From positions 1 to 58,029 of IMG/VR virus record IMGVR_UViG_3300005077_000021: DNA of 58,029 nt; one strand, given 5' to 3'. Shown piece after piece: positions 1-58,029 of this stretch. Positions within the stretch are counted from its first letter, which is position 1, and every line of letters begins with the position of its first letter. A program made the position numbers and the translations under genes. The notes beneath the pieces are model-generated. The model had not been told where the DNA came from, searched no databases, and saw only the letters and a list, made by a program, of their open reading frames with translations. This DNA comes from a virus (taxonomy: Duplodnaviria > Caudoviricetes).

Positions 1-33
1 GGGAAGTGATCACTTCAAACGGAAGGAGTTCGG

Positions 34-228
34 ATGCGGTTCGCAATTGGTGGTGATGTGACCTTTGTGAAGACCAGACGGGCGGAGGAGGAGGAGGCCC
101 TTTTCAATCTCTTATTGGAGATTGGTGGGAGGCGTTTGTTGTCCTACCATTACATGGACTCTCTGATCGAAAGTGTTTGGATGCGGAGAAGGAGGGAGGA
201 AAAAAAAGATGGCCGAGCTGTTCCTTGA
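34..228 (+). CDS. Small protein, DpdA-associated (RLLSY motif)
   Basis: ATG with AAGGAG RBS; overlaps the DpdA start; shares a hydrophobic-G start and RLLSYHY motif with the ORF at 1096. Confidence 0.6.
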   Translation: MRFAIGGDVTFVKTRRAEEEEALFNLLLEIGGRRLLSYHYMDSLIESVWMRRRREEKKDGRAVP

Positions 229-1099
229 TAGTGGGGCGTTCTCCGCATACAGCAAGGGGGTGGTGATCTCTCTGGAGGAGTATATTCAGTTCATCAAGAA
301 GCATGAAAGGTTCCTGTCAGTGTATGCCAACCTGGATGTGATCGGTGATCCGGCTGCTACCTGGAGGAATCAGATCACGATGGAAAAGGCTGGCCTCAAA
401 CCACTCCCCTGTTTTCACTACGGGGAAGATCCCAAGTTCCTGGAGAGATACTTGAAGCGCGGGTACGATTACATAGCCCTTGGCGGGATGGTTCCCATCT
501 CCAAGGCTGATCTGCTTCCATGGCTGGATCATCTTTTTCTCCACTACTTCACGGATGTGAATGGGATGCCCAAGGTCAAGATACATGGGTTCGGGATGTC
601 GATCTTCGAGCTTCTGTTCCGCTATCCCTGGTACTCCGTGGATTCCACCTCTTGGATTATGACATCCAGGATGGGTGCCGTGTTCGTGCCGAAGTTCAGG
701 AACGGGAGTTTTACTTACTCCGAGCCGCCATGGAAGGTGGATGTGTCTTTGCGTTCTCCAAAGGCCCGTCTGGTGGACTCCTCTCACCTCAATTCTTTTG
801 GGGAGAAGGAGAAGGGGGTCATCCTCTCCTATTTCGAGCGTGGTGGTTTTTCCCTTGGCCGGTCTGAGTTCAAGGTGGTGGAGTCTGGATATCCCCTCCA
901 GGAGGGGGAGAGGTGGTTGGGGAAGCCGCGTGCGGATGGGACTCGTGAGGTGGAGGTGGTGGTGGAGACTGGGTTGTGTAATAGTTATCCGCATCGGGAT
1001 CTTCTCTGCATTCGATATCTTGTTGAGTTTGAGAGGGTCTTTCCTAAATGGCCTTGGGCGTTTCGTTACGGCAGGAGGTTACGGGGGTTTCTGGGATGA
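209..1099 (+). CDS. dpdA: DpdA-like / TGT-fold 7-deazaguanine DNA transglycosylase
   Basis: TGT-barrel motifs LFLDSGAFSA, NLDVIGD, YIALGGMV, KIHGFG, YSVDSTSW; GGAGG RBS before ATG 209; QueE in the same genome. Confidence 0.8.
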   Translation: MAELFLDSGAFSAYSKGVVISLEEYIQFIKKHERFLSVYANLDVIGDPAATWRNQITMEKAGLKPLPCFHYGEDPKFLERYLKRGYDYIALGGMVPISKADLLPWLDHLFLHYFTDVNGMPKVKIHGFGMSIFELLFRYPWYSVDSTSWIMTSRMGAVFVPKFRNGSFTYSEPPWKVDVSLRSPKARLVDSSHLNSFGEKEKGVILSYFERGGFSLGRSEFKVVESGYPLQEGERWLGKPRADGTREVEVVVETGLCNSYPHRDLLCIRYLVEFERVFPKWPWAFRYGRRLRGFLG

Positions 1100-1353
1100 A
1101 ATTCTACTTTGCTGGGTGCGCGCCAGGATTGGAACCGCAGCGGGTGATTGTTCGTATCCCGAAGAGATTGATTTCTTTCTACCACATAAAGACCAATGAG
1201 TTTGGTCTCGGCGATGTTTTTGCGGGGGTCGTTTATGACAATTGTGAACAGGCAGAGACTGTCGGAAGCTCTGAAGCTGGCCTCGTCCGGATTGGTGGGA
1301 AAGGAGATAGTAGAGTATTCTCAATCGTTCCGGTTCACTGGATCCCAGATTGA
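1096..1353 (+). CDS. Small protein, DpdA-associated (MKFYFAG...RLISFYH)
   Basis: ATGA overlap with the dpdA stop; motif similar to ORF 34..228; overlaps the clamp gene by ~120 nt. Confidence 0.5.
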   Translation: MKFYFAGCAPGLEPQRVIVRIPKRLISFYHIKTNEFGLGDVFAGVVYDNCEQAETVGSSEAGLVRIGGKGDSRVFSIVPVHWIPD

Positions 1354-2236
1354 AACCATTGGGAGTGATGTGGTCACTTCGGTTCCGATGGAGACCGGGG
1401 TGGAGGGTCTGATCCCTTCCGGGAAGATCCTGGAGTTTCTCTCACGCTGCAAGGATGAGGAAATCACGATTGAGTCATCGGGTGGGGAAATCCTGCTTTC
1501 TGGGAAGAGAGTGAAAGTGGGAATCCCGATGGTGGATGCTTCCCCGGAGGAACAGGAGTGGCCGGCCCCCGATGGGTGGTCAAGCCTCCCGGATGGATTT
1601 ATCGAAGCGGTGAAGGTGGTGGTGAAGTCCGCCGGTACGGACATAACCAAGCCGGTGCTCACCATGATTCACGGGACCGAAAATTATCTGGAGGCGTTCG
1701 ACAATTACCAGTTCACCAGGGCCTTCCTCGGTGGTTCCTTCAAGAAGAAGGAGGATCTCCTCATTCCGGCCGCGCGGGTTCCTTCTCTTCTGTCGGCGGC
1801 TCCTACCAAGTATCACCAGGGGGGATCCTGGATCTATTTTCAGTCCGCCGATGGATTGATGCTTGGGTTCCGGACGATGGATGGTTCTTTCGAAGACCTG
1901 GATCAGTTCATCCCTACTGGTCCGGAGGTGCAGTTCCCGGTGGATATCATTGATGCGCTTCAGCGGGCTGCTGTGTTCGTTGATTCGACCGTCGGAGAAG
2001 ATTTCTGTCGGGTCTCCCTCACCGAGAACATGATCCTGGTGGAGGCCCGTGGGACGGATGGATGGTTGAAGGAGACCACCCGCGTGCGGTTCAAGGGGGA
2101 GCCGGTCTCCATGCTGATCCGGCCTCTTCCATTTGCGGAGGCTCTGAGGTACTCCTCCCGGGCCGTGATTGGGGAATCATCGTTGATGCTCAAGAGTGAT
2201 CGGATGCTTCATGTGGTGTGGTTGCCCGATGATTAG
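1235..2236 (+). CDS. dnaN: DNA polymerase III beta-like sliding clamp
   Basis: ~333 aa; N-terminal IVNRQRLSEALK; central SAGTDITKPVLTMIH...LEAFDNYQF resembles the DnaN RPVLTG...ATDGHRL region; sits next to polymerase and clamp loader. Confidence 0.75.
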   Translation: MTIVNRQRLSEALKLASSGLVGKEIVEYSQSFRFTGSQIETIGSDVVTSVPMETGVEGLIPSGKILEFLSRCKDEEITIESSGGEILLSGKRVKVGIPMVDASPEEQEWPAPDGWSSLPDGFIEAVKVVVKSAGTDITKPVLTMIHGTENYLEAFDNYQFTRAFLGGSFKKKEDLLIPAARVPSLLSAAPTKYHQGGSWIYFQSADGLMLGFRTMDGSFEDLDQFIPTGPEVQFPVDIIDALQRAAVFVDSTVGEDFCRVSLTENMILVEARGTDGWLKETTRVRFKGEPVSMLIRPLPFAEALRYSSRAVIGESSLMLKSDRMLHVVWLPDD

Positions 2237-3431
2237 ACGAGGATTTTTTCGAGACGAGGAGATCAATGGGTCTGGATGTGGATTCACCTGTTCCCTCCAG
2301 GATGGGTGCATCAATCCCAAGATTGAGCCGTCCGGGAAGGGTGCCTTGGGAATCCTCATCGTGGCGGAGGCTCCTGGGGAGGAGGAGGACAAGAGGGGAA
2401 CACAACTGGTCGGAAGGGTGGGGAGTGATTTTCGTTCCCTGCTCTCTCGTGAGTTTCAGTTGAATCTTGATCACGATTTTCGGAAGACCAATGCGGTAAG
2501 ATGTCGCCCGCCGAAGAACAGAAAACCGACTGGGGAGGAGGTTGGTGCTTGTCGGGATCATCTCCTGGAGGAGATCAAGTCCTTCCGGCCGAGGGTGATT
2601 ATCTCCTTGGGGGGGACTGCTCTGGAGAGCTTGATCGGGGATCAATGGACAAAGGATCTTGGTGGGATCTCCAGGTGGAGGGGGTTCCGGATTCCGAATC
2701 ACCGCTTCGGGGCTTGGGTATGCCCTACCTGGCATCCTAGTTACGTGGCCAGGATGCGGAACGACAAGAAGGGGTCCGCGGTGGAGCCCTTGTTCGTTCG
2801 TGATCTGAAGGAGGCTATTGATCACAGAGCGGATCCCCTCCCCAGCCCGGTGGATCCATCTTCCGTGATGTTGGAGAAGGATCCGAACAAGGCTGCTGCC
2901 ATGATCCGGGGGTTTCAGGATGGGGTGTATGCGGTGGATTTCGAGACTACCGGGCTTCGCCCACATTCGGAGGGGCATCGGATCGTGTGTGCCGCAATCT
3001 CCAATGGAGAGGAGACCCTGGCTTTTCCGGTGGAGGGGAGAAGCAAACAGGCCCTTGCTCGATTCATGGAGGGATCTAGATGGAAGAAGGTGGCGGCTCA
3101 CGTTCAGTTTGAGGATCTCTGGTCGTCGGTGTGTCTTGGGAAGAAGCCGGATGGGTGGGTGTGGGATACCATGCTTGCCGCCCACGTGCTGGACAATCGG
3201 CAGGGAATCACCGGCTTGAAGTTCCAGGCGTTTGTTCACCTTGGTCTTGTTGGATATGATGATCACGTTCACCAGTTTTTGGAAGCCGGGGGAGGAGCCA
3301 ATACGATCAATTCCATTGATCGTGTCCCCCTGGATCGTCTCCTTCTGTATTGCGGTCTTGATGCCCTGTCAGAATTCCGTCTGTTTCGGAAACAGGAGGT
3401 GCTCCTTCGTGGGAATGATATCCCGATGTAA
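2229..3431 (+). CDS. Family-4-like uracil-DNA glycosylase fused to 3'-5' exonuclease (N-terminal half of an SPO1-type DNA polymerase)
   Basis: UDG motifs AEAPG, TNAVRCRPP, HPSY with Fe-S Cys; exonuclease motifs AVDFETTG, WDTM, YCGLD. Confidence 0.85.
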   Translation: MIRRGFFRDEEINGSGCGFTCSLQDGCINPKIEPSGKGALGILIVAEAPGEEEDKRGTQLVGRVGSDFRSLLSREFQLNLDHDFRKTNAVRCRPPKNRKPTGEEVGACRDHLLEEIKSFRPRVIISLGGTALESLIGDQWTKDLGGISRWRGFRIPNHRFGAWVCPTWHPSYVARMRNDKKGSAVEPLFVRDLKEAIDHRADPLPSPVDPSSVMLEKDPNKAAAMIRGFQDGVYAVDFETTGLRPHSEGHRIVCAAISNGEETLAFPVEGRSKQALARFMEGSRWKKVAAHVQFEDLWSSVCLGKKPDGWVWDTMLAAHVLDNRQGITGLKFQAFVHLGLVGYDDHVHQFLEAGGGANTINSIDRVPLDRLLLYCGLDALSEFRLFRKQEVLLRGNDIPM

Positions 3432-3759
3432 GTTTTCCTATGAGGATCTGTATCCTCCGGAGTATGTTCCGGGAGAATACGCCGGACCCCTACCAGAAGA
3501 CCCCCGTGTTCCGAGGCCCGATGTGTTGTTCGTGATTTCCTTTGATCAGAAAAACGACAAGATCCATCGTGGTGGGATGGTGTTCGGTCCCACGTGTATT
3601 CTATGGGATGTCTTGGAGTTCGTCCCAGACGAATCAATGAATGGGAAAGGGATCTTCTTGATTCGAGAGTTTGTCGATGGGAAGAGCACTCCTATTTTTC
3701 GGTGGCATCCTGGAAGAGGGGCTTGGATCAGAACAGCCAAGGGGGGGCTTCCGTGCTGA
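3409..3759 (+). CDS. Hypothetical protein inserted between the two polymerase halves
   Basis: AGGAGGT RBS at 3394-3400 before GTG 3409 (ATG 3415 is an alternative); overlaps both flanking genes. Confidence 0.55.
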   Translation: MGMISRCKFSYEDLYPPEYVPGEYAGPLPEDPRVPRPDVLFVISFDQKNDKIHRGGMVFGPTCILWDVLEFVPDESMNGKGIFLIREFVDGKSTPIFRWHPGRGAWIRTAKGGLPC

Positions 3760-5117
3760 CCGCTACAAACGCAAATCGTCTTTTGTTGGATGGGGCCCTG
3801 GTCTTGGCTATCGCCGAGCAGACCGGGATCCGGATTGATATGGATAGGGCAATGAGTATCGGGAGGCATTTGGATCGGCAGATCCAAAGGAAGGAGGAAC
3901 GTCTGCTGACGGGCACTGAACTTGGTAAGGCGTGGTTGGGTCTCTTCAAGAAGGTGAACACCTCATCGGATCATCAGTTGATCAAGGTAGCCAACCTTCT
4001 TGGGATGTCATCGGACAGAAAGACCGTGAAGGGGAATCAGTCTGTAAATGCAGAGGTTCTTCTAGATTCGAACATCGACGGGGCTGCGGAACTTGTTCGT
4101 CTCCGGAAGCTCCGGAAGGTTCGCGGGACGTATCTCAAGAACATCGAGCGGGAGGTGGTGAGACATGTGGATGGGGATTGGTATCTGCATCCCTTCTTTC
4201 ATTTGAATACCGTGAGAACCTACCGCTCCTCCTCCTCCTCCCCGAACTTTCAGAACATCCCCCACCGGGATCCGGAGATCAAGGGCATGATCCGGCCGCT
4301 GTTCGTCCCCAGGAGAGGGAGGTGTCTTCTGGAGGTGGACTTCAAGGCCTTGGAGGTGGGGATTGCGGCCTGCTACCATCGGGATCCCACCATGATAGCC
4401 TATCTCAAGACGGATCCAGGAGCGATGCATTCCGACATGGCCAGGGAGTTGTTCCGGATCTCGAGGGAGGTTCCGGTGACGAAGCAGGTTCGTTATGTCG
4501 CCAAGAACCGGTTCGTGTTCCCTGAATTCTACGGTTCCTGGTATGGGGAGTGTGCCCGAACATTGTGGGCTGCTGTACCATCCTTGGAGATCGGTGGGGT
4601 TCCAATGGGAGAGCATCTCAAGCAGAAGGGGATATCCTCCTTCCAGGCGTTTGAACGTCATGTGGAGAGGATTGAGCGGGTGCTCTGGGATAAGCGGTTT
4701 CCGGTGTATCGGGATTGGAAAGAACAATGGTGGAGGAAGTACCTGCAGACCGGATTCTTTGACACTCTTACAGGTTTTCGTTGTTCTGGGGAGATGAGAC
4801 GGAACGAGGTGATCAACTATCCTGTTCAGGGTTCGGCTTTTCATTGTCTTTTGAAGGTGCTCATTCAGGCAATTCCTCTCCTGGCCAAAGAGGAGAACCG
4901 ACGAATCTCTTTCGTTGGTCAAATTCATGATTCGGCCCTATTCGATCTTCCATTGGAGGAAGTGTCCAGGTGGTTTTCCATAATGAACGAGACCGCTTCG
5001 AAGTGGCTTCCAAGGGTGTGGGATTGGATCATCGTTCCGATGGCTTTGGATGGGGAAAGATCCGAGATGGATGGTTCGTGGAATGAGATGTGTGCAGTTG
5101 AGGAGGGGAAAGCATGA
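3753..5117 (+). CDS. polA: Family A DNA polymerase, polymerase domain
   Basis: RTYRSSSSSPNFQNIP; motif A EVDFKALEV; motif B RYVAKNRFVFPEFYG; NYPVQGSA; motif C QIHDS. Confidence 0.9.
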   Translation: MLTATNANRLLLDGALVLAIAEQTGIRIDMDRAMSIGRHLDRQIQRKEERLLTGTELGKAWLGLFKKVNTSSDHQLIKVANLLGMSSDRKTVKGNQSVNAEVLLDSNIDGAAELVRLRKLRKVRGTYLKNIEREVVRHVDGDWYLHPFFHLNTVRTYRSSSSSPNFQNIPHRDPEIKGMIRPLFVPRRGRCLLEVDFKALEVGIAACYHRDPTMIAYLKTDPGAMHSDMARELFRISREVPVTKQVRYVAKNRFVFPEFYGSWYGECARTLWAAVPSLEIGGVPMGEHLKQKGISSFQAFERHVERIERVLWDKRFPVYRDWKEQWWRKYLQTGFFDTLTGFRCSGEMRRNEVINYPVQGSAFHCLLKVLIQAIPLLAKEENRRISFVGQIHDSALFDLPLEEVSRWFSIMNETASKWLPRVWDWIIVPMALDGERSEMDGSWNEMCAVEEGKA

Positions 5118-6043
5118 GCCTGGCCACACGATACCGACCAACCACGTTTGATGAAATGATAGGTAACAAGAAAATCATTTCGTCGATCAAGTCCCTCCTC
5201 CAGTCGGAGGAACAGCCGCAGGCTTGGTTGTTCTATGGTGGTTATGGGAGGGGGAAAACCACCTTGGCAAGGATCGTTGCCAGGGGATTGGGGTGCGACC
5301 ACCCCGTGGACCTTGAGGAGGTGGATGCCGCAAAATATTCTGGGGTTGGGCATTCCAGGCAGATCCTATCGAGGATTCATCTCAAGCCGGCCAAGAGCAG
5401 GAGGAGGGTGTGGATCTTTGATGAATGTCATGCCATGTCCAAGGAAGCCGAGCGGAGTCTTTTGAAGTCCCTGGAAGAAGCCCCGAAGAGTACCGCATTC
5501 ATCCTGGCAACCACGGATGTGGATGGGCTTCTCCCCACCGTGAAATCCAGGTGTATGCAATTTCAGGTGGAGGATCCTCCGGAAGAGGAGTTGATCCGGC
5601 ATCTTCGTGATGTGGCCAGGAGGGAGCGGGTGAAGCTTCCGAAGGAGGTGGCTGAACAGATCACACGTGGATCCCAGGGATCGGTCCGAGATGCCATGAT
5701 GATGCTGGAACAGGTTCTGGGTCTTCCTTTGGAGGAGATGCTCGGGGCCGTCGAGAGGATGACCACCGTGGATGTTCAGACCAAGGATCTCCTCCGGGCT
5801 CTCATGGGGAAAAGTGATTGGAAGAAGATCGCCGGTTTTTTGGATGGGCTCCGCGGGGAGGATCCGGAGAAACTGCGTCGGGCAGTGATCGGATACTGCA
5901 CCGCCGTCCTCATGAAGGGCCCAAACTCCAGGGCCTTCTTGGTGGCAGATACCATGATCGGGGCTGGGTTCATCCGTGCGGGGTTTTCCGAGTTTGTCAT
6001 CACCTGTTATCGGGCCTGGCTCGATTCCCAGGATGTGAAGTGA
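5114..6043 (+). CDS. dnaX: DnaX (gamma/tau)-like AAA+ clamp loader
   Basis: LATRYRPTTFDEMIG, Walker A GGYGRGKTT, Walker B IFDECH, SRC motif (KSRC), GSVRDA. Confidence 0.9.
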   Translation: MSLATRYRPTTFDEMIGNKKIISSIKSLLQSEEQPQAWLFYGGYGRGKTTLARIVARGLGCDHPVDLEEVDAAKYSGVGHSRQILSRIHLKPAKSRRRVWIFDECHAMSKEAERSLLKSLEEAPKSTAFILATTDVDGLLPTVKSRCMQFQVEDPPEEELIRHLRDVARRERVKLPKEVAEQITRGSQGSVRDAMMMLEQVLGLPLEEMLGAVERMTTVDVQTKDLLRALMGKSDWKKIAGFLDGLRGEDPEKLRRAVIGYCTAVLMKGPNSRAFLVADTMIGAGFIRAGFSEFVITCYRAWLDSQDVK

Positions 6044-6097
6044 TTCATAATTCGGAAAGCCGTCTATATATATTCAGGAAGAAAGGAGGGGGGTTCG

Positions 6098-6646
6098 ATG
6101 AAAACGACGAGAGAAAGAATGAAGGAGGTCATGGAGGAGGAGGGTCGGTGGAGTAATCTCATCCAGCCGATTGATGTGGATGCCCTGGATGAGGAGTGGA
6201 AGCAGCAGCCCAATCTGTACATGAAATATGTCGAGGAGGCCAAGCGCCTCCAGAAGGAGGCTCGCCTGGCTGAAGAGTTGGTGAAGACGATTCGGAGCGA
6301 ACTCATCCTGGAGGCAAACCGGGATGGGATTCCTGGGGTTGATAAGATCACGGACACGAAGGTCGAGGCTTTCTACCGGACGCATCCGAAGTACCAGGAA
6401 GCGAAAGCGGCCTGGATCCAGGCTCAATATGAATCCGATGTGGCTGATGGGAAGGTGTGGGCGGCACAGCAACGCAAGAGCGCTCTGGAGAACCTGGCCC
6501 TCCTCTGGGGACAGGAGTACTTCTCCTCCCCCAGGGAACCACGGAAGACCCCAGCCACATCGAGGATGGGGGATGGATGGGGGCCCAGGATGAGAGAAGC
6601 GGCGGATGCACGAAAGAAAAGGGAAACCACAAACGAGGAGGACTGA
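6098..6646 (+). CDS. UvsY-like recombination mediator (helical protein)
   Basis: IDVDALDEEWKQQPNLY...ITDTKVEAF...HPKYQEAK...QRKSAL pattern; precedes SSB and RecA. Confidence 0.5.
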   Translation: MKTTRERMKEVMEEEGRWSNLIQPIDVDALDEEWKQQPNLYMKYVEEAKRLQKEARLAEELVKTIRSELILEANRDGIPGVDKITDTKVEAFYRTHPKYQEAKAAWIQAQYESDVADGKVWAAQQRKSALENLALLWGQEYFSSPREPRKTPATSRMGDGWGPRMREAADARKKRETTNEED

Positions 6647-6647
6647 G

Positions 6648-7823
6648 ATGAGACGGGACGATGCAAGGGAACGGGCTCGGCAGAGGGCGAAGGAACGGAA
6701 CGAACACGCCGGTGCTGGAGGTGGTGGTGGAAATAATACCGTCTCCTTGCCGGAAGGGGTCGGGTTCCTCAAGATTGATGAGGGTCAATGTATGTTGAAG
6801 GTTCTTGCCTTCACCTCCACGAAGTCTCATGTGCTGGAGGTTCCCCCGGTGGAGAAGGGGGAAATCTGGTGGCGACTGCGGTACAAGATTCATCGGAACG
6901 TGGGCCCGAACAATGAATCCATTGTGTGCCCCACAACGGTCAACAAGCCCTGTCCGATCTGTGAGGAACGGGTTCATCTGTTCGCTGAGAAGAAGAAGGA
7001 GGAAGCGAAGAAGCTGTTCCCCTCATGGAGAAATCTCATTCTGGTGGAGGGGGAGACCCAGGGATCGATTGCGGTTCTCGACATCAGTGAGTATGCTTTT
7101 CTCGAACAACTCAAGAAGGACATGAAGACCGCGGAGGATGACGGGTTGGTGGATGTTCAGACCTTCTATTGGCCCACCGGGGCTGGATATGATCTCCGGT
7201 GCCGGTTCGACAAGGAGTCATATGGAGAAGGGCGTTCCTATCTCAAGTGTTCTCGCGTGGACTTCAAGAAGAGAGAGGCTGTCGATTCGGATTTGTTTGC
7301 CGCGGCAAGCGTTGTGAACATTCAAGAGTGTTTGAATCTGAAGACGTACAATCAAGTGCAGGCTCTTTTCCTTGGGATTGAGGAAGGGGAAGGAGACTCC
7401 AAGGAAGAAGAGAAGGAGCAGCCTTCCACCAGGAAGCCCCAGGCCCCGGCCCCGGTGGCGGAGGAGGAACCGGAACAGGGGGATGACCTTGATGAGATGG
7501 ATGAGGAGGGGCTGCTTGATCTGATAGATGGTCTGGATCTCAGTGTGAGCCCGAAGGCTTTGCGGAAGATGGACGAGGACGGGCTCCGGGAGCTGATCCG
7601 GGATTCCCGTGCGAAGAAGGAGGAGGCTCCCACCCCGGTGAAGAAGAAGAAGGAGGAAGTGAAGAAGGCTCCCGCTCCGGGTTCCAAACCTTCCACCAGG
7701 AAGGACTCTCCGAAGAAGGGGAGTTGCCCGCATGGGCATGTCTTCGGAAAGGATACCGATGAGAAAGACGATTGCGCCGAGTGTGAATCCTGGAGTGAGT
7801 GCCTCGACGCGAAGGAAGGATGA
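6648..7823 (+). CDS. T4 gp32-like single-stranded DNA-binding protein with acidic tail and C-terminal Cys cluster
   Basis: H...VCPTTVNKPCPICE zinc motif, GYDLRC, long acidic C-terminal region, terminal CPHGH...CAECESWSEC. Confidence 0.7.
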   Translation: MRRDDARERARQRAKERNEHAGAGGGGGNNTVSLPEGVGFLKIDEGQCMLKVLAFTSTKSHVLEVPPVEKGEIWWRLRYKIHRNVGPNNESIVCPTTVNKPCPICEERVHLFAEKKKEEAKKLFPSWRNLILVEGETQGSIAVLDISEYAFLEQLKKDMKTAEDDGLVDVQTFYWPTGAGYDLRCRFDKESYGEGRSYLKCSRVDFKKREAVDSDLFAAASVVNIQECLNLKTYNQVQALFLGIEEGEGDSKEEEKEQPSTRKPQAPAPVAEEEPEQGDDLDEMDEEGLLDLIDGLDLSVSPKALRKMDEDGLRELIRDSRAKKEEAPTPVKKKKEEVKKAPAPGSKPSTRKDSPKKGSCPHGHVFGKDTDEKDDCAECESWSECLDAKEG

Positions 7824-7826
7824 GTC

Positions 7827-8117
7827 ATGGCTATGAGAAAGGATCTCCCTCCGGTCCCACCGAAGAATAAGAAGTACATCGGTACTCGTGAAGCGGTGGC
7901 CATATCCGTGGCAGAAGGGATACCGGTTACAGTCGAGACGATTCGGAGGTACGCCTGGAAGTACAATTATGGTTTTCAACGAACTCCGTTTACTCGGTTC
8001 CTGATCATTCAAGATAGTTTTCGGAGGTGGCTGTATGGGCAGAACGAGAGCCAGCAGGGAGGAAGACGCTTCTACGATCCGAGACCCAGTGAAGTCAGCC
8101 CGGCCAGTAGAGAGTGA
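7827..8117 (+). CDS. Small HTH DNA-binding protein (MerR/excisionase-like)
   Basis: YIGTREAVAI...VTVETIRRYA. Confidence 0.5.
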   Translation: MAMRKDLPPVPPKNKKYIGTREAVAISVAEGIPVTVETIRRYAWKYNYGFQRTPFTRFLIIQDSFRRWLYGQNESQQGGRRFYDPRPSEVSPASRE

Positions 8118-9123
8118 TCTCCTTCTCTTCCCCTCCGGTTCCACCCTCCTGAACTTGGCTTGTGCTGATCGAGAAGCGGGAGGGTTCCCTGCCGGGGCGC
8201 TGGTGAACCTAGTGGGGGACAAGAGTGCCGGCAAGACCCTGCTGACCTTGAGTGGTCTAGCGGAGGCTTCCCAGCGGGAAGACCTGGAGAACGTCTTCCT
8301 GGAGTACGATGATGCGGAGAGTGCCAACAATTTTGATTTGTCGGAGATGTTCGGTTCCAAGCTGGAGGAACGGCTCAGTCTTCCGGATCCATCCCACACC
8401 ATCGAACAATACACCGACCGGATCTCCAACCTGATCCGGAGGGGGAGCCCCTTCATTCATGTTCTCGATTCATTCGACATGATCGGGTCGGAGGCCGACC
8501 TGGAGAAGTACGAGAAGGCGAAGGAGGCGAGGGAGAAGGAAAAGAAGACCCCAGGATCCTACGGGACCGGGAGGGCGAAGGGATCGGCGGAGTTCTTCCG
8601 GCTCATGAAACGGGACATCAAGACTACCGACTCCCTCCTGATCATCGTCTCCCAGGTTCGGGAGAATTTGGATGCCTCCGGGCCCTGGTCTCCAAAGCAT
8701 TACCGGGCTGGTGGGAAGTCCCTTGATCACAACGCGCACCTCGTAATCTGGCTGGCTGTGGTGGAACAGATCAAGAAGCAGGTGAACGGCCGGAAGCGAA
8801 CGGTTGGGCAGTGGGTGGAGGCAAAGGTCACAAAGAACAAGGTGACTGGGAAACTCCGCTCCGTCCGGTTCCCGATCTACACCGACTATGGGGTGGATGA
8901 CATCGGTTCAATGGTTTTTTTCCTCATCGAAGAGGGGTGGTGGAGGAAGAAGGGGAACAACCTGTTTATCGCAGAGGAGTTCTCCTTCCAGGGATCGAAG
9001 GAGGACATCATCCGAATGGTGGAGGAGGGTGGAAGGGAGAGGGATCTCCGGCGGATTACAGAGATGGCCTGGGGCACAATCGAGGAAGAGTTCAAGAGCG
9101 GAAGGAAGAAGAGGTTCAGTTGA
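8035..9123 (+). CDS. recA: RecA/UvsX-like recombinase
   Basis: SGSTLLNLAC, Walker A GDKSAGKT, DAE, VLDS, SQVRE, AGGKSL, VTKNK. Confidence 0.9.
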   Translation: MGRTRASREEDASTIRDPVKSARPVESDLLLFPSGSTLLNLACADREAGGFPAGALVNLVGDKSAGKTLLTLSGLAEASQREDLENVFLEYDDAESANNFDLSEMFGSKLEERLSLPDPSHTIEQYTDRISNLIRRGSPFIHVLDSFDMIGSEADLEKYEKAKEAREKEKKTPGSYGTGRAKGSAEFFRLMKRDIKTTDSLLIIVSQVRENLDASGPWSPKHYRAGGKSLDHNAHLVIWLAVVEQIKKQVNGRKRTVGQWVEAKVTKNKVTGKLRSVRFPIYTDYGVDDIGSMVFFLIEEGWWRKKGNNLFIAEEFSFQGSKEDIIRMVEEGGRERDLRRITEMAWGTIEEEFKSGRKKRFS

Positions 9124-9155
9124 TGGAGGCTGCGGTCCTGTGCGCCGCAGCATAT

Positions 9156-9210
9156 GGGGTGGAGGGATTCCCCCTCCTGTGGATCCCTCCACCCCTCTCC
9201 TTTTCTTTTT
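9156..9210 (+). terminator. Rho-independent terminator after recA
   Basis: 13-bp perfect stem GGGGTGGAGGGAT / ATCCCTCCACCCC followed by TCTCCTTTTCTTTTT; a second small hairpin lies at 9129-9151. Confidence 0.7.
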
Positions 9211-9229
9211 GCTGAGAGGAGGAACAAAC

Positions 9230-9442
9230 ATGAGAGCGGTAGAAACGGTGATCGGTGGGAAATTGGTCAGGGTTCCTCTGGTGAGGGAGACCCCGCGTTC
9301 GTTCGTGGTGAGGTTCAATGGGAGGGAAGTGAAACGGAAGAAGACGAATCAGTTCATCCCGCTCGGGGAAAGGATCTTCGGTACCACGATCCGTGGTGGA
9401 CATCGGTTCTTCGAGACCGAGGAGACGGAGAGGAGACCGTGA
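9230..9442 (+). CDS. Hypothetical protein
   Basis: GAGGAGG RBS, ATG 9230, coupled to the next ORF. Confidence 0.6.
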   Translation: MRAVETVIGGKLVRVPLVRETPRSFVVRFNGREVKRKKTNQFIPLGERIFGTTIRGGHRFFETEETERRP

Positions 9443-9588
9443 TGGTATTCCGGGTGGAGTTTTGGCTAAGCCCCTGTCATCTTCGGTGGATTCCCAAGTT
9501 CTCCAGCGACTCCCGCATCTACCGAGTGGATTGGCTCTTCCTGGTGCTGGAGTGTTGGATTCTGAAACGCTGGGGGTGGCGGAGATGA
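9439..9588 (+). CDS. Hypothetical Trp-rich small protein
   Basis: GTGA/ATGA overlaps on both sides, AGGAG RBS. Confidence 0.45.
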   Translation: MMVFRVEFWLSPCHLRWIPKFSSDSRIYRVDWLFLVLECWILKRWGWRR

Positions 9589-9956
9589 CTATCAAGATAT
9601 CCTCGGCGAAGGCTAAGGGGAGACGACTTCAGCAGTGGGTGGCCGAAAGAATCTCGGCCATGACTGGGATTCCTTGGGGCCCGGACGAGGAGATCCGTTC
9701 CAGGGAGATGGGGCAGAGTGGGGTGGATGTGGTATTGACGGGAAGGGCCCGAAAGCTCTTCCCGTTTTTCATCGAGTGCAAGGCACAGGAAACCTGGTCG
9801 GTTCCGGCCTGGATCCGCCAGGCCAAGGCGAACGCCGATAGCCCGATGTGGTTGCTTGTTTGCAAGAGGAATCGGGAGGATCCGGTGGTGATGCTGGATG
9901 CCGGGATCTTCTTTGATCTTGTCGAATTGAGAGGGAGAGGAGGGCTCGGGGAATGA
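9585..9956 (+). CDS. Holliday junction resolvase (PD-(D/E)XK family)
   Basis: SAKAKGRRLQQWV, GVDV, IECKAQE, WIRQA. Confidence 0.8.
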   Translation: MTIKISSAKAKGRRLQQWVAERISAMTGIPWGPDEEIRSREMGQSGVDVVLTGRARKLFPFFIECKAQETWSVPAWIRQAKANADSPMWLLVCKRNREDPVVMLDAGIFFDLVELRGRGGLGE

Positions 9957-10186
9957 TTCTGGATAGCTTCTCGAACGAGTTGGGGGGGATGACGGCCGAG
10001 GAGTTGAGGGAGGAAATTGCTAAGCTGATGTTTGGGAGGAGCAGGAAAGATCCGGTGTGCGTCGCGTGTGGATCTCCCAAGATTGGGAGTGACGATTTCA
10101 GGGATGATCTTTCCAGGCAGGAGTTCAGGATCAGCCGTCTGTGTCAGGAGTGTCAGGATTCCGTATTCGAGGTGGATCATGATTGA
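9953..10186 (+). CDS. Small zinc-finger protein
   Basis: CVAC...EFRISRLCQECQD. Confidence 0.6.
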   Translation: MILDSFSNELGGMTAEELREEIAKLMFGRSRKDPVCVACGSPKIGSDDFRDDLSRQEFRISRLCQECQDSVFEVDHD

Positions 10187-11225
10187 GAAGTTGATCGTCA
10201 GGAACTTTCAATCTCATTCCGACACGGAACTTGACTTCGCCAGCGGGGTGAATGTGATTGTCGGCCCGACCGATTCCGGGAAGACCGCTCTCCTGCGGGC
10301 TCTGAATTGGGTGGTTGGCAACCGTCCCCTGGGAACCAGCTTCCGCTCCCGCTGGGGAGGGGATACCGAAGTGAGCCTGGTTACGTCGGAGGGGGAGACC
10401 ATCTGTCGGAGGAGGACCGACAAGGAAAATTCGTATGAGATCGGATCCACGAAACTGAAGGCGATCAAGTCCGATGTTCCAGACGAGGTGTCCTCCGTCC
10501 TTCGGATGAACGAGATCAACCTCCAATCCCAGCATGATCAACCGTTCCTACTCTCCTCCGGATCAGCCGAAGTAGCCCGGGTTCTGAATCGGGTGGCCAA
10601 CCTGGATGATATTGAGGTGGGGCAGAGGGAGGCGAATCGGAGGGTGCGGGAACTCACCGGGCAAATCTCCCGCTCCCAGGAGGAGGTGACCGAGCTGTCG
10701 AAGCGGCTGAACGAGTTCAAAGACCTCGATTCGTGGGAAGAGACCATGAGGGGGATTGAGGGAATCGTGGCGGATGTGGACAGTGGAAGAAGTCGGCTAG
10801 CCGGGTTGCTCCTTCTGAAGAACGAGGTGGGGGTCTTCGGGGCGGAGGAGGAGAAGGTCCGGGGATGGTTGCAGAAGGTTGAACCGGTGGCCAAGGAGGC
10901 CATGGACCTATTCATTCACACCCGGGAGGTGGACTCTCGGAGGGAGACTATCCGTGGTCTCCTGCACGGGTATCAGCAATGTCTTGAGGAGTGGGAGGGA
11001 AGGGCCTGGGTGGATGAGTCTCTGGGTTCCATCGATGTCGGGGTGGTCCTCTCCACGAAGATCACGAACGATGAATCGGAGCTTGATTACCTAGTCAGGA
11101 TGGTGGGGGAGATCCGCAAGCTTCGGCAGGAGGAGGAGAGACTCGAAGTGATCGAAGATGAGTTGATCAAGGAATTCACCGACCGGATGCCGGAGGTGTG
11201 TCCGCTGTGTGGGAGGAGCGGGTGA
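10179..11225 (+). CDS. sbcC: SbcC/Rad50-like ATPase, N-terminal half with zinc hook
   Basis: IEKLIVRNFQSH, Walker A GPTDSGKT, Q-loop QSQHD, coiled coil, ends in CPLCG. Confidence 0.85.
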   Translation: MIEKLIVRNFQSHSDTELDFASGVNVIVGPTDSGKTALLRALNWVVGNRPLGTSFRSRWGGDTEVSLVTSEGETICRRRTDKENSYEIGSTKLKAIKSDVPDEVSSVLRMNEINLQSQHDQPFLLSSGSAEVARVLNRVANLDDIEVGQREANRRVRELTGQISRSQEEVTELSKRLNEFKDLDSWEETMRGIEGIVADVDSGRSRLAGLLLLKNEVGVFGAEEEKVRGWLQKVEPVAKEAMDLFIHTREVDSRRETIRGLLHGYQQCLEEWEGRAWVDESLGSIDVGVVLSTKITNDESELDYLVRMVGEIRKLRQEEERLEVIEDELIKEFTDRMPEVCPLCGRSG

Positions 11226-12232
11226 TGCCCAGAACAATCACGATCCAGAAGAAGGAGGGGATGGGACGCCGGGAGGATGATCCGGTTACCGCTATTCTCT
11301 GTTCCGATCTCCACCTCCGGGATGATGTTCCCAGATGCCGTCTCGATGACAACTACTTCGAGACCCAGATGCAGAAGCTCCGGTTCATCGTCGATCTTTC
11401 CCGATCCTTCCGATGCCCGATTCTTTGCGGTGGGGATGTGTTCGACTGGTGGAAGGTTTCCCCCAACCTCCTGAACAGGACCATCCGGATTCTCAGGATG
11501 GGGCAGGAGTGGTTCGCTGTCCCCGGTCAGCATGATCTCCCCAGACATAACCTCTCCCTGGTCGAGAAGGCGGGAATCTGGAACCTGGTCTATGGGGGGA
11601 TGGGGGGATTCACCACCATCCTGGACCCCTCCCAGGATGAGATCATCCATCATCCAAGGGGGGACATTTCCATCCGAGGGGTTCCCTATGGGGGGGAACC
11701 TGGGGACGCAAGGAAACCCCCTTCTCGTGCGTCTGGAGCGATTTTCAGGAGGGTGGTTATCCTGCATCGGCTCTGCTACAGGGAGGCTCCCCCCTACCCT
11801 GGGGCCCCAGCCGATGGGAAAGCCGGTTGGTTCTTCAAAACTCTCCCGGAGGCAGACCTGATCCTGACCGGGGACAATCACCAGCAGTTCACCATGACGG
11901 AGGTGGGAAGGCTTCTTGTAAACCCGGGGTCCATGATGAGGATGTCGGCCGATCAAGTGGATCACCATCCGGGGGTCTTCCTCTGGAAGGCTGGGACCAA
12001 TACCGTGGAGCGGGTGGAGATCCCTCACATGACCACGGACATCTCCAGGGAACACCTTGAAGATCGGGAGAAGCGGGATGCCCGCATCGAGGCTTTTGTA
12101 TCCCGGCTCACCGGGACATACGAGGTGGAGGTGAATTTCCGGGAGAATCTGAAGAGGCATCTCTCGGCAAACCGGATCCCCAGATTGATTGCTGAAGCAG
12201 TCTGGGATTTCGTGGGGGGGAATCATGACTGA
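11225..12232 (+). CDS. sbcD: SbcD/Mre11-like nuclease
   Basis: SDLH, GGDVFD, PGQHD, TGDNH, NPGSMMR; TGATG coupling. Confidence 0.85.
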   Translation: MPRTITIQKKEGMGRREDDPVTAILCSDLHLRDDVPRCRLDDNYFETQMQKLRFIVDLSRSFRCPILCGGDVFDWWKVSPNLLNRTIRILRMGQEWFAVPGQHDLPRHNLSLVEKAGIWNLVYGGMGGFTTILDPSQDEIIHHPRGDISIRGVPYGGEPGDARKPPSRASGAIFRRVVILHRLCYREAPPYPGAPADGKAGWFFKTLPEADLILTGDNHQQFTMTEVGRLLVNPGSMMRMSADQVDHHPGVFLWKAGTNTVERVEIPHMTTDISREHLEDREKRDARIEAFVSRLTGTYEVEVNFRENLKRHLSANRIPRLIAEAVWDFVGGNHD

Positions 12233-12473
12233 TCTGCTGGAGAAGAGGCTGTTGAAGATCAAAGGGGAGATTGAAGAGGCCAAGGAACGGAGGAGCAGGG
12301 CGAAGGGAAAATTGGAAGCCGCCTTGGAGCGGCTCCGGGGGGAGTTCAGCTGTCAGAACGAGGAGGAGGCCCAGACAAAGATTGATCGCCTGGAGGATGA
12401 ACTCCAGGCGAACCGGAAGAAACTCCAACTCCTTGTCGAGAAGCTGGAGAAGGATCTGAGGAGTTTTACTTAG
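12225..12473 (+). CDS. Short coiled-coil protein (probable SbcC-associated segment)
   Basis: Entirely heptad-like, lies between sbcD and the SbcC C-half. Confidence 0.6.
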   Translation: MTDLLEKRLLKIKGEIEEAKERRSRAKGKLEAALERLRGEFSCQNEEEAQTKIDRLEDELQANRKKLQLLVEKLEKDLRSFT

Positions 12474-12494
12474 CATAGTGGGGGACGATCAATC

Positions 12495-12830
12495 ATGGAC
12501 GGGAACAACCGGCTGAATGATATTGAGGCGAGGCGCTCGTATTGGTACGCCAGGATAGGTAGCGAGTTTCACGAGGCCTCCGAGGACATCCGCTACCTGC
12601 TGGACCGGGTGAGGGCCGTGGAGGAGCAGAACGCGAGGATGAAGGCCGCGGCGTATGACTTTCTGATGAGCAAGTTGCACGCAGATGTTGCGAGATACCG
12701 CGAGGCCCTGGAGTGGTACAGACAGATCGTGCGCCGGCTTGGGGGGGCGGTGAGCGGGGACGAAAAAAGCCTGGACCTACTGTACGACGACCTGGGCGAC
12801 CGCGCCCGCAAGGCGCTGGGGAGGGAGTGA
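12495..12830 (+). CDS. Hypothetical protein (inserted, coiled-coil)
   Basis: LNDIEARR...EDIRYLLDRV pattern; visibly more GCG/CGC codons than neighbours. Confidence 0.6.
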   Translation: MDGNNRLNDIEARRSYWYARIGSEFHEASEDIRYLLDRVRAVEEQNARMKAAAYDFLMSKLHADVARYREALEWYRQIVRRLGGAVSGDEKSLDLLYDDLGDRARKALGRE

Positions 12831-12831
12831 G

Positions 12832-13560
12832 ATGGAACCGGCGGATCTCCGGAGGATGATCAATCGACTGCAGGGACAGCGGCAGGAGGTTCTCAACAAT
12901 CTTCGGGATTGTGAGAGGAGATTGGAAGAGAGCAAGAGGAACCTCTCCAGGGCAGAGAAGGCCCGGGCGATTATCCAGCTGGTCGCCCAGGAGACACAGA
13001 AGCAACTGGAATTTCACATCAATGATTTGGTGACCATGGCTTTGTCAATCGTGTTTGACGACCCCTATGAATTGGCGGTTCGGTTCGAGGAGAGGAGGGG
13101 GAAGACCGAAGCCGATCTCCTGTTCCTGCGAGGCGGGGAACTGATTGACCCGATGGGGGAGAGCGGGGGAGGGGCTGTTGATGTGGCTGCGTTCGCCCTC
13201 CGGGTGGCGATGTGGGTTCTTCAGAAGCCCAGGACCAGGAACACATTCATTCTGGATGAGCCCTTCCGTTTCGTCTCCAGGGATATTCAGCCCAAGGCCA
13301 GCGAGATGTTGCGGCGGATCAGCGAACAGTTGGGGATTCAGATCATCATGGTGAGTCATTCGGAGGATCTCATTGAATGCGCACATCGGGTGTTCCGCGT
13401 GGGCCAGAAGAGTGGAGTGAGTCGGGTGGAGGTTGGAGAAGGAAACAGTGGGGGTGGCCGAAGGGAAGGGGAAGAGATCCGACCGCAACAAAGAAGAAAC
13501 AAAAACCCAGACGATTCAAGACCAACTCCTGGCCGAACGAAGAGACCGCTGGGAAGTTAG
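12832..13560 (+). CDS. sbcC: SbcC/Rad50-like ATPase, C-terminal half
   Basis: Coiled coil, then ABC signature-like ESGGG, Walker B ILDEPF, H-loop MVSH. Confidence 0.85.
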   Translation: MEPADLRRMINRLQGQRQEVLNNLRDCERRLEESKRNLSRAEKARAIIQLVAQETQKQLEFHINDLVTMALSIVFDDPYELAVRFEERRGKTEADLLFLRGGELIDPMGESGGGAVDVAAFALRVAMWVLQKPRTRNTFILDEPFRFVSRDIQPKASEMLRRISEQLGIQIIMVSHSEDLIECAHRVFRVGQKSGVSRVEVGEGNSGGGRREGEEIRPQQRRNKNPDDSRPTPGRTKRPLGS

Positions 13561-13635
13561 AGAGGTTCCTCCGCGAGGAGTTAAAAAGGAATATCACACG
13601 TACTGAGAGAGATGTTCTCATAGAGGTGCTTGCAG

Positions 13636-13989
13636 ATGTCGAAGGATTTTTGCGCGGTTCTTTTATTCTCCCTCCTGGTGGGTTGTGATCACTCCATCAC
13701 GGTGACCGGGACACCCCCGGAATTTTACTCCACCAGGGATTGTTTGGAACTCTCCTCCAGGAGGATAGATGTTCCACTGACTTTTGAGATAGAGCTTACC
13801 GACCTTTCAGATGGTTCCATCCGGACGACCTTCTCCGATATCCCGACAGTGATCTTCCAGGACTTGATTGAGGGGAGGGAATATTCGGTAAGAATGAGGG
13901 CCCTCCCTCCAGAAGGAGGGGTTGTTGGTTGTTGGAGTGATTCTCTTGAGTTCATCTATTCAACAGAAACGGGAGGAGGGGAAAAGTGA
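13636..13989 (+). CDS. Putative lipoprotein with fibronectin-III-like domain
   Basis: Lipobox LLVG|C after a hydrophobic stretch; FQDLIEGREYSVRMRA...WSD is FN3-like. Confidence 0.5.
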   Translation: MSKDFCAVLLFSLLVGCDHSITVTGTPPEFYSTRDCLELSSRRIDVPLTFEIELTDLSDGSIRTTFSDIPTVIFQDLIEGREYSVRMRALPPEGGVVGCWSDSLEFIYSTETGGGEK

Positions 13990-14243
13990 AGCGGATGATG
14001 AGCACGGTGGAGATAGCCTATCTATACGATCTCTCCCCGGATGATGTGATCGCCCTCTGTCGAGTGGGGAAAATCAAAGCCAGAAAGGAGGGGAAGTATT
14101 GGAGGGTGCATCCAATGGCAGCAAAGAAGTTCTTCTCGGAGCACGAGCACCAAAGACGGTGGGGATGGGTGAAGAAGGAAAAAGAAAAGGAAAAGGAAAG
14201 GAGACGACAATGGGCTGGTGGCAAAACGTGGTGGATGCTTTGA
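13986..14243 (+). CDS. Excisionase-like HTH protein
   Basis: MSTVEIAYLYDLSPDDVIALCRVGKIKARKEGKYWRV. Confidence 0.7.
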   Translation: MKRMMSTVEIAYLYDLSPDDVIALCRVGKIKARKEGKYWRVHPMAAKKFFSEHEHQRRWGWVKKEKEKEKERRRQWAGGKTWWML

Positions 14244-14569
14244 CCAAGGTGTATGAGTGGTTCAATTCGGAGAAGGGACAGGAGACCATTGCCAACATCG
14301 GCAAGGCCATTGCCATCATCGTTCAGGTGATTGGGGCCATGAACGAGGAGCCGACCAACGAACGGAAGCGGGATCTCGTCCGGCAGATGTTGAACTGGTT
14401 GAAGTATGCCGACCCCCAGGACTTGGCAATGCTTCTGGAGATCAAGAATACAGGGGCCCTCGATGATCTCACTCCGGAGGAGATGGATCTCCAATGCGGG
14501 ATTGTGACCGGAGCCTTTGTGAAGGAACGGAGAGAGAGATCCCATGAGAAAGAAGGGGAGGGGGAATAG
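14210..14569 (+). CDS. Hypothetical protein
   Basis: AAGGAG RBS, ATG 14210. Confidence 0.6.
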   Translation: MGWWQNVVDALTKVYEWFNSEKGQETIANIGKAIAIIVQVIGAMNEEPTNERKRDLVRQMLNWLKYADPQDLAMLLEIKNTGALDDLTPEEMDLQCGIVTGAFVKERRERSHEKEGEGE

Positions 14570-14807
14570 TGGGTTTGTTGATCGGGTCTTCCGATTGAAG
14601 CAGATCGGATTGCGGGTTCGAGATGGAGAGGTGGAGTCAAGGTGTTGTAGTTGTGGGGGGCATTTCCGGGTTTCTTCGGGGGAGGTGTTTACATACTTGG
14701 ATCGGGGAGTGCTCCCTCTATGTCCGGGTTGTATGTTGGAGAGGTTCAGGGCGCATCTCCTTCTCCGTCTGGACGAAGACAGCAGCACATCCAGCACTAT
14801 CAATTAA
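14544..14807 (+). CDS. Zinc-finger protein
   Basis: CCSCGG...LCPGC. Confidence 0.5.
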   Translation: MRKKGRGNSGFVDRVFRLKQIGLRVRDGEVESRCCSCGGHFRVSSGEVFTYLDRGVLPLCPGCMLERFRAHLLLRLDEDSSTSSTIN

Positions 14808-14845
14808 AGATGGGGCCCGGGTTTCTCTCTCGGGCCCCATCTTTA
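14805..14845 (+). promoter_or_regulatory. Hairpin abutting the thyA ribosome-binding site
   Basis: 15-bp perfect inverted repeat TAAAGATGGGGCCCG / CGGGCCCCATCTTTA ending at AGGAGG. Confidence 0.55.
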
Positions 14846-14856
14846 GGAGGGGGTCG

Positions 14857-15525
14857 ATGTACTGGATAAAGGGGCGAACGATCAACGAAGCTTGGTTCCG
14901 GACGATCATGGAATGCCTCCGGAGCGGGGAGGAGTACATCATCGATCAGGGTGAATACCAAGGTCAGAAACGTAAGGAGATCGCCGCGGTTGTGGAGATC
15001 ACCTCCCCAGGGATTCGCCCCCTGGCGGCGAGTCTCCCCAGGATCATCCCGACCACGGATCAGGACATCGAGGACTATTTTCACAATTACCTCATGAGCC
15101 TGGAGAAATCCAAAAACGAGACTTACCGATACGGGCACTGGATCGCTCCCGCGTGGGAACGATGCTGTGAACTTCTGGCCAAGGGGGATGGTGGATGTAA
15201 TCAGGCAACCATCAGCCTCGGTTCAGGCCCGGGCGGATTCGACCTCTTCGGAGGGCATCCACCCTGTCTCCGATTGATTGACATGAGACTCTCCAGGGGG
15301 AACGTCCTGCACTTCTATCTGTACTTCCGATCCTGGGATCTCATAGCCGGGTTCCCGGAGAATCTTGGTGGGATCCAGATGTTGAAGGAACTCTGCGGGG
15401 CCTGGATTTCCGGGGTCAGTGGGAAGTCGGTGAAGGATGGATCCATCGTGGCCATCAGCAAGGGGATTCACATCTACGATCATTTTTGGGATCTCGTGGC
15501 TGAGTATGCTGGGGAGGAGAAGTGA
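14857..15525 (+). CDS. thyA: Thymidylate synthase-family protein (short, archaeal-like type)
   Basis: YRYG, catalytic PPCLR, FRSWDLIAGFPEN, GIHIYD. Confidence 0.8.
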   Translation: MYWIKGRTINEAWFRTIMECLRSGEEYIIDQGEYQGQKRKEIAAVVEITSPGIRPLAASLPRIIPTTDQDIEDYFHNYLMSLEKSKNETYRYGHWIAPAWERCCELLAKGDGGCNQATISLGSGPGGFDLFGGHPPCLRLIDMRLSRGNVLHFYLYFRSWDLIAGFPENLGGIQMLKELCGAWISGVSGKSVKDGSIVAISKGIHIYDHFWDLVAEYAGEEK

Positions 15526-15857
15526 TGGACAAACTCATCTATTCATGCCATCGGTGCGGGAAGACCCTCTCCTACCACAATCTCCTGATCGAGGAAGGGG
15601 GGGATCGGGTGATCTGTCGGTCATGTCTCAATCGGATGATCTGGAGGAGGGCCGAGATCGAAGACTTCGTTCACGGAGTTGTCGGGGTTCTGTTCACCTT
15701 GTTCATCATCTGGGCCCTTCTCCAGTTGGGGGGATGCGGGGATCTCGCAAGGAAGGATGGGGAAGAGTGTTGGTGCGTTCAGTATCACTGTTACACGTGG
15801 TTGGATGGGTCGGAGCGGTGTGATTGTCTCCGAGAGGAATGCGTCTCGATTCTGTGA
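15522..15857 (+). CDS. Cys-rich membrane protein
   Basis: CHRC..CRSC, one TM segment, Cys-rich C-terminus. Confidence 0.5.
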   Translation: MMDKLIYSCHRCGKTLSYHNLLIEEGGDRVICRSCLNRMIWRRAEIEDFVHGVVGVLFTLFIIWALLQLGGCGDLARKDGEECWCVQYHCYTWLDGSERCDCLREECVSIL

Positions 15858-15881
15858 TGGATCTCTTGAGGAGGAGATACC

Positions 15882-16301
15882 ATGATCAAGGAGTATCTGT
15901 TTTCAGGAACGACGAAGGATGGACGGAAGATCGTCTTCAAGCGGAAGATCGGGGATTCGGTGGAGGAGAATCAGGCGTTGTTCGGGAAGGAGGAGATGGA
16001 TCGGTTCACCAGGAACGCCCTCAAGTCGAAGGCCCAGCAGTTTGTTTCTTCTTGTGTCTTGAACGACTGGACCCAGGAGGAGATCCGGTTTGTCTGGGAA
16101 ATCTGGAAGCCGGACCGGAAAAACTTTCGTCCTGGAATGAAGCGGACCAGGAGGAGGGGGAAGACCTGGGAGATGATGCGGGATCAGATCAGGAACGAGA
16201 TCAAGGGAGAACTCAAGAAGGAATTGATTGCGGAACTCACCAGCAAGGCGGATGTCGGTGAAGTGGTTACCATGGTCCCTCTCGCGGGGATAATTGATTG
16301 A
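15882..16301 (+). CDS. Hypothetical protein
   Basis: GAGGAGG RBS; fills the gap before queE. Confidence 0.6.
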   Translation: MIKEYLFSGTTKDGRKIVFKRKIGDSVEENQALFGKEEMDRFTRNALKSKAQQFVSSCVLNDWTQEEIRFVWEIWKPDRKNFRPGMKRTRRRGKTWEMMRDQIRNEIKGELKKELIAELTSKADVGEVVTMVPLAGIID

Positions 16302-16314
16302 TTGGAGGAGCTTC

Positions 16315-17010
16315 ATGGAAAATCGTTTGTGTCTATACTCAATCTTTCAGAGCATTCATGGTGAAGTGAACCACCTCGGGCAGGGAACCCCGGCCACGTT
16401 CATTCGGTTTCGTGGGTGCAACCTTTCCTGCACCTATTGTGATACGAGATACGCCAATGTGAAAGGATCCAGGGATGAAGTTCATGTTCTCCCGGAGGAG
16501 GTGGCAAATACGGTGATGGCTCTCGGGTGCCGGAACGTCATGATAACCGGAGGGGAGCCCCTCCTCCAGATGGACGGACTGCAAGAGCTTGTGAACCTTT
16601 TGTGGAGGGGTGGGTGCTCGATTGCGATAGAGACCAATGGGAGTTTTGTGGTTCCGGAGGACATCCTCTCGAAGGTGGAATGTGTGGTGATGGACTACAA
16701 GATGCCGAGTAGCGGGATGGAATCCCGCATGAACATGGAAGCTTTTGATGCTTCCTTGTGTCCGACCGACTTTGTGAAGATGGTGATTTCTTCCGAGGAG
16801 GAGTTCAAGTATGCTTTGGAGGTGAAGGAAAGAATTCTTTCTGCTGGGGGTCTCCCCAAGTTTGCCATCTCCGCAGTGAAGGATCGGATCTCCCCGGCAG
16901 AGATTTCCGACTTGATCATCAATGGCAAGCATTGGGATTTGGTGTTGAATGTCCAACTCCATAAGATGGTCTGGCCGAACAATTTGGGGGGGAATCAGGT
17001 AGAAAGGTGA
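16315..17010 (+). CDS. queE: 7-carboxy-7-deazaguanine synthase (radical SAM)
   Basis: IFQSIHGE..GTPATFIRFRGCNLSCTYCDT, ITGGEPLLQ, IETNGS, MDYKMPSS, NVQLHK. Confidence 0.9.
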   Translation: MENRLCLYSIFQSIHGEVNHLGQGTPATFIRFRGCNLSCTYCDTRYANVKGSRDEVHVLPEEVANTVMALGCRNVMITGGEPLLQMDGLQELVNLLWRGGCSIAIETNGSFVVPEDILSKVECVVMDYKMPSSGMESRMNMEAFDASLCPTDFVKMVISSEEEFKYALEVKERILSAGGLPKFAISAVKDRISPAEISDLIINGKHWDLVLNVQLHKMVWPNNLGGNQVER

Positions 17011-17226
17011 TATAGTCGGCTTGGGAAGATTGGAAACTATGATAGGATTAGGGGAGATGTATGGGGAAGATCAGTCGGAAGATCAGCCGGAGGGTTCGTT
17101 GGTTGGTTTCAGCGATCAAGCGTCGGTCTTTCATCGGTTCATGGAAGATTCGTCCAAGTTTCAAGATTCTGGATCCGAAGAAAGATCCTTGTTACCTTCA
17201 CCGGGAAGAAAGGAGGTGAGGTAAGA

Positions 17227-17454
17227 TTGCCTGGGTTCAGATGGACAGATGAAGAGAAGAGGGTTCTTCACCTTGTTGTGGAGAATGGTGGGACGGTGGA
17301 GGAGGCTGCGGCAATTCTTTCTCACAGAAACCGATGCGGGATTGAATCTCAGTTACGTAGGTTGGGGCTTCCACTCGCGTTCTCTGGGCGGGGCCCCGGA
17401 CCGGAAGTGAACGAAACTGAATTGAAGAAGTTTCTTGAGATCAGGAAGGTCTGA
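17227..17454 (+). CDS. Small Myb/HTH-like protein
   Basis: RWTDEEKRVL...EAAAILSHRNRCGI; AGGAGGT RBS with TTG start. Confidence 0.55.
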   Translation: MPGFRWTDEEKRVLHLVVENGGTVEEAAAILSHRNRCGIESQLRRLGLPLAFSGRGPGPEVNETELKKFLEIRKV

Positions 17455-17455
17455 G

Positions 17456-18256
17456 ATGCCCAGAAGAGAAAAGGCGAGACTGATTGTGGTTTCTGATACT
17501 CATGTGGGTAGTGAGTTTGCGGTGTGCCCCAAGCGGTTCAAGACCAAACATGGGGGGGAGATTGGGGCTTCCTACGCTCAAAAGAAACTTCGATCCTATT
17601 GGGAGGATTTCATCGTCAAGGTCAAACCTACCGACAAGGACTACCTGGTCTTGGTCGGGGATCTTTGCGAGGGTCCGAACCACAAAGAATTCGGGAAGAA
17701 CCTGACCACCGCCAACTTGACCGACCAGGTGGAGATGGCCCTCCTTTTGTTGAAACCATTCGTGGAAGCCAGGTGTCGAATCTTCGGGGTGGTGGGTTCC
17801 AACTACCACGGTGGGGAGAAGATGCCCTTGGATGAGGTGGTGATCAAGAGGCTTGGGGGAACCTGCTTCGGAAAGATGGCGAACTTGGAAATCGCCGACA
17901 CCGGGAAGGTGATTCAGATTCGCCACGGGGCTGGGGGACTCCCGAAAAGCCCGGCCCAGAAGCTGGAGGTGGAACATTCCGAATTGATCCAGGCCGAGCG
18001 AGATGGTTTCTACGAAAGACACATCGATGTGCTGATCAAAGGACATCTCCACGTGTTCCGATCCCTTGATGTGGCTGATCGGCTCCTGATCCAGGCCCCG
18101 GCATGGAAAGGGTGGTTCCCATACAAGGATGGTTGGGGGAAGTTCATTCGGAGACCCGGGGGATGTGTGATCTATCTGGAGAAGGGGAGGCACCCCACCG
18201 CAGAGAAACATCTTTATCCTTATGTGCCGGTGTACGACAGTTTGAAGAAGGTTTGA
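17456..18256 (+). CDS. Calcineurin-like metallophosphoesterase
   Basis: SDTHVG, GDLCEG, GSNYH, RHG, GHLH. Confidence 0.8.
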   Translation: MPRREKARLIVVSDTHVGSEFAVCPKRFKTKHGGEIGASYAQKKLRSYWEDFIVKVKPTDKDYLVLVGDLCEGPNHKEFGKNLTTANLTDQVEMALLLLKPFVEARCRIFGVVGSNYHGGEKMPLDEVVIKRLGGTCFGKMANLEIADTGKVIQIRHGAGGLPKSPAQKLEVEHSELIQAERDGFYERHIDVLIKGHLHVFRSLDVADRLLIQAPAWKGWFPYKDGWGKFIRRPGGCVIYLEKGRHPTAEKHLYPYVPVYDSLKKV

Positions 18257-18272
18257 ATGGAAGGAGGAGGAG

Positions 18273-18545
18273 ATGCGGGTGGAACAGTGGGTGGAGTTCT
18301 CCTGTCATATGGAGAACTACATTTCCGAGAGAACCCTGGCGAAGTACACGGTGGGGAGCATCGATTTCATGGGGTTGATCGACCGGTTCGGTTACACGAG
18401 GGTTGTGGCCGCTGCGTTGATTCTCAAGTACACCATTCGAATCTTGAACGGGAAGCAGAAGGAACATGATCTAGAGAAGATCGTTCATTATGCCCAAATT
18501 CTTTGGAGCAGTGGAAATGAGAAGAGGGAGATTGAGGTGTTGTAG
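18273..18545 (+). CDS. DUF3310-like small protein
   Basis: ILKYTIR...KEHDLEKIVHYAQ pattern. Confidence 0.45.
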   Translation: MRVEQWVEFSCHMENYISERTLAKYTVGSIDFMGLIDRFGYTRVVAAALILKYTIRILNGKQKEHDLEKIVHYAQILWSSGNEKREIEVL

Positions 18546-18609
18546 AGGATCTATTCCCCATCCGGTCCTCCCCTTTCTTCCTGGGGAGGAACGGAAGGAG
18601 GAGCCGACC

Positions 18610-18915
18610 GTGGTGATCTCCAAAGGGCAGGCCAACACCCTCCTCCGGAAAATGTACCTCGCATTGAAAGGTGGGGAGGTCAAGCCCCGCCTCAAGAAGA
18701 TCCAGACCCAGCATCTGGGGTACTGCTATTTCAATGGGGAAATCGAGGTCGATCCTCTTCAAGCCCCCATCCAAACCTTTATCCACGAGCTTCTTCATTT
18801 CGTGATCGGGAGCACTGACGAGGGGTTGATTGAGAAGTTGGAGGATTCCCTTTGTCACCACTTGACCGAACGGCAATTGAGAAACCTTTGGATCGCGATA
18901 GGCAATGCTCTATAG
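18610..18915 (+). CDS. Minimal zincin-like (HExxH) protein
   Basis: LGYC...IEVDP...TFIHELLH; AAGGAGGAG RBS before GTG 18610. Confidence 0.6.
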   Translation: MVISKGQANTLLRKMYLALKGGEVKPRLKKIQTQHLGYCYFNGEIEVDPLQAPIQTFIHELLHFVIGSTDEGLIEKLEDSLCHHLTERQLRNLWIAIGNAL

Positions 18916-18923
18916 GGGAGGGA

Positions 18924-19202
18924 ATGGTGATGAACTGGCTTTTTGAACGGATCTCCCATCTCATTCTGTCTATGCTGCTTTGGGTCGGTGTTGGTCTTGC
19001 CGCCATCCTGTTGGCAACCATCCTGATCGGGTGTTCCTCCTGGTGCCACCCTTACAAGGGGGCATCGGACTTCGAGCAGGACCAGCACATTTGCGATGGC
19101 CTGGCCATGATGCAATCCGGTGGGAATGGGTTCATCTACGGGTCTCAATTCAGCCGATGTATGAAGAATCGGGGGTGGGGACATGAATGCCGGGAGAAGT
19201 GA
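18924..19202 (+). CDS. Putative lipoprotein
   Basis: Hydrophobic stretch with ILIG|C; DFEQDQHIC...FSRCMKNRGW. Confidence 0.55.
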   Translation: MVMNWLFERISHLILSMLLWVGVGLAAILLATILIGCSSWCHPYKGASDFEQDQHICDGLAMMQSGGNGFIYGSQFSRCMKNRGWGHECREK

Positions 19203-19334
19203 ACAGCCACCGCGGCAGGAGGTGAAGATCGGGCTTCCGTGGGCGATCTTCAGGGAGAGACCCTTTTTCAAGGAGGGGAAGCATGTGATTGTCGGAAGAA
19301 GGATTCATCCAATCCCATCCAGGAGACGACGAAG

Positions 19335-19520
19335 ATGACCGAATCCCAGCAGCTGGAGTTTCTCAAGAAGATGTACAAAGCGGCATTCGAGTTGAACAAG
19401 CTCCTATCCAGCGAGAACATCCAGCTTCGTCTGCGGGTGAGAAGGTTGGAGCGGGAACTGTTGCTCAGGAAGAAGAAGAAGAGCAGGAACCTCTGGAACC
19501 GAATTTGGGGGAAGGGATGA
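19335..19520 (+). CDS. Hypothetical coiled-coil protein
   Basis: AGGAG RBS, ATGA coupling with the next gene. Confidence 0.5.
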   Translation: MTESQQLEFLKKMYKAAFELNKLLSSENIQLRLRVRRLERELLLRKKKKSRNLWNRIWGKG

Positions 19521-19921
19521 ACAGGTATCGGAAAATCGAAATAGGGAATGATCAGGTGGTTTTCTCCGACCGGGATGATCCGCGAGTTTGTTCTTCTTCT
19601 TGTCCGTTTCTGATTTCCGAGAAGAGCCACGGTAGTGAAGGGATCTCCTTCCGGTTCCATTGCATCCTCGAAGGAACCCGGGAGAGGCTCCTGCCGGACT
19701 TCAACAACATCACACGGGCCCTGCGGTGGGAGGAATGCCTGAAGAGGGAGGCTTTCTTCAACATCGATACCCTGGGCCGGGAGATGGATTCCCCCGAATG
19801 GGAGTTCCGTCGGACTCACTCCGCCTCCTTCCTTCTTCACGAAGTCAGGAGGAAGATTCAGGAACTGGAACAAAGGATTTGCGAGTTGGAGATCCTCACC
19901 GACAGGAAGGAGAAACCATGA
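19517..19921 (+). CDS. Hypothetical protein
   Basis: ATGA coupling on both sides; CSSSCPFL..C..C. Confidence 0.55.
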   Translation: MNRYRKIEIGNDQVVFSDRDDPRVCSSSCPFLISEKSHGSEGISFRFHCILEGTRERLLPDFNNITRALRWEECLKREAFFNIDTLGREMDSPEWEFRRTHSASFLLHEVRRKIQELEQRICELEILTDRKEKP

Positions 19922-20172
19922 CGGAGAAGAAACCGATCCCGGTGGACCCACCCCCACCCGAGCGCTGCAGGCAAATCTTTCGCACGAGCCCGAACTCCCC
20001 ATTCATCCGATGTCAGAACCCCGCCTGGAGGGATGGCTTCTGCCCGAAACACCACCACGACCCGATAACGGAACTGGTCACCATCATCGGGGAGATCCGC
20101 ACGGAACTGGTCCAGATCCAGGCCGACCTCTACCGACTGAAGCAGTGGTACATCACCAATCAACCGAAGTGA
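19918..20172 (+). CDS. Small zinc-finger protein
   Basis: RC...RCQNPA..DGFCPKHH. Confidence 0.55.
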   Translation: MTEKKPIPVDPPPPERCRQIFRTSPNSPFIRCQNPAWRDGFCPKHHHDPITELVTIIGEIRTELVQIQADLYRLKQWYITNQPK

Positions 20173-20190
20173 AAAGGGGAGGAAGAAACC

Positions 20191-20385
20191 ATGACCACGG
20201 AGAAGAACGAAGAGAGGAAGGACAACCGCCGCTTCGCCAAGGAGGATCTCCCAGGCATCATCCGGGGGGCCAGATTCCCCCATGAGAAACAGGATCAGTG
20301 GATCGGCAGGATCACCAAACGACAGGCTTCAAAGTTCCGGAACAACAAGGGAGCCATCTACAAGGGAATCCACCACCTCGACTGA
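20191..20385 (+). CDS. Hypothetical protein
   Basis: GGAGG RBS, ATG. Confidence 0.55.
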   Translation: MTTEKNEERKDNRRFAKEDLPGIIRGARFPHEKQDQWIGRITKRQASKFRNNKGAIYKGIHHLD

Positions 20386-20400
20386 AAAGGAAAACCCAGA

Positions 20401-20691
20401 ATGAGGAAGAAGCTGATCTCGATGATCTCCCACCTCCTGGAATCCCCAGGAAAGAAGAAGAAGGGAAGAGGCAAACTCCTATCCGAGCTTGAATCCATCC
20501 TTGATGGAATGGTGGGGGTTCCCCTGGAAAGCCTGGATCTGAATCAGGTAGGGGTGTACCTCCCCCTACCCAAGTATCTGGAGATCCTCCTCTCGATGGG
20601 GTGGAGCATGGAAGGATGGGCCAGGAGGAACGCGGAGACCCTGAAGCGGGAGAAGTGGAATGTGGGCCGGTTCCTCCACCCGATCCAGTGA
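20401..20691 (+). CDS. Hypothetical protein
   Basis: AAGGA RBS, ATG; last gene before a long intergenic region. Confidence 0.5.
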   Translation: MRKKLISMISHLLESPGKKKKGRGKLLSELESILDGMVGVPLESLDLNQVGVYLPLPKYLEILLSMGWSMEGWARRNAETLKREKWNVGRFLHPIQ

Positions 20692-20740
20692 TAGTGATGG
20701 AACGGTAACTAGCATAGCAGCAAGGAAGGGGAGAAAGGAT

Positions 20741-20774
20741 TCCCTTGTCAAGGGATCCACACCCACCGTATATT
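20741..20774 (+). promoter_or_regulatory. Candidate sigma70-type promoter with overlapping palindrome
   Basis: TTGTCA (20745-50), 18 nt, TATATT (20769-74); palindrome TCCCTTG-T-CAAGGGA (20741-55) over the -35 box. Confidence 0.35.
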
Positions 20775-21144
20775 GGTGATGGGAAGTGTGGTGGAAGTGG
20801 TGGAGAGGACGACAGACAGACAGAAAGGGGTGGATGGGGAGCGCGGGAGTGTGAAGGGGAGAAGGGATGGAAGAGGGGGGAAATCGAAAGCCGGCGGAGC
20901 CCAGGAACAAACAGGGTGTCATGAACGAGAGGTCTTTGTCGGGAATGATAAGCGGGATGGGGAAAGGGGATGGGAAGGGGGCAGAACTAGTGGCGTACGT
21001 GCAGACTATTTGCGCAGACAGCGGTACGAGGCCGAGGGTTCCCACCCCTCCCAGGAACCCCCCGGACCCATCCCCGGAACCTCATCCGTCACCCCCCTTT
21101 GGGGGGCTTGTAGGTGATGTTCGTTGATTTACAAGGAGAATTAG

Positions 21145-21561
21145 ATGGCCATGCGATGTGATCGACAGCAGAAAACGTACACGGATGAGGACCGGGAGAC
21201 CTTCCTGCTTCTCCTGGAACAGGAGAATGGGAGCCTCACCAGGGCGATGCAGAGGATGGATCCCCCCATCCAATCCCACCAGACCATCCGAGACTGGAGG
21301 GATGCCTATCCCTGGTTCAGTGAAGGAATCAGGCAGATCACCCGTGTCATCTTCGATGACATCGAAGCGAATGTGTTCTCCAGGGCCCGGAAGGGGGAGC
21401 ACTTCCCAAGCGAGCGGTTCCTCCTGCTCAATCACCCCGAGGGGAGAAGGCGCGGGTACGTGAAGCGGTCCGAGTTGACCGGGAGGGATGGGCAAGACCT
21501 GTTCCAGAGCTTCGCGGATCTGGTGAGCGCCGAGGATCCCCAGGGATTGGGGGAGGAGTGA
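21145..21561 (+). CDS. terS: Terminase small subunit
   Basis: N-terminal HTH (GSLTRAM...QTIRDWR), DDIEANVF, FLLLNH...RGY..RSELTGRDG tail; upstream of terL. Confidence 0.75.
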   Translation: MAMRCDRQQKTYTDEDRETFLLLLEQENGSLTRAMQRMDPPIQSHQTIRDWRDAYPWFSEGIRQITRVIFDDIEANVFSRARKGEHFPSERFLLLNHPEGRRRGYVKRSELTGRDGQDLFQSFADLVSAEDPQGLGEE

Positions 21562-21920
21562 TCCCCCTTCCCTCCCCCCACGCCCCAGGGAGAACCCCTT
21601 CAAATGCCCCCTTTTTGTGCGCCAGGAACGGTTTTCCGGGGGGGCTGGCCCCCTCCGGTCCCCAGAATCCCCCAGGGTCAAGGGGGGGAAGCCCCCAGGC
21701 CCCCGGCTGGAACCCCCGTCCGGGGTCGGAATCCATCCCCATCCTGGGGGTCGCGTGCCGGGGGGGCTGCGGGGGAGGGGGGAGGGCGGCTGAGAAATCG
21801 TCGAGGCGGTGGGGGGGATTGAGTGCCCCCCCTCTCGATATACGGCACATATTTTCACCGGGGGGATCGATCCCCAGGAACCGGAACGAACCGGAACCCA
21901 GGTTCTTTTGAGGAGGAAGA

Positions 21921-23576
21921 ATGAGAACCACACCGCTGCCGGACAGGAAGAAGGAGGAGGAGATCCCCCCGTCACCGGATCCGCGGGTGGAGGGTTTCCG
22001 CAAATTGCGGGAAACCATGGCCGGGGAGGTGGACCCCAGGGAGAAGGCGAGGAGGCATCTTCAGAAGATGCAGGAGGATCCGCTCTTGTTCGTGAAGGAG
22101 TGGTTGTTCCTGAAGACGGAAAGCTGGGAGGATGATCTCCCCTCGGGGACGGGGAGGGTGGTGACCCCCCTTTGGACGAAGCAGATAGAGATCCTGCGGG
22201 CCCTGGTGGAGAAAAAGAAGGTTTGTGTGAAGAGCGGGCACGGGGTGGGGAAGACGTTCACCGCAGCCCTGGCCTCGATCATGATGTGTTACGTGTACAA
22301 GGCTATAGTCATCACCACCGCCCCCACGTTCCGGCAGGTCAAGCGGTTGTTGTGGGGGGAGATTCACAATATCTGGTACGGGGCCCAACATCGGTTGAAG
22401 GAGAAGGGGAGACCTCCCCTGGGTGGGGAGTTGCATCAAGTGGAGTTGAACATCTCACCGAAGTGGTACATGCTCGGGTTTTCGACCGATGATCCGAAGA
22501 ACGCCTTCCAGGGGTTCCATGAGGAACGGATCCTTCTGGTGATCGATGAGGCGTGTGGGGTGTCGAACGAATTGTATGAGAGCGCGGAGGGTATCCTCAC
22601 CAGCGAACATTCGTATGTCCTTCTGATCGGGAACCCTACGGACCCCACCTCGGAATTCGCAAACAAGTTTGAACCGGGGAGCGGGTACCACCCGATCACC
22701 ATCTCCTGTCTGGACTCCCCGAACGTGAAACATGGAAGGAACATCTATCCGAAACTGGTGGCGTGGGACTGGCCGGAGAGGATGAAAAAGAAGTGGGGGG
22801 AAGACTCCCCGATGTACCGAAGCCGGGTTCTGGCGGAGTTCCCCCAGGAGAGGATTGACACCCTGATTCCGTACTCCTATATCCAGGCGGCTCTGGATCG
22901 GGAACTCCCGGCGGAGAGCAAGGTCGTGAGTATCGGGGCGGACATAGCCAGGTATGGTGATGACAGCACCTGTATCGGGGTACGTCAGGCCAATGGGAGA
23001 TTCAGGATTCACGATTACTTTCAGGGGAAGCCCACCACGGATGTAGCGGGGAGGATTGTGGATCTCTGGCAGCGGCTGGTGTTGAAACCGAAGATGGTGG
23101 AGGAGGGGAATCTCCGGGAGCGGCTCCGGAAAATGCAGGCGGAGGGGAAGAGGGAGGAACAGGAGATCCCGGAGGCCCCGATCAACGTGGACGATATCGG
23201 GCTCGGTGGCGGGGTCACCGATCTTCTCCAGGAACAGGAGATCCCCTGCAATGGGGTCAATGTAGGAGAGAGCCCGGATTGGGATGTCCCCCCGGATGAG
23301 GAGGATCCGGACAAGTTTCTGAATCTGCGGGCTCAAGTGTATTGGAGGATGAGGATGGCCTTTGTGCGCGGGCTGGTGGATATCGACGACGAGGACTTGG
23401 CCAAGGAGTTGATAAAGCTCCGGTACGAGTTCACCTCCAGGGGCAAGATAAAGATCATGGCGAAGGATGATTTCAAGCGGGTGTATGGATTCTCCCCGGA
23501 CAAGGCCGACTCGATGATGCTGGCCTGGGCGAAAACGGAAAGTCAGAACACCCGGGATGTGGCCCGGTGGTTGTGA
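21921..23576 (+). CDS. terL: Terminase large subunit
   Basis: Walker A KSGHGVGKT, Walker B LVIDEA, IGNP, nuclease GADIARYGDD, SPDKADS. Confidence 0.95.
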   Translation: MRTTPLPDRKKEEEIPPSPDPRVEGFRKLRETMAGEVDPREKARRHLQKMQEDPLLFVKEWLFLKTESWEDDLPSGTGRVVTPLWTKQIEILRALVEKKKVCVKSGHGVGKTFTAALASIMMCYVYKAIVITTAPTFRQVKRLLWGEIHNIWYGAQHRLKEKGRPPLGGELHQVELNISPKWYMLGFSTDDPKNAFQGFHEERILLVIDEACGVSNELYESAEGILTSEHSYVLLIGNPTDPTSEFANKFEPGSGYHPITISCLDSPNVKHGRNIYPKLVAWDWPERMKKKWGEDSPMYRSRVLAEFPQERIDTLIPYSYIQAALDRELPAESKVVSIGADIARYGDDSTCIGVRQANGRFRIHDYFQGKPTTDVAGRIVDLWQRLVLKPKMVEEGNLRERLRKMQAEGKREEQEIPEAPINVDDIGLGGGVTDLLQEQEIPCNGVNVGESPDWDVPPDEEDPDKFLNLRAQVYWRMRMAFVRGLVDIDDEDLAKELIKLRYEFTSRGKIKIMAKDDFKRVYGFSPDKADSMMLAWAKTESQNTRDVARWL

Positions 23577-23594
23577 GGTAGGAAGGAGGGGGAA

Positions 23595-23852
23595 ATGGAC
23601 ACATTGATGGTAATGGTTGGGGTGGTCCTGGCTGTTGTAGTATATTGGACGGGGAAGATCCTGATGGTTGGAAGGATCATCAAGTTTGCGGAAAAGGGGA
23701 TTGATTCCGTGGAACGGCTGATCTCTTTGGAAAGGAAGAACCAGCGGGAGAAGATCAAGATTACAACGAAGGCGATTGGAAATCTTTTGATTGAAACAAT
23801 CGACTCCATGTTCGTGGAGGAGGATGCCGAGGAAGAAAAAGATCCTGGGTGA
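23595..23852 (+). CDS. Small membrane-anchored protein
   Basis: N-terminal TM helix; AAGGAGG RBS. Confidence 0.55.
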   Translation: MDTLMVMVGVVLAVVVYWTGKILMVGRIIKFAEKGIDSVERLISLERKNQREKIKITTKAIGNLLIETIDSMFVEEDAEEEKDPG

Positions 23853-23911
23853 TCCCCTCCGCGGTGGAGGGGATCCTGCCCGGTGGGATCATCATTACCA
23901 AATAGGAGGTA

Positions 23912-26900
23912 ATGAAATTGGCGACCAGATTTCAAAAACTCGTGAGTGGGCTGGCAGTCACCAAGTCCGGGTGGGAGTCGGTTTTCACCAAGAACCTGGA
24001 AAGTCAGGTGACCGGGGGTGATGTAGCAAAGAAGCCGTACAGTAACTCGGATATCGTGTACGTGTGTATCTCCACCTCCGCTCGTGCCGTAGCCCAGGTT
24101 CCCATGGTAGTGATGACCGCCGATGGGGAACGCCGTGCCCCGGTCCCACCGGATGATCCCTGGCAGCGGCTCTTCCGCAAACCGAATCCGAATCAAGACC
24201 CCTATCGCTTCGTGGAATCCATCATCTCTCACTACATGCTGGATGGGAATGTATGGATTTATCCATTCCCGGAGGATGCCCCGGTCCCTCTTGCGTTGTA
24301 CGTGGTTCAGCAGCGGTTCATGGAACCGGTCCTGGAGAAGGAGACCGGGCAGCTGCTCGCCTGGAAGTATTCCCCAGGGGGGAAGAAGGCGGGTTCGTTT
24401 CTCCTGAAGCCTGAACGCACCATCCACCTTGCCACGTTCAATCCATATGATCCCATCCTGGGACAGAAGCCCCTGGAGGCCGGCGGGATCTTCGTGAGGA
24501 CCGATCACAAGGCGGCTTCTTACAATGAGAAGTTTTTTGACAATGCGGCCGTTCCGGCCGGGGTGATCTCCGCCCCGGAGAAGGTGTCCCTGTCGGATCC
24601 TCAATTCGACCGTCTCCAGGAACGGGTTGAAGCGATGCATCGTGGGTACAAGAAGGCCCACCGAATGCTCTATCTGGAGAGGGGTCTCCAGTTCACGCAG
24701 CTTGGACTTTCTCAGAAGGATATGGATTACCCGGGCCTTCGGAGGATGAGCCGCGGTTCAATCATGCAGTGTCTGGGGATGAAGCGGGCCATCATCGGTG
24801 AGACCGAAGATGTGAACTACTCCACGAACAAGGAACAGCGGAAAGAATGGTGGGAGACCACTCTTCTCCCGATGATGACCATGCTCACGTGGGGGATCAA
24901 TCACCGGCTGCTCTCGGATCCTGCAGAGGTGAAGAGCGGGATGAAGTATGCCTCCTTTGATCTTTCAGTTGTGTCCGCTCTGAAGGAGGACATGAGCGCG
25001 AAGGTCGAGACCGGGCAGAAGCTCTGGAACATGGGGTTCACCGCCAATGAGATCAATCAAAAACTGGAACTCGGGTTCAAGGAACAGCCGTGGAGAGACC
25101 GGTGGTGGGCACAGATGAATCTAGTTCCAATCGGCGCGGACAGTGATCTTGCCCAGCCCCTCACCCCGCAGGGGATGGGGGGAGGAATGTTGTCCGTTTC
25201 AGATGGGGTGAAGAAGGAGGAGGACGAGCCTGTCGAAGAGGAGGATTTTCAGGAAGAGGTTCACGAGACCGGGAAATCCATTTCAATGGAACCGATTCCG
25301 GATTCCCTTCCGGTGTGGGAACGTCATGGCATGGCGGCATGGAAGGGGCTTGTGGTGAAGACCCTTCCGGTAGAGGATCAGTTCAAGAGCAAGCTTCGCA
25401 GGAGTTTCTACGACATGCGGAAACGCTCCATGAAACTCCTCCGGGACTACGGGAACATCTCCGGGCTGATGAATGAGCATTTTGATCGGGAGAAGAAGGA
25501 TCTCGTGAAGTGGACCCGACCATTGTACGTGAAGGCTGTTCGTATCGGGGTGGAATCCGGGGCGGATAGTGTTGGAGCCGCCGTGAAGGCTCTCGGTTTG
25601 GAGAAGGGCCGTGGCGAGATGGTGGTGGATGTTGACTTCATGATGGAAGCCGACCCGAAACTTCTTGCTTACATCGAGAGCAAGATGAGTAAGATCACCG
25701 GGCTAGCAGAGACCGTGAAGAGACATATTCACACCCAGCTATCCGATGGGGTGAAGAGCGGGGAGAGCATCGACCAATTGTCGGAACGTATTCGGTCGGT
25801 GTATTCAATGGCTTCCACCAGGGCGAAGACCATTGCCAGAACTGAAGTGGTGGGTGCTTCGAATATGGGTAGGAGCGAGGTTCTCACCCAGAGTGGGTTC
25901 ACAAAAAAGATATGGTACACGGCACTGGATGAACGGGTGAGGGATTCCCACGCGAAGATGCATGGGGAGAGCGTCGATATGAAAGACGCCTGGGCCCTTC
26001 CTGGTGGTGGGTCCGTCCGATACCCGGGAGATTATGGTGCTGGGCTTCCGGCAGAGACGATCAACTGCAGATGTATTGAACAGCCGGATCTTACTTCTGT
26101 TCGGGGTGGGACCGGGGGTGGTGGAGGCGGTGGGACCGGAACCGGAACCCCGAAACCACCAGCCCCACCGCCTCCAGCAATGGCTCCATCTACCGGGGTG
26201 GAGCCGAAGGAACTCACGGAACGGCTGCAACAGATATCAGAGAGAATGCAGAAAGCCTCCTCGGTGAAGGCGGTGATTTCCGAGATGGACACCTACATGA
26301 AAGAAGGTCTTGGGATGTCCATTGCAGATTCTTCCGGATTGGATAATGCGCGGGGGTTCGTTGAGGATGCTGTCCAAAATGGTAGGAGCCGGGGTGGTGG
26401 TAATGTTTCATTGCGCACCCCCCAGGAAGTGGAGGCCTTCCATCTTTTGCAGGTGAAAGAGATTGCGCGGCAATTGGGGGAAAGCACTCCGGAACAAAGG
26501 CAGTTCCTCAGAAAATTGAAGAAGGAGAGCAGAGTAGATCAGATCGTCTTTTTTGATAAGTCTTACAGTGGGGCGGACTGGTGGCGATATTGGGATCCTA
26601 ATCTTCCCGATGCAAATAGACCACCTGCCGGGTGGTACTGGATGAATAACAGCAATAGAGACTGCCGGAAAATTAACCTTAGTCCAATGCTCCATTGGCA
26701 GCAAAAAACTTTTAATAAGGGGCGTGCCTCTGGGTTAATGAACACTCTGATTCATGAGGCCGGGCATGGTTTGAACTGGAGGCATCATTTTCAGATGGGG
26801 AAGCAATCGGCTCTTCTTTCCAAGGAGGGGGATGAGAAAAGAACCTTCTATATGAAAGCCTTCAAATTGAAGAACCGCAGCCATCCTTGGAGTTATAAAA

Positions 26901-27154
26901 CCAGCACTCCTTTGTATCGGAAGGCAGTGCACGATCTCATGACCTTCACCGACTATGGGGCAACCGATCCACTGGAAGACTTCGCCGAGATGTTCAAGCT
27001 TCGGATGAATTATCCAGTGAGATTCCAGAGTCTGGTCTCAAACCAACGGCAGATCCTCTATAGGATAGAGGGGTACAAGAATCAGAAAATCATGGAGGAC
27101 TTTGACTGGAGAGTAGATTTCATAAACCGCACGGTGGAGGAGTGGACAAAATGA
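23912..27154 (+). CDS. HK97-family portal fused to MuF (SPP1 gp7-like) domain and C-terminal HExxH zincin-like domain
   Basis: Portal: VYVCIS..ARAVAQVP, KPNPNQ, LDGNVW, FFDNAAVPAGVI, FTANEI. MuF: RAKTIARTE, WYTALDERVRDSH, ETINCRC. Then Gly/Pro linker and LIHEAGHGL...YGATDPLEDFAE. Confidence 0.9.
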   Translation: MKLATRFQKLVSGLAVTKSGWESVFTKNLESQVTGGDVAKKPYSNSDIVYVCISTSARAVAQVPMVVMTADGERRAPVPPDDPWQRLFRKPNPNQDPYRFVESIISHYMLDGNVWIYPFPEDAPVPLALYVVQQRFMEPVLEKETGQLLAWKYSPGGKKAGSFLLKPERTIHLATFNPYDPILGQKPLEAGGIFVRTDHKAASYNEKFFDNAAVPAGVISAPEKVSLSDPQFDRLQERVEAMHRGYKKAHRMLYLERGLQFTQLGLSQKDMDYPGLRRMSRGSIMQCLGMKRAIIGETEDVNYSTNKEQRKEWWETTLLPMMTMLTWGINHRLLSDPAEVKSGMKYASFDLSVVSALKEDMSAKVETGQKLWNMGFTANEINQKLELGFKEQPWRDRWWAQMNLVPIGADSDLAQPLTPQGMGGGMLSVSDGVKKEEDEPVEEEDFQEEVHETGKSISMEPIPDSLPVWERHGMAAWKGLVVKTLPVEDQFKSKLRRSFYDMRKRSMKLLRDYGNISGLMNEHFDREKKDLVKWTRPLYVKAVRIGVESGADSVGAAVKALGLEKGRGEMVVDVDFMMEADPKLLAYIESKMSKITGLAETVKRHIHTQLSDGVKSGESIDQLSERIRSVYSMASTRAKTIARTEVVGASNMGRSEVLTQSGFTKKIWYTALDERVRDSHAKMHGESVDMKDAWALPGGGSVRYPGDYGAGLPAETINCRCIEQPDLTSVRGGTGGGGGGGTGTGTPKPPAPPPPAMAPSTGVEPKELTERLQQISERMQKASSVKAVISEMDTYMKEGLGMSIADSSGLDNARGFVEDAVQNGRSRGGGNVSLRTPQEVEAFHLLQVKEIARQLGESTPEQRQFLRKLKKESRVDQIVFFDKSYSGADWWRYWDPNLPDANRPPAGWYWMNNSNRDCRKINLSPMLHWQQKTFNKGRASGLMNTLIHEAGHGLNWRHHFQMGKQSALLSKEGDEKRTFYMKAFKLKNRSHPWSYKTSTPLYRKAVHDLMTFTDYGATDPLEDFAEMFKLRMNYPVRFQSLVSNQRQILYRIEGYKNQKIMEDFDWRVDFINRTVEEWTK

Positions 27155-27531
27155 ATTGGGCCGATTGGAAGGAGTTCACCATCATTCGTTTGGATGATGG
27201 ATCAACCATTGGAAAGCTCCATGTGGAGGATGATGATCTCACTCTGGTATGGAAGCCAAGGGCCCACGACTTCGAGAAGGACGGCTTCCAGACGTTGATC
27301 ACCCAGGGATTCGTCCGTCGTCTCGGAAGGTTGGATACACCCCCGGCAAAAGATGGTGAAGAAAGTGGTTTCATTATAGCGGAGATTGATGATAAAGTTG
27401 AACCAGGAACCAAGACTTTTGTGAGAGACTTGGCTATGTTTGTTAGAGAGCTTGGGTTTTTTCTACGACCGACCCTGACAGAGGAAGAAGAAAGGAGAGC
27501 CTACGATGGCACGCCCTCTTCTCGGAAGTGA
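27151..27531 (+). CDS. Hypothetical protein, candidate immunity partner of the MuF C-terminal domain
   Basis: ATGA overlap with the fusion stop; position typical of MuF toxin-immunity pairs. Confidence 0.55.
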   Translation: MNWADWKEFTIIRLDDGSTIGKLHVEDDDLTLVWKPRAHDFEKDGFQTLITQGFVRRLGRLDTPPAKDGEESGFIIAEIDDKVEPGTKTFVRDLAMFVRELGFFLRPTLTEEEERRAYDGTPSSRK

Positions 27532-28792
27532 TGGAAGTCCAATCAAGAGGAATGGTAGTGACGTGTGGGCTTCAGCACATACGTCCATTGTGAAGGGGGT
27601 GAACCTGAAGACCCGGGAACTCACTATGGTCGGAACCACCGAGGCCCGGGATCGTGATGGGGACATCATCCGGATGTCCGGGTGGGATCTCAAGAACTAT
27701 CTCAAGAACCCCGTCTTCCTCTGGGGGCACGACTACTCCAGTGTTCCCCTCGCAGCGGCAACCAAGATAGTGAAGAAACGGGATCCCTCCAGGATGGAGT
27801 TCACGTTGCGGTTCCCGTCCGAGGTGGGACTCTATCCCTTCGCGGATATGATCCTTGCTCTGTACAATGACAAGATTATCAATGCCTCGTCGGTTGGGTT
27901 CATCCCGAAGGAGTGGGATCTCCTCCCGGTGGAGGAGAAAGAAGAGGTTCCCGACTTCATGCGTTCCAGGATGTACACGAAGCAGGAACTCCTTGAGCTG
28001 TCCGGAGTGGCGGTGCCCTCCAATCCGGAAGCTCTTCAAAATTCTCTTCTCCAGCTTGAACGATTCCGGAAGATGGACACCGAATCCCAGAAGAACTTTG
28101 TGGGGCTTCTGTGCAAGGGTTCCCCGGTGGAGCCTGAGAACACGAACGATCTCTCCTCCTGGCTGAACGAGGAAAAGGGAAAGGTGGAATTCATCGACGA
28201 AACCAAGAGCCAGCACTTCGTCTCCGCCGATCTCCAGGGCCCCGCGGCTGAAGAGAAGGAAGAGAAGGAAGAGATCCTCGAAGAGGATGGGATCGTCGTG
28301 GAGATCGTCCCCGACAAGGATCTGAAGTTCAAGTTCACTGAGGAGGGGTTTGAATTTGTCAACTCCACCCTGATCATCACTGATGTGGATCTCTTTGTGA
28401 AAGCAGTGAGGAGGGATGGATCGAAGTTCAATAACTTGGTTGGTCATCCCGTCTTGGAGGATGAGGTGGTGCCCCCTGCCGAATCTGATGAGACGGTTGA
28501 CAAGGTGGGAGCCGTCTTGAATCGATCAAATAGGTCGAAACTCCAGACCGCTCTCACGTACATCCAGGAGGTTCTTGATTCTGCGGAGAGGGATTCTGGT
28601 GACCTGGACGAAGATTCGACCAAGCATTGGGATGCCCTTCTCACGAGGACGACAGACTATGCTGTGGAGGCTGTTCCCAAGAATGGGAGCGTCGGCCGAT
28701 CTACAAGTCTGCGGTTCTCCCAGGATGAGGGCCGAAGGATTTCCGAGGGAGTGTTGCAGTTGAAAGCGTCTTTCCCCGATCTGTTCCAGTAG
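27506..28792 (+). CDS. HK97-type prohead protease with C-terminal extension
   Basis: DRDGDII..GWDLKNYLKNPVFLWGHD, SSVGFIP, ELLELSGVAVPSNPEA. Confidence 0.9.
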   Translation: MARPLLGSDGSPIKRNGSDVWASAHTSIVKGVNLKTRELTMVGTTEARDRDGDIIRMSGWDLKNYLKNPVFLWGHDYSSVPLAAATKIVKKRDPSRMEFTLRFPSEVGLYPFADMILALYNDKIINASSVGFIPKEWDLLPVEEKEEVPDFMRSRMYTKQELLELSGVAVPSNPEALQNSLLQLERFRKMDTESQKNFVGLLCKGSPVEPENTNDLSSWLNEEKGKVEFIDETKSQHFVSADLQGPAAEEKEEKEEILEEDGIVVEIVPDKDLKFKFTEEGFEFVNSTLIITDVDLFVKAVRRDGSKFNNLVGHPVLEDEVVPPAESDETVDKVGAVLNRSNRSKLQTALTYIQEVLDSAERDSGDLDEDSTKHWDALLTRTTDYAVEAVPKNGSVGRSTSLRFSQDEGRRISEGVLQLKASFPDLFQ

Positions 28793-28820
28793 GGGAAGAA
28801 AGAGAAAAGGAGAAAGTGAA

Positions 28821-30215
28821 ATGAAGAAGTATTTTGAGAAACTGGAGGACGGGCGTCTTGTCCTCGTGCAGAATCCCGAGGTGGGGCGGAAGTATTTTGA
28901 TGTGGATGGGAATGAGATCCTCTGCGAATCCCAGAAGGCTCCGGCGGTGGTGATTCAGGAGAAGGATCCGGTGGCGGAACTCACGGGCGTGATGCGGGAT
29001 ATCGCCTCCGCCCAGACTCGTTCTGGCAACATCCTGAACGAGATCAAGGAGAAAGTGAATCATCACGAGGCGGCGATTCGTACCTTTCAGGAACAGGCCG
29101 CAAAGGGTTTCGTGATGGGTCGTCAGGAGAAGAAGGAGGACGAAGACACCTCCGAATACGCCCCTTACAACCTGGCGCGCCAGGGCAAGGGTCTCGTGAA
29201 CCGGATCGCCCCCAGGTACTCCATCAACGAGGAGACCCGCCTGGAGATGGCGAAGTACTTCGTTCTGTTCATGAAGGCGGGGTTGGGTCAGGATGAGCGG
29301 GCTCGTCGGCTTCTCCTGGATCGCTACTCGGTGAAGGGTTCCACCGACCTCGGCGACAACGGAAACGTCTTTCCGGTTCCCGATGTTGTGGACAGCGAGA
29401 TCCTGGCATTTGCCCGCGAGATGTCGGCGGTGCTGCAGTACGGCCGGATTTGGGACATGACCTCCGAGAAGATGAGCTTCCCGGCGGAGAGCACCAACAG
29501 TTCGTTTGCTGACAAGTGGTCCAACACCACCAGCGAGGATACTCCGGTGGTGGCGGAGGTCGAGCTGACCGCACAGGAACTGAGTGCCTACGCAGCGATC
29601 CGGAACATGACCCTGGCTGATTCTCGTTCGGACATCGTTACCTGGCTCACCGAGATGATGGCGGAAGCTGCCGCTCTGGAGCTTGACAACGCGGCTTTCA
29701 ACGGTGATGGAAGCTCCACCTACGGTTCCTGCTCCGGTATCCTGTCGGCCGCTGCTGGGTATTCCGTGGTGATGGCCTCCGGTTCCACCAACTTCTCCGC
29801 GATCACGGCGGACCACCTCTCCGAGATGGTTTCGAAGCTCGACGGTCTGAAGAAGGTGGGAGCCCGGTTCTGGATGAACGGGGCGATTCTCCACTACATC
29901 CGGAGTCTCAAGGACACCAACAACCGTCCGATCTTCCTGGAGACGGTCGGCGCTCCGATGAGTGGGACCATCTGGGGGTACCCGTACACCGAGGTGATCA
30001 AAGCGGTTGGTACCTCTGCGGTGAGCACCGGTTTCGTCGCTTTCGGGAACCTGCGCTACCTCGCCGTGGGTCGGAGGCTCGATGCCACCACCTTGCAGGT
30101 TGACCCCTATGGGCTGTGGACCACCAACCGGACCCGCTTCAAGCTGTACCAGAGGTGGGCTCTGAAGATCGCCCTGGCGAAGGGCTTCTGCCGGCTGGTG
30201 ACTGCTGGTTCGTAA
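28821..30215 (+). CDS. Major capsid protein (HK97 fold, N-terminal delta-like region)
   Basis: GNVFPVP, ELTAQELSAY, LDNAAFNGDG, LKDTNNRPI, IWGYPY, FGNL; strongly biased codons. Confidence 0.9.
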   Translation: MKKYFEKLEDGRLVLVQNPEVGRKYFDVDGNEILCESQKAPAVVIQEKDPVAELTGVMRDIASAQTRSGNILNEIKEKVNHHEAAIRTFQEQAAKGFVMGRQEKKEDEDTSEYAPYNLARQGKGLVNRIAPRYSINEETRLEMAKYFVLFMKAGLGQDERARRLLLDRYSVKGSTDLGDNGNVFPVPDVVDSEILAFAREMSAVLQYGRIWDMTSEKMSFPAESTNSSFADKWSNTTSEDTPVVAEVELTAQELSAYAAIRNMTLADSRSDIVTWLTEMMAEAAALELDNAAFNGDGSSTYGSCSGILSAAAGYSVVMASGSTNFSAITADHLSEMVSKLDGLKKVGARFWMNGAILHYIRSLKDTNNRPIFLETVGAPMSGTIWGYPYTEVIKAVGTSAVSTGFVAFGNLRYLAVGRRLDATTLQVDPYGLWTTNRTRFKLYQRWALKIALAKGFCRLVTAGS

Positions 30216-30223
30216 ACTCTAGC

Positions 30224-30313
30224 TTGCCGGGGCCTGGGGCCTTGGCCGGGGATCTTGGAGCTTCCTCCTCCTCCTCGGTTCTGAGATCCCTCCCAGGCCC
30301 CGGCAACTTTTTT
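30224..30313 (+). terminator. Long hairpin/terminator after the capsid gene with anti-SD loop
   Basis: 15-bp perfect outer stem (30224-38 / 30292-306), ~14-bp inner stem with G-U pairs, loop TCCTCCTCCTCCTC, then a T tract. Confidence 0.75.
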
Positions 30314-30332
30314 CCTTGGAGATACAGAACGA

Positions 30333-30539
30333 ATGAGAACCGCCGAAGTGGTTAGGATGGTGGGAAAGGCTTCCTCCAGGTCTCATTCCGTATATGAGTG
30401 TACGGGATGTGGGAGGAAGGTTCTTTTTTGTGTGGGGAAGCCGGTTCGATGTTCAAAGTGTGGAAAGGATTCTTTCAGGATCCTCCCGGCTTTCGTGGAA
30501 AGAAACATGGAGAAAGAGGGGGAGGTGGTAAACAAATGA
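30333..30539 (+). CDS. Zinc-ribbon protein
   Basis: YECTGCG...RCSKCG. Confidence 0.6.
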   Translation: MRTAEVVRMVGKASSRSHSVYECTGCGRKVLFCVGKPVRCSKCGKDSFRILPAFVERNMEKEGEVVNK

Positions 30540-31282
30540 AGGAGAGGGGAAGACCGACCACTCGGAGGACCGCGGAGGAACCTCGGCAGAAACCGATCAG
30601 AAGGGTCTTGATTGTGGGATCCTCCGGATTCTTCGGTTCCTGGCTCTGTCCAGGTCTATCTGATTTGGAGGTGATCCGGTACGACATCGAGGAGGGGAAC
30701 GATCTTTTTGATCTGACTAACCTCGAACAGAAAGCGATTGGATGTGATGCCGTGATTCTCTTGACTTCCCTTCCTCACTTCAAACCGGAGATCCCTCCAC
30801 CGAAGTATACCCAACTGAACATTCTCGGCAACTTCCGAGCGGTGAAGCATTTGAGTAGTCGCGGGATTGAGCGGTTTGTGTTCGCCTCCTCCGGGGCTAT
30901 TTACGGGTACGGGCCTGAGAGAATGGATGGATGGGTTCGGTCCCTGCCCATCACGGAAGACCTCTCCGAAATCGACTGGGATGTGATCGACGCCTATGGA
31001 GCGAGTAAGGTGGTGGTGGAGGAGTTCCTCCATGTTTGGAATTGTATGAACCAGAACCTCATCATCACCTCCTTGCGGATCAACTGTATTGAACCTCATG
31101 ACACAGGAGCACGGGAGCAGGGATTCCACCATGGGTGGTGGGTGTCCCAAGCTCTTGCGATTCGGGCCTTCTCCGCCGCGGTCAAGCGGAAGGAGAGGGG
31201 GTTCGTTGTTGTCAATGTCGGAGAGGAGAATCCGAAACTGGACACCACCAGGCTCCATTCACTCCTGTCCGGGGAGTTGTGA
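30536..31282 (+). CDS. NAD-dependent epimerase/dehydratase (extended SDR)
   Basis: GSSGFFG, FVFASSGAIYG, YGASK. Confidence 0.85.
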   Translation: MKERGRPTTRRTAEEPRQKPIRRVLIVGSSGFFGSWLCPGLSDLEVIRYDIEEGNDLFDLTNLEQKAIGCDAVILLTSLPHFKPEIPPPKYTQLNILGNFRAVKHLSSRGIERFVFASSGAIYGYGPERMDGWVRSLPITEDLSEIDWDVIDAYGASKVVVEEFLHVWNCMNQNLIITSLRINCIEPHDTGAREQGFHHGWWVSQALAIRAFSAAVKRKERGFVVVNVGEENPKLDTTRLHSLLSGEL

Positions 31283-31304
31283 AAATGATTCAGAGGAGGA
31301 GACA

Positions 31305-32582
31305 ATGTCAAACCGAAGAGGAGGAACGAAGCAGGTAGTCTTTCTCAATCCCCCGGTGTGGCCATACGCCGGGGTCCATCTCAATTTCAATCCCAACCTC
31401 GGAACGCTCTATCTCGCTGCCACGGTCAGGTCGGAATACCACACCCGGGTCTTCGATTGCGAAGCCCTCCGGTGGAACTATCAAGAGGTGCTTGATCGTC
31501 TGAAGCAGATTCAGCCGTATGCGGTGGGAATCACAGCGACCACTCTCGGGTTCCCGTCGATGCAGCGGCTCACCCGGGAGATCAGGAAGACCCTCCCGAA
31601 GACCTACGTGATGATCGGCGGGCCCCACGTGACCGCTCACAAAGAGGCCGCTTTGGAAGCCACCAGTGCCCACGTAGCCGTGGTTGGGGAGGGGGAGCCG
31701 GTGATCCTTGATCTTCTCCATCGGCTTCCGAAGGGGGTGGTGGAGAATCGCGACCCCCTGGATCTCGGGGGGCTCCCACGCCCGGCGTGGGATCTTCTGA
31801 ATCCGAAGATCAACTCCCTCTCCTACGCCGGGAACGCCCCCAGGTATGATCTTCCAGAGACCGCCGTTCAATGGCAGAGGGGGTGTCCCCACGGGTGTTC
31901 CTTCTGTAGTCACGCAGTCTTCGGGAATCGTCCGACGAAGTTCCGGCCGGCGCAATCCATCGTGGATGAACTCCGTCATCTCCGCGACCATTGGGGGATT
32001 CGGACGGTGTTCGTATACGATGATGAGATGTTCGGGCTTTCGGAGAAACAGAACCAATGGCTGGACGGGGTGCTGGATCGAATCATCGAGGCCAAGCTCG
32101 GGCTGAATCTCAAGACCCAGGGGAGGTGCAACGAGAGATTGGTTCGCAGGGAGATCCTGGAGAAGATGGCGGAGGCTGGGTTCAGGAGCGTGATGCTCGG
32201 ATGTGAGAGTGGGAGCCCGAAGGTTCTTCAGGCCAATCACAAGGGGACCACCGTGGAGGACATCCGACATACCGTACGTCTCGTGGCCGAAGCCGGGATG
32301 GATCCGTGGACGTTCTGGATGGTAGGGAACCTGGAGGAAACTCCGGAAGATGCGAGCATGACCGAGGATCTCCTCCGCGAGTTGAATACCTGGATTCGGT
32401 TTCGACAGGTTACGATCTGCACCCCGTGGTCCGGATCCAAGACGTACGAGATAGCGAAGAGGGAGGGGTGGATCTTCAGCGAGGACGTGCGGGATTTCCT
32501 GGCTGATCGTCCGGTGATGAACACCCCGTGGATGTCCGCCCAGGAGATGGTTGAATGGAGAAGGAGGTTGCTCAATGCGTGA
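31305..32582 (+). CDS. Cobalamin-dependent radical SAM enzyme (class B methyltransferase-like)
   Basis: PNLGTLYLAA, MIGGPHVT, VVGEGE, QRGCPHGCSFC, YDDE, LGCESGS. Confidence 0.9.
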   Translation: MSNRRGGTKQVVFLNPPVWPYAGVHLNFNPNLGTLYLAATVRSEYHTRVFDCEALRWNYQEVLDRLKQIQPYAVGITATTLGFPSMQRLTREIRKTLPKTYVMIGGPHVTAHKEAALEATSAHVAVVGEGEPVILDLLHRLPKGVVENRDPLDLGGLPRPAWDLLNPKINSLSYAGNAPRYDLPETAVQWQRGCPHGCSFCSHAVFGNRPTKFRPAQSIVDELRHLRDHWGIRTVFVYDDEMFGLSEKQNQWLDGVLDRIIEAKLGLNLKTQGRCNERLVRREILEKMAEAGFRSVMLGCESGSPKVLQANHKGTTVEDIRHTVRLVAEAGMDPWTFWMVGNLEETPEDASMTEDLLRELNTWIRFRQVTICTPWSGSKTYEIAKREGWIFSEDVRDFLADRPVMNTPWMSAQEMVEWRRRLLNA

Positions 32583-32730
32583 TGAAAGTGTGTCTCGTGT
32601 TGCGAGGCAGATAGGAAATGCTTGGGATGTGATTGCGAAGGAAAAGAACCCCTATTTCGCCGCGATCACACAACCGAAGTTTCTTGTCGATCATTTCTCC
32701 GACAAACTTGCTGTGAAGGAGGAGGGATGA
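32575..32730 (+). CDS. 51-aa hypothetical protein (absent from the ORF track)
   Basis: AAGGAGG RBS; MRDESVSRVARQIGNAWDVIAKEKNPYFAAITQPKFLVDHFSDKLAVKEEG; overlaps both radical SAM genes. Confidence 0.55.
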   Translation: MRDESVSRVARQIGNAWDVIAKEKNPYFAAITQPKFLVDHFSDKLAVKEEG

Positions 32731-33491
32731 AAACGCTGGTGAACATATCGTGGGAGTGTTCTCTTGACAATTGCTCCTATTGCTGGATCACCGGGAAACA
32801 CGGAGTCGGGAAGAAACAAAGGGAACCCTCCCTCACGACCGATGAGTGGATTGTCGCCCTGGCGAAGCTCCCTCCTGGTGGAACGATTGACTTTTGCGGA
32901 GGGGAACCAACACACGTCCCCGGATTCGTGAAGATTGTGAACACGCTAGATCCTGGTCGGGCCTTTGCCTTGACAACGAACCTCTCGCATGATCTCAATG
33001 TGGAGGTGATCCGACAGATCACTCATCCTAGGTTTGTCTGCGTGAGTTGTTCTTGTCATCACACAAACGATTTCAATTCTTTTGTCAGAAGGTTCTTTCT
33101 GGTTCGTTCGGCTTTCCCAAGAGCCACCGTCACCATCGTGGAGAATCCGTTCGTGGATTATTCGGATTGGGTTTCGGCTCTCCGCGGACTCGGAATAACC
33201 GTCATAGTGGTTCCGTATCAGAACCCCAGGGAAGCAAACCTCCCCCATGCCAAGGGAAGGATTACCTTCTGCACTGGTGGAAGCACTCACGTGGTGGTGA
33301 ATCCGGACGGGAATGTATACCGGTGTCTTACAGCCGTCAGAAGCGAGCGGATGGACGAGTTTTTCATGGGGAACCTTCTCCGGGACGAGATCATGTACGA
33401 CGGAAATTACGACGGATGTACCCTCAACTGTGATCCGGAGGAGAGGAAGTGCTGGGGGATCTCCGCTTGGACGGAGGCCGGAAAGCTATGA
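32727..33491 (+). CDS. Radical SAM protein with twitch/SPASM-like C-terminus
   Basis: CSLDNCSYC (CX4CX2C), GGEPT, TTNLS, CTGG..VVNPDGNVYRC..GNL..CTLNC..C. Confidence 0.8.
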   Translation: MKTLVNISWECSLDNCSYCWITGKHGVGKKQREPSLTTDEWIVALAKLPPGGTIDFCGGEPTHVPGFVKIVNTLDPGRAFALTTNLSHDLNVEVIRQITHPRFVCVSCSCHHTNDFNSFVRRFFLVRSAFPRATVTIVENPFVDYSDWVSALRGLGITVIVVPYQNPREANLPHAKGRITFCTGGSTHVVVNPDGNVYRCLTAVRSERMDEFFMGNLLRDEIMYDGNYDGCTLNCDPEERKCWGISAWTEAGKL

Positions 33492-34501
33492 AGATTATGA
33501 TGCTGAACGACTTCTGGGAGTTCTCTGGTGGAGAGATGGTTTTCCGCTGGCTGATTGAGGGACTTCTTGAGCGCGGGCACAAAGTGCTCGGTCTCACCTC
33601 CCAGGAGTTGAAGGGCCGGTCTTTTGAGTCCTACCTCCGGGAGTTCCGTCCGGATGTGATCCATCAACACAATTTTGCCTACCTTGGTCCTGTGGCCCTC
33701 CGGGAGATGAAGAGGAGACCCGGGGTCCAGACGATTCATGACTACTGGCCCATCTGTCCGAGTCGGCATCACTTCTTTTTCAAGGAGGATCGGATCTGCG
33801 ATCATGGTCGGGGGAAGCCGGTTTCCTGTATAGGTTGCCCGGATTATCTTGCCAAGATGCCCTTCCCGTCTGCGGCGATTCAGGCTATGGAGGGGATCAC
33901 GAAGGTTGCGGTGAGTGAGTACGTCGCCAGGAAGCTCATGCAATACGGGTATGAAGATGTGGAATGGATTCACAATGGGATCCGCCTACAAGAAGATGGG
34001 AGAAGCGAGGACGGGGGGTTTATCCTCGGGATGGGATCAAGGCCAGACCAGGTGAAGGGGGTTCGTCAATTCGGGGAGATGGTGAAGGGGCTCCCCTATA
34101 ATGTGGTGATGGTCGGTGGTTCTGGGGAGATTCATCTTGAGGGGGTTCAGCAAACCGGAAGGATCCCATATGCACAGGCCATGAATTATTATCGTACCTG
34201 CTCCGTGATGGTGATTCCAAGTGTGTGGGAGGAACCGAACGGGTTGGGGATTCAGGAGGCCTCCCAGTTTGGAAAACCCATCCTGGCTTTCCACGTCGGA
34301 GGGATCCCGGAATATTTGGAACACGATACCATTCCCCTTCGTGATATCGCTGCGGCCCGGGAGCACTTGGTCTTCCTCATGGAAAATCCGGAGGAGCGGC
34401 AGAGGAGAGGTGAAAGGAATAGAAAGAAACTCCTGGAGAACTTCACCGTAGAGAAGATGACCGAGAAATACGAGGCTCTGTACGAGAGGATCGCTCGATG
34501 A
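33488..34501 (+). CDS. Glycosyltransferase, GT4-like (GT-B)
   Basis: GGE..., PDVIHQHN, TIHDYW, IHNGI, PSVWEEPNGLGIQEA. Confidence 0.9.
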   Translation: MKIMMLNDFWEFSGGEMVFRWLIEGLLERGHKVLGLTSQELKGRSFESYLREFRPDVIHQHNFAYLGPVALREMKRRPGVQTIHDYWPICPSRHHFFFKEDRICDHGRGKPVSCIGCPDYLAKMPFPSAAIQAMEGITKVAVSEYVARKLMQYGYEDVEWIHNGIRLQEDGRSEDGGFILGMGSRPDQVKGVRQFGEMVKGLPYNVVMVGGSGEIHLEGVQQTGRIPYAQAMNYYRTCSVMVIPSVWEEPNGLGIQEASQFGKPILAFHVGGIPEYLEHDTIPLRDIAAAREHLVFLMENPEERQRRGERNRKKLLENFTVEKMTEKYEALYERIAR

Positions 34502-35526
34502 CCTTGGAAGAGTTCAAGATTGATTGGTGTAACGAAGGGATGGGGGACGGGTCCGGGAACAACTATGGATACACCGTCCACAACCGGACGCTGAGACGTT
34601 ATTGTGAACGGCTGGTGAAGATTGACCCTTCGGCGGAGGACTCCCTGGTGATTCTCCCACCGGAAGGGTACAAGCCGAAGTTGGGAAAAGTGAACTGGCT
34701 CTTCACCATGTTTGAGGGGGAGGACATCCCGGAACCCTACACAAAATATTTGGTCAACGCTGATTACCTCCTGACCCCTTCCAACTGGGTCCGCAATCTC
34801 TTCTCCAGGATCTATCCCAGGGATAAGATATTCGTGGTGAACCACGGGGTGGAGCCTTTCTTCTCGTACAAGAAACGGGAGTGGCCCCTCCCGAAGAGAC
34901 GCTTCCGATTCCTCTGGGTGGGGGCCCCGAACCCCCGCAAGGGGTGGCAGGAGTTGATCTACGCCTGGAAGAATGCCGGGCTAGAGAAGATGCCTCATCT
35001 GGAACTCTACCTCAAGACCACGAACATCCCGAACCCAGGAGGGGACGGGGTCCAGGTGAACAAGAACGTGGTGGTCGATGGGAGGAACCTTCCACGGAAG
35101 GAACTCCTCCAGCTGTATCACTCGGCGCATTGTTTTCTTTTTCCTACGAGGGGGGAGGGATTCGGTCTCACCCTGGCGGAGGCTATGCGAACCGGGCTCC
35201 CGTGTGTGTCCACTAGCTACAGCGGGGTGACCGACTTCTTCGACGAGGACGTGGGTTATGAGATACCATATACGATCCAGCAATCATCCGTGAGTTTCGT
35301 CGGCCGGCCGGATCTCGGGGAGCACCTCACGAGGGTGGCCTTCCCGAACATGGAGGAGATGATCAAGAGGATGTATGAAATATGTCGGGATCGCGGATCG
35401 TACAAGCGGGCCCTGAACAGAGGACAGAAGGCCTATGCCAGGATGTTGAACTTCACGTGGGAACGATCCGCCCAGACCATGGTAGATGTCATGTTCCACG
35501 AGTTTAAGCAGAGGAGGAGGAGATGA
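34498..35526 (+). CDS. Glycosyltransferase, GT4-like
   Basis: NPRKG, FPTRGEGFGLTLAEAMRTG, FTWERSA. Confidence 0.9.
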   Translation: MTLEEFKIDWCNEGMGDGSGNNYGYTVHNRTLRRYCERLVKIDPSAEDSLVILPPEGYKPKLGKVNWLFTMFEGEDIPEPYTKYLVNADYLLTPSNWVRNLFSRIYPRDKIFVVNHGVEPFFSYKKREWPLPKRRFRFLWVGAPNPRKGWQELIYAWKNAGLEKMPHLELYLKTTNIPNPGGDGVQVNKNVVVDGRNLPRKELLQLYHSAHCFLFPTRGEGFGLTLAEAMRTGLPCVSTSYSGVTDFFDEDVGYEIPYTIQQSSVSFVGRPDLGEHLTRVAFPNMEEMIKRMYEICRDRGSYKRALNRGQKAYARMLNFTWERSAQTMVDVMFHEFKQRRRR

Positions 35527-36539
35527 AACTGGATTGGAGAACTCATGAGGCCCTGATCACCATCGGACTGGCCAATGCCTATGGGTACTACACCCACAAC
35601 ACGAATTTGAAGGAACAGGTCGGGAAGCTGGTGGAGTTTTCGGAAGAAGCAGAGGATACCCTTCAAATTACCAGCCCTGAATCTTTCCGGCCGGTTGAAG
35701 GAAAAGTGAATTGGCTCTTCACCATGTTCGAGGGGGAGGTGATTCCGGAGTTCTACCAGAAGAATCTTTTGCAGGCGGACTTTCTCATTGTTCCGTCTTT
35801 CTGGGTGAAGAAGAATTTCATTCAGTGTGGGGTCACCAGGCCGATCTTCGTGGTTCCTCATGGGGTCCGTCCGGAGTTTTCTTACGTGGAGAGATCCTTG
35901 CCGAAGAAGGGGGAGCGGTTCCGGTTCTTGGCGGTGGGGGCCCCCAACAATCGGAAGGGGTGGGAGGAGATTGACTTTGCCTGGAAGAGGCTCTTCAAAG
36001 ACAATCCATCCGTGGAACTCTACCTCAAGACCACCGGACTGAAGGACATCGGGGACTCGGTGGTCACCATCGGGAATGTGATCATCGATGGGAGAAATGT
36101 TCCTCTAGAGGAGTTGGTGAAGATATATCACTCGGCTCACTGCTTCCTCTTCCCCACCCGGGGGGAGGGGTTCGGGCTGACCCTGGCCGAGGCCATGCGG
36201 ACCGGGCTCCCGTGCATCTCTCCGCTGTACAGTGGAGTGACCGAATTCTTCGATCCTTCGGTCGGATTCGCCGTGGACTATATGAACGCCGACATAGAGT
36301 TCTCCTTCCCTGGATTGGGGAACAGGAAGTGGTGGACGCGAGGAGGGATCCCGGATATGAAGGCCCTCTGTGATGCTATGCTGTACGTTCCACAGCATTG
36401 GGAGGAGGCCGTGGAGATGGGGTTCCGGGCTAGCCAGAGAATCTCGGACAGATTTACTTGGGAGAAATCGGCTAGGCTATTGTATGATATATTGAAAAGG
36501 GAAGTGAAAAAGAGAAGGGGACAACATGGCTCTGATTAA
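35523..36539 (+). CDS. Glycosyltransferase, GT4-like (paralog of the preceding gene)
   Basis: NNRKG, FPTRGEGFGLTLAEAMRTG, FTWEKSA. Confidence 0.9.
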   Translation: MKLDWRTHEALITIGLANAYGYYTHNTNLKEQVGKLVEFSEEAEDTLQITSPESFRPVEGKVNWLFTMFEGEVIPEFYQKNLLQADFLIVPSFWVKKNFIQCGVTRPIFVVPHGVRPEFSYVERSLPKKGERFRFLAVGAPNNRKGWEEIDFAWKRLFKDNPSVELYLKTTGLKDIGDSVVTIGNVIIDGRNVPLEELVKIYHSAHCFLFPTRGEGFGLTLAEAMRTGLPCISPLYSGVTEFFDPSVGFAVDYMNADIEFSFPGLGNRKWWTRGGIPDMKALCDAMLYVPQHWEEAVEMGFRASQRISDRFTWEKSARLLYDILKREVKKRRGQHGSD

Positions 36540-37101
36540 TTTGGAAGACCTCCGGATTGAGATAGGGGAGAAGGAAGAAAGTAACGACGAACTTCTCCGG
36601 GTCATGGCGGATGGGGTGCTGGGCCTTTTTGAGAGCTTCACCCAGAGAACTTTGACTCAGACCGCTCTCACCGAGTATTACAACAGTTCAGAATATTGTG
36701 ATCGGATTTTCCTTCGGAATTGGCCCGTGGCCACCTCGCCGGCAGTTCAAATTTGGGATGATCCAGATTGGGTGTGGGCGACCAGTGATCTCGTTCCTGC
36801 CACCGACTATCGGGTGGATTACACCCGGGGGATTGTATATTATAGCGGAGGTTATTTCTTTGAAGGGAAGCAGAGTATCAAGGTCTGTTACACAGCCGGA
36901 TACGCCACCCTTCCGGCCGGAATGAAACGCATCTTGGTTCGTCAGGGGGCTCATTGGTTCAGACAGGCGAAGGATCAGAAGTGGGATGTGGCTTCCGTTT
37001 CTCTACCAGCCGGGGCAGGGACCACCTCCTACAAGTTTTTGGAGAGTAATATGCTTCCGGATTTCGCTCTCCTGATCGAGAAAGAAAGGATGAAGTGGTG
37101 A
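36526..37101 (+). CDS. Head-tail adaptor (gp6-like)
   Basis: NDELL, LRNWPV, DYRVD..GIV, GKQSIKVCYTAGYATLP. Confidence 0.8.
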   Translation: MALINLEDLRIEIGEKEESNDELLRVMADGVLGLFESFTQRTLTQTALTEYYNSSEYCDRIFLRNWPVATSPAVQIWDDPDWVWATSDLVPATDYRVDYTRGIVYYSGGYFFEGKQSIKVCYTAGYATLPAGMKRILVRQGAHWFRQAKDQKWDVASVSLPAGAGTTSYKFLESNMLPDFALLIEKERMKW

Positions 37102-37625
37102 GTTTCGAGACCAAGCTACTTTCCAAATTCATTCAAGAGTTCAAACTGGATCGGAGGAAGCGACAGGAGAATACCGTCCGGGCCCTGGAGGATGCCGCAC
37201 AGGTGTTGATCGCCAGGGCTCAAGAAAGACTCACGGCCGGGAATCCGATTCATGTAAGAACTGGAAGGTTGCGGTCTTCTATTCGGCATTCGAAAACCGT
37301 GGTGAGTGGAAAGACCTTCACCATCACGGTGGGGACCAACGTGTTCTATGGGAGGTTCCTTGAATTTGGGGGCGGGGCTCCTCCACTGCACCACGTGTTT
37401 CCAAAGGAAAAAAAGTTCATGAGGTTTAGGGCTTCATCTGTTGGTGGGGTCAGAACCGTGGGGGCACACGGGAAGGACCGGGGTCCAATGATCTTCGCAA
37501 AGAAGGTGGTGATGAAGCCAAAGCCTTGGCTAATTCCGAGCCTTGAGGAAAGCAGGCCGAAAATCCTGGAAGTCCTCGCGAGAGCCGGAATGGATATCAA
37601 GGCGGCAAAGGGGGCAGGCGGATGA
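37095..37625 (+). CDS. HK97 gp10-like neck/tail completion protein
   Basis: VRTGRLRSSI, VGTNVFYGRFLEFG, PKPWLIPSL. Confidence 0.8.
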   Translation: MVSFETKLLSKFIQEFKLDRRKRQENTVRALEDAAQVLIARAQERLTAGNPIHVRTGRLRSSIRHSKTVVSGKTFTITVGTNVFYGRFLEFGGGAPPLHHVFPKEKKFMRFRASSVGGVRTVGAHGKDRGPMIFAKKVVMKPKPWLIPSLEESRPKILEVLARAGMDIKAAKGAGG

Positions 37626-38056
37626 ACGAAGGGTATTCTATCATGACCGGGCTGAGAGACCAGTTCCGGAACGGCATTGACGGGGTGTCCACATCCTACA
37701 ATCACAGATTGACCAGGGATCAGGTCGTCACCGGATTTGTGAATGTTGAAGAGGTGAAACGGTTCCCGCTGATCACCATAGGGTCGGTGTCAATTTCTCC
37801 GAATCAGATGACAATTGGTTCCCCTTCCTGGGATATCCCTGTGATGATTGAGTTGTTCGGATTTGTGCGGGATGAGGACGATGCCTTCGGGGAGGCTCTC
37901 AAGCTCTACAACGACATGGAGACATCTTTGCGGGAGGATCCCACCATCGGTGGTTTGGTGTATGGGATGAATCTTTCCGCTGATGTCTCCTCGTTGGATT
38001 CCGTCGGGGTGGTGTTCATTATCCTGCGGATGAAGTACAACGTCGAACAAACATAG
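37622..38056 (+). CDS. Tail terminator-like protein
   Basis: Position before the tail tube; FPLITI, LREDPTIGG. Confidence 0.6.
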   Translation: MNEGYSIMTGLRDQFRNGIDGVSTSYNHRLTRDQVVTGFVNVEEVKRFPLITIGSVSISPNQMTIGSPSWDIPVMIELFGFVRDEDDAFGEALKLYNDMETSLREDPTIGGLVYGMNLSADVSSLDSVGVVFIILRMKYNVEQT

Positions 38057-38081
38057 TTTGTCGGTAGGGAGGTAAAGAGAA

Positions 38082-38498
38082 ATGGCTTTCTTTCGAGGCA
38101 AGGATGGAATTGTGAGTGTGTCTGCCAATGCGGTGGCTCAGTTGACCGACTGGACCCTGAATATCGAGGGCACCGCCATCGATACCACCGTGATTGGGAA
38201 TGAGTGGAAACAGACCGTTCAGGGGTCGCGTGGATGGAACGCTACAGTGAACGGGTTCATTGCGATGGATGATACCAACGGACAGAAGTCCATGATCGAC
38301 GAGGTGATTGACGCGACCTCCGATGGTTATGTGACCCAGGTGCGGTTTGAGGCGGCGGATGGGACAGTTGATGGGTACTTCTATGGTTCTGCCGTGATTA
38401 CCGCCATCGCCATCAACAACCCCGGAAATGATGATGTCGTGAAGGTTTCCATCACCATGACCGGACATGATCGGATGTATTACAAGCCGTCAACGTAA
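38082..38498 (+). CDS. Major tail tube protein
   Basis: GKDG, WTLNIEGTAIDTT..GNEWKQTVQGSRGWNATVNG, FYGSAVIT, VKVSITMTG. Confidence 0.85.
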   Translation: MAFFRGKDGIVSVSANAVAQLTDWTLNIEGTAIDTTVIGNEWKQTVQGSRGWNATVNGFIAMDDTNGQKSMIDEVIDATSDGYVTQVRFEAADGTVDGYFYGSAVITAIAINNPGNDDVVKVSITMTGHDRMYYKPST

Positions 38499-38505
38499 GG
38501 AGTGA

Positions 38506-38532
38506 GGGGAGGGTGGGAACCCCACCCTCCCC
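38506..38532 (+). terminator. Hairpin after the tail tube gene (terminator or stabiliser)
   Basis: 12-bp perfect stem GGGGAGGGTGGG-AAC-CCCACCCTCCCC; no clear U tract. Confidence 0.5.
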
Positions 38533-38558
38533 CACAATAACAATCACGAGGAGGGAGT

Positions 38559-38906
38559 ATGCAAATCAGCAAGAAGATCGGAAGGCGATCCTTGGAGATT
38601 GGTGATGCGAAGTTCTTTGTGGTTCCTTATCCATATGACGAGATAAAATCGGACGTTTCAATCATCAATTCTCCCCAGCTACAGAAGGCCATGTTCATGT
38701 ATTGTCTTGTCGGATGGGAGGGTCTTCAAGAGGACGACGGATCCCCCCTGGAATTCAACGATGAGAACAAGGAACACATCTTCAAGTATGAGCATGGGAT
38801 CCGCAAGGAGATTCTGTTCGTCGTGAACACCATGATGGTGGAGAAGGTTCAGATCATAAAAAACTTGTTGAGGTCGCAGGATGGGAAGGGGACTCCGGAA
38901 AGCTGA
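38559..38906 (+). CDS. Tail assembly chaperone (gpG-like)
   Basis: Between tube and tape measure; LVGWEGLQEDDGSPLEFNDEN; slippery A-AAA-AAC at 38858-38864. Confidence 0.8.
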   Translation: MQISKKIGRRSLEIGDAKFFVVPYPYDEIKSDVSIINSPQLQKAMFMYCLVGWEGLQEDDGSPLEFNDENKEHIFKYEHGIRKEILFVVNTMMVEKVQIIKNLLRSQDGKGTPES

Positions 38907-39223
38907 AGTGTTATGAGTGTTACCGACTCTACACCAAGAACGGAAAACCGACTCCCTGCGACAAATGTAAGAAACCAAAGATTGAGTATCTTGATATCTA
39001 CGCTTTGTGTCGGAAGGCTTTGTGTTGTGGGTTTCAGTATGGTGGGGGGCTGGATGCTGGGGGGATTGAGGTCATGATGCGAATCCACGGAGTGAAAGAA
39101 GAAGATCGTCCGGTGATGTTCGAACTGATCATGAGTTATTTGATTGCGTTTAGAGGGGCCAAGAATGATTCGTCCGGTTCCATGTCTGGGTCTTCTACTG
39201 GTCGGAAGACCATCGGGAGATAG
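38858..39223 (+). CDS. -1 frameshift extension of the chaperone (gpT-like part)
   Basis: The -1 frame is open from the slippery site: LVEVAGW...CYEC...PCDKC...GGLDAGGIEVMMRIHGV to stop 39223. Confidence 0.75.
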   Translation, partial: KKLVEVAGWEGDSGKLKCYECYRLYTKNGKPTPCDKCKKPKIEYLDIYALCRKALCCGFQYGGGLDAGGIEVMMRIHGVKEEDRPVMFELIMSYLIAFRGAKNDSSGSMSGSSTGRKTIGR

Positions 39224-39225
39224 GG

Positions 39226-39639
39226 ATGAGTAAACCGGTTTGGGTGTCGATGGATCGTGACGAATTCGATTCAAGTGAGTTCGGATCTTTGGGGAAGGAG
39301 ATTCGTCTTGATTGTCGATTTTTCATTCAACCTCTGACCACTGAAGTGGTGGAGAAAGCCTGCCTGGCGGTGAGTAATGGGGGTACAATCTCCATCGATG
39401 AGGTGGATGATGATGGAGAGGGGGATCTTCTATATCAGGTGCTTTGTGGGCTTGTCTGCGATTGGTATGGAATCATGGACGAAGAGGATGTTCCCATCCC
39501 ATACTCCGTGGAGAATGTGAGGAAGATCGCCAGGAGATATCCTGGGGTTGCCGGGGCGTGGGTGGACATCGCCATGAATCTATCCTTGGTAGAGGTAGAG
39601 GTAGAGAAAGAAGAAGAGGGAGTGGTGGACGATGGCTGA
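39226..39639 (+). CDS. Second tail assembly chaperone-like protein
   Basis: LVCDWYGIMDEEDVPIPYSVEN resembles the gpG-like motif of 38559..38906. Confidence 0.6.
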   Translation: MSKPVWVSMDRDEFDSSEFGSLGKEIRLDCRFFIQPLTTEVVEKACLAVSNGGTISIDEVDDDGEGDLLYQVLCGLVCDWYGIMDEEDVPIPYSVENVRKIARRYPGVAGAWVDIAMNLSLVEVEVEKEEEGVVDDG

Positions 39640-42271
39640 TGAAAAGGAACTCAAGGTCAGGTTTGTGATCAAGGATGATGGGTCTGTTATCCTGGAGAGG
39701 CTGGATCACGGGTTCCAGAAGGTCAAGAATAGTGCCGAGCAGGCCTCCGTCTTCACCGGGAAGTGGATGGCGGTGTTGAAGGCGGCTGTTGGTCCACTTC
39801 TCGCTTTTGGTACCGCGGCCCTGAGTATTTATCAAGTGAAGAAACAGATCGGGGCGTTTCTTGATGAGGCTGATCGCTTCCAGAAATTGAGCACCCGATT
39901 GAATGAGACCACCAATTTCTTGAGTGAGATGGCTGTTGTAGCCGACCTTGGTGGAATGTCAGCACAAAGTCTTTACCAATCAATCCAAATTCTCAAGATT
40001 CGTATGGGGGAGTTCGCGCAGTTTGGAACGGGTGAGGGGAAGGATGCCTTCCGAAAGCTTGGGGTGGAGCAGGATATTCTCAATGGAAAGTTCAAGGATG
40101 CAGAGTCGTTGTTCCCGAAGCTCGTGGAGGGGATCAACAACCTAAAGAATGAAACCGACAAATCATCAATGGCTTATCGGTTGTTCGGTAGAAGCGGCGT
40201 TGAGATGATGCAGATCATCCGTCAGGGTTCCGATGAGATTGAGAAACAAAGAAATCTAGCCAGGGCCCTCGGGTTTTCAATGGATCAGGATGTGGCCGAT
40301 GGGGCCGCTAATGCTTTGGATGCCCTTGCTTTATTGAGGTATGGACTCATTGGGGTCCGGGAGGAATTTGGTAAACGCATCAGTCCGGTGATCGAGGATG
40401 CCGCTAATGATATCACAGAGGCCCTCATTCGTTTGCGGGCGGATGGGACTCTCGAAGAGTGGATTGACAATTTCGTAGATTGGATGGAACGGGGCGGAAA
40501 GAAGGCGGCTGCTCTGGCTCGTGAAGTGTCAACCATTCTTTCCGTCATCGAGAAGCTGAGAACCATGGGTGGACTCGCCCCGGATGAGATTCTCGGGCAG
40601 AGAACCTCCGGGATATTTGGTCCGATTGAATTGTTCAAGGGGGCTTTCAAGGGGGCGGCTGGTATCGGTTTCTCCCTGGCGAAGAAGGTAGGAGATGCTT
40701 TTGTAGAGCGCTGGACACAGACCAGACGAGGGATAGCTGAAGAGTTTGGCTGGAGTTGGCTCTACAATAAAAACGACCTGCAGGGGGCGCTTGACGATGT
40801 CCCCCTTCCAGACCTGAGCCCAAAGAAAGACACAACCGCTACTGGTGGGAGTTCCCTGTTCTACACCGACGAGGACTTGGCAAAGTTCAAGCAGATGCGT
40901 CGGGAGGTGCTTTCCCTTTCTGCTGGGGAGTTGGAAAAACGACTGCTCGACCTTGATGCGTTTAGACTGGAGGCCATTGCTTCCTATGAGAAGGTGGGAA
41001 AGAGTACGGCGGAGATCGAAGAGGCCTACTCCACCGCCAGGGCGAAAATTTTCGAGGATGGTTTGGAAGAGCAGAAGGAGTCTTTGAGGACGTTCGAGAA
41101 GTTTTATTCCGATGCCATGGAGGGCTTCCTAAACGCCGGTGGGGGTGGTGGTGTCCGGTTGTTCGCCGGGACCGGGACGGAGCAGTTCTCAAGAGAGTTG
41201 GAGGCCGAGAGGTTAGAGATCGAGAACAATCACAAGTCCAAGCTTGCCGAGCTTGACAAGTTCAACACCGAGGTGAGGAAGAAGATTGATGAGCTTAAAG
41301 CGGCGCGAGAACTAGCTCATGGTGACGAACTCCAGATGATTGATGACCGGCTGGATCGGTACTCCTCCATGCTGGAGGATATGAAGGGGGTGGATCAACT
41401 CTATTATGACTACAGGAGAGAGCAAGAAGACAAGGCTCTTGAGGATGAGATTGAAAGGAACCTTGGGAGGAAGGAAATCAACGAGGAATACTTCGAGTGG
41501 TATTTGGAGAGGCTAAAGAGCCTGGGGGCTTCGGAGAAGGATATCAATGCGGCCAACCTTCAACAGATGCGGGCCGGGGCAAAGTCCCATTGGGATGGAC
41601 TGAAGCTTGGGTTCAAAGAAGTGGAGAACAATTATTCCGACTTTGCGGGAGCCACCTCCCAGGGAGTTCAAAGTCTGGCCTCCACCTTTTCCTCTTCCTT
41701 GGGTGGAGCCATGACCGACATAATCATGGGTACCAAGGATATGGATCAAGCCTTTGCCGAGATGGGGGCAAACGTGATCCGAACCATCATGGATACCATT
41801 ACCCAACTTCTGATCGAGTGGTTGATCATTCAGATGATCAAGGGGATTTCCTCCTTGGCCAGTTCCGGTTCTGGGGCGGCTGGGGGAGGAGGTACCGGCG
41901 GGGTAAGTTCCGGGTACGGAACCAATCTCAATCCGGTTCCAATCAACAATGGCCCGATCATGACCAGCACCGGCTTGGGGGGATACACGCAAATAAGTTC
42001 GATGCTTGATGCCGGGCTCACCCGGACCTTGGGAGGAGCCTCCACCGTTTCTGCCTTTGGTGGAGGAACCGGTGGGGGAAGTTCTTCGGAATCAGCGGAG
42101 GTTACCATCAATCTCATCAATCAATCCGGGGAAGATGTGAAGGCTCGTCAGGTATCCTCCAGGAGGGATGGTCGGAGGCAGATTCAGGATGTTGTGTTGG
42201 AGAGTTTGTATTCGTCTCCTGATTTCAGGAAAAACTTTCGCAGGGGCATTGGTGTTGGAGGACTTGGATAA
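39632..42271 (+). CDS. Tape measure protein
   Basis: 879 aa, helical, LFGRSG, follows the chaperones; C-terminal VTINLINQSG. Confidence 0.9.
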   Translation: MADEKELKVRFVIKDDGSVILERLDHGFQKVKNSAEQASVFTGKWMAVLKAAVGPLLAFGTAALSIYQVKKQIGAFLDEADRFQKLSTRLNETTNFLSEMAVVADLGGMSAQSLYQSIQILKIRMGEFAQFGTGEGKDAFRKLGVEQDILNGKFKDAESLFPKLVEGINNLKNETDKSSMAYRLFGRSGVEMMQIIRQGSDEIEKQRNLARALGFSMDQDVADGAANALDALALLRYGLIGVREEFGKRISPVIEDAANDITEALIRLRADGTLEEWIDNFVDWMERGGKKAAALAREVSTILSVIEKLRTMGGLAPDEILGQRTSGIFGPIELFKGAFKGAAGIGFSLAKKVGDAFVERWTQTRRGIAEEFGWSWLYNKNDLQGALDDVPLPDLSPKKDTTATGGSSLFYTDEDLAKFKQMRREVLSLSAGELEKRLLDLDAFRLEAIASYEKVGKSTAEIEEAYSTARAKIFEDGLEEQKESLRTFEKFYSDAMEGFLNAGGGGGVRLFAGTGTEQFSRELEAERLEIENNHKSKLAELDKFNTEVRKKIDELKAARELAHGDELQMIDDRLDRYSSMLEDMKGVDQLYYDYRREQEDKALEDEIERNLGRKEINEEYFEWYLERLKSLGASEKDINAANLQQMRAGAKSHWDGLKLGFKEVENNYSDFAGATSQGVQSLASTFSSSLGGAMTDIIMGTKDMDQAFAEMGANVIRTIMDTITQLLIEWLIIQMIKGISSLASSGSGAAGGGGTGGVSSGYGTNLNPVPINNGPIMTSTGLGGYTQISSMLDAGLTRTLGGASTVSAFGGGTGGGSSSESAEVTINLINQSGEDVKARQVSSRRDGRRQIQDVVLESLYSSPDFRKNFRRGIGVGGLG

Positions 42272-42636
42272 TGGCGTGGCCAACCTCTCTCCCGGATCCC
42301 GACGAGTCATATTCGGTAAGCTATGTTCGAACGGTCCACCGATCAACCTTTGATTCCGGCTGGGAACTCACCCGGCCAAAATTCACCAGAACCAGGCGAG
42401 AGTGGAAGGTGGTATACCTTCTTGACAACACACAAAAAGCCTCCCTGGTGGCCTTCTTTGAAGGCTCAGATGTGGAGTGGGGGGGATACTCCTTCTCCTG
42501 GACTTCCCCGGAAGGGGATAGTTGCACGGTTCGTCTTGTTGATGATTCGGTGAATTTCGAGTTTCTTACCACCGGGCATACGACATCGGGATCAATGAAA
42601 TACTGGAAAGTTTCAATGACCCTTCGAGAGGAGTAA
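42271..42636 (+). CDS. Distal tail protein (lambda gpM-like)
   Basis: RSTFDSG..TRPKFTRTRREW, FF....GGYSFSWTSP, SMTLREE. Confidence 0.7.
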   Translation: MAWPTSLPDPDESYSVSYVRTVHRSTFDSGWELTRPKFTRTRREWKVVYLLDNTQKASLVAFFEGSDVEWGGYSFSWTSPEGDSCTVRLVDDSVNFEFLTTGHTTSGSMKYWKVSMTLREE

Positions 42637-42640
42637 AAAG

Positions 42641-43744
42641 ATGGCTCGGGTTTTCATAGACGGGTTTGAGGGTGGGGATTTCATGAGTCAGTACACCGCC
42701 ACCCCATATAGCAGTGGAGCCGTAGCGGTTTACTCCGCCACTCAAGCGGGTACTGCCTGGAAATCTGGAGAAACCTTCTCCGCCCCCGCCAGGGGTAGTT
42801 ACGTGGCTTTCATGCGGTACCCTGGTTCCTACCTGGACTTGGATATCTATCCGGACTTTGTTGGGATACTCAATATCCTCCACGTGAAATTCCGGTATCA
42901 GACAAGTACATCTGGAACCACCGGTAGTGATGCGTTGTTGAAGTTCATCAATGGTTCTGGTTTGACCATGACTACCGTGGGGTTGGTAAACAATTACCTG
43001 GCAATTTGGAAGGGGGAAGTATCGACCCCGACCCTGGTGGAGTTGTCCAGTTCCCTCATCCCGAAAAATACGTGGGCTTGTATCGAGGTGGCGGTCGCAA
43101 TCAATTCGTATGGTTCCGGAACAGGGACTTATAAGGTGTACCGGGACGGAACCCAGGTATTGGGAGGGACCGCCGACATCAATGGAGCCTCTTCCGGGAT
43201 TCCGTCAATCCAGACCCTCCAATTTGGTTTGAGTGGAACAGGTTCAACGGATACAGCAGCCATCGATGACATCGTGGTGGATGACACCAACTCCACCGCT
43301 TCAATGGTTATTGGAACTTCATACGTCTCTGCCCTGTACCCCAATGCAAATTCGGTCAACGCATGGGGATTGAGTAACTCTGCCCAGGCGGTTTACCTCC
43401 ATGTGAACGAGGCCCCAGCAGATGATACTGATTATCTGTACACCTCTGGGGTGAATGTAGAGTTTGATCTCGGATTGGATAATCCGCTTTCCACAATCAA
43501 TCCGGTGAAGAATCTGCAGGCTCAATACAGGGTCATCAAGTATGGATCTCCGTCTTGTAGTTCGGTTGAACCATTTCTCCGGAACACCACTGGCTACGGG
43601 ATGAGTGGGGTGAACAAGACCGTTCCTTCTTCGATGAAAACGGTGTGTCATATTTGGCCGTCTAGACCAACCGCTATGGGAGGGGGTTCTTGGTATTCGA
43701 CCAATATGGGTGCGGTTCGCATCGGACTCAAGTCAAAAGGTTGA
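42641..43744 (+). CDS. Minor tail protein with ConA/lectin-like beta-sandwich
   Basis: FIDGFE start; NTWACIEVAV..GTYKVYRDGT..IDDIVVDD; rich in G/S/T. Confidence 0.55.
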   Translation: MARVFIDGFEGGDFMSQYTATPYSSGAVAVYSATQAGTAWKSGETFSAPARGSYVAFMRYPGSYLDLDIYPDFVGILNILHVKFRYQTSTSGTTGSDALLKFINGSGLTMTTVGLVNNYLAIWKGEVSTPTLVELSSSLIPKNTWACIEVAVAINSYGSGTGTYKVYRDGTQVLGGTADINGASSGIPSIQTLQFGLSGTGSTDTAAIDDIVVDDTNSTASMVIGTSYVSALYPNANSVNAWGLSNSAQAVYLHVNEAPADDTDYLYTSGVNVEFDLGLDNPLSTINPVKNLQAQYRVIKYGSPSCSSVEPFLRNTTGYGMSGVNKTVPSSMKTVCHIWPSRPTAMGGGSWYSTNMGAVRIGLKSKG

Positions 43745-43748
43745 TGAC

Positions 43749-44243
43749 ATGTCTTTTATCAAGGGGAAAGATGGTCTAATCCAGATTGGTGGGGTGTCGG
43801 TAGGTCAGGTGACCGATTGGCAATACTCCATCTCAAAGGAGGCTATTGAAAACACTCGGGTCGGGAATGAGTGGAAGCGGTATCTCCTTGGCAAGAGATC
43901 CCAGGAGTTTGTGATCAATGGATTTATTGACATGGGGAACACCGAACAACTGGCCCTGGTCAATGCTCTCCTCTCCAGCACGGCGAGTGGGGTGCTTTCT
44001 TCTATTCGATTTGTTCTCTCCGGTCCGGACTCCTATGATGGCACCGGGGTGGTGACCAAGTTTGGGATTCAGAATTCGGGGAATGATTCTGTTGTCCGGT
44101 TTTCTGCGTTGGTGGTTTGCGGGTCCATATTTCCAGCCACTGGATACATAGCTTGTACCCAAGCTCTTATTCAGATGGAGTATTTCGGTGGACTATCCAT
44201 CACCTGTTTTCAAGCCCTTGTTCAAGTGGAGCATGAAGGATGA
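43749..44243 (+). CDS. Tail-tube paralog with C-terminal extension
   Basis: KGKDG..VGQVTDW..GNEWK..NGFI..NSGNDSVV aligns by eye with 38082..38498. Confidence 0.75.
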   Translation: MSFIKGKDGLIQIGGVSVGQVTDWQYSISKEAIENTRVGNEWKRYLLGKRSQEFVINGFIDMGNTEQLALVNALLSSTASGVLSSIRFVLSGPDSYDGTGVVTKFGIQNSGNDSVVRFSALVVCGSIFPATGYIACTQALIQMEYFGGLSITCFQALVQVEHEG

Positions 44244-45709
44244 AGACCCTACCCGGCGCGTTGATCACTGCGAAGAATCGTTTGTGTGATACCTATCCTT
44301 GGTTGGTTCTCTTGGAGATCATAAACGATGATTGGGAGACCATCCCTTATGATGGGCTGACCAGACACTTTCATGAGGGGGCCACGGCGTCCACCCCTAC
44401 CGGAACCGCTTCCATCAAGTTTGATATTCAACTCAGTGACACCACCGGGATCCTGGTGGTCTACGGAAGATCGGGAACCTTTTCGGACAACCAGAATCTT
44501 TCTGACAATGGGTCTCCTTCCGGGCTCGCGAAGGTGAATGGAACGATGGAAACCGGGGAAGCCCGGATCCGTCTTGCCAGAAACACCGCTTCCATTTACT
44601 ACACCTATCTGGGAAAGCATTTCTATGCCTTCCCCTTTGAGATCCAACCGATTCAGGATAGTCGAACTGAAGTTCCCGTCATGGCTATTTCTGTTAGTAA
44701 CGTAAGCCGTTTCATCGAGGCATACGCCAATCAATCCGGGGGGCTCATTGGGAAGCAGATGAGGATCATGATGATCTATGCCGGCGACCTTGGGCAGGCC
44801 CCGGCCTTGGATCAGACCTATTATGTATTGGAGTGCAGTATCGATATCGATGCGGTGTCTTTTTCTCTTGGTATGAAGAACCCTTTCCTGGAACGATTCC
44901 CAAGGAATCGTTTCAGTAGGAAGATTTGTCGGTTCCGTTTCGGGGAGGATGGGTGTGCCGCCAGTCCCTCCGGATCCCAGACCTGCAATCATACCCTGTC
45001 TGATTGTATGTATTGGGTCACCGCCACGGATAGGAGGGATCGGGCCCACAGCTTCGGAGGATTTCCTGGGATTCCCAACGGGTATTTTGAAAACACCCAG
45101 CAGGCCGGAACCGGATACGCTAATGATCTTGTTATAGCTTCTTCTGTCTCTTCCGTCTCCGTTTCTCAAAGCAGTTCGTTGAGTGTCTTTTCCGCTTCTA
45201 GTATTTGCTCGTGTAGCTGTTCCAGTTCCTACGACGCGGCCAATCATCCTATTTCCGAATCTTCTTCCTCCAGTTTTTCGTGCTGTTTCAGTAGCTCTAT
45301 TTCCTGTCTCAGTAGTTCGTCTCTGTCGGCATCCTCCACCTCGGAGTCTGTTTCCAGCAGCAGTATCAGTTCCAGCACCAGCAAAGAAAGCAAGAGTTCA
45401 AGTTCTTGTGTTTCGTCGTGGTCTGACTCCATCTGTTCCAGTTCTTTGTCGGCGGTGAGTGGGGATTCGAAAAGTTCCTCCAGCAGTTCTCCGAGTTCCT
45501 ACAGCTGCTGTTCCTGCAGTAGTTCCTGCATGAGTTCCAGCACCAGTGGGAGTTCTTGCTCTTCAAGTTCCGACTCTTGTAGCAGCAGTAGTATCAGTTC
45601 CAGCAGCCGGAGTGTTTCGAAATCTTCTACCAGCACTTCTTCTACCAGCACAAGTAGCTGTTCCTCTTTGATTGTCAGTAGCAGCGTTTGTTCCTCTTCG
45701 ATTGCTTAG
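44240..45709 (+). CDS. Lambda gpL-like tail-tip protein with a Ser/Cys-rich C-terminal extension
   Basis: FYAFPFEI, ISVSNVSR, CRFRF..GC..CNHTLSDC..FGGFPGIP, then ~190 aa of low-complexity Ser/Cys. Confidence 0.8.
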   Translation: MKTLPGALITAKNRLCDTYPWLVLLEIINDDWETIPYDGLTRHFHEGATASTPTGTASIKFDIQLSDTTGILVVYGRSGTFSDNQNLSDNGSPSGLAKVNGTMETGEARIRLARNTASIYYTYLGKHFYAFPFEIQPIQDSRTEVPVMAISVSNVSRFIEAYANQSGGLIGKQMRIMMIYAGDLGQAPALDQTYYVLECSIDIDAVSFSLGMKNPFLERFPRNRFSRKICRFRFGEDGCAASPSGSQTCNHTLSDCMYWVTATDRRDRAHSFGGFPGIPNGYFENTQQAGTGYANDLVIASSVSSVSVSQSSSLSVFSASSICSCSCSSSYDAANHPISESSSSSFSCCFSSSISCLSSSSLSASSTSESVSSSSISSSTSKESKSSSSCVSSWSDSICSSSLSAVSGDSKSSSSSSPSSYSCCSCSSSCMSSSTSGSSCSSSSDSCSSSSISSSSRSVSKSSTSTSSTSTSSCSSLIVSSSVCSSSIA

Positions 45710-45721
45710 GTGGTTGGAGAT

Positions 45722-46180
45722 ATGTTGACCGCGGAGCAGAACAGGAAATTGGTGGAGGTGATGTCCCACCCCTACATCCCGGATGAGTTCAATTGCGTGA
45801 TGTATGTATGCCGGGTGAGTGAAATCCTTGGTGTCCCTTTTCCTTCGATGGATGAGATGTTGATGGATCTCTCCAAACAGGAACTTCTGGATGCTTACGA
45901 AGACCTCAACAGTGTTGTCCCTCAAGAGGACTGGATCAGGAAGTCCGGGGAAGCTTACTTCGGGTTTCGTAAACTTTCAGATAGGGAATCCCCCCGGGTG
46001 GGGGATATAATAGCTTTTAAGGGGGATTCCCCCAGGGGAGTGGTACGGCACATTGGAATTATAATTGACGAGGATGGAACCTACACTCACATGAACCGGC
46101 GTGGAGCGAAGATCGCAAAGTTTCATTCTCGATTCATGGAGAATAGAATCCTTGGTTTTTGGAGGAGGGAAGAAAAGTGA
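45722..46180 (+). CDS. NlpC/P60-fold tail assembly protein (gpK-like)
   Basis: PY...FNCVMYV, GDIIAF, RHIGI, YTH; sits between gpL and gpI/J. Confidence 0.7.
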   Translation: MLTAEQNRKLVEVMSHPYIPDEFNCVMYVCRVSEILGVPFPSMDEMLMDLSKQELLDAYEDLNSVVPQEDWIRKSGEAYFGFRKLSDRESPRVGDIIAFKGDSPRGVVRHIGIIIDEDGTYTHMNRRGAKIAKFHSRFMENRILGFWRREEK

Positions 46181-49100
46181 AGGTTCGTTTCACGGTGATG
46201 AAAAACATCCTGGACCCTCACACCGCCACCCGGGGGGTCTTTGAGGCCCCGGGTCCGATTGATCTGCTACAAATGATTCAGAAGGTGTGCCCGGAGTTTT
46301 CCGGACTGAAATTGAAGGTGGCTGTAAATTCTCATCCAGTGGTTGGTCTTGATTCCTTTGTTTTGGAGGATGGAGACTTCGTTCTCATCACCCCTTCTAT
46401 TGACGAGGCTGGGGTGATCATCGGGGTCATCGGGGCTATCATTGCAGTTTTGTCTATCGGATGGTCCATATATCAATACTCCACGTTGAGCAATCAACTA
46501 AACTCGTTGAAGAATCAGGTGGACCCCCATCTGTCTGATTCGTCGGGAACCCTCTCCCAGGCTTTTGGTTTCAACATCAGGGAGAACCTTACTTATGACG
46601 GGAACCCCATTCCGGTGCTCTACGGGATTCAACGTCTGGGGGGGACAATCATCAATCAGTTTCTCTACTGCCCAGCTCTGGGCGAGAGGGAACGGGTGAA
46701 GCTCTGTTTGGGTTTGTGTGAGGGCCCGGTCGAAGCGGTGGCCCCGGGTGGGGCCGATGACGTTTTTCTGGATGATTCCCAGCTGTCCTCCTTTGCCGAC
46801 TTCGATTACGAGGGGAGGGTTGGATCGGACGCAGAGTTCTTGACCGCACCCACCATTTGCCGGAGGGTGTATCAGCAAAAATATTTTGGGGACTCCCTGA
46901 TTCATTACAATACGTGGCATCTTGTCAGGTCTTCCGGAACCGTGATAAATGTGGCAAAGCCGATTGCCGGTCTTTACCCGGAAAATCAAAAGAATCGCTA
47001 TCAAGTTTCCGGACAATCTGGCATTAGTTATTTCGCATCTGGTGGGATTGATTGGGTCTCCATGTACTATGATTCATCCTACGCCAGGTTCAACGAGACC
47101 TCCGATCCATCGGAGACCACCATCAGTAACTTGGTTGATCCATATACCGAGCCCTTCACCGTTTCTTTCTACATGATGAGGAACGACGATCTGACCGGGA
47201 TCCCGGATGGGGGGAGTGCCGCTCGTGTGGTTTTTCGTTCTCAGCCGGATCTGGATGGTCCTCCTCTGTGGGGAATGTGGGAAGAAAGTCTTGTGAAACA
47301 ACCGGAGGACTCTGCATACAATTTTGCATCTCAGCGGTCGTGGGGAGTGTTCCTCTATCGCATTGGTTCTTCTGTTCGGATTGCTTTGATAGTGGTGAAG
47401 TGTAATGGAAACCGGTACGACGGATATGTGGATTCTCAGAACCTATGTATCAAGTCCAATTCCTTCCCCATCACCGACCTGACCGGGGTGGATGGGAAGG
47501 GTCCGTTTTTTGCTTTCGTCCGGGAGGGGGACATCCTGAAGGTCTTCAAGGATGGGAAGGACATCACTGATGCTAACTCCAGTTTTTCCTTGGATGACTC
47601 CAGCGTTCACGCCCAGAATGTGCTTATCTCTGCTACCGGCAAACCTCACAACTTTCACACTACATTTGCCATTGGTGGGCAGGTTGGAATATTCAATCAT
47701 CCATACTGGTATGGAAGCCACGCGGCTCACGTGGCTGTGGGGAATCTGAAAATTCACATTGGCAAGGCCAAGTGGATTAGAGAGTTCACCCCTCCATCGG
47801 TGGCGGAGATGGTAGCGATAGAGGACCACGAAGCTCATTCCTACGATTGGGAGGGAATCAGCCACGGGTTGATTATTCAGTATCGATTTCCTCATGGGTT
47901 GTATGGGTATGACTGGGGTGGAAATCCAGTGAGAAGTGGGACTCTCATTCAGACCGGGGCGTACCCGTCTTCTCCGAATCCATCCCCGATACTTCCATTT
48001 CCCTATCATTCGTTTGTAGTCCCAACCTCTAGCCCGGCCCCGTTCCCGGCGAATGTAATGTCTGGTCGTTCTACTGGTTTGGTGAATCGTTCTGTTGAGA
48101 TTCCTTTCATGTATGTAACGGTCACCAATATCGGATACAAGTTTTACTTAGGGGATGCCGTCTATAGGAACGGGTACCCCAATGATCGGGCTACCTTGTT
48201 GGCCTCCGCTTTGTGGAATGGAGTTTCCTACCTTTTCATCGGGGTGGATGAGAATCAAAGTATTCCAAACTGGCCGGCTGGGAGCATCATAAAACAGGAT
48301 GCTCTTGGAGCGGTGGGGACGGTTACCTCTGCCGGGGTTCAGCAGGGAACCTACCCGGGGAGACTCGGCTGCGCGGTGTGTTCCCCCACCTGGAGTGGGC
48401 AAAAGAATACAAACAAAGTGAACCTCCATACCGTGGCTCGTTACATGGATCTTCGGCTTCGTTACCCCCAGACCGCTACCATCTCGGTGGAGCTACGGGC
48501 TGGGGATCGGATGGCGGATATTCCCAAGATTAATGCCATAGTGAAGAGGGTGGACCCCGACGCCTCCAAGCCTTTGTATAGATGGACCGGTTCCGCTTAC
48601 TCTACCATTTCTGGATCTGCAAAGTTTCAGAACCCAGCGTGGATTGTGTGGGATATGTTGACCAATGGATGGGACAAGAGTGGGGTTCGGCAAGGAAACT
48701 ACGGGGCCGGGATAGATCCCAAATATCTTGACTACACTTCTTTCAGCCAGTGGGCGGGCTATTGCTACACCCTCCTCCCGACAGGTACCAATTATTACAC
48801 CAGATGCACTTGCAATATCGTATTTGACATGAAGGACAAAACGCTGTGGGATTGTTTGGAAATGGTATGTATTCTTGGGAGGGGAAGACTGAAGCTCTCC
48901 GGGAACAAATACTACATTTCCTTTCACTGCCCCACGTATTCCGATCCCGCCAACATTCTCCCCACCCAGATATTCACCTCTGGGAACATCAAGGAGGGAT
49001 CCCTTCTTACCTCCTGGCTCCAGCAATCCTCCCGTCCGGACAGGGTGATTGTGGAGTTCAGTGATGCCAACAATTACTATTTGAAGGGATCGGCGGTGGC

Positions 49101-49704
49101 TTCCGTTTCTGGGTTTGATGATGCTACGGAAGTTCAGAATGAGAGTACTTACTTCATCCCTGGTATCACCACCAGAGAACATGCTCGGAGGGAGGCTATT
49201 CTTCGTCTTCAGTTGGCAAGGTCCATTACGAGGAAGGTAGAGTTCGAAGCCGACATTGATGCCATCGCTTGCGAAGCCGGTGATGTGATAGCGGTTCAGC
49301 ACGAAGGGGACAAGTACAAATTTGGTGGTCGAATCATTGGCACCTCTGGTGGTTCCACCCTGTTGCTGGATCGGACTATCAATCTTGATGCTTCCATGTT
49401 CAACTTCAATACTGGAACCTTGACCGGAAATTGTATTATCTTGGTGCGTTCCGGCAGCACCATAGTCAAGAGGTACGTGACCGGTCCATTCGGTTCCGAT
49501 ACATCTCAAGTTAATATTACAGGTTCGGTGTCTAGCGGTATGGTTGATGCTCAATATGGGATAGGAAAGACGGATTACTCCACTTGGTTCTACATGATCG
49601 AATCCATCGAGATCACCCAGGAGGGGACCGCGAAGATTGAAGCATTCAACTATGACCCATCGGCTTACTTCTATTCTACCGAGTATGGCGCAACCCCGAT
49701 CTAA
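46177..49704 (+). CDS. Central tail tip protein (gpI-like N-terminus fused to gpJ-like hub, inserted LamG-like domain)
   Basis: VNS..VLEDGD; PIPVLYG..GG; LGLCEGPV; NPAWIVWDMLTN..YGAG; CEAGDVI; YDPSAY. Confidence 0.85.
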   Translation: MKVRFTVMKNILDPHTATRGVFEAPGPIDLLQMIQKVCPEFSGLKLKVAVNSHPVVGLDSFVLEDGDFVLITPSIDEAGVIIGVIGAIIAVLSIGWSIYQYSTLSNQLNSLKNQVDPHLSDSSGTLSQAFGFNIRENLTYDGNPIPVLYGIQRLGGTIINQFLYCPALGERERVKLCLGLCEGPVEAVAPGGADDVFLDDSQLSSFADFDYEGRVGSDAEFLTAPTICRRVYQQKYFGDSLIHYNTWHLVRSSGTVINVAKPIAGLYPENQKNRYQVSGQSGISYFASGGIDWVSMYYDSSYARFNETSDPSETTISNLVDPYTEPFTVSFYMMRNDDLTGIPDGGSAARVVFRSQPDLDGPPLWGMWEESLVKQPEDSAYNFASQRSWGVFLYRIGSSVRIALIVVKCNGNRYDGYVDSQNLCIKSNSFPITDLTGVDGKGPFFAFVREGDILKVFKDGKDITDANSSFSLDDSSVHAQNVLISATGKPHNFHTTFAIGGQVGIFNHPYWYGSHAAHVAVGNLKIHIGKAKWIREFTPPSVAEMVAIEDHEAHSYDWEGISHGLIIQYRFPHGLYGYDWGGNPVRSGTLIQTGAYPSSPNPSPILPFPYHSFVVPTSSPAPFPANVMSGRSTGLVNRSVEIPFMYVTVTNIGYKFYLGDAVYRNGYPNDRATLLASALWNGVSYLFIGVDENQSIPNWPAGSIIKQDALGAVGTVTSAGVQQGTYPGRLGCAVCSPTWSGQKNTNKVNLHTVARYMDLRLRYPQTATISVELRAGDRMADIPKINAIVKRVDPDASKPLYRWTGSAYSTISGSAKFQNPAWIVWDMLTNGWDKSGVRQGNYGAGIDPKYLDYTSFSQWAGYCYTLLPTGTNYYTRCTCNIVFDMKDKTLWDCLEMVCILGRGRLKLSGNKYYISFHCPTYSDPANILPTQIFTSGNIKEGSLLTSWLQQSSRPDRVIVEFSDANNYYLKGSAVASVSGFDDATEVQNESTYFIPGITTREHARREAILRLQLARSITRKVEFEADIDAIACEAGDVIAVQHEGDKYKFGGRIIGTSGGSTLLLDRTINLDASMFNFNTGTLTGNCIILVRSGSTIVKRYVTGPFGSDTSQVNITGSVSSGMVDAQYGIGKTDYSTWFYMIESIEITQEGTAKIEAFNYDPSAYFYSTEYGATPI

Positions 49705-49719
49705 GAGGAGAAAAATCCC

Positions 49720-50016
49720 ATGATGGTAACCGACCCAAAGAAACCAGCCCCGGATAAGACCCCGGCAGATGTGATTCCGATTCCTCAATCTCAGGGGGAA
49801 TCTCCCTCTCCATTCCCTTTCTCACCTCCCTCCCTCTCCCCGCAACCATCCAAAGCGGAGATTGGGAGGGTCATCAAAGTCAAGAGACACCAACTGAATC
49901 GGATGATGGAGGGTATCGCCCAGCACACCCAAGCGATTCAGGATCTCACGGTCATGGCCGAGATTCTCAAGGTGGAAATCAAAGAACTTCAGGAGAAGGA
50001 GGAGAAGGAAAAGTGA
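49720..50016 (+). CDS. Hypothetical protein (Pro-rich plus coiled coil)
   Basis: GAGGAG RBS; coupled to the next gene. Confidence 0.55.
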   Translation: MMVTDPKKPAPDKTPADVIPIPQSQGESPSPFPFSPPSLSPQPSKAEIGRVIKVKRHQLNRMMEGIAQHTQAIQDLTVMAEILKVEIKELQEKEEKEK

Positions 50017-50477
50017 CCACCCATCTGGACTCGTGCGACACTTGTAGAGATCATTCTGCCACGATTGGAAAACTCACGCGGCTTTGTGGAGACATCTCCG
50101 ACCTGAAGACGGAGTTGAGTAAAGAAAATGATCGCATCTGGGATGGGATGGGGACGAAGATGAAAACAGTGACCTTTACCATTCTCATGAGTGTGCTCAT
50201 GCCCATCCTGCTCGGCGCTGGGGGATTTTTTGCTGCTTCTGTTGGGGACGACATCGACGACCTGGAGAAGAAATATCAGAGTGATATGTCGGTGATGAGA
50301 GGGCAGAACGATCAACTCATCCAGCGGATGGACTCCTTGGTGATGGAGATGGGGAATGTTCGTTCTGATATTCGTGTGTTCTCCATCACGTTGAGTGGGG
50401 AAATCGAGAGGGCAAAAGAAGCTGACCGGCAGTGTATGGAGAAAATGGAACAATGGGGCAAAAGGAACTCGCGCTGA
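50013..50477 (+). CDS. Single-TM coiled-coil protein, lysis-associated (holin/spanin-like)
   Basis: One TM segment (VTFTILMSVLMPILLGAGGFFA); directly upstream of the endolysin. Confidence 0.5.
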   Translation: MTTHLDSCDTCRDHSATIGKLTRLCGDISDLKTELSKENDRIWDGMGTKMKTVTFTILMSVLMPILLGAGGFFAASVGDDIDDLEKKYQSDMSVMRGQNDQLIQRMDSLVMEMGNVRSDIRVFSITLSGEIERAKEADRQCMEKMEQWGKRNSR

Positions 50478-50878
50478 AACTTGCTTGGAGAATGTACGGG
50501 GTTCCCTACATTTGGGGAGGGGATGACCCGATACGTGGGCTAGATTGCTCCGGAATGCAAGTGGAGATTCTGAAGTCGGTAGGAATCCTACCAGTACATG
50601 GAGACTGGACTGCTCACTCGCTATGGCTTTTCCTCAAGGGAAGGGAGATCCGGAATCCGATTGCTGGAGCCCTTGCTTTCTGGGGGGATCCTCAAATGAA
50701 AACTCACGTGGAGATGTGTCTGGACGACCGGTTCTCCATTGGGGCCAGCAGTGGGGGATCCGGAACTACCACGGTTGATGCCGCCATCCGAAGCAACGCC
50801 TTTGTGAAGGTTCGTCCAATCTACAACAGAGGAGACCGAAGACCGGTCAGCTTTGCTGACCCATTCCCGAAAACCTGA
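50453..50878 (+). CDS. NlpC/P60 peptidoglycan endopeptidase (probable endolysin)
   Basis: GVPYIWGGDD..GLDCSG, GALAFWG, THVEM. Confidence 0.8.
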   Translation: MGQKELALKLAWRMYGVPYIWGGDDPIRGLDCSGMQVEILKSVGILPVHGDWTAHSLWLFLKGREIRNPIAGALAFWGDPQMKTHVEMCLDDRFSIGASSGGSGTTTVDAAIRSNAFVKVRPIYNRGDRRPVSFADPFPKT

Positions 50879-50903
50879 TCCGATCCAGAGGAGGAGGAGA
50901 TCA

Positions 50904-53225
50904 ATGAAATGTCCGCTATGTTCCACCCCCACTATCTTGCCGATAGATCGGGACCGGGTTCAATCTCATTTGATAGTCGCCAAGCTGGAGGCGGAGAAGA
51001 AAGAAGAGGCCCCCCACATTCATCTCCACGGTCCGTGGGAAGACAAGGAAGTTTCCAGGGAATTGATTCAGGCGGCTTGTGAGAGGGTGGGGATCTCCCT
51101 CGGCGCGAAGGAGGGATCTCCACCAAGGGAGATCATCTTCCGGAACAAGCAACGTATTGGTGATACCATCACCATGACCGCAGCCGTGAGAGATTTCAAG
51201 AAGGCCTTCCCAGAAACGCGGGTCGGGGTGATGACCTCTTCTAGAACTCTCTGGAAACACAATCCATATGTCGACCTTGATTTCCTGGATCGAGAGGATT
51301 GTGTGGTAGACATCGGTCCTGGGTATCTCACAAACAAAAGCAATCAGTGGGATACCCACATGATCAACTCCTACCGACTATCAATGGAGCAGAACCTCGG
51401 CCTCCGCATCCCACCCGGGGAGAGTATCCCGGACCTTTGGATGACAGAAGAAGAGATCAGAGAGCCCATCGTCCAGGGACCATACTGGATCATCACGGTT
51501 GGAGGGGAGCCCAACTGGCCGGCGAAGATGTACCCCATCGATTGGTGGCAGGAGGTGGTGGATCGTCTCCAGGGAGTGGTTCAGTTTGTCCAGCTTCAAC
51601 TAGCTAGTGATCCTTACCCAAGACTCAAGAACGTGATCGACCTGGTCGGGAAGACCGAAGACCCGGATACTGGAGTACGTGATCTCCTGAATCTTTTCTA
51701 CCACGCCCAGGGGTCCGTGGGTTTGGTTTCCATGCAAATGCACATGGCTGCTGCTTTTGGAATTCCTTGTGTGGTGGTTGCGGCCGCTCGGGAGCCTTCT
51801 TGGTTCACTCATTACCTGGGACATCAATACCTGTCCACTGAGGGAACTCTTCCCTGCTCGATTGAGAAGGGGAGGACCAAGGCCTGTTGGAAGTGTGGGA
51901 TGGACTCCTGCCGGGAGAAGAGACAAGACGAAGGAATGGGGGTGGACCCGGACGATCCCATTCCCCCATGCGTGGCCCTGATCCGTCCATCCATGGTGGA
52001 GGATTCCATCCTCTTCTACTATCGTGGAGGCCGGCTGAAGAAGGGGGAGAAGATTCCTAATGGGGGATTCAAAAATATTGTGAAGGAGGAGAAACCAAAG
52101 AAGGTCTCCTTTGTGAAGGAGAGGGGGATCTCCAAGAAGGACATCATTCTTCACGGGTCTCTTTCTTCCAGGGGGGGAGGGGAGCAGAGTCTGGTAAAGA
52201 TCAAGAAGGTGTTGGAGGCGCGGGGGTGGAACCCCCATCTCATCCCCTGGGGAAAGGTTCATGATCGATTCCGGGGGGAGGCCCTTCTCACCCCTCTTTC
52301 TTGTCAGGAGCGTTCGGTGGTTGCCGGGCTCCCCATCCTCTTTTACGCCAATGATCAAATTACCGAGTTCTGTCAATGTGGGTGGGCCCCACCTATTGTG
52401 GAGGGGAGTGGAGGGTTGGTGATCGGGATCAACTATGTGAATGGGGAACTTCCTCGCTGTGAGTGGTTGTCCAGGTCCGGGAAGTTAAAAGCGGTCCTGT
52501 TCCAGAATGAGGAAAAGCGAGAGGAGTTCCTCGAAGCCAGAACACAGCCATTCGATGGGGTTCAGTTCCTTACCCTCCCTGGGGCCATCGACCTGGAGAA
52601 CTACGCAGGTATCCCCATTACCGATCGCCAGGCAGAGGATTCTCTGGTGGTCTTGAAGCACTGCGTTCCGGATTTCCGGAAATACGTCACCTCCCGCTCG
52701 GTGGGGGAGGGCCGGAAGATTCATGTTTGGCAGAAGGAGATAGTCAAGGAGGACGATATTCAATTCTACTCAAGGCTATTGAAGGATCTCCCCGGGTCCG
52801 AATTCCGGTTCATGGAGGCCCACCCGGAATTGGTGGAGCATTTCAAGGGAGAACCCAGGATGGTGTTCTTCAAGTTCGATCAGATCCCGGTGGCGGAGTT
52901 CCTCTCCGGTGGGCACGTATATCTGTATCGCACCAGCAACCTCTGGCGGGATCAATTCCCCAGGGTGGTGGGGGAGGCCCTGGCTTCCGGGCTTCCGGTA
53001 CTTACCGAGCCGAGAGACGGGACGAAAGATCGGGTTCAGCATGGGGATACCGGATTTCATTGTGTTGACTACGATGGATTCCTTTACTCCCTGAAACTGC
53101 TCAAGAGGAAGGAACAATACCGGAGAAGGATGGGGGAGGCTGCGCGGCGATGGGCCTTGAAACATCTCGATCCATTCAAGTGGTCCGATATCCTGGCTGA
53201 TCTGTTCGATGCCTGGGAGAAGTGA
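50904..53225 (+). CDS. Two-domain glycosyltransferase (GT9/heptosyltransferase-like plus GT4-like)
   Basis: IGDTITMTAAVRD, HNPY, KMYP..WQEVV, DLVGKT, MHMAAAFGIP; second domain RGGGEQS...DQFPRVVGEALASGLPV..HGDTGF. Confidence 0.85.
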   Translation: MKCPLCSTPTILPIDRDRVQSHLIVAKLEAEKKEEAPHIHLHGPWEDKEVSRELIQAACERVGISLGAKEGSPPREIIFRNKQRIGDTITMTAAVRDFKKAFPETRVGVMTSSRTLWKHNPYVDLDFLDREDCVVDIGPGYLTNKSNQWDTHMINSYRLSMEQNLGLRIPPGESIPDLWMTEEEIREPIVQGPYWIITVGGEPNWPAKMYPIDWWQEVVDRLQGVVQFVQLQLASDPYPRLKNVIDLVGKTEDPDTGVRDLLNLFYHAQGSVGLVSMQMHMAAAFGIPCVVVAAAREPSWFTHYLGHQYLSTEGTLPCSIEKGRTKACWKCGMDSCREKRQDEGMGVDPDDPIPPCVALIRPSMVEDSILFYYRGGRLKKGEKIPNGGFKNIVKEEKPKKVSFVKERGISKKDIILHGSLSSRGGGEQSLVKIKKVLEARGWNPHLIPWGKVHDRFRGEALLTPLSCQERSVVAGLPILFYANDQITEFCQCGWAPPIVEGSGGLVIGINYVNGELPRCEWLSRSGKLKAVLFQNEEKREEFLEARTQPFDGVQFLTLPGAIDLENYAGIPITDRQAEDSLVVLKHCVPDFRKYVTSRSVGEGRKIHVWQKEIVKEDDIQFYSRLLKDLPGSEFRFMEAHPELVEHFKGEPRMVFFKFDQIPVAEFLSGGHVYLYRTSNLWRDQFPRVVGEALASGLPVLTEPRDGTKDRVQHGDTGFHCVDYDGFLYSLKLLKRKEQYRRRMGEAARRWALKHLDPFKWSDILADLFDAWEK

Positions 53226-53920
53226 TGGAGATATGCGTCTGCGGGTGGTATTTGGATCCGGACTTCCTTCGGGTACTTCAAAGAGTTTCCAAAAAGCACC
53301 CAGTGACTATCGTTTGCAACAATCGGGAGGGAGTTGGGGAGTTGCTTGGTTTGGGGCTCCCCTTCGTTCTTCGGGAGAACGTCGGCCTGGAGTGGGGGGC
53401 CTATGATTGTTTTTTGAAACATTTGTGGGGAGGAAGAAGTGATGTGCTTTTCACCCATGATGATGTCCGGGTGATGGATGATCGGGTGTTCGACCAAATA
53501 TCTGTAGTGGACTTTGATCAAGCTTACATTTTCAAGAACCAGAGGGAGGAGAGGAACAATGGTGGAAAGCACGGGAGGGCCATCTTCATGTCGGCCAGGC
53601 TCCTCCGGCTTCTTCGAGAACATGAATGTGTATGCCATCAGTCTGGACCTCGCTTTGATGTTCATCACAACCACGGATGGGAACTTCCGGGAACGGGTCC
53701 GCATCGGGGATTCTGGTTCGATCCTCACAACCTTGGCCATATTTCCGGGAAGCCCCCACCCGGGGTGAGGCATTACAACGAAGCGGTTTATCATTTTCAT
53801 TGGCAGATGGGGAGAGTTCGAGATGGAAAGATCGGAGGAGGTGGGTACCGAGTCGTCGGAAGAGTGTTCTTCCCAGACTACGATTGCGCCAGAAGAGGGA
53901 CGTTCCGACTTGAAAGGTAG
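53225..53920 (+). CDS. Glycosyltransferase-like protein (GT-A/GT2-like)
   Basis: RENVGLEWGAY, VLFTHDDV. Confidence 0.6.
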   Translation: MEICVCGWYLDPDFLRVLQRVSKKHPVTIVCNNREGVGELLGLGLPFVLRENVGLEWGAYDCFLKHLWGGRSDVLFTHDDVRVMDDRVFDQISVVDFDQAYIFKNQREERNNGGKHGRAIFMSARLLRLLREHECVCHQSGPRFDVHHNHGWELPGTGPHRGFWFDPHNLGHISGKPPPGVRHYNEAVYHFHWQMGRVRDGKIGGGGYRVVGRVFFPDYDCARRGTFRLER

Positions 53921-54581
53921 CATCATCATTGCGGTCTTGGAATCGTATGAGGTGGTGAGAAGACAGCTACGTCTGTTCGAGTTTCTGTTTGAGGGTAGAG
54001 ACGACCTGGAATTGATCTTAGTGGATGATGGTTCCAGACCACCGATTGAAGGGGTGTGTGGAAAGCCTAGTATCAGGCATTTCCGTTATCTTCAAACAAG
54101 AGATTACCGGCCCTGGTCCCAGCCGTGTGCACGAAATGCCGGGGCTTCCATTGCTCGTGGGGAGTACTTTCTCTTCACTGATATCGATCACATCCTCACC
54201 CCGGCGGCTATGGAGGCCCTCTATAGGTTTGATGGGGACAAGATGCATTTTCAGAGGATGTATGCTCTCCTGGGGGAGAGTGGTCAGATAATCCGGAATC
54301 ATCCTCTCCTCCTGGAATATGGATGCCCGGAGAAAGACCTTGATGTGGTAAGCAGCCACGAGAATACCTTCATCATCCGCGCAGAGTTGTTCTGGGAGTT
54401 GGCTGGATATGATTCCCGGTTTTGCGGGAAGTATGGGGGGGACGATACCGACTTCAATCGGCGTTACGGGGAGCTTCATCGGAGAGGGATAGCCAAGAGA
54501 TCGGAGAGAGGTCCGATGATCTATGTCTACCCGGACCCAAGACGGGATGTGAAGAGACTCTTTCATTCCCTTCGGTGGTGA
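53910..54581 (+). CDS. Glycosyltransferase family 2
   Basis: ELILVDDGS, ARNAGA..GEYFLFTDIDH, GYDSRF..YGGDDTDF; probable TTG start at 53910. Confidence 0.85.
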   Translation: MKGSIIIAVLESYEVVRRQLRLFEFLFEGRDDLELILVDDGSRPPIEGVCGKPSIRHFRYLQTRDYRPWSQPCARNAGASIARGEYFLFTDIDHILTPAAMEALYRFDGDKMHFQRMYALLGESGQIIRNHPLLLEYGCPEKDLDVVSSHENTFIIRAELFWELAGYDSRFCGKYGGDDTDFNRRYGELHRRGIAKRSERGPMIYVYPDPRRDVKRLFHSLRW

Positions 54582-54635
54582 ACTAGAATAGAATAAATAA
54601 AGCAGTAACAGACAAGGGAGAAGGGAGGCTTCTTC

Positions 54636-54887
54636 GTGGCTTCTGGGACTTCCCTGGTTACCAGGGGGATGGTGAACGGGAACACACGATTCCATTTCCA
54701 AGCAGACTTGGCGGCGGTTTTGTCATCTGAGTGTTCTCTCAGATTGACCACCGATTCTGATCTGTCTCTTTCTTTGGAGACAGAAACCGACAAGGCCCTG
54801 GTCCTGGAGATTCAGAATGAACTATCCCTCCGGCTTAGTACGGAAGATTATCTTTCTTTGACTCTTGAAATAGAAATGGAGGATTGA
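54636..54887 (+). CDS. Hypothetical virion-associated protein
   Basis: GGAGG RBS with GTG start; repeated LSLxL motif. Confidence 0.5.
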   Translation: MASGTSLVTRGMVNGNTRFHFQADLAAVLSSECSLRLTTDSDLSLSLETETDKALVLEIQNELSLRLSTEDYLSLTLEIEMED

Positions 54888-54891
54888 TCTC

Positions 54892-55206
54892 ATGTCCGCA
54901 GACAAGCCAGTGGAGGTGGTAGCCGGGTCCACCAAATATCTGAAGTTTACCATTACCGATGCCGATACCGGGGAGGTGGTAAACGTCTCTTCCTGTACTG
55001 CTTCCCTTTCCGTCAAGAACTCCTCCGGAACCTCTTTGATCACGAAGACCAATACTGACTTTGACAAAAGCAGTGGGGCTTCCGGGATCCTCCGGGTGTT
55101 GTGTGCTTTTGCCACCGCCGGTCGATACACCGGATACTTGACCATTACCCTGAGCACCACCACTGATGTTCTGACGTTTGGAGTGGTTGTTCTTCCAGGG
55201 GCATAG
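54892..55206 (+). CDS. Ig-like / BppU N-terminal-like structural protein
   Basis: GSTKYLKFTITDA.TGEVVNVS, AGRYTG. Confidence 0.55.
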   Translation: MSADKPVEVVAGSTKYLKFTITDADTGEVVNVSSCTASLSVKNSSGTSLITKTNTDFDKSSGASGILRVLCAFATAGRYTGYLTITLSTTTDVLTFGVVVLPGA

Positions 55207-55217
55207 GGGAAAATGTG

Positions 55218-57473
55218 ATGACCAAATTGATTGCAGTGATTCTCACCATACTCTTGGGAATCCCTCTTTCTGCTTCTGCAGATTCACTTGCCGATCTTCT
55301 CAGCAAGAGAGAAGCGGCCAAATACTACACTCGGGCTGATGGTACTCCTCCTACTGGTGAGTCTAGTACCACCACAGGGGACTGGACTTTTGGGGGCAAT
55401 ACAACGTGGGATGAAAAAGAGGCTATCTTTTCTGACGGTACTTACACGGGGCGTATTAAACAATACCAGGAACCTGGGCAGACTGGGGGGCGTTTAACGA
55501 TTGGTGTAGATGAAAATAATCGGACGCTTGTTCTTTGTGACGAAGGAGATGTTAATAAAGATTTCAATACCGCAGTTCAAACACAACCAACCTTGTATAT
55601 TGCAACTGCATCTGGTTCGTTGAGTGCTGGAACTAAATTAACGTGGAGAAGTTTATATTTCGGTGATATTGGTTCGGTTTCTGCTTTGAGTGGATTAGGT
55701 TTTTATCAGATGGGAGACAGGCCAGCAAGTAATGTATTTTCAATGCTGATGGATAATGCTGTTTATCAGATGACAGATACAGACGGCGAGCAGAACCTTC
55801 TCTTTATGCGGGGGAATGTTGAGCAGAGCGGAACGGCTGGCTATAGTGGCATACGGTTGGTAATGTACGAAGACAGCTTGGGTAACGCTTCTACGAATAC
55901 GGGCGGTACAAATAATCTGATGGTGCTTGGAACTTCTCTTGATACAGATATGTTTAAGATCAGAAACGATGGAAAGGTATTTGCTAATATTGGATTGCGA
56001 GTTGGTGATGCTTACGATATGCCCGTGTCCGATGGCACTGCCGGACAGATCCTGGTTACCGATGGAGCCGATACGGTCTCCTGGGCATCTTCTTCTTCTG
56101 CACTCGACACTGTCTACGCCAAGCTCGACGGCACCAACACTCCCACGACCGGCGACTGGTCATTCGGCCACGACGTGTACGGGCCAGCCACGGGATCCTG
56201 CACAGAGCCGACGACGTTCACGATCAACGCTGGGTGCGTGCATTGCACCGAAGCAAAGTGCGGCGTTGAGGTAACTGCCAACGTGGACATAACGGAAGGC
56301 GGGTGCCCCGGAGGATCTCTGCTATTTGTGGACACTGCAAACGGTCCACTTGGGGTGGCTTGCTATCCGGGGCAAGCGTTCGATGCTACGTTTACCGCTC
56401 CCGGTGGTAGCCCGGCATTGGACTACGGTGTGGATGATATCAGGTTGTGCATTGTTCACGTTGGTGAAGGGGCGGGTGTGACCGCTCTCGTTCCATCGTC
56501 GCAGACGTGCGCCGACGCAGTGGCATTGTTTGAGATGCCCCCGGAGGTGGTCGTTGCGGACGATCCCGACTTCTACGCATTCAACGCCACGACGTGCTCC
56601 TACGATTTCTCCCCGGACGAGGGAATCACGCTGATCGACGGGTGGGACGCGGCAGAGGTGGTGTCCGATTCAGAGCCAGAAAAGGCGTGGACGATAACCG
56701 ACGCGGGGGCTGCAACACTTGCCAGTGCGACAACGACATCTCTTGACGTTGGCGTGGCTGCGGCGATTGGTAATGGAAGCGATGCGTATCCTCGCGTGAC
56801 CGAAAATTTGAACCAGGCGGGACTGTACGTTCACAAGGTTTATTCAGACACTGACCCAGATCTGTACTCAGCAGTAACAAACTATTACAGGTCTGGCCTT
56901 ACATTCTTGCTTGAAATATATCCGCACGCGGACTCTGACCCTGGGGATACCATCCAGACGGCATATGGTGTTCGCGGTGTAACGGTGACCCGCAGCAGCG
57001 GCTATCACGACCAGATTCTGGGCGGCTTGTTTCAATCCATGGCGAGCGGCACATCGACGGTAAATTCCTCGCAAGGCGTTTTCTCGCAAGTCGGTGCCGA
57101 GGAAGCCGGGGCGACGCTCAACGATGGAATATTCTACAACACATATCCGGTTACCGTTGGCACGGTGAAGCGGTTTCGGGTATTGAATGTGCCAGACCTG
57201 GGAGCGGCGGAAGATGTTGCCGTGGGAATAGAGATACCAGCGTTTACGTCCGGGCCGACCGTATCGCATGGCATGAGAAGCAGACATGACGTGTTTCTAC
57301 CAGCGCTTGCCCCTACGGTTATTTATCAGGGCACGATAACCACCGGAGGCACTCCCACCTGTATAGATGCGGCACAGACGTGGTTGACAAGATATTTCTG
57401 GCGTCATCACTGGAGTCAATACGTTCAATCATACAATTGTTGCGACCATGGCGAACAACTGGGCGTTGGGTGA
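55218..57473 (+). CDS. Large fibre/adhesin-like protein with N-terminal signal peptide; reading frame breaks near 57387
   Basis: MTKLIAVILTILLGIPLSASA; G/T/D-rich; DGTAGQILVTDG; repeated Y..DGT..TTGDW.FG; last ~28 aa look out of frame. Confidence 0.7.
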   Translation: MTKLIAVILTILLGIPLSASADSLADLLSKREAAKYYTRADGTPPTGESSTTTGDWTFGGNTTWDEKEAIFSDGTYTGRIKQYQEPGQTGGRLTIGVDENNRTLVLCDEGDVNKDFNTAVQTQPTLYIATASGSLSAGTKLTWRSLYFGDIGSVSALSGLGFYQMGDRPASNVFSMLMDNAVYQMTDTDGEQNLLFMRGNVEQSGTAGYSGIRLVMYEDSLGNASTNTGGTNNLMVLGTSLDTDMFKIRNDGKVFANIGLRVGDAYDMPVSDGTAGQILVTDGADTVSWASSSSALDTVYAKLDGTNTPTTGDWSFGHDVYGPATGSCTEPTTFTINAGCVHCTEAKCGVEVTANVDITEGGCPGGSLLFVDTANGPLGVACYPGQAFDATFTAPGGSPALDYGVDDIRLCIVHVGEGAGVTALVPSSQTCADAVALFEMPPEVVVADDPDFYAFNATTCSYDFSPDEGITLIDGWDAAEVVSDSEPEKAWTITDAGAATLASATTTSLDVGVAAAIGNGSDAYPRVTENLNQAGLYVHKVYSDTDPDLYSAVTNYYRSGLTFLLEIYPHADSDPGDTIQTAYGVRGVTVTRSSGYHDQILGGLFQSMASGTSTVNSSQGVFSQVGAEEAGATLNDGIFYNTYPVTVGTVKRFRVLNVPDLGAAEDVAVGIEIPAFTSGPTVSHGMRSRHDVFLPALAPTVIYQGTITTGGTPTCIDAAQTWLTRYFWRHHWSQYVQSYNCCDHGEQLGVG

Positions 57474-58029
57474 TGTGTATCAGATCAAGAGCACTTCGGC
57501 AAATGAAGATTCCGCCGCCATGTATTTCGGCGGCGACGATTACAACGGCGTGCAGGCCAAGGTCTATTACGACGGTGGCGACGATTCGCTCGATGTAAGC
57601 GGTGCCATTCTTCGGGCATCTGATGGGCTCTGGCTACCAGACAACAAGCAGGTCGTGCTTGGGGCTGATGATGACATGGCCCTGTCGGCCAGCACAGCCG
57701 GGCAGCTTGATATAACACTTCCTACTGATACCGATGGTGTACTGTACTTCGCCGGAACCAGCGGGCAGGGGACCATGACGTACATGGAGGATGAGGACCG
57801 GTTCGACTTCGCGGAGACGATTTTGACGGGGGGCAACATCGAGCTTGCCAATATCGATACGACACTTTCGCGGGCATCGGCCGGAGATGTGAACATCGAG
57901 GGGAACGTCATCTACCGGGCCGGTGGAACGGATGTGCCGCTGGCTGATGGTGGCACCGGAGCCAGCCTATCAGACCCCGCGGCCGACCGGATTGCATTCT
58001 GGGATGATAGTGAGAGCACGATGGCATGG
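57388..58029 (+). CDS. Continuation of the fibre-like protein in the +1 frame, truncated by the window end
   Basis: Open to the end of the window: QDISGVITG...WALGDVYQI...YMEDEDRF...GGTDVPLADGGTGASLSDP. Confidence 0.7.

Follow-up and report, generated by a model that had tools for sequence, protein, structure and literature searches.

Introduction

The hub protein gpL of bacteriophage lambda holds a [4Fe-4S] cluster through Cys173, 182, 205 and 212 and its C-terminal domain sits on the outer surface of the tail tip, whereas gpK could not be detected among the proteins of lambda virions (PMC10721106). Hub proteins of the gpL type are conserved and structurally well understood, and their Fe-S domain is exposed (PMC10721106).

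Long, Ser-dominated stretches of low complexity are found in secreted carbohydrate-active enzymes of Saccharophagus, Cellvibrio and Teredinibacter. These polyserine linkers are encoded by mixed codons. They normally link domains and are thought to be flexible, extended spacers; S. degradans has more than 180 carbohydrate depolymerases, and over one quarter of these contain such linkers between domains (PMC2386152). Virion glycosylation by phage-encoded glycosyltransferases (GTs) has been described for the mycobacteriophage Che8 and its relatives, where capsid and tail-tube subunits carry the glycans at their C-termini; in the parts of these reports cited here the targets do not include the hub and no long polyserine tract is reported (PMC12619734, PMC11256854, citing Freeman et al. 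2023). The serine-rich repeat protein (SRRP) adhesins Fap1 and GspB combine a Ser-rich region with linked GT4-family enzymes (GtfA/GtfB) and accessory Sec components.

Here we analyzed a viral sequence of 58,029 nucleotides (Duplodnaviria, Caudoviricetes; IMG/VR record IMGVR_UViG_3300005077_000021), hereafter the window, in which a gpL-like protein continues into a tract rich in Ser and Cys. The first 285 residues are homologous to lambda gpL and share with it four Cys, predicted here to be Fe-S ligands, the FGGFP motif and the gene position. Lambda gpL and the homologues examined end a few residues past this motif, whereas the present protein runs on for 204 residues, 189 of which form the Ser/Cys-rich tract, and it differs from lambda also by an insertion of about 85 residues near the N-terminus that is common to only a subset of the homologues. 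Polyserine linkers resemble the tract in their composition; unlike them, it is less pure (59% Ser), contains 16 Cys and does not join two folded domains of a secreted enzyme, since it stands at the C-terminus of a virion protein and is followed by a stop codon. Phage-encoded GTs are present, as in the mycobacteriophages, and the Ser-rich region together with linked GT4 genes recalls the SRRP adhesins, whereas the (SX)n periodicity of these is lacking.

Results

A gpL-like hub protein with a Ser/Cys-rich extension

The positions of the features discussed are given in Table 1. A profile of the protein and 10 homologues matched lambda gpL (PDB 8iyk_L; E 2.4e-10) in an alignment that pairs both FGGF and the segments containing the four Cys with their lambda counterparts, and Cys 230, 239, 249 and 256 are invariant in alignments of 11 and 40 sequences. 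The domain also matches phrog_396 and phrog_18, minor tail protein. As a single sequence it stays under the Pfam threshold for PF05100 (Phage_tail_L; 17 bits, cut-off 25) and reaches E 0.01 with PF08875 (DUF1833); nine homologues carry a precomputed PF05100 assignment, and three of these nine carry PF08875 as well. The order of tape measure, gpL-like, gpK-like and gpJ-like genes is that of a gpL module, and a gpI-like stretch (phrog_32 at aa 126-168) was found near the N-terminus of the gpJ-like protein. By homology, the ORF is predicted to encode a lambda-gpL-like tail-tip hub protein. This identity, proposed in the initial annotation, was confirmed by the profile match, the four Cys and synteny.

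Table 1. Coordinates of the features in the window.
Feature	Position	Strand	Remarks
QueE-like radical SAM, nucleotide-pathway enzyme	16294-17010		
Candidate modification island, between capsid and connector genes	30398-36539	+	
Radical SAM/SPASM gene	32622-33491	+	289 aa; 11.6 kb upstream of the tract
Three GT4 genes of the island	33449-36539	+	
Tape measure protein	39632-42271	+	phrog_8125 E 1.5e-32; marks the tail module
Whole ORF, gpL-like hub protein with Ser/Cys tail	44240-45709	+	489 aa
gpL-like domain	44240-45094	+	aa 1-285; profile, alignments, phrog matches
Short non-Ser connector, from the conserved end to the tract	45095-45139	+	aa 286-300
Ser/Cys-rich low-complexity tract	45140-45706	+	aa 301-489
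Stop codon (TAG) of the gpL-like ORF	45707-45709	+	
gpK-like NlpC/P60-CHAP gene	45710-46180	+	CHAP E 5.6e-5; NLPC_P60 E 1.9e-4
gpJ-like central tail fibre/hub protein	46159-49704	+	phrog_31 E 1.1e-51; PF13550 E 1e-10
Second GT group, downstream of the tail genes	50853-54581	+	
GT9-like and GT4 fusion	50853-53225	+	790 aa
GT2 gene	53823-54581	+	

In the alignment with this protein, the homologues terminate at about aa 284-288. As first noticed in the initial annotation, the frame continues here past FGGFPGIP (aa 272-279), and 21 non-Ser residues (NGYFENTQQAGTGYANDLVIA) separate this motif from the start of the tract at aa 301 (nt 45140). The tract contains 111 Ser and 16 Cys in 189 residues (58.7% and 8.5%), with a longest Ser run of 6, a single Arg and a net charge near zero. 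Its Ser codons are AGT (29), TCC (25), TCT (23), AGC (20), TCG (12) and TCA (2), and its GC content of 0.496 is like that of its neighbours. No other part of the window is strongly Ser-rich, and the tract is known from one metagenome-assembled contig. The Atlas model of the whole protein has a mean pLDDT of 0.54 and a pTM of 0.39, and gave no usable structural neighbours for the tail.

The gpK-like ORF begins directly after the TAG, in the same frame, and the other genes of the window are all on the + strand. Scans of the region revealed no Rfam or promoter element of relevance and, in the whole window, no tRNA; within the tract, neither a promoter-like site nor a + strand terminator-like site was found.

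Coding potential and sequence statistics of the tract

No stop codon occurs in the 204 codons beyond the end of the homologues, a state reached in 9 of 20,000 mononucleotide shuffles, and the next richest stop-free window of 189 residues on the + strand holds 28 Ser versus the 111 of the tract. The tract thus exceeds chance. Each of the remaining five frames is interrupted by between 2 and 10 stops. At third positions the base composition agrees with that of the genome, with A at 0.05 versus 0.10 in the gpL domain, and the sense frame scores 0.020 for codon bias, which is 1.6 SD under the gene mean of 0.117.

The initial annotation described the tract as devoid of a simple tandem unit. This holds, as Tandem Repeats Finder (TRF) detected only three tiny arrays (9 nt x2.2, 12 nt x2.8 and 15 nt x1.9), but codon 4-mers recur slightly more often than in shuffles (4 pairs versus 0.5, p=0.007), so that the tract has no simple repeat unit and shows traces of local duplication. 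Residue order lacks periodicity, the runs test for AGY and TCN codons is unremarkable (p about 0.33), and autocorrelation at lag 2, as expected of dipeptide (SX)n repeats, does not exceed that of shuffled sequences (z 0.01 to 1.0). The random-looking residue order is consistent with a young, weakly constrained extension. Arg is strongly depleted (1 versus 15.3 by mutational-neighbour expectation, p=1e-6) and the residues other than Ser show over-dispersion (lag-1 z=-2.65), which hints at a compositional constraint. The CSCSC and SCC strings pointed out previously do exist in the tract; as motifs they carry less weight, since CSC and SCC cluster no more than in shuffles and the 16 Cys are near the 10.1 expected by single-step mutation from the Ser codons of the tract itself (p=0.06).

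Distribution of the extension and a second polyserine insert

The 489-aa protein forms a protein cluster of one sequence from one contig. A C-terminal tail was seen in none of 149 other representative homologues, 80 IMG/VR viral loci and four long-form metagenome relatives, and P0002, which at 42% identity is the nearest gpL homologue, lacks one too; the description of the tract as an appendage is thus upheld by all homologues examined. A search for relatives of the tract sequence recovered the query alone (8000 candidates scored), and blastn and tblastn searches for its source within the window found only an internal repeat of 23 nt. A DGR-type variable region was rejected, as a second copy of the tract is absent from the window in the same searches.

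In a search for close relatives of the tail tip, a scan based on gpJ gave matches of at most 33% identity, the phage collection yielded six Pseudomonas phage records (20-23% identity) and the genome contigs three loci. Of 401 genomes sampled from a single phylum, five had matches, with gpL-type frames of 169-215 aa. One weak partial match in the same sample falls within a frame of 785 aa.

The search of gpL homologues for such tails, as suggested in the initial annotation, returned no C-terminal tail and one internal polyserine insert. The gpL homologue of metagenome locus L087, an independent contig, whose gpL core is only about 30% identical, contains an insert of 337 residues (84% Ser) that follows the N-terminal 'LLEI' strand and is flanked, in frame, by the conserved N- and C-terminal parts of the protein. 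This insert is made of degenerate tandem units of 6, 21 and 30 nt; Glu is its most common residue after Ser, and it contains no Cys. Its Ser codons are mixed (TCA 114, AGT 60, AGC 55, TCG 34). The two proteins are alike in being of gpL type with a very long polyserine stretch in frame, and differ in that the present tract is C-terminal and includes 16 Cys. The L087 insert is independent of the present tract, and the polyserine theme recurs in gpL. Its codon usage bears on an argument made earlier, that mixed TCN and AGY codons speak for selection at the protein level rather than slippage: since the L087 insert is equally mixed and yet built of tandem units, mixed codons neither exclude slippage nor speak for such selection.

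Glycosyltransferase and radical SAM genes

The candidate modification island encodes an NAD epimerase/dehydratase, a B12-binding radical SAM protein, a small radical SAM/SPASM protein and three GT4 enzymes. With the second group, in which an unknown ORF lies between the GT9-like/GT4 fusion and GT2, the GTs total five genes and six GT domains, and like the epimerase and the two radical SAM genes of the island they lie within the structural module; for the GT9-like protein, no GT9-family chain was among the PDB matches at E<=0.01. The presence of GT clusters and radical SAM genes noted in the initial annotation is therefore correct, but the case for modification of the tract by radical SAM enzymes is weakened, as one radical SAM is QueE-like and the others score far below cut-offs. 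The B12-binding protein gave generic matches to class-B B12-binding radical SAM models (best BchE), all far under cut-offs, and the SPASM protein scored 20-24 bits against peptide maturases with cut-offs of 300-855. Its SPASM region weakly resembles SCIFF and SkfB maturases (E 1.6e-5 and 6.8e-5). Neither a threshold score nor an adjoining Cys-rich precursor, as would mark a radical SAM/SPASM maturase, was found.

A likeness to SRRP adhesin systems, also proposed, did not extend beyond a generic GT4 signal. The GtfA model TIGR02918 gave 27.6 and 18.8 bits versus a cut-off of 574.6, and protein-O-glycosylation families were matched at no more than a generic level; the translation of the 489-aa protein shows neither a signal peptide nor an LPXTG motif, and SecA2/Y2 were absent among the 54 window ORFs scanned. 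Membership in the SRRP class was rejected on the absence of (SX)n repeats and Sec genes and on the GtfA score.

The island is kept in two relatives, L107 and L108, at 47-76% amino acid identity, and both of its radical SAM genes (SPASM and B12) are conserved in L108. None of the island proteins was matched in L103-L105, and the L106 contig ends at the capsid gene. The L107 and L108 contigs end upstream of gpL. Since the island is common to these relatives and the closest gpL homologue is tail-less, its main target need not be the polyserine tail. The GTs could equally act in the modification of DNA or of the host surface; a TS-like gene and the QueE-like gene are also in the window. The gene context fits glycosylation, and the glycosylated brush proposed in the initial annotation is plausible.

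Discussion

The reading that we favour, with a probability of about one in three, is that the tract is a translated, exposed streamer that is O-glycosylated by the GTs of the phage. Its parts differ in strength: the tract is very probably real and translated; it is probably exposed and disordered, exposure being proposed by analogy with lambda; and actual glycosylation is possible, on balance rather doubtful. The ancestral gpL stop codon would have been lost or bypassed in this lineage, Ser-coding DNA would have been inserted and locally duplicated after the gpL end, and the extension would then have been kept open as far as the gpK-like start. The product would be an intrinsically disordered chain of the polyserine type, roughly 60 nm in contour length and presumably in three copies per virion if the hub is a trimer, and would extend outward off the surface of the tip. 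Late-operon GTs of the phage itself would attach O-linked glycans to its serines, and the resulting glycan brush may serve adhesion to host surface polymers, or shielding. It is also conceivable, though fairly unlikely, that a dedicated late-operon protein-modification system of epimerase, B12-radical SAM, SPASM protein and GTs builds an unusual, possibly methylated or tailored glycan on the hub streamer.

The same tail could be a young, near-neutral read-on, in which a stop was lost and a Ser insert that grows by slippage and local duplication is translated, unmodified and of little or no function, tolerated because the C-terminus points outward. This would account for the absence of the tract from the homologues examined and of sequence relatives, for the random-looking order of residues and codons, the traces of duplication and the codon adaptation under the gene mean, and for a Cys count that single-step mutation from Ser codons explains; low-complexity Ser frames also stay open easily, and TCA, which has two routes to a stop, makes up 2 of the 111 Ser codons. 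It accounts less well for 204 stop-free codons that end exactly at the gpK-like start, for the Arg depletion and over-dispersion, for about 40% of length added to a structural protein, and for the longer, independent polyserine of L087 gpL, which suggests retention in this protein; we regard it as somewhat unlikely. The tract may still work like a polyserine linker, as an unmodified, flexible and protease-tolerant spacer or adhesive that extends reach or sticks weakly and non-specifically to host envelope polymers. The established use of such linkers in S. degradans, the outer position of the lambda gpL C-terminus, the near-zero charge with strong Arg avoidance and the recurrence in L087 agree with this function, but the tract is terminal and has no domain behind it to tether, its Ser content of just 59% and longest run of 6 are unlike typical polyserine linkers, and our literature search found no experimental precedent for phage tails, so that this explanation is unlikely. 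An artefact of assembly or sequencing, either a low-complexity misinsertion or a missed stop or frameshift after the gpL domain, has to be considered for a singleton protein from a single metagenome-assembled contig, the more so as low-complexity DNA is prone to misassembly. It is improbable given that the flanks are consecutive genes in canonical L-K order, the frame stays intact right up to the gpK-like start, the tract lacks a simple repeat structure, GC and third-position bias match the neighbours, and an analogous polyserine stretch is in frame in L087.

The initial annotation also suggested a cross-linked or metal-binding filament. In such a model the tract would be a Cys/Ser substrate of a radical SAM/SPASM enzyme, with thioether or other cross-links, or would bind metal through thiolates beside the gpL Fe-S cluster. 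The 16 Cys in 189 residues, the SPASM and B12-radical SAM genes within the structural module and conserved in L108, and the weak SCIFF/SkfB matches are in line with it. We found no positive support for it, as the maturase scores are far from the cut-offs, the Cys are spaced as in shuffles and their abundance is explained by mutational proximity to Ser, the 289-aa enzyme lies 11.6 kb upstream in a sugar/GT cluster where sugar chemistry fits better, the L087 insert has no Cys and the third radical SAM is QueE-like. Metallothionein-like proteins have a Cys density far above the 8.5% of the tract. Both versions are very improbable. Readthrough or recoding of the TAG at 45707 would yield a gpL-polyserine-gpK fusion with the tract as a linker, the usual role of polyserine, and the gpK-like ORF does follow directly and in frame. 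We rejected this highly improbable alternative since TAG is in regular use as a stop codon in the window, where it ends 12 of 62 + strand ORFs, a long in-frame neighbour is unremarkable (7 of 62), the window has no tRNA and hence no suppressor tRNA, gpK is not detected in lambda virions, and none of the 149 other homologues, whose few C-terminal extensions were read by eye, showed a gpK-like C-terminal fusion. The least probable alternative, also rejected, is that the minus strand is the real coding strand and the Ser frame is the mirror of a helical, E/L/Q-rich protein. The minus frame that shares the wobble position does read as an E/L-rich peptide, and in L109 a real, E/K-rich scaffold-like gene yields a Ser-rich antisense ORF of 138 aa. 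That frame has, however, four stops (longest listed ORFs 62 and 50 aa), almost no Lys or Arg and a codon score of -0.113, which is under the sense score of every gene (minimum -0.089), and all other genes of the window are on the + strand. The L087 tract, which is sense and flanked in frame by gpL parts, gives a similar E/L/D antisense frame with two stops, indicating that such frames are by-products.

Conclusions

A hub protein with a polyserine chain of about 190 residues, together with a conserved island of sugar and radical SAM genes, makes this locus a concrete and testable candidate for virion glycosylation. The mixed Ser codons and apparent Cys motifs of such tracts need no special explanation. 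If the tail is unmodified, the case documents the origin of low-complexity extensions on virion proteins. If the favoured reading is true, virion glycosylation would extend beyond the mycobacteriophages and would be sited at the tail tip instead of the capsid, and the glycosylated tip would be a new route by which siphophages contact or evade the host surface. The L087 insert would then make hub proteins a recurrent scaffold for such streamers.

Gene organization of the window

The window covers the full length (58,029 bp) of one IMG/VR virus record, which is classed as linear and for which CheckV gives a completeness of 72%. The + strand carries all sizeable genes, the GC content is about 0.50-0.58, and the tRNA and Rfam scans of the window returned zero tRNA genes and zero Rfam families.

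Positions of the main features in the viral record
Feature	Position (nt)	Strand	Basis
Replication/recombination genes (UDG-exonuclease fusion, PolA, clamp-loader-like, RecA-like, SbcCD-like)			Family scans
Thymidylate-synthase-like gene and QueE-like radical SAM (16294-17010)	14623-17010		Family scans
Portal-MuF fusion, 1080 aa	23912-27154		Family scans; portal PF04860 (E 9e-58), Mu-F-like domain PF04233 (E 8e-19)
Major capsid protein, after portal-MuF	28821-30215		Family scans
Six-gene sugar/radical SAM/GT4 island	30398-36539		Family scans
Connector and terminator genes, two tail-tube-like genes, tape measure			Family scans
Tail-tube-like gene, first copy	38082-38498		
367-aa gene	42641-43744		
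Tail-tube-like gene, second copy	43710-44243		Major-tail-protein PHROGs
gpL-like protein, 489 aa	44240-45709	+	
Ser/Cys-rich tract, aa 301-489	45140-45706	+	
gpJ-like protein	46159-49704		phrog_32 (tail assembly protein) at aa 126-168
Tail-tip module, then further GT genes			Family scans
790-aa GT9-like + GT4 protein	50853-53225	+	GT9 (heptosyltransferase-like) region weak, E 3.1e-4, below cut-off
GT2 gene, after tail genes and 790-aa GT protein	53823-54581	+	Family scan

The second tail-tube-like gene lies immediately upstream of gpL and shows 36% identity to the tube gene of the related contig L108; the 367-aa gene adjoining it is without counterpart in the metagenome relatives L082, L084 and L088. 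The phrog_32 match is a gpI-like stretch near the N-terminus of the gpJ-like protein. This points to a fusion of I and J, and gpI was not seen as a gene of its own.

The tail-tip protein and its homologues

With the single query, Pfam gave only PF05100 at 17 bits (cut-off 25) and DUF1833 at E 0.01, and PHROGs gave the 'minor tail protein' families phrog_396 (2.6e-9) and phrog_18 (6.6e-7). Run exhaustively against 1.84 billion representatives, phmmer retrieved 886 proteins at E<=1e-3, and precomputed PF05100 and PF08875 labels were found on homologues. A profile built from the query domain and ten homologues matched the solved lambda gpL (8iyk_L) with E 2.4e-10, and both FGGF and the Cys-rich C-terminal domain are included in the alignment. 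Residues C230, C239, C249 and C256 are invariant in alignments of 11 and 40 sequences, and the gene is flanked by those for a tape measure, a gpK-like protein (CHAP/NlpC-P60) and a gpJ-like protein. By profile match, the four Cys and gene order, that is, in every feature testable, the query is assigned to the gpL family, and the gpL-like identity that the initial annotation gave to its N-terminal part is upheld.

Composition and reading frame of the tract

The FGGFPGIP motif begins at residue 272 and is followed by 21 ordinary residues and then by the 189-aa tract, of which 111 residues are Ser (58.7%). Cys (16) ranks second, ahead of V (10), I (8), T (7) and A (6), while Arg (1), Gly (2) and Pro (2) are scarce. 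The Ser codons are mixed (AGT 29, TCC 25, TCT 23, AGC 20, TCG 12, TCA 2). Tandem Repeats Finder detected three very short arrays only, the sole longer internal repeat covers 23 nt, with its copies spaced 228 nt apart, and repeated codon 4-mers are modestly above shuffles (4 pairs vs 0.5, p=0.007). The 204 codons past the homologue end point are stop-free, a result equalled by only 9 of 20,000 shuffles; stop-free 189-aa windows elsewhere on the + strand reach at most 28 Ser, and the tract is the only strongly Ser-rich stretch in the window. The earlier description of its length, Ser/Cys content and lack of a simple unit was thus accurate, and the tract is real in the assembly.

The minus frame whose wobble positions coincide with those of the Ser frame would encode a peptide rich in Glu, Leu and Gln, since the mirror readings of AGY, TCY and TGY are Leu, Glu and Gln, respectively. 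This candidate gene was rejected: it has 4 stops within the tract, its Glu codons (GAA 39, GAG 13) are atypical of a genome that prefers GAG (67%), and its codon score of -0.113 is under the sense score of every window gene. The Ser frame scores 0.020 (window gene mean 0.117, SD 0.061). Since the Ser frame is also continuous with gpL, the sense reading is correct and the tract is almost certainly coding in this frame. Readthrough of the TAG into the gpK-like gene was likewise rejected: TAG is an ordinary stop (12 of 62 ORFs), the gpK-like gene being in frame with gpL is unremarkable (a long neighbour in the same frame is found for 7 of the 62), and the window has no suppressor tRNA.

Neither the hydrophobic residues nor Cys nor the non-Ser residues as a whole are periodic, AGY/TCN codon order passes the runs test, and non-Ser residues are adjacent less often than expected (z=-2.65). 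We compared the composition with a crude model in which every non-Ser residue comes from one substitution in a Ser codon of the tract. The CSCSC and SCC motifs, emphasized previously, need no special explanation, since Cys-Cys spacings are not different from those in shuffles and Cys is not significantly enriched (16 vs 10.1, p=0.06). There is a strong depletion of Arg (1 vs 15.3 expected, p=1e-6), so the composition is not simply neutral and positive charge is avoided.

Serine-rich tails among relatives

For the 149 other proteins among the best 150 representatives (of 886), the C-terminus lies a median of 1 residue beyond position 285 of the query, and none has a Ser-rich tail. C-terminal extras occur in P0137, P0091, P0075, P0046, P0085, P0076 and P0124, none of them Ser-rich, and no protein besides the query exceeded 11 Ser per 40-aa window among 157 retrieved. 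In the best 80 of 221 IMG/VR relatives the ORF stops 4-21 residues past the motif in every case, and the four long-form metagenome relatives (L082, L083, L084 and L088, 31-35% identity) stop directly past GGxFxx, with a gpK-like gene next. The query's protein cluster is a singleton from one contig, and searches with the tract alone returned only the self-match. Looking for such tails in gpL homologues, as the initial annotation had suggested, therefore yielded none in these three sets, and the tract is an appendage, without equivalent in the homologues inspected, on a bona fide gpL-type hub protein. L088, a 62-kb metagenome contig that shares the order of the tail-tip genes, has its gpL homologue in two pieces (7712-10623). 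The matches to residues 1-185 and to residues 136-285 are separated by about 1.9 kb that holds other coding sequence, which could be a mobile insertion or intron-like element.

A scan of all 118 fetched loci (947 kb) revealed two Ser-rich open frames. One, on L109 (1850-2266, -), is a 138-aa ORF on the strand opposite to a genuine scaffold-like gene rich in Glu and Lys (1962-3032, +), an example of Ser-rich frames mirrored from acidic genes. The other is a 554-aa gpL homologue on L087 (314-1978, +). Identity to the query is 52% over the conserved N-terminal strand (query aa 4-28) and 30% over the C-terminal core (query aa 111-258), which has the four Cys and FGGFPGIPGG. An in-frame tract of 337 aa (282 Ser, 25 Glu and 0 Cys) connects the two; it is inserted in the loop that follows the 'LLEI' strand of the N-terminus, where the short-form relative L120 has a loop of 11 residues. 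The initial annotation took mixed codons as evidence against slippage, yet the L087 tract also mixes them (TCA 114, AGT 60, AGC 55, TCG 34) and is visibly composed of degenerate tandem units 6, 21 and 30 nt long, so an origin by slippage is consistent with a mixture of AGY and TCN codons. Its antisense is a long Glu/Leu/Asp frame with 2 stops, indicating that such frames are by-products of polySer coding. With this second, independent case, polySer tracts in gpL proteins are not restricted to a single lineage or a single site.

Glycosyltransferase and radical SAM genes

The island, located between the capsid gene and the head-tail connector genes, contains in order an NAD-dependent epimerase/dehydratase, a B12-binding radical SAM, a small radical SAM/SPASM and three GT4 genes, for which NCBIfam gave sub-threshold generic matches only. 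It is kept gene for gene in L108 and to the contig end in L107 (47-76% amino acid identity); both contigs stop before gpL. The capsid relatives L103-L105 (44-56% identity) gave no match to any island protein, and in L104 and L105 a connector homologue lies about 0.8 kb or less past the capsid gene, where L106 stops. The island is therefore an accessory insert in the late operon.

PDB matches of the 790-aa protein were GT4 enzymes only, and one IMG/VR relative, on L109, is 36% identical. The QueE-like radical SAM (E 2.6e-46, below cut-off) belongs with nucleotide metabolism. The neighbouring thymidylate-synthase-like gene matched TIGR03283 (E 2.6e-17, below cut-off), and no QueC/QueD-type match was found among the neighbours scanned. 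This region may be a DNA base-modification pathway, an alternative client of the GTs.

Possible nature of the tract

In the lambda virion structure a gpL trimer forms part of the last tail ring, with the gpL C-terminal domain on the outer face of the tip (PMC10721106), so by homology three tails would lie outside the tip. The tract is most likely a disordered streamer, its exposure extrapolated from lambda gpL. Its nearest biophysical analogue is the polyserine linkers of carbohydrate-active enzymes (PMC2386152), which differ in joining domains. The nearest functional precedent is mycobacteriophage virion glycosylation, reported (as cited in PMC12619734 and PMC11256854) for the C-terminal ends of capsid and tube subunits. 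In the window, neither the capsid protein nor the tube proteins have Ser/Thr tails. Membership tests for SRRP adhesins and sactipeptide-type systems were negative. No such tail is described among the titles and abstracts screened on polyserine or serine-rich phage tails, the tail tip and O-glycosylation.

Glycosylation of the tract by the phage's own GTs, as initially proposed, is a reasonable hypothesis, to which we give a probability of roughly 0.3. It is about equally plausible that the tract, confined to a singleton cluster, is a young, weakly constrained extension, a reading against which the Arg depletion speaks. An assembly artefact is improbable, and the thioether-linked or metal-binding filament, the other initial proposal, received no positive support.

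The protein combines a gpL hub with a polyserine low-complexity region, each of a known kind, and the case is of interest mainly for the co-occurrence of the tail with a conserved late-operon sugar/radical SAM island.
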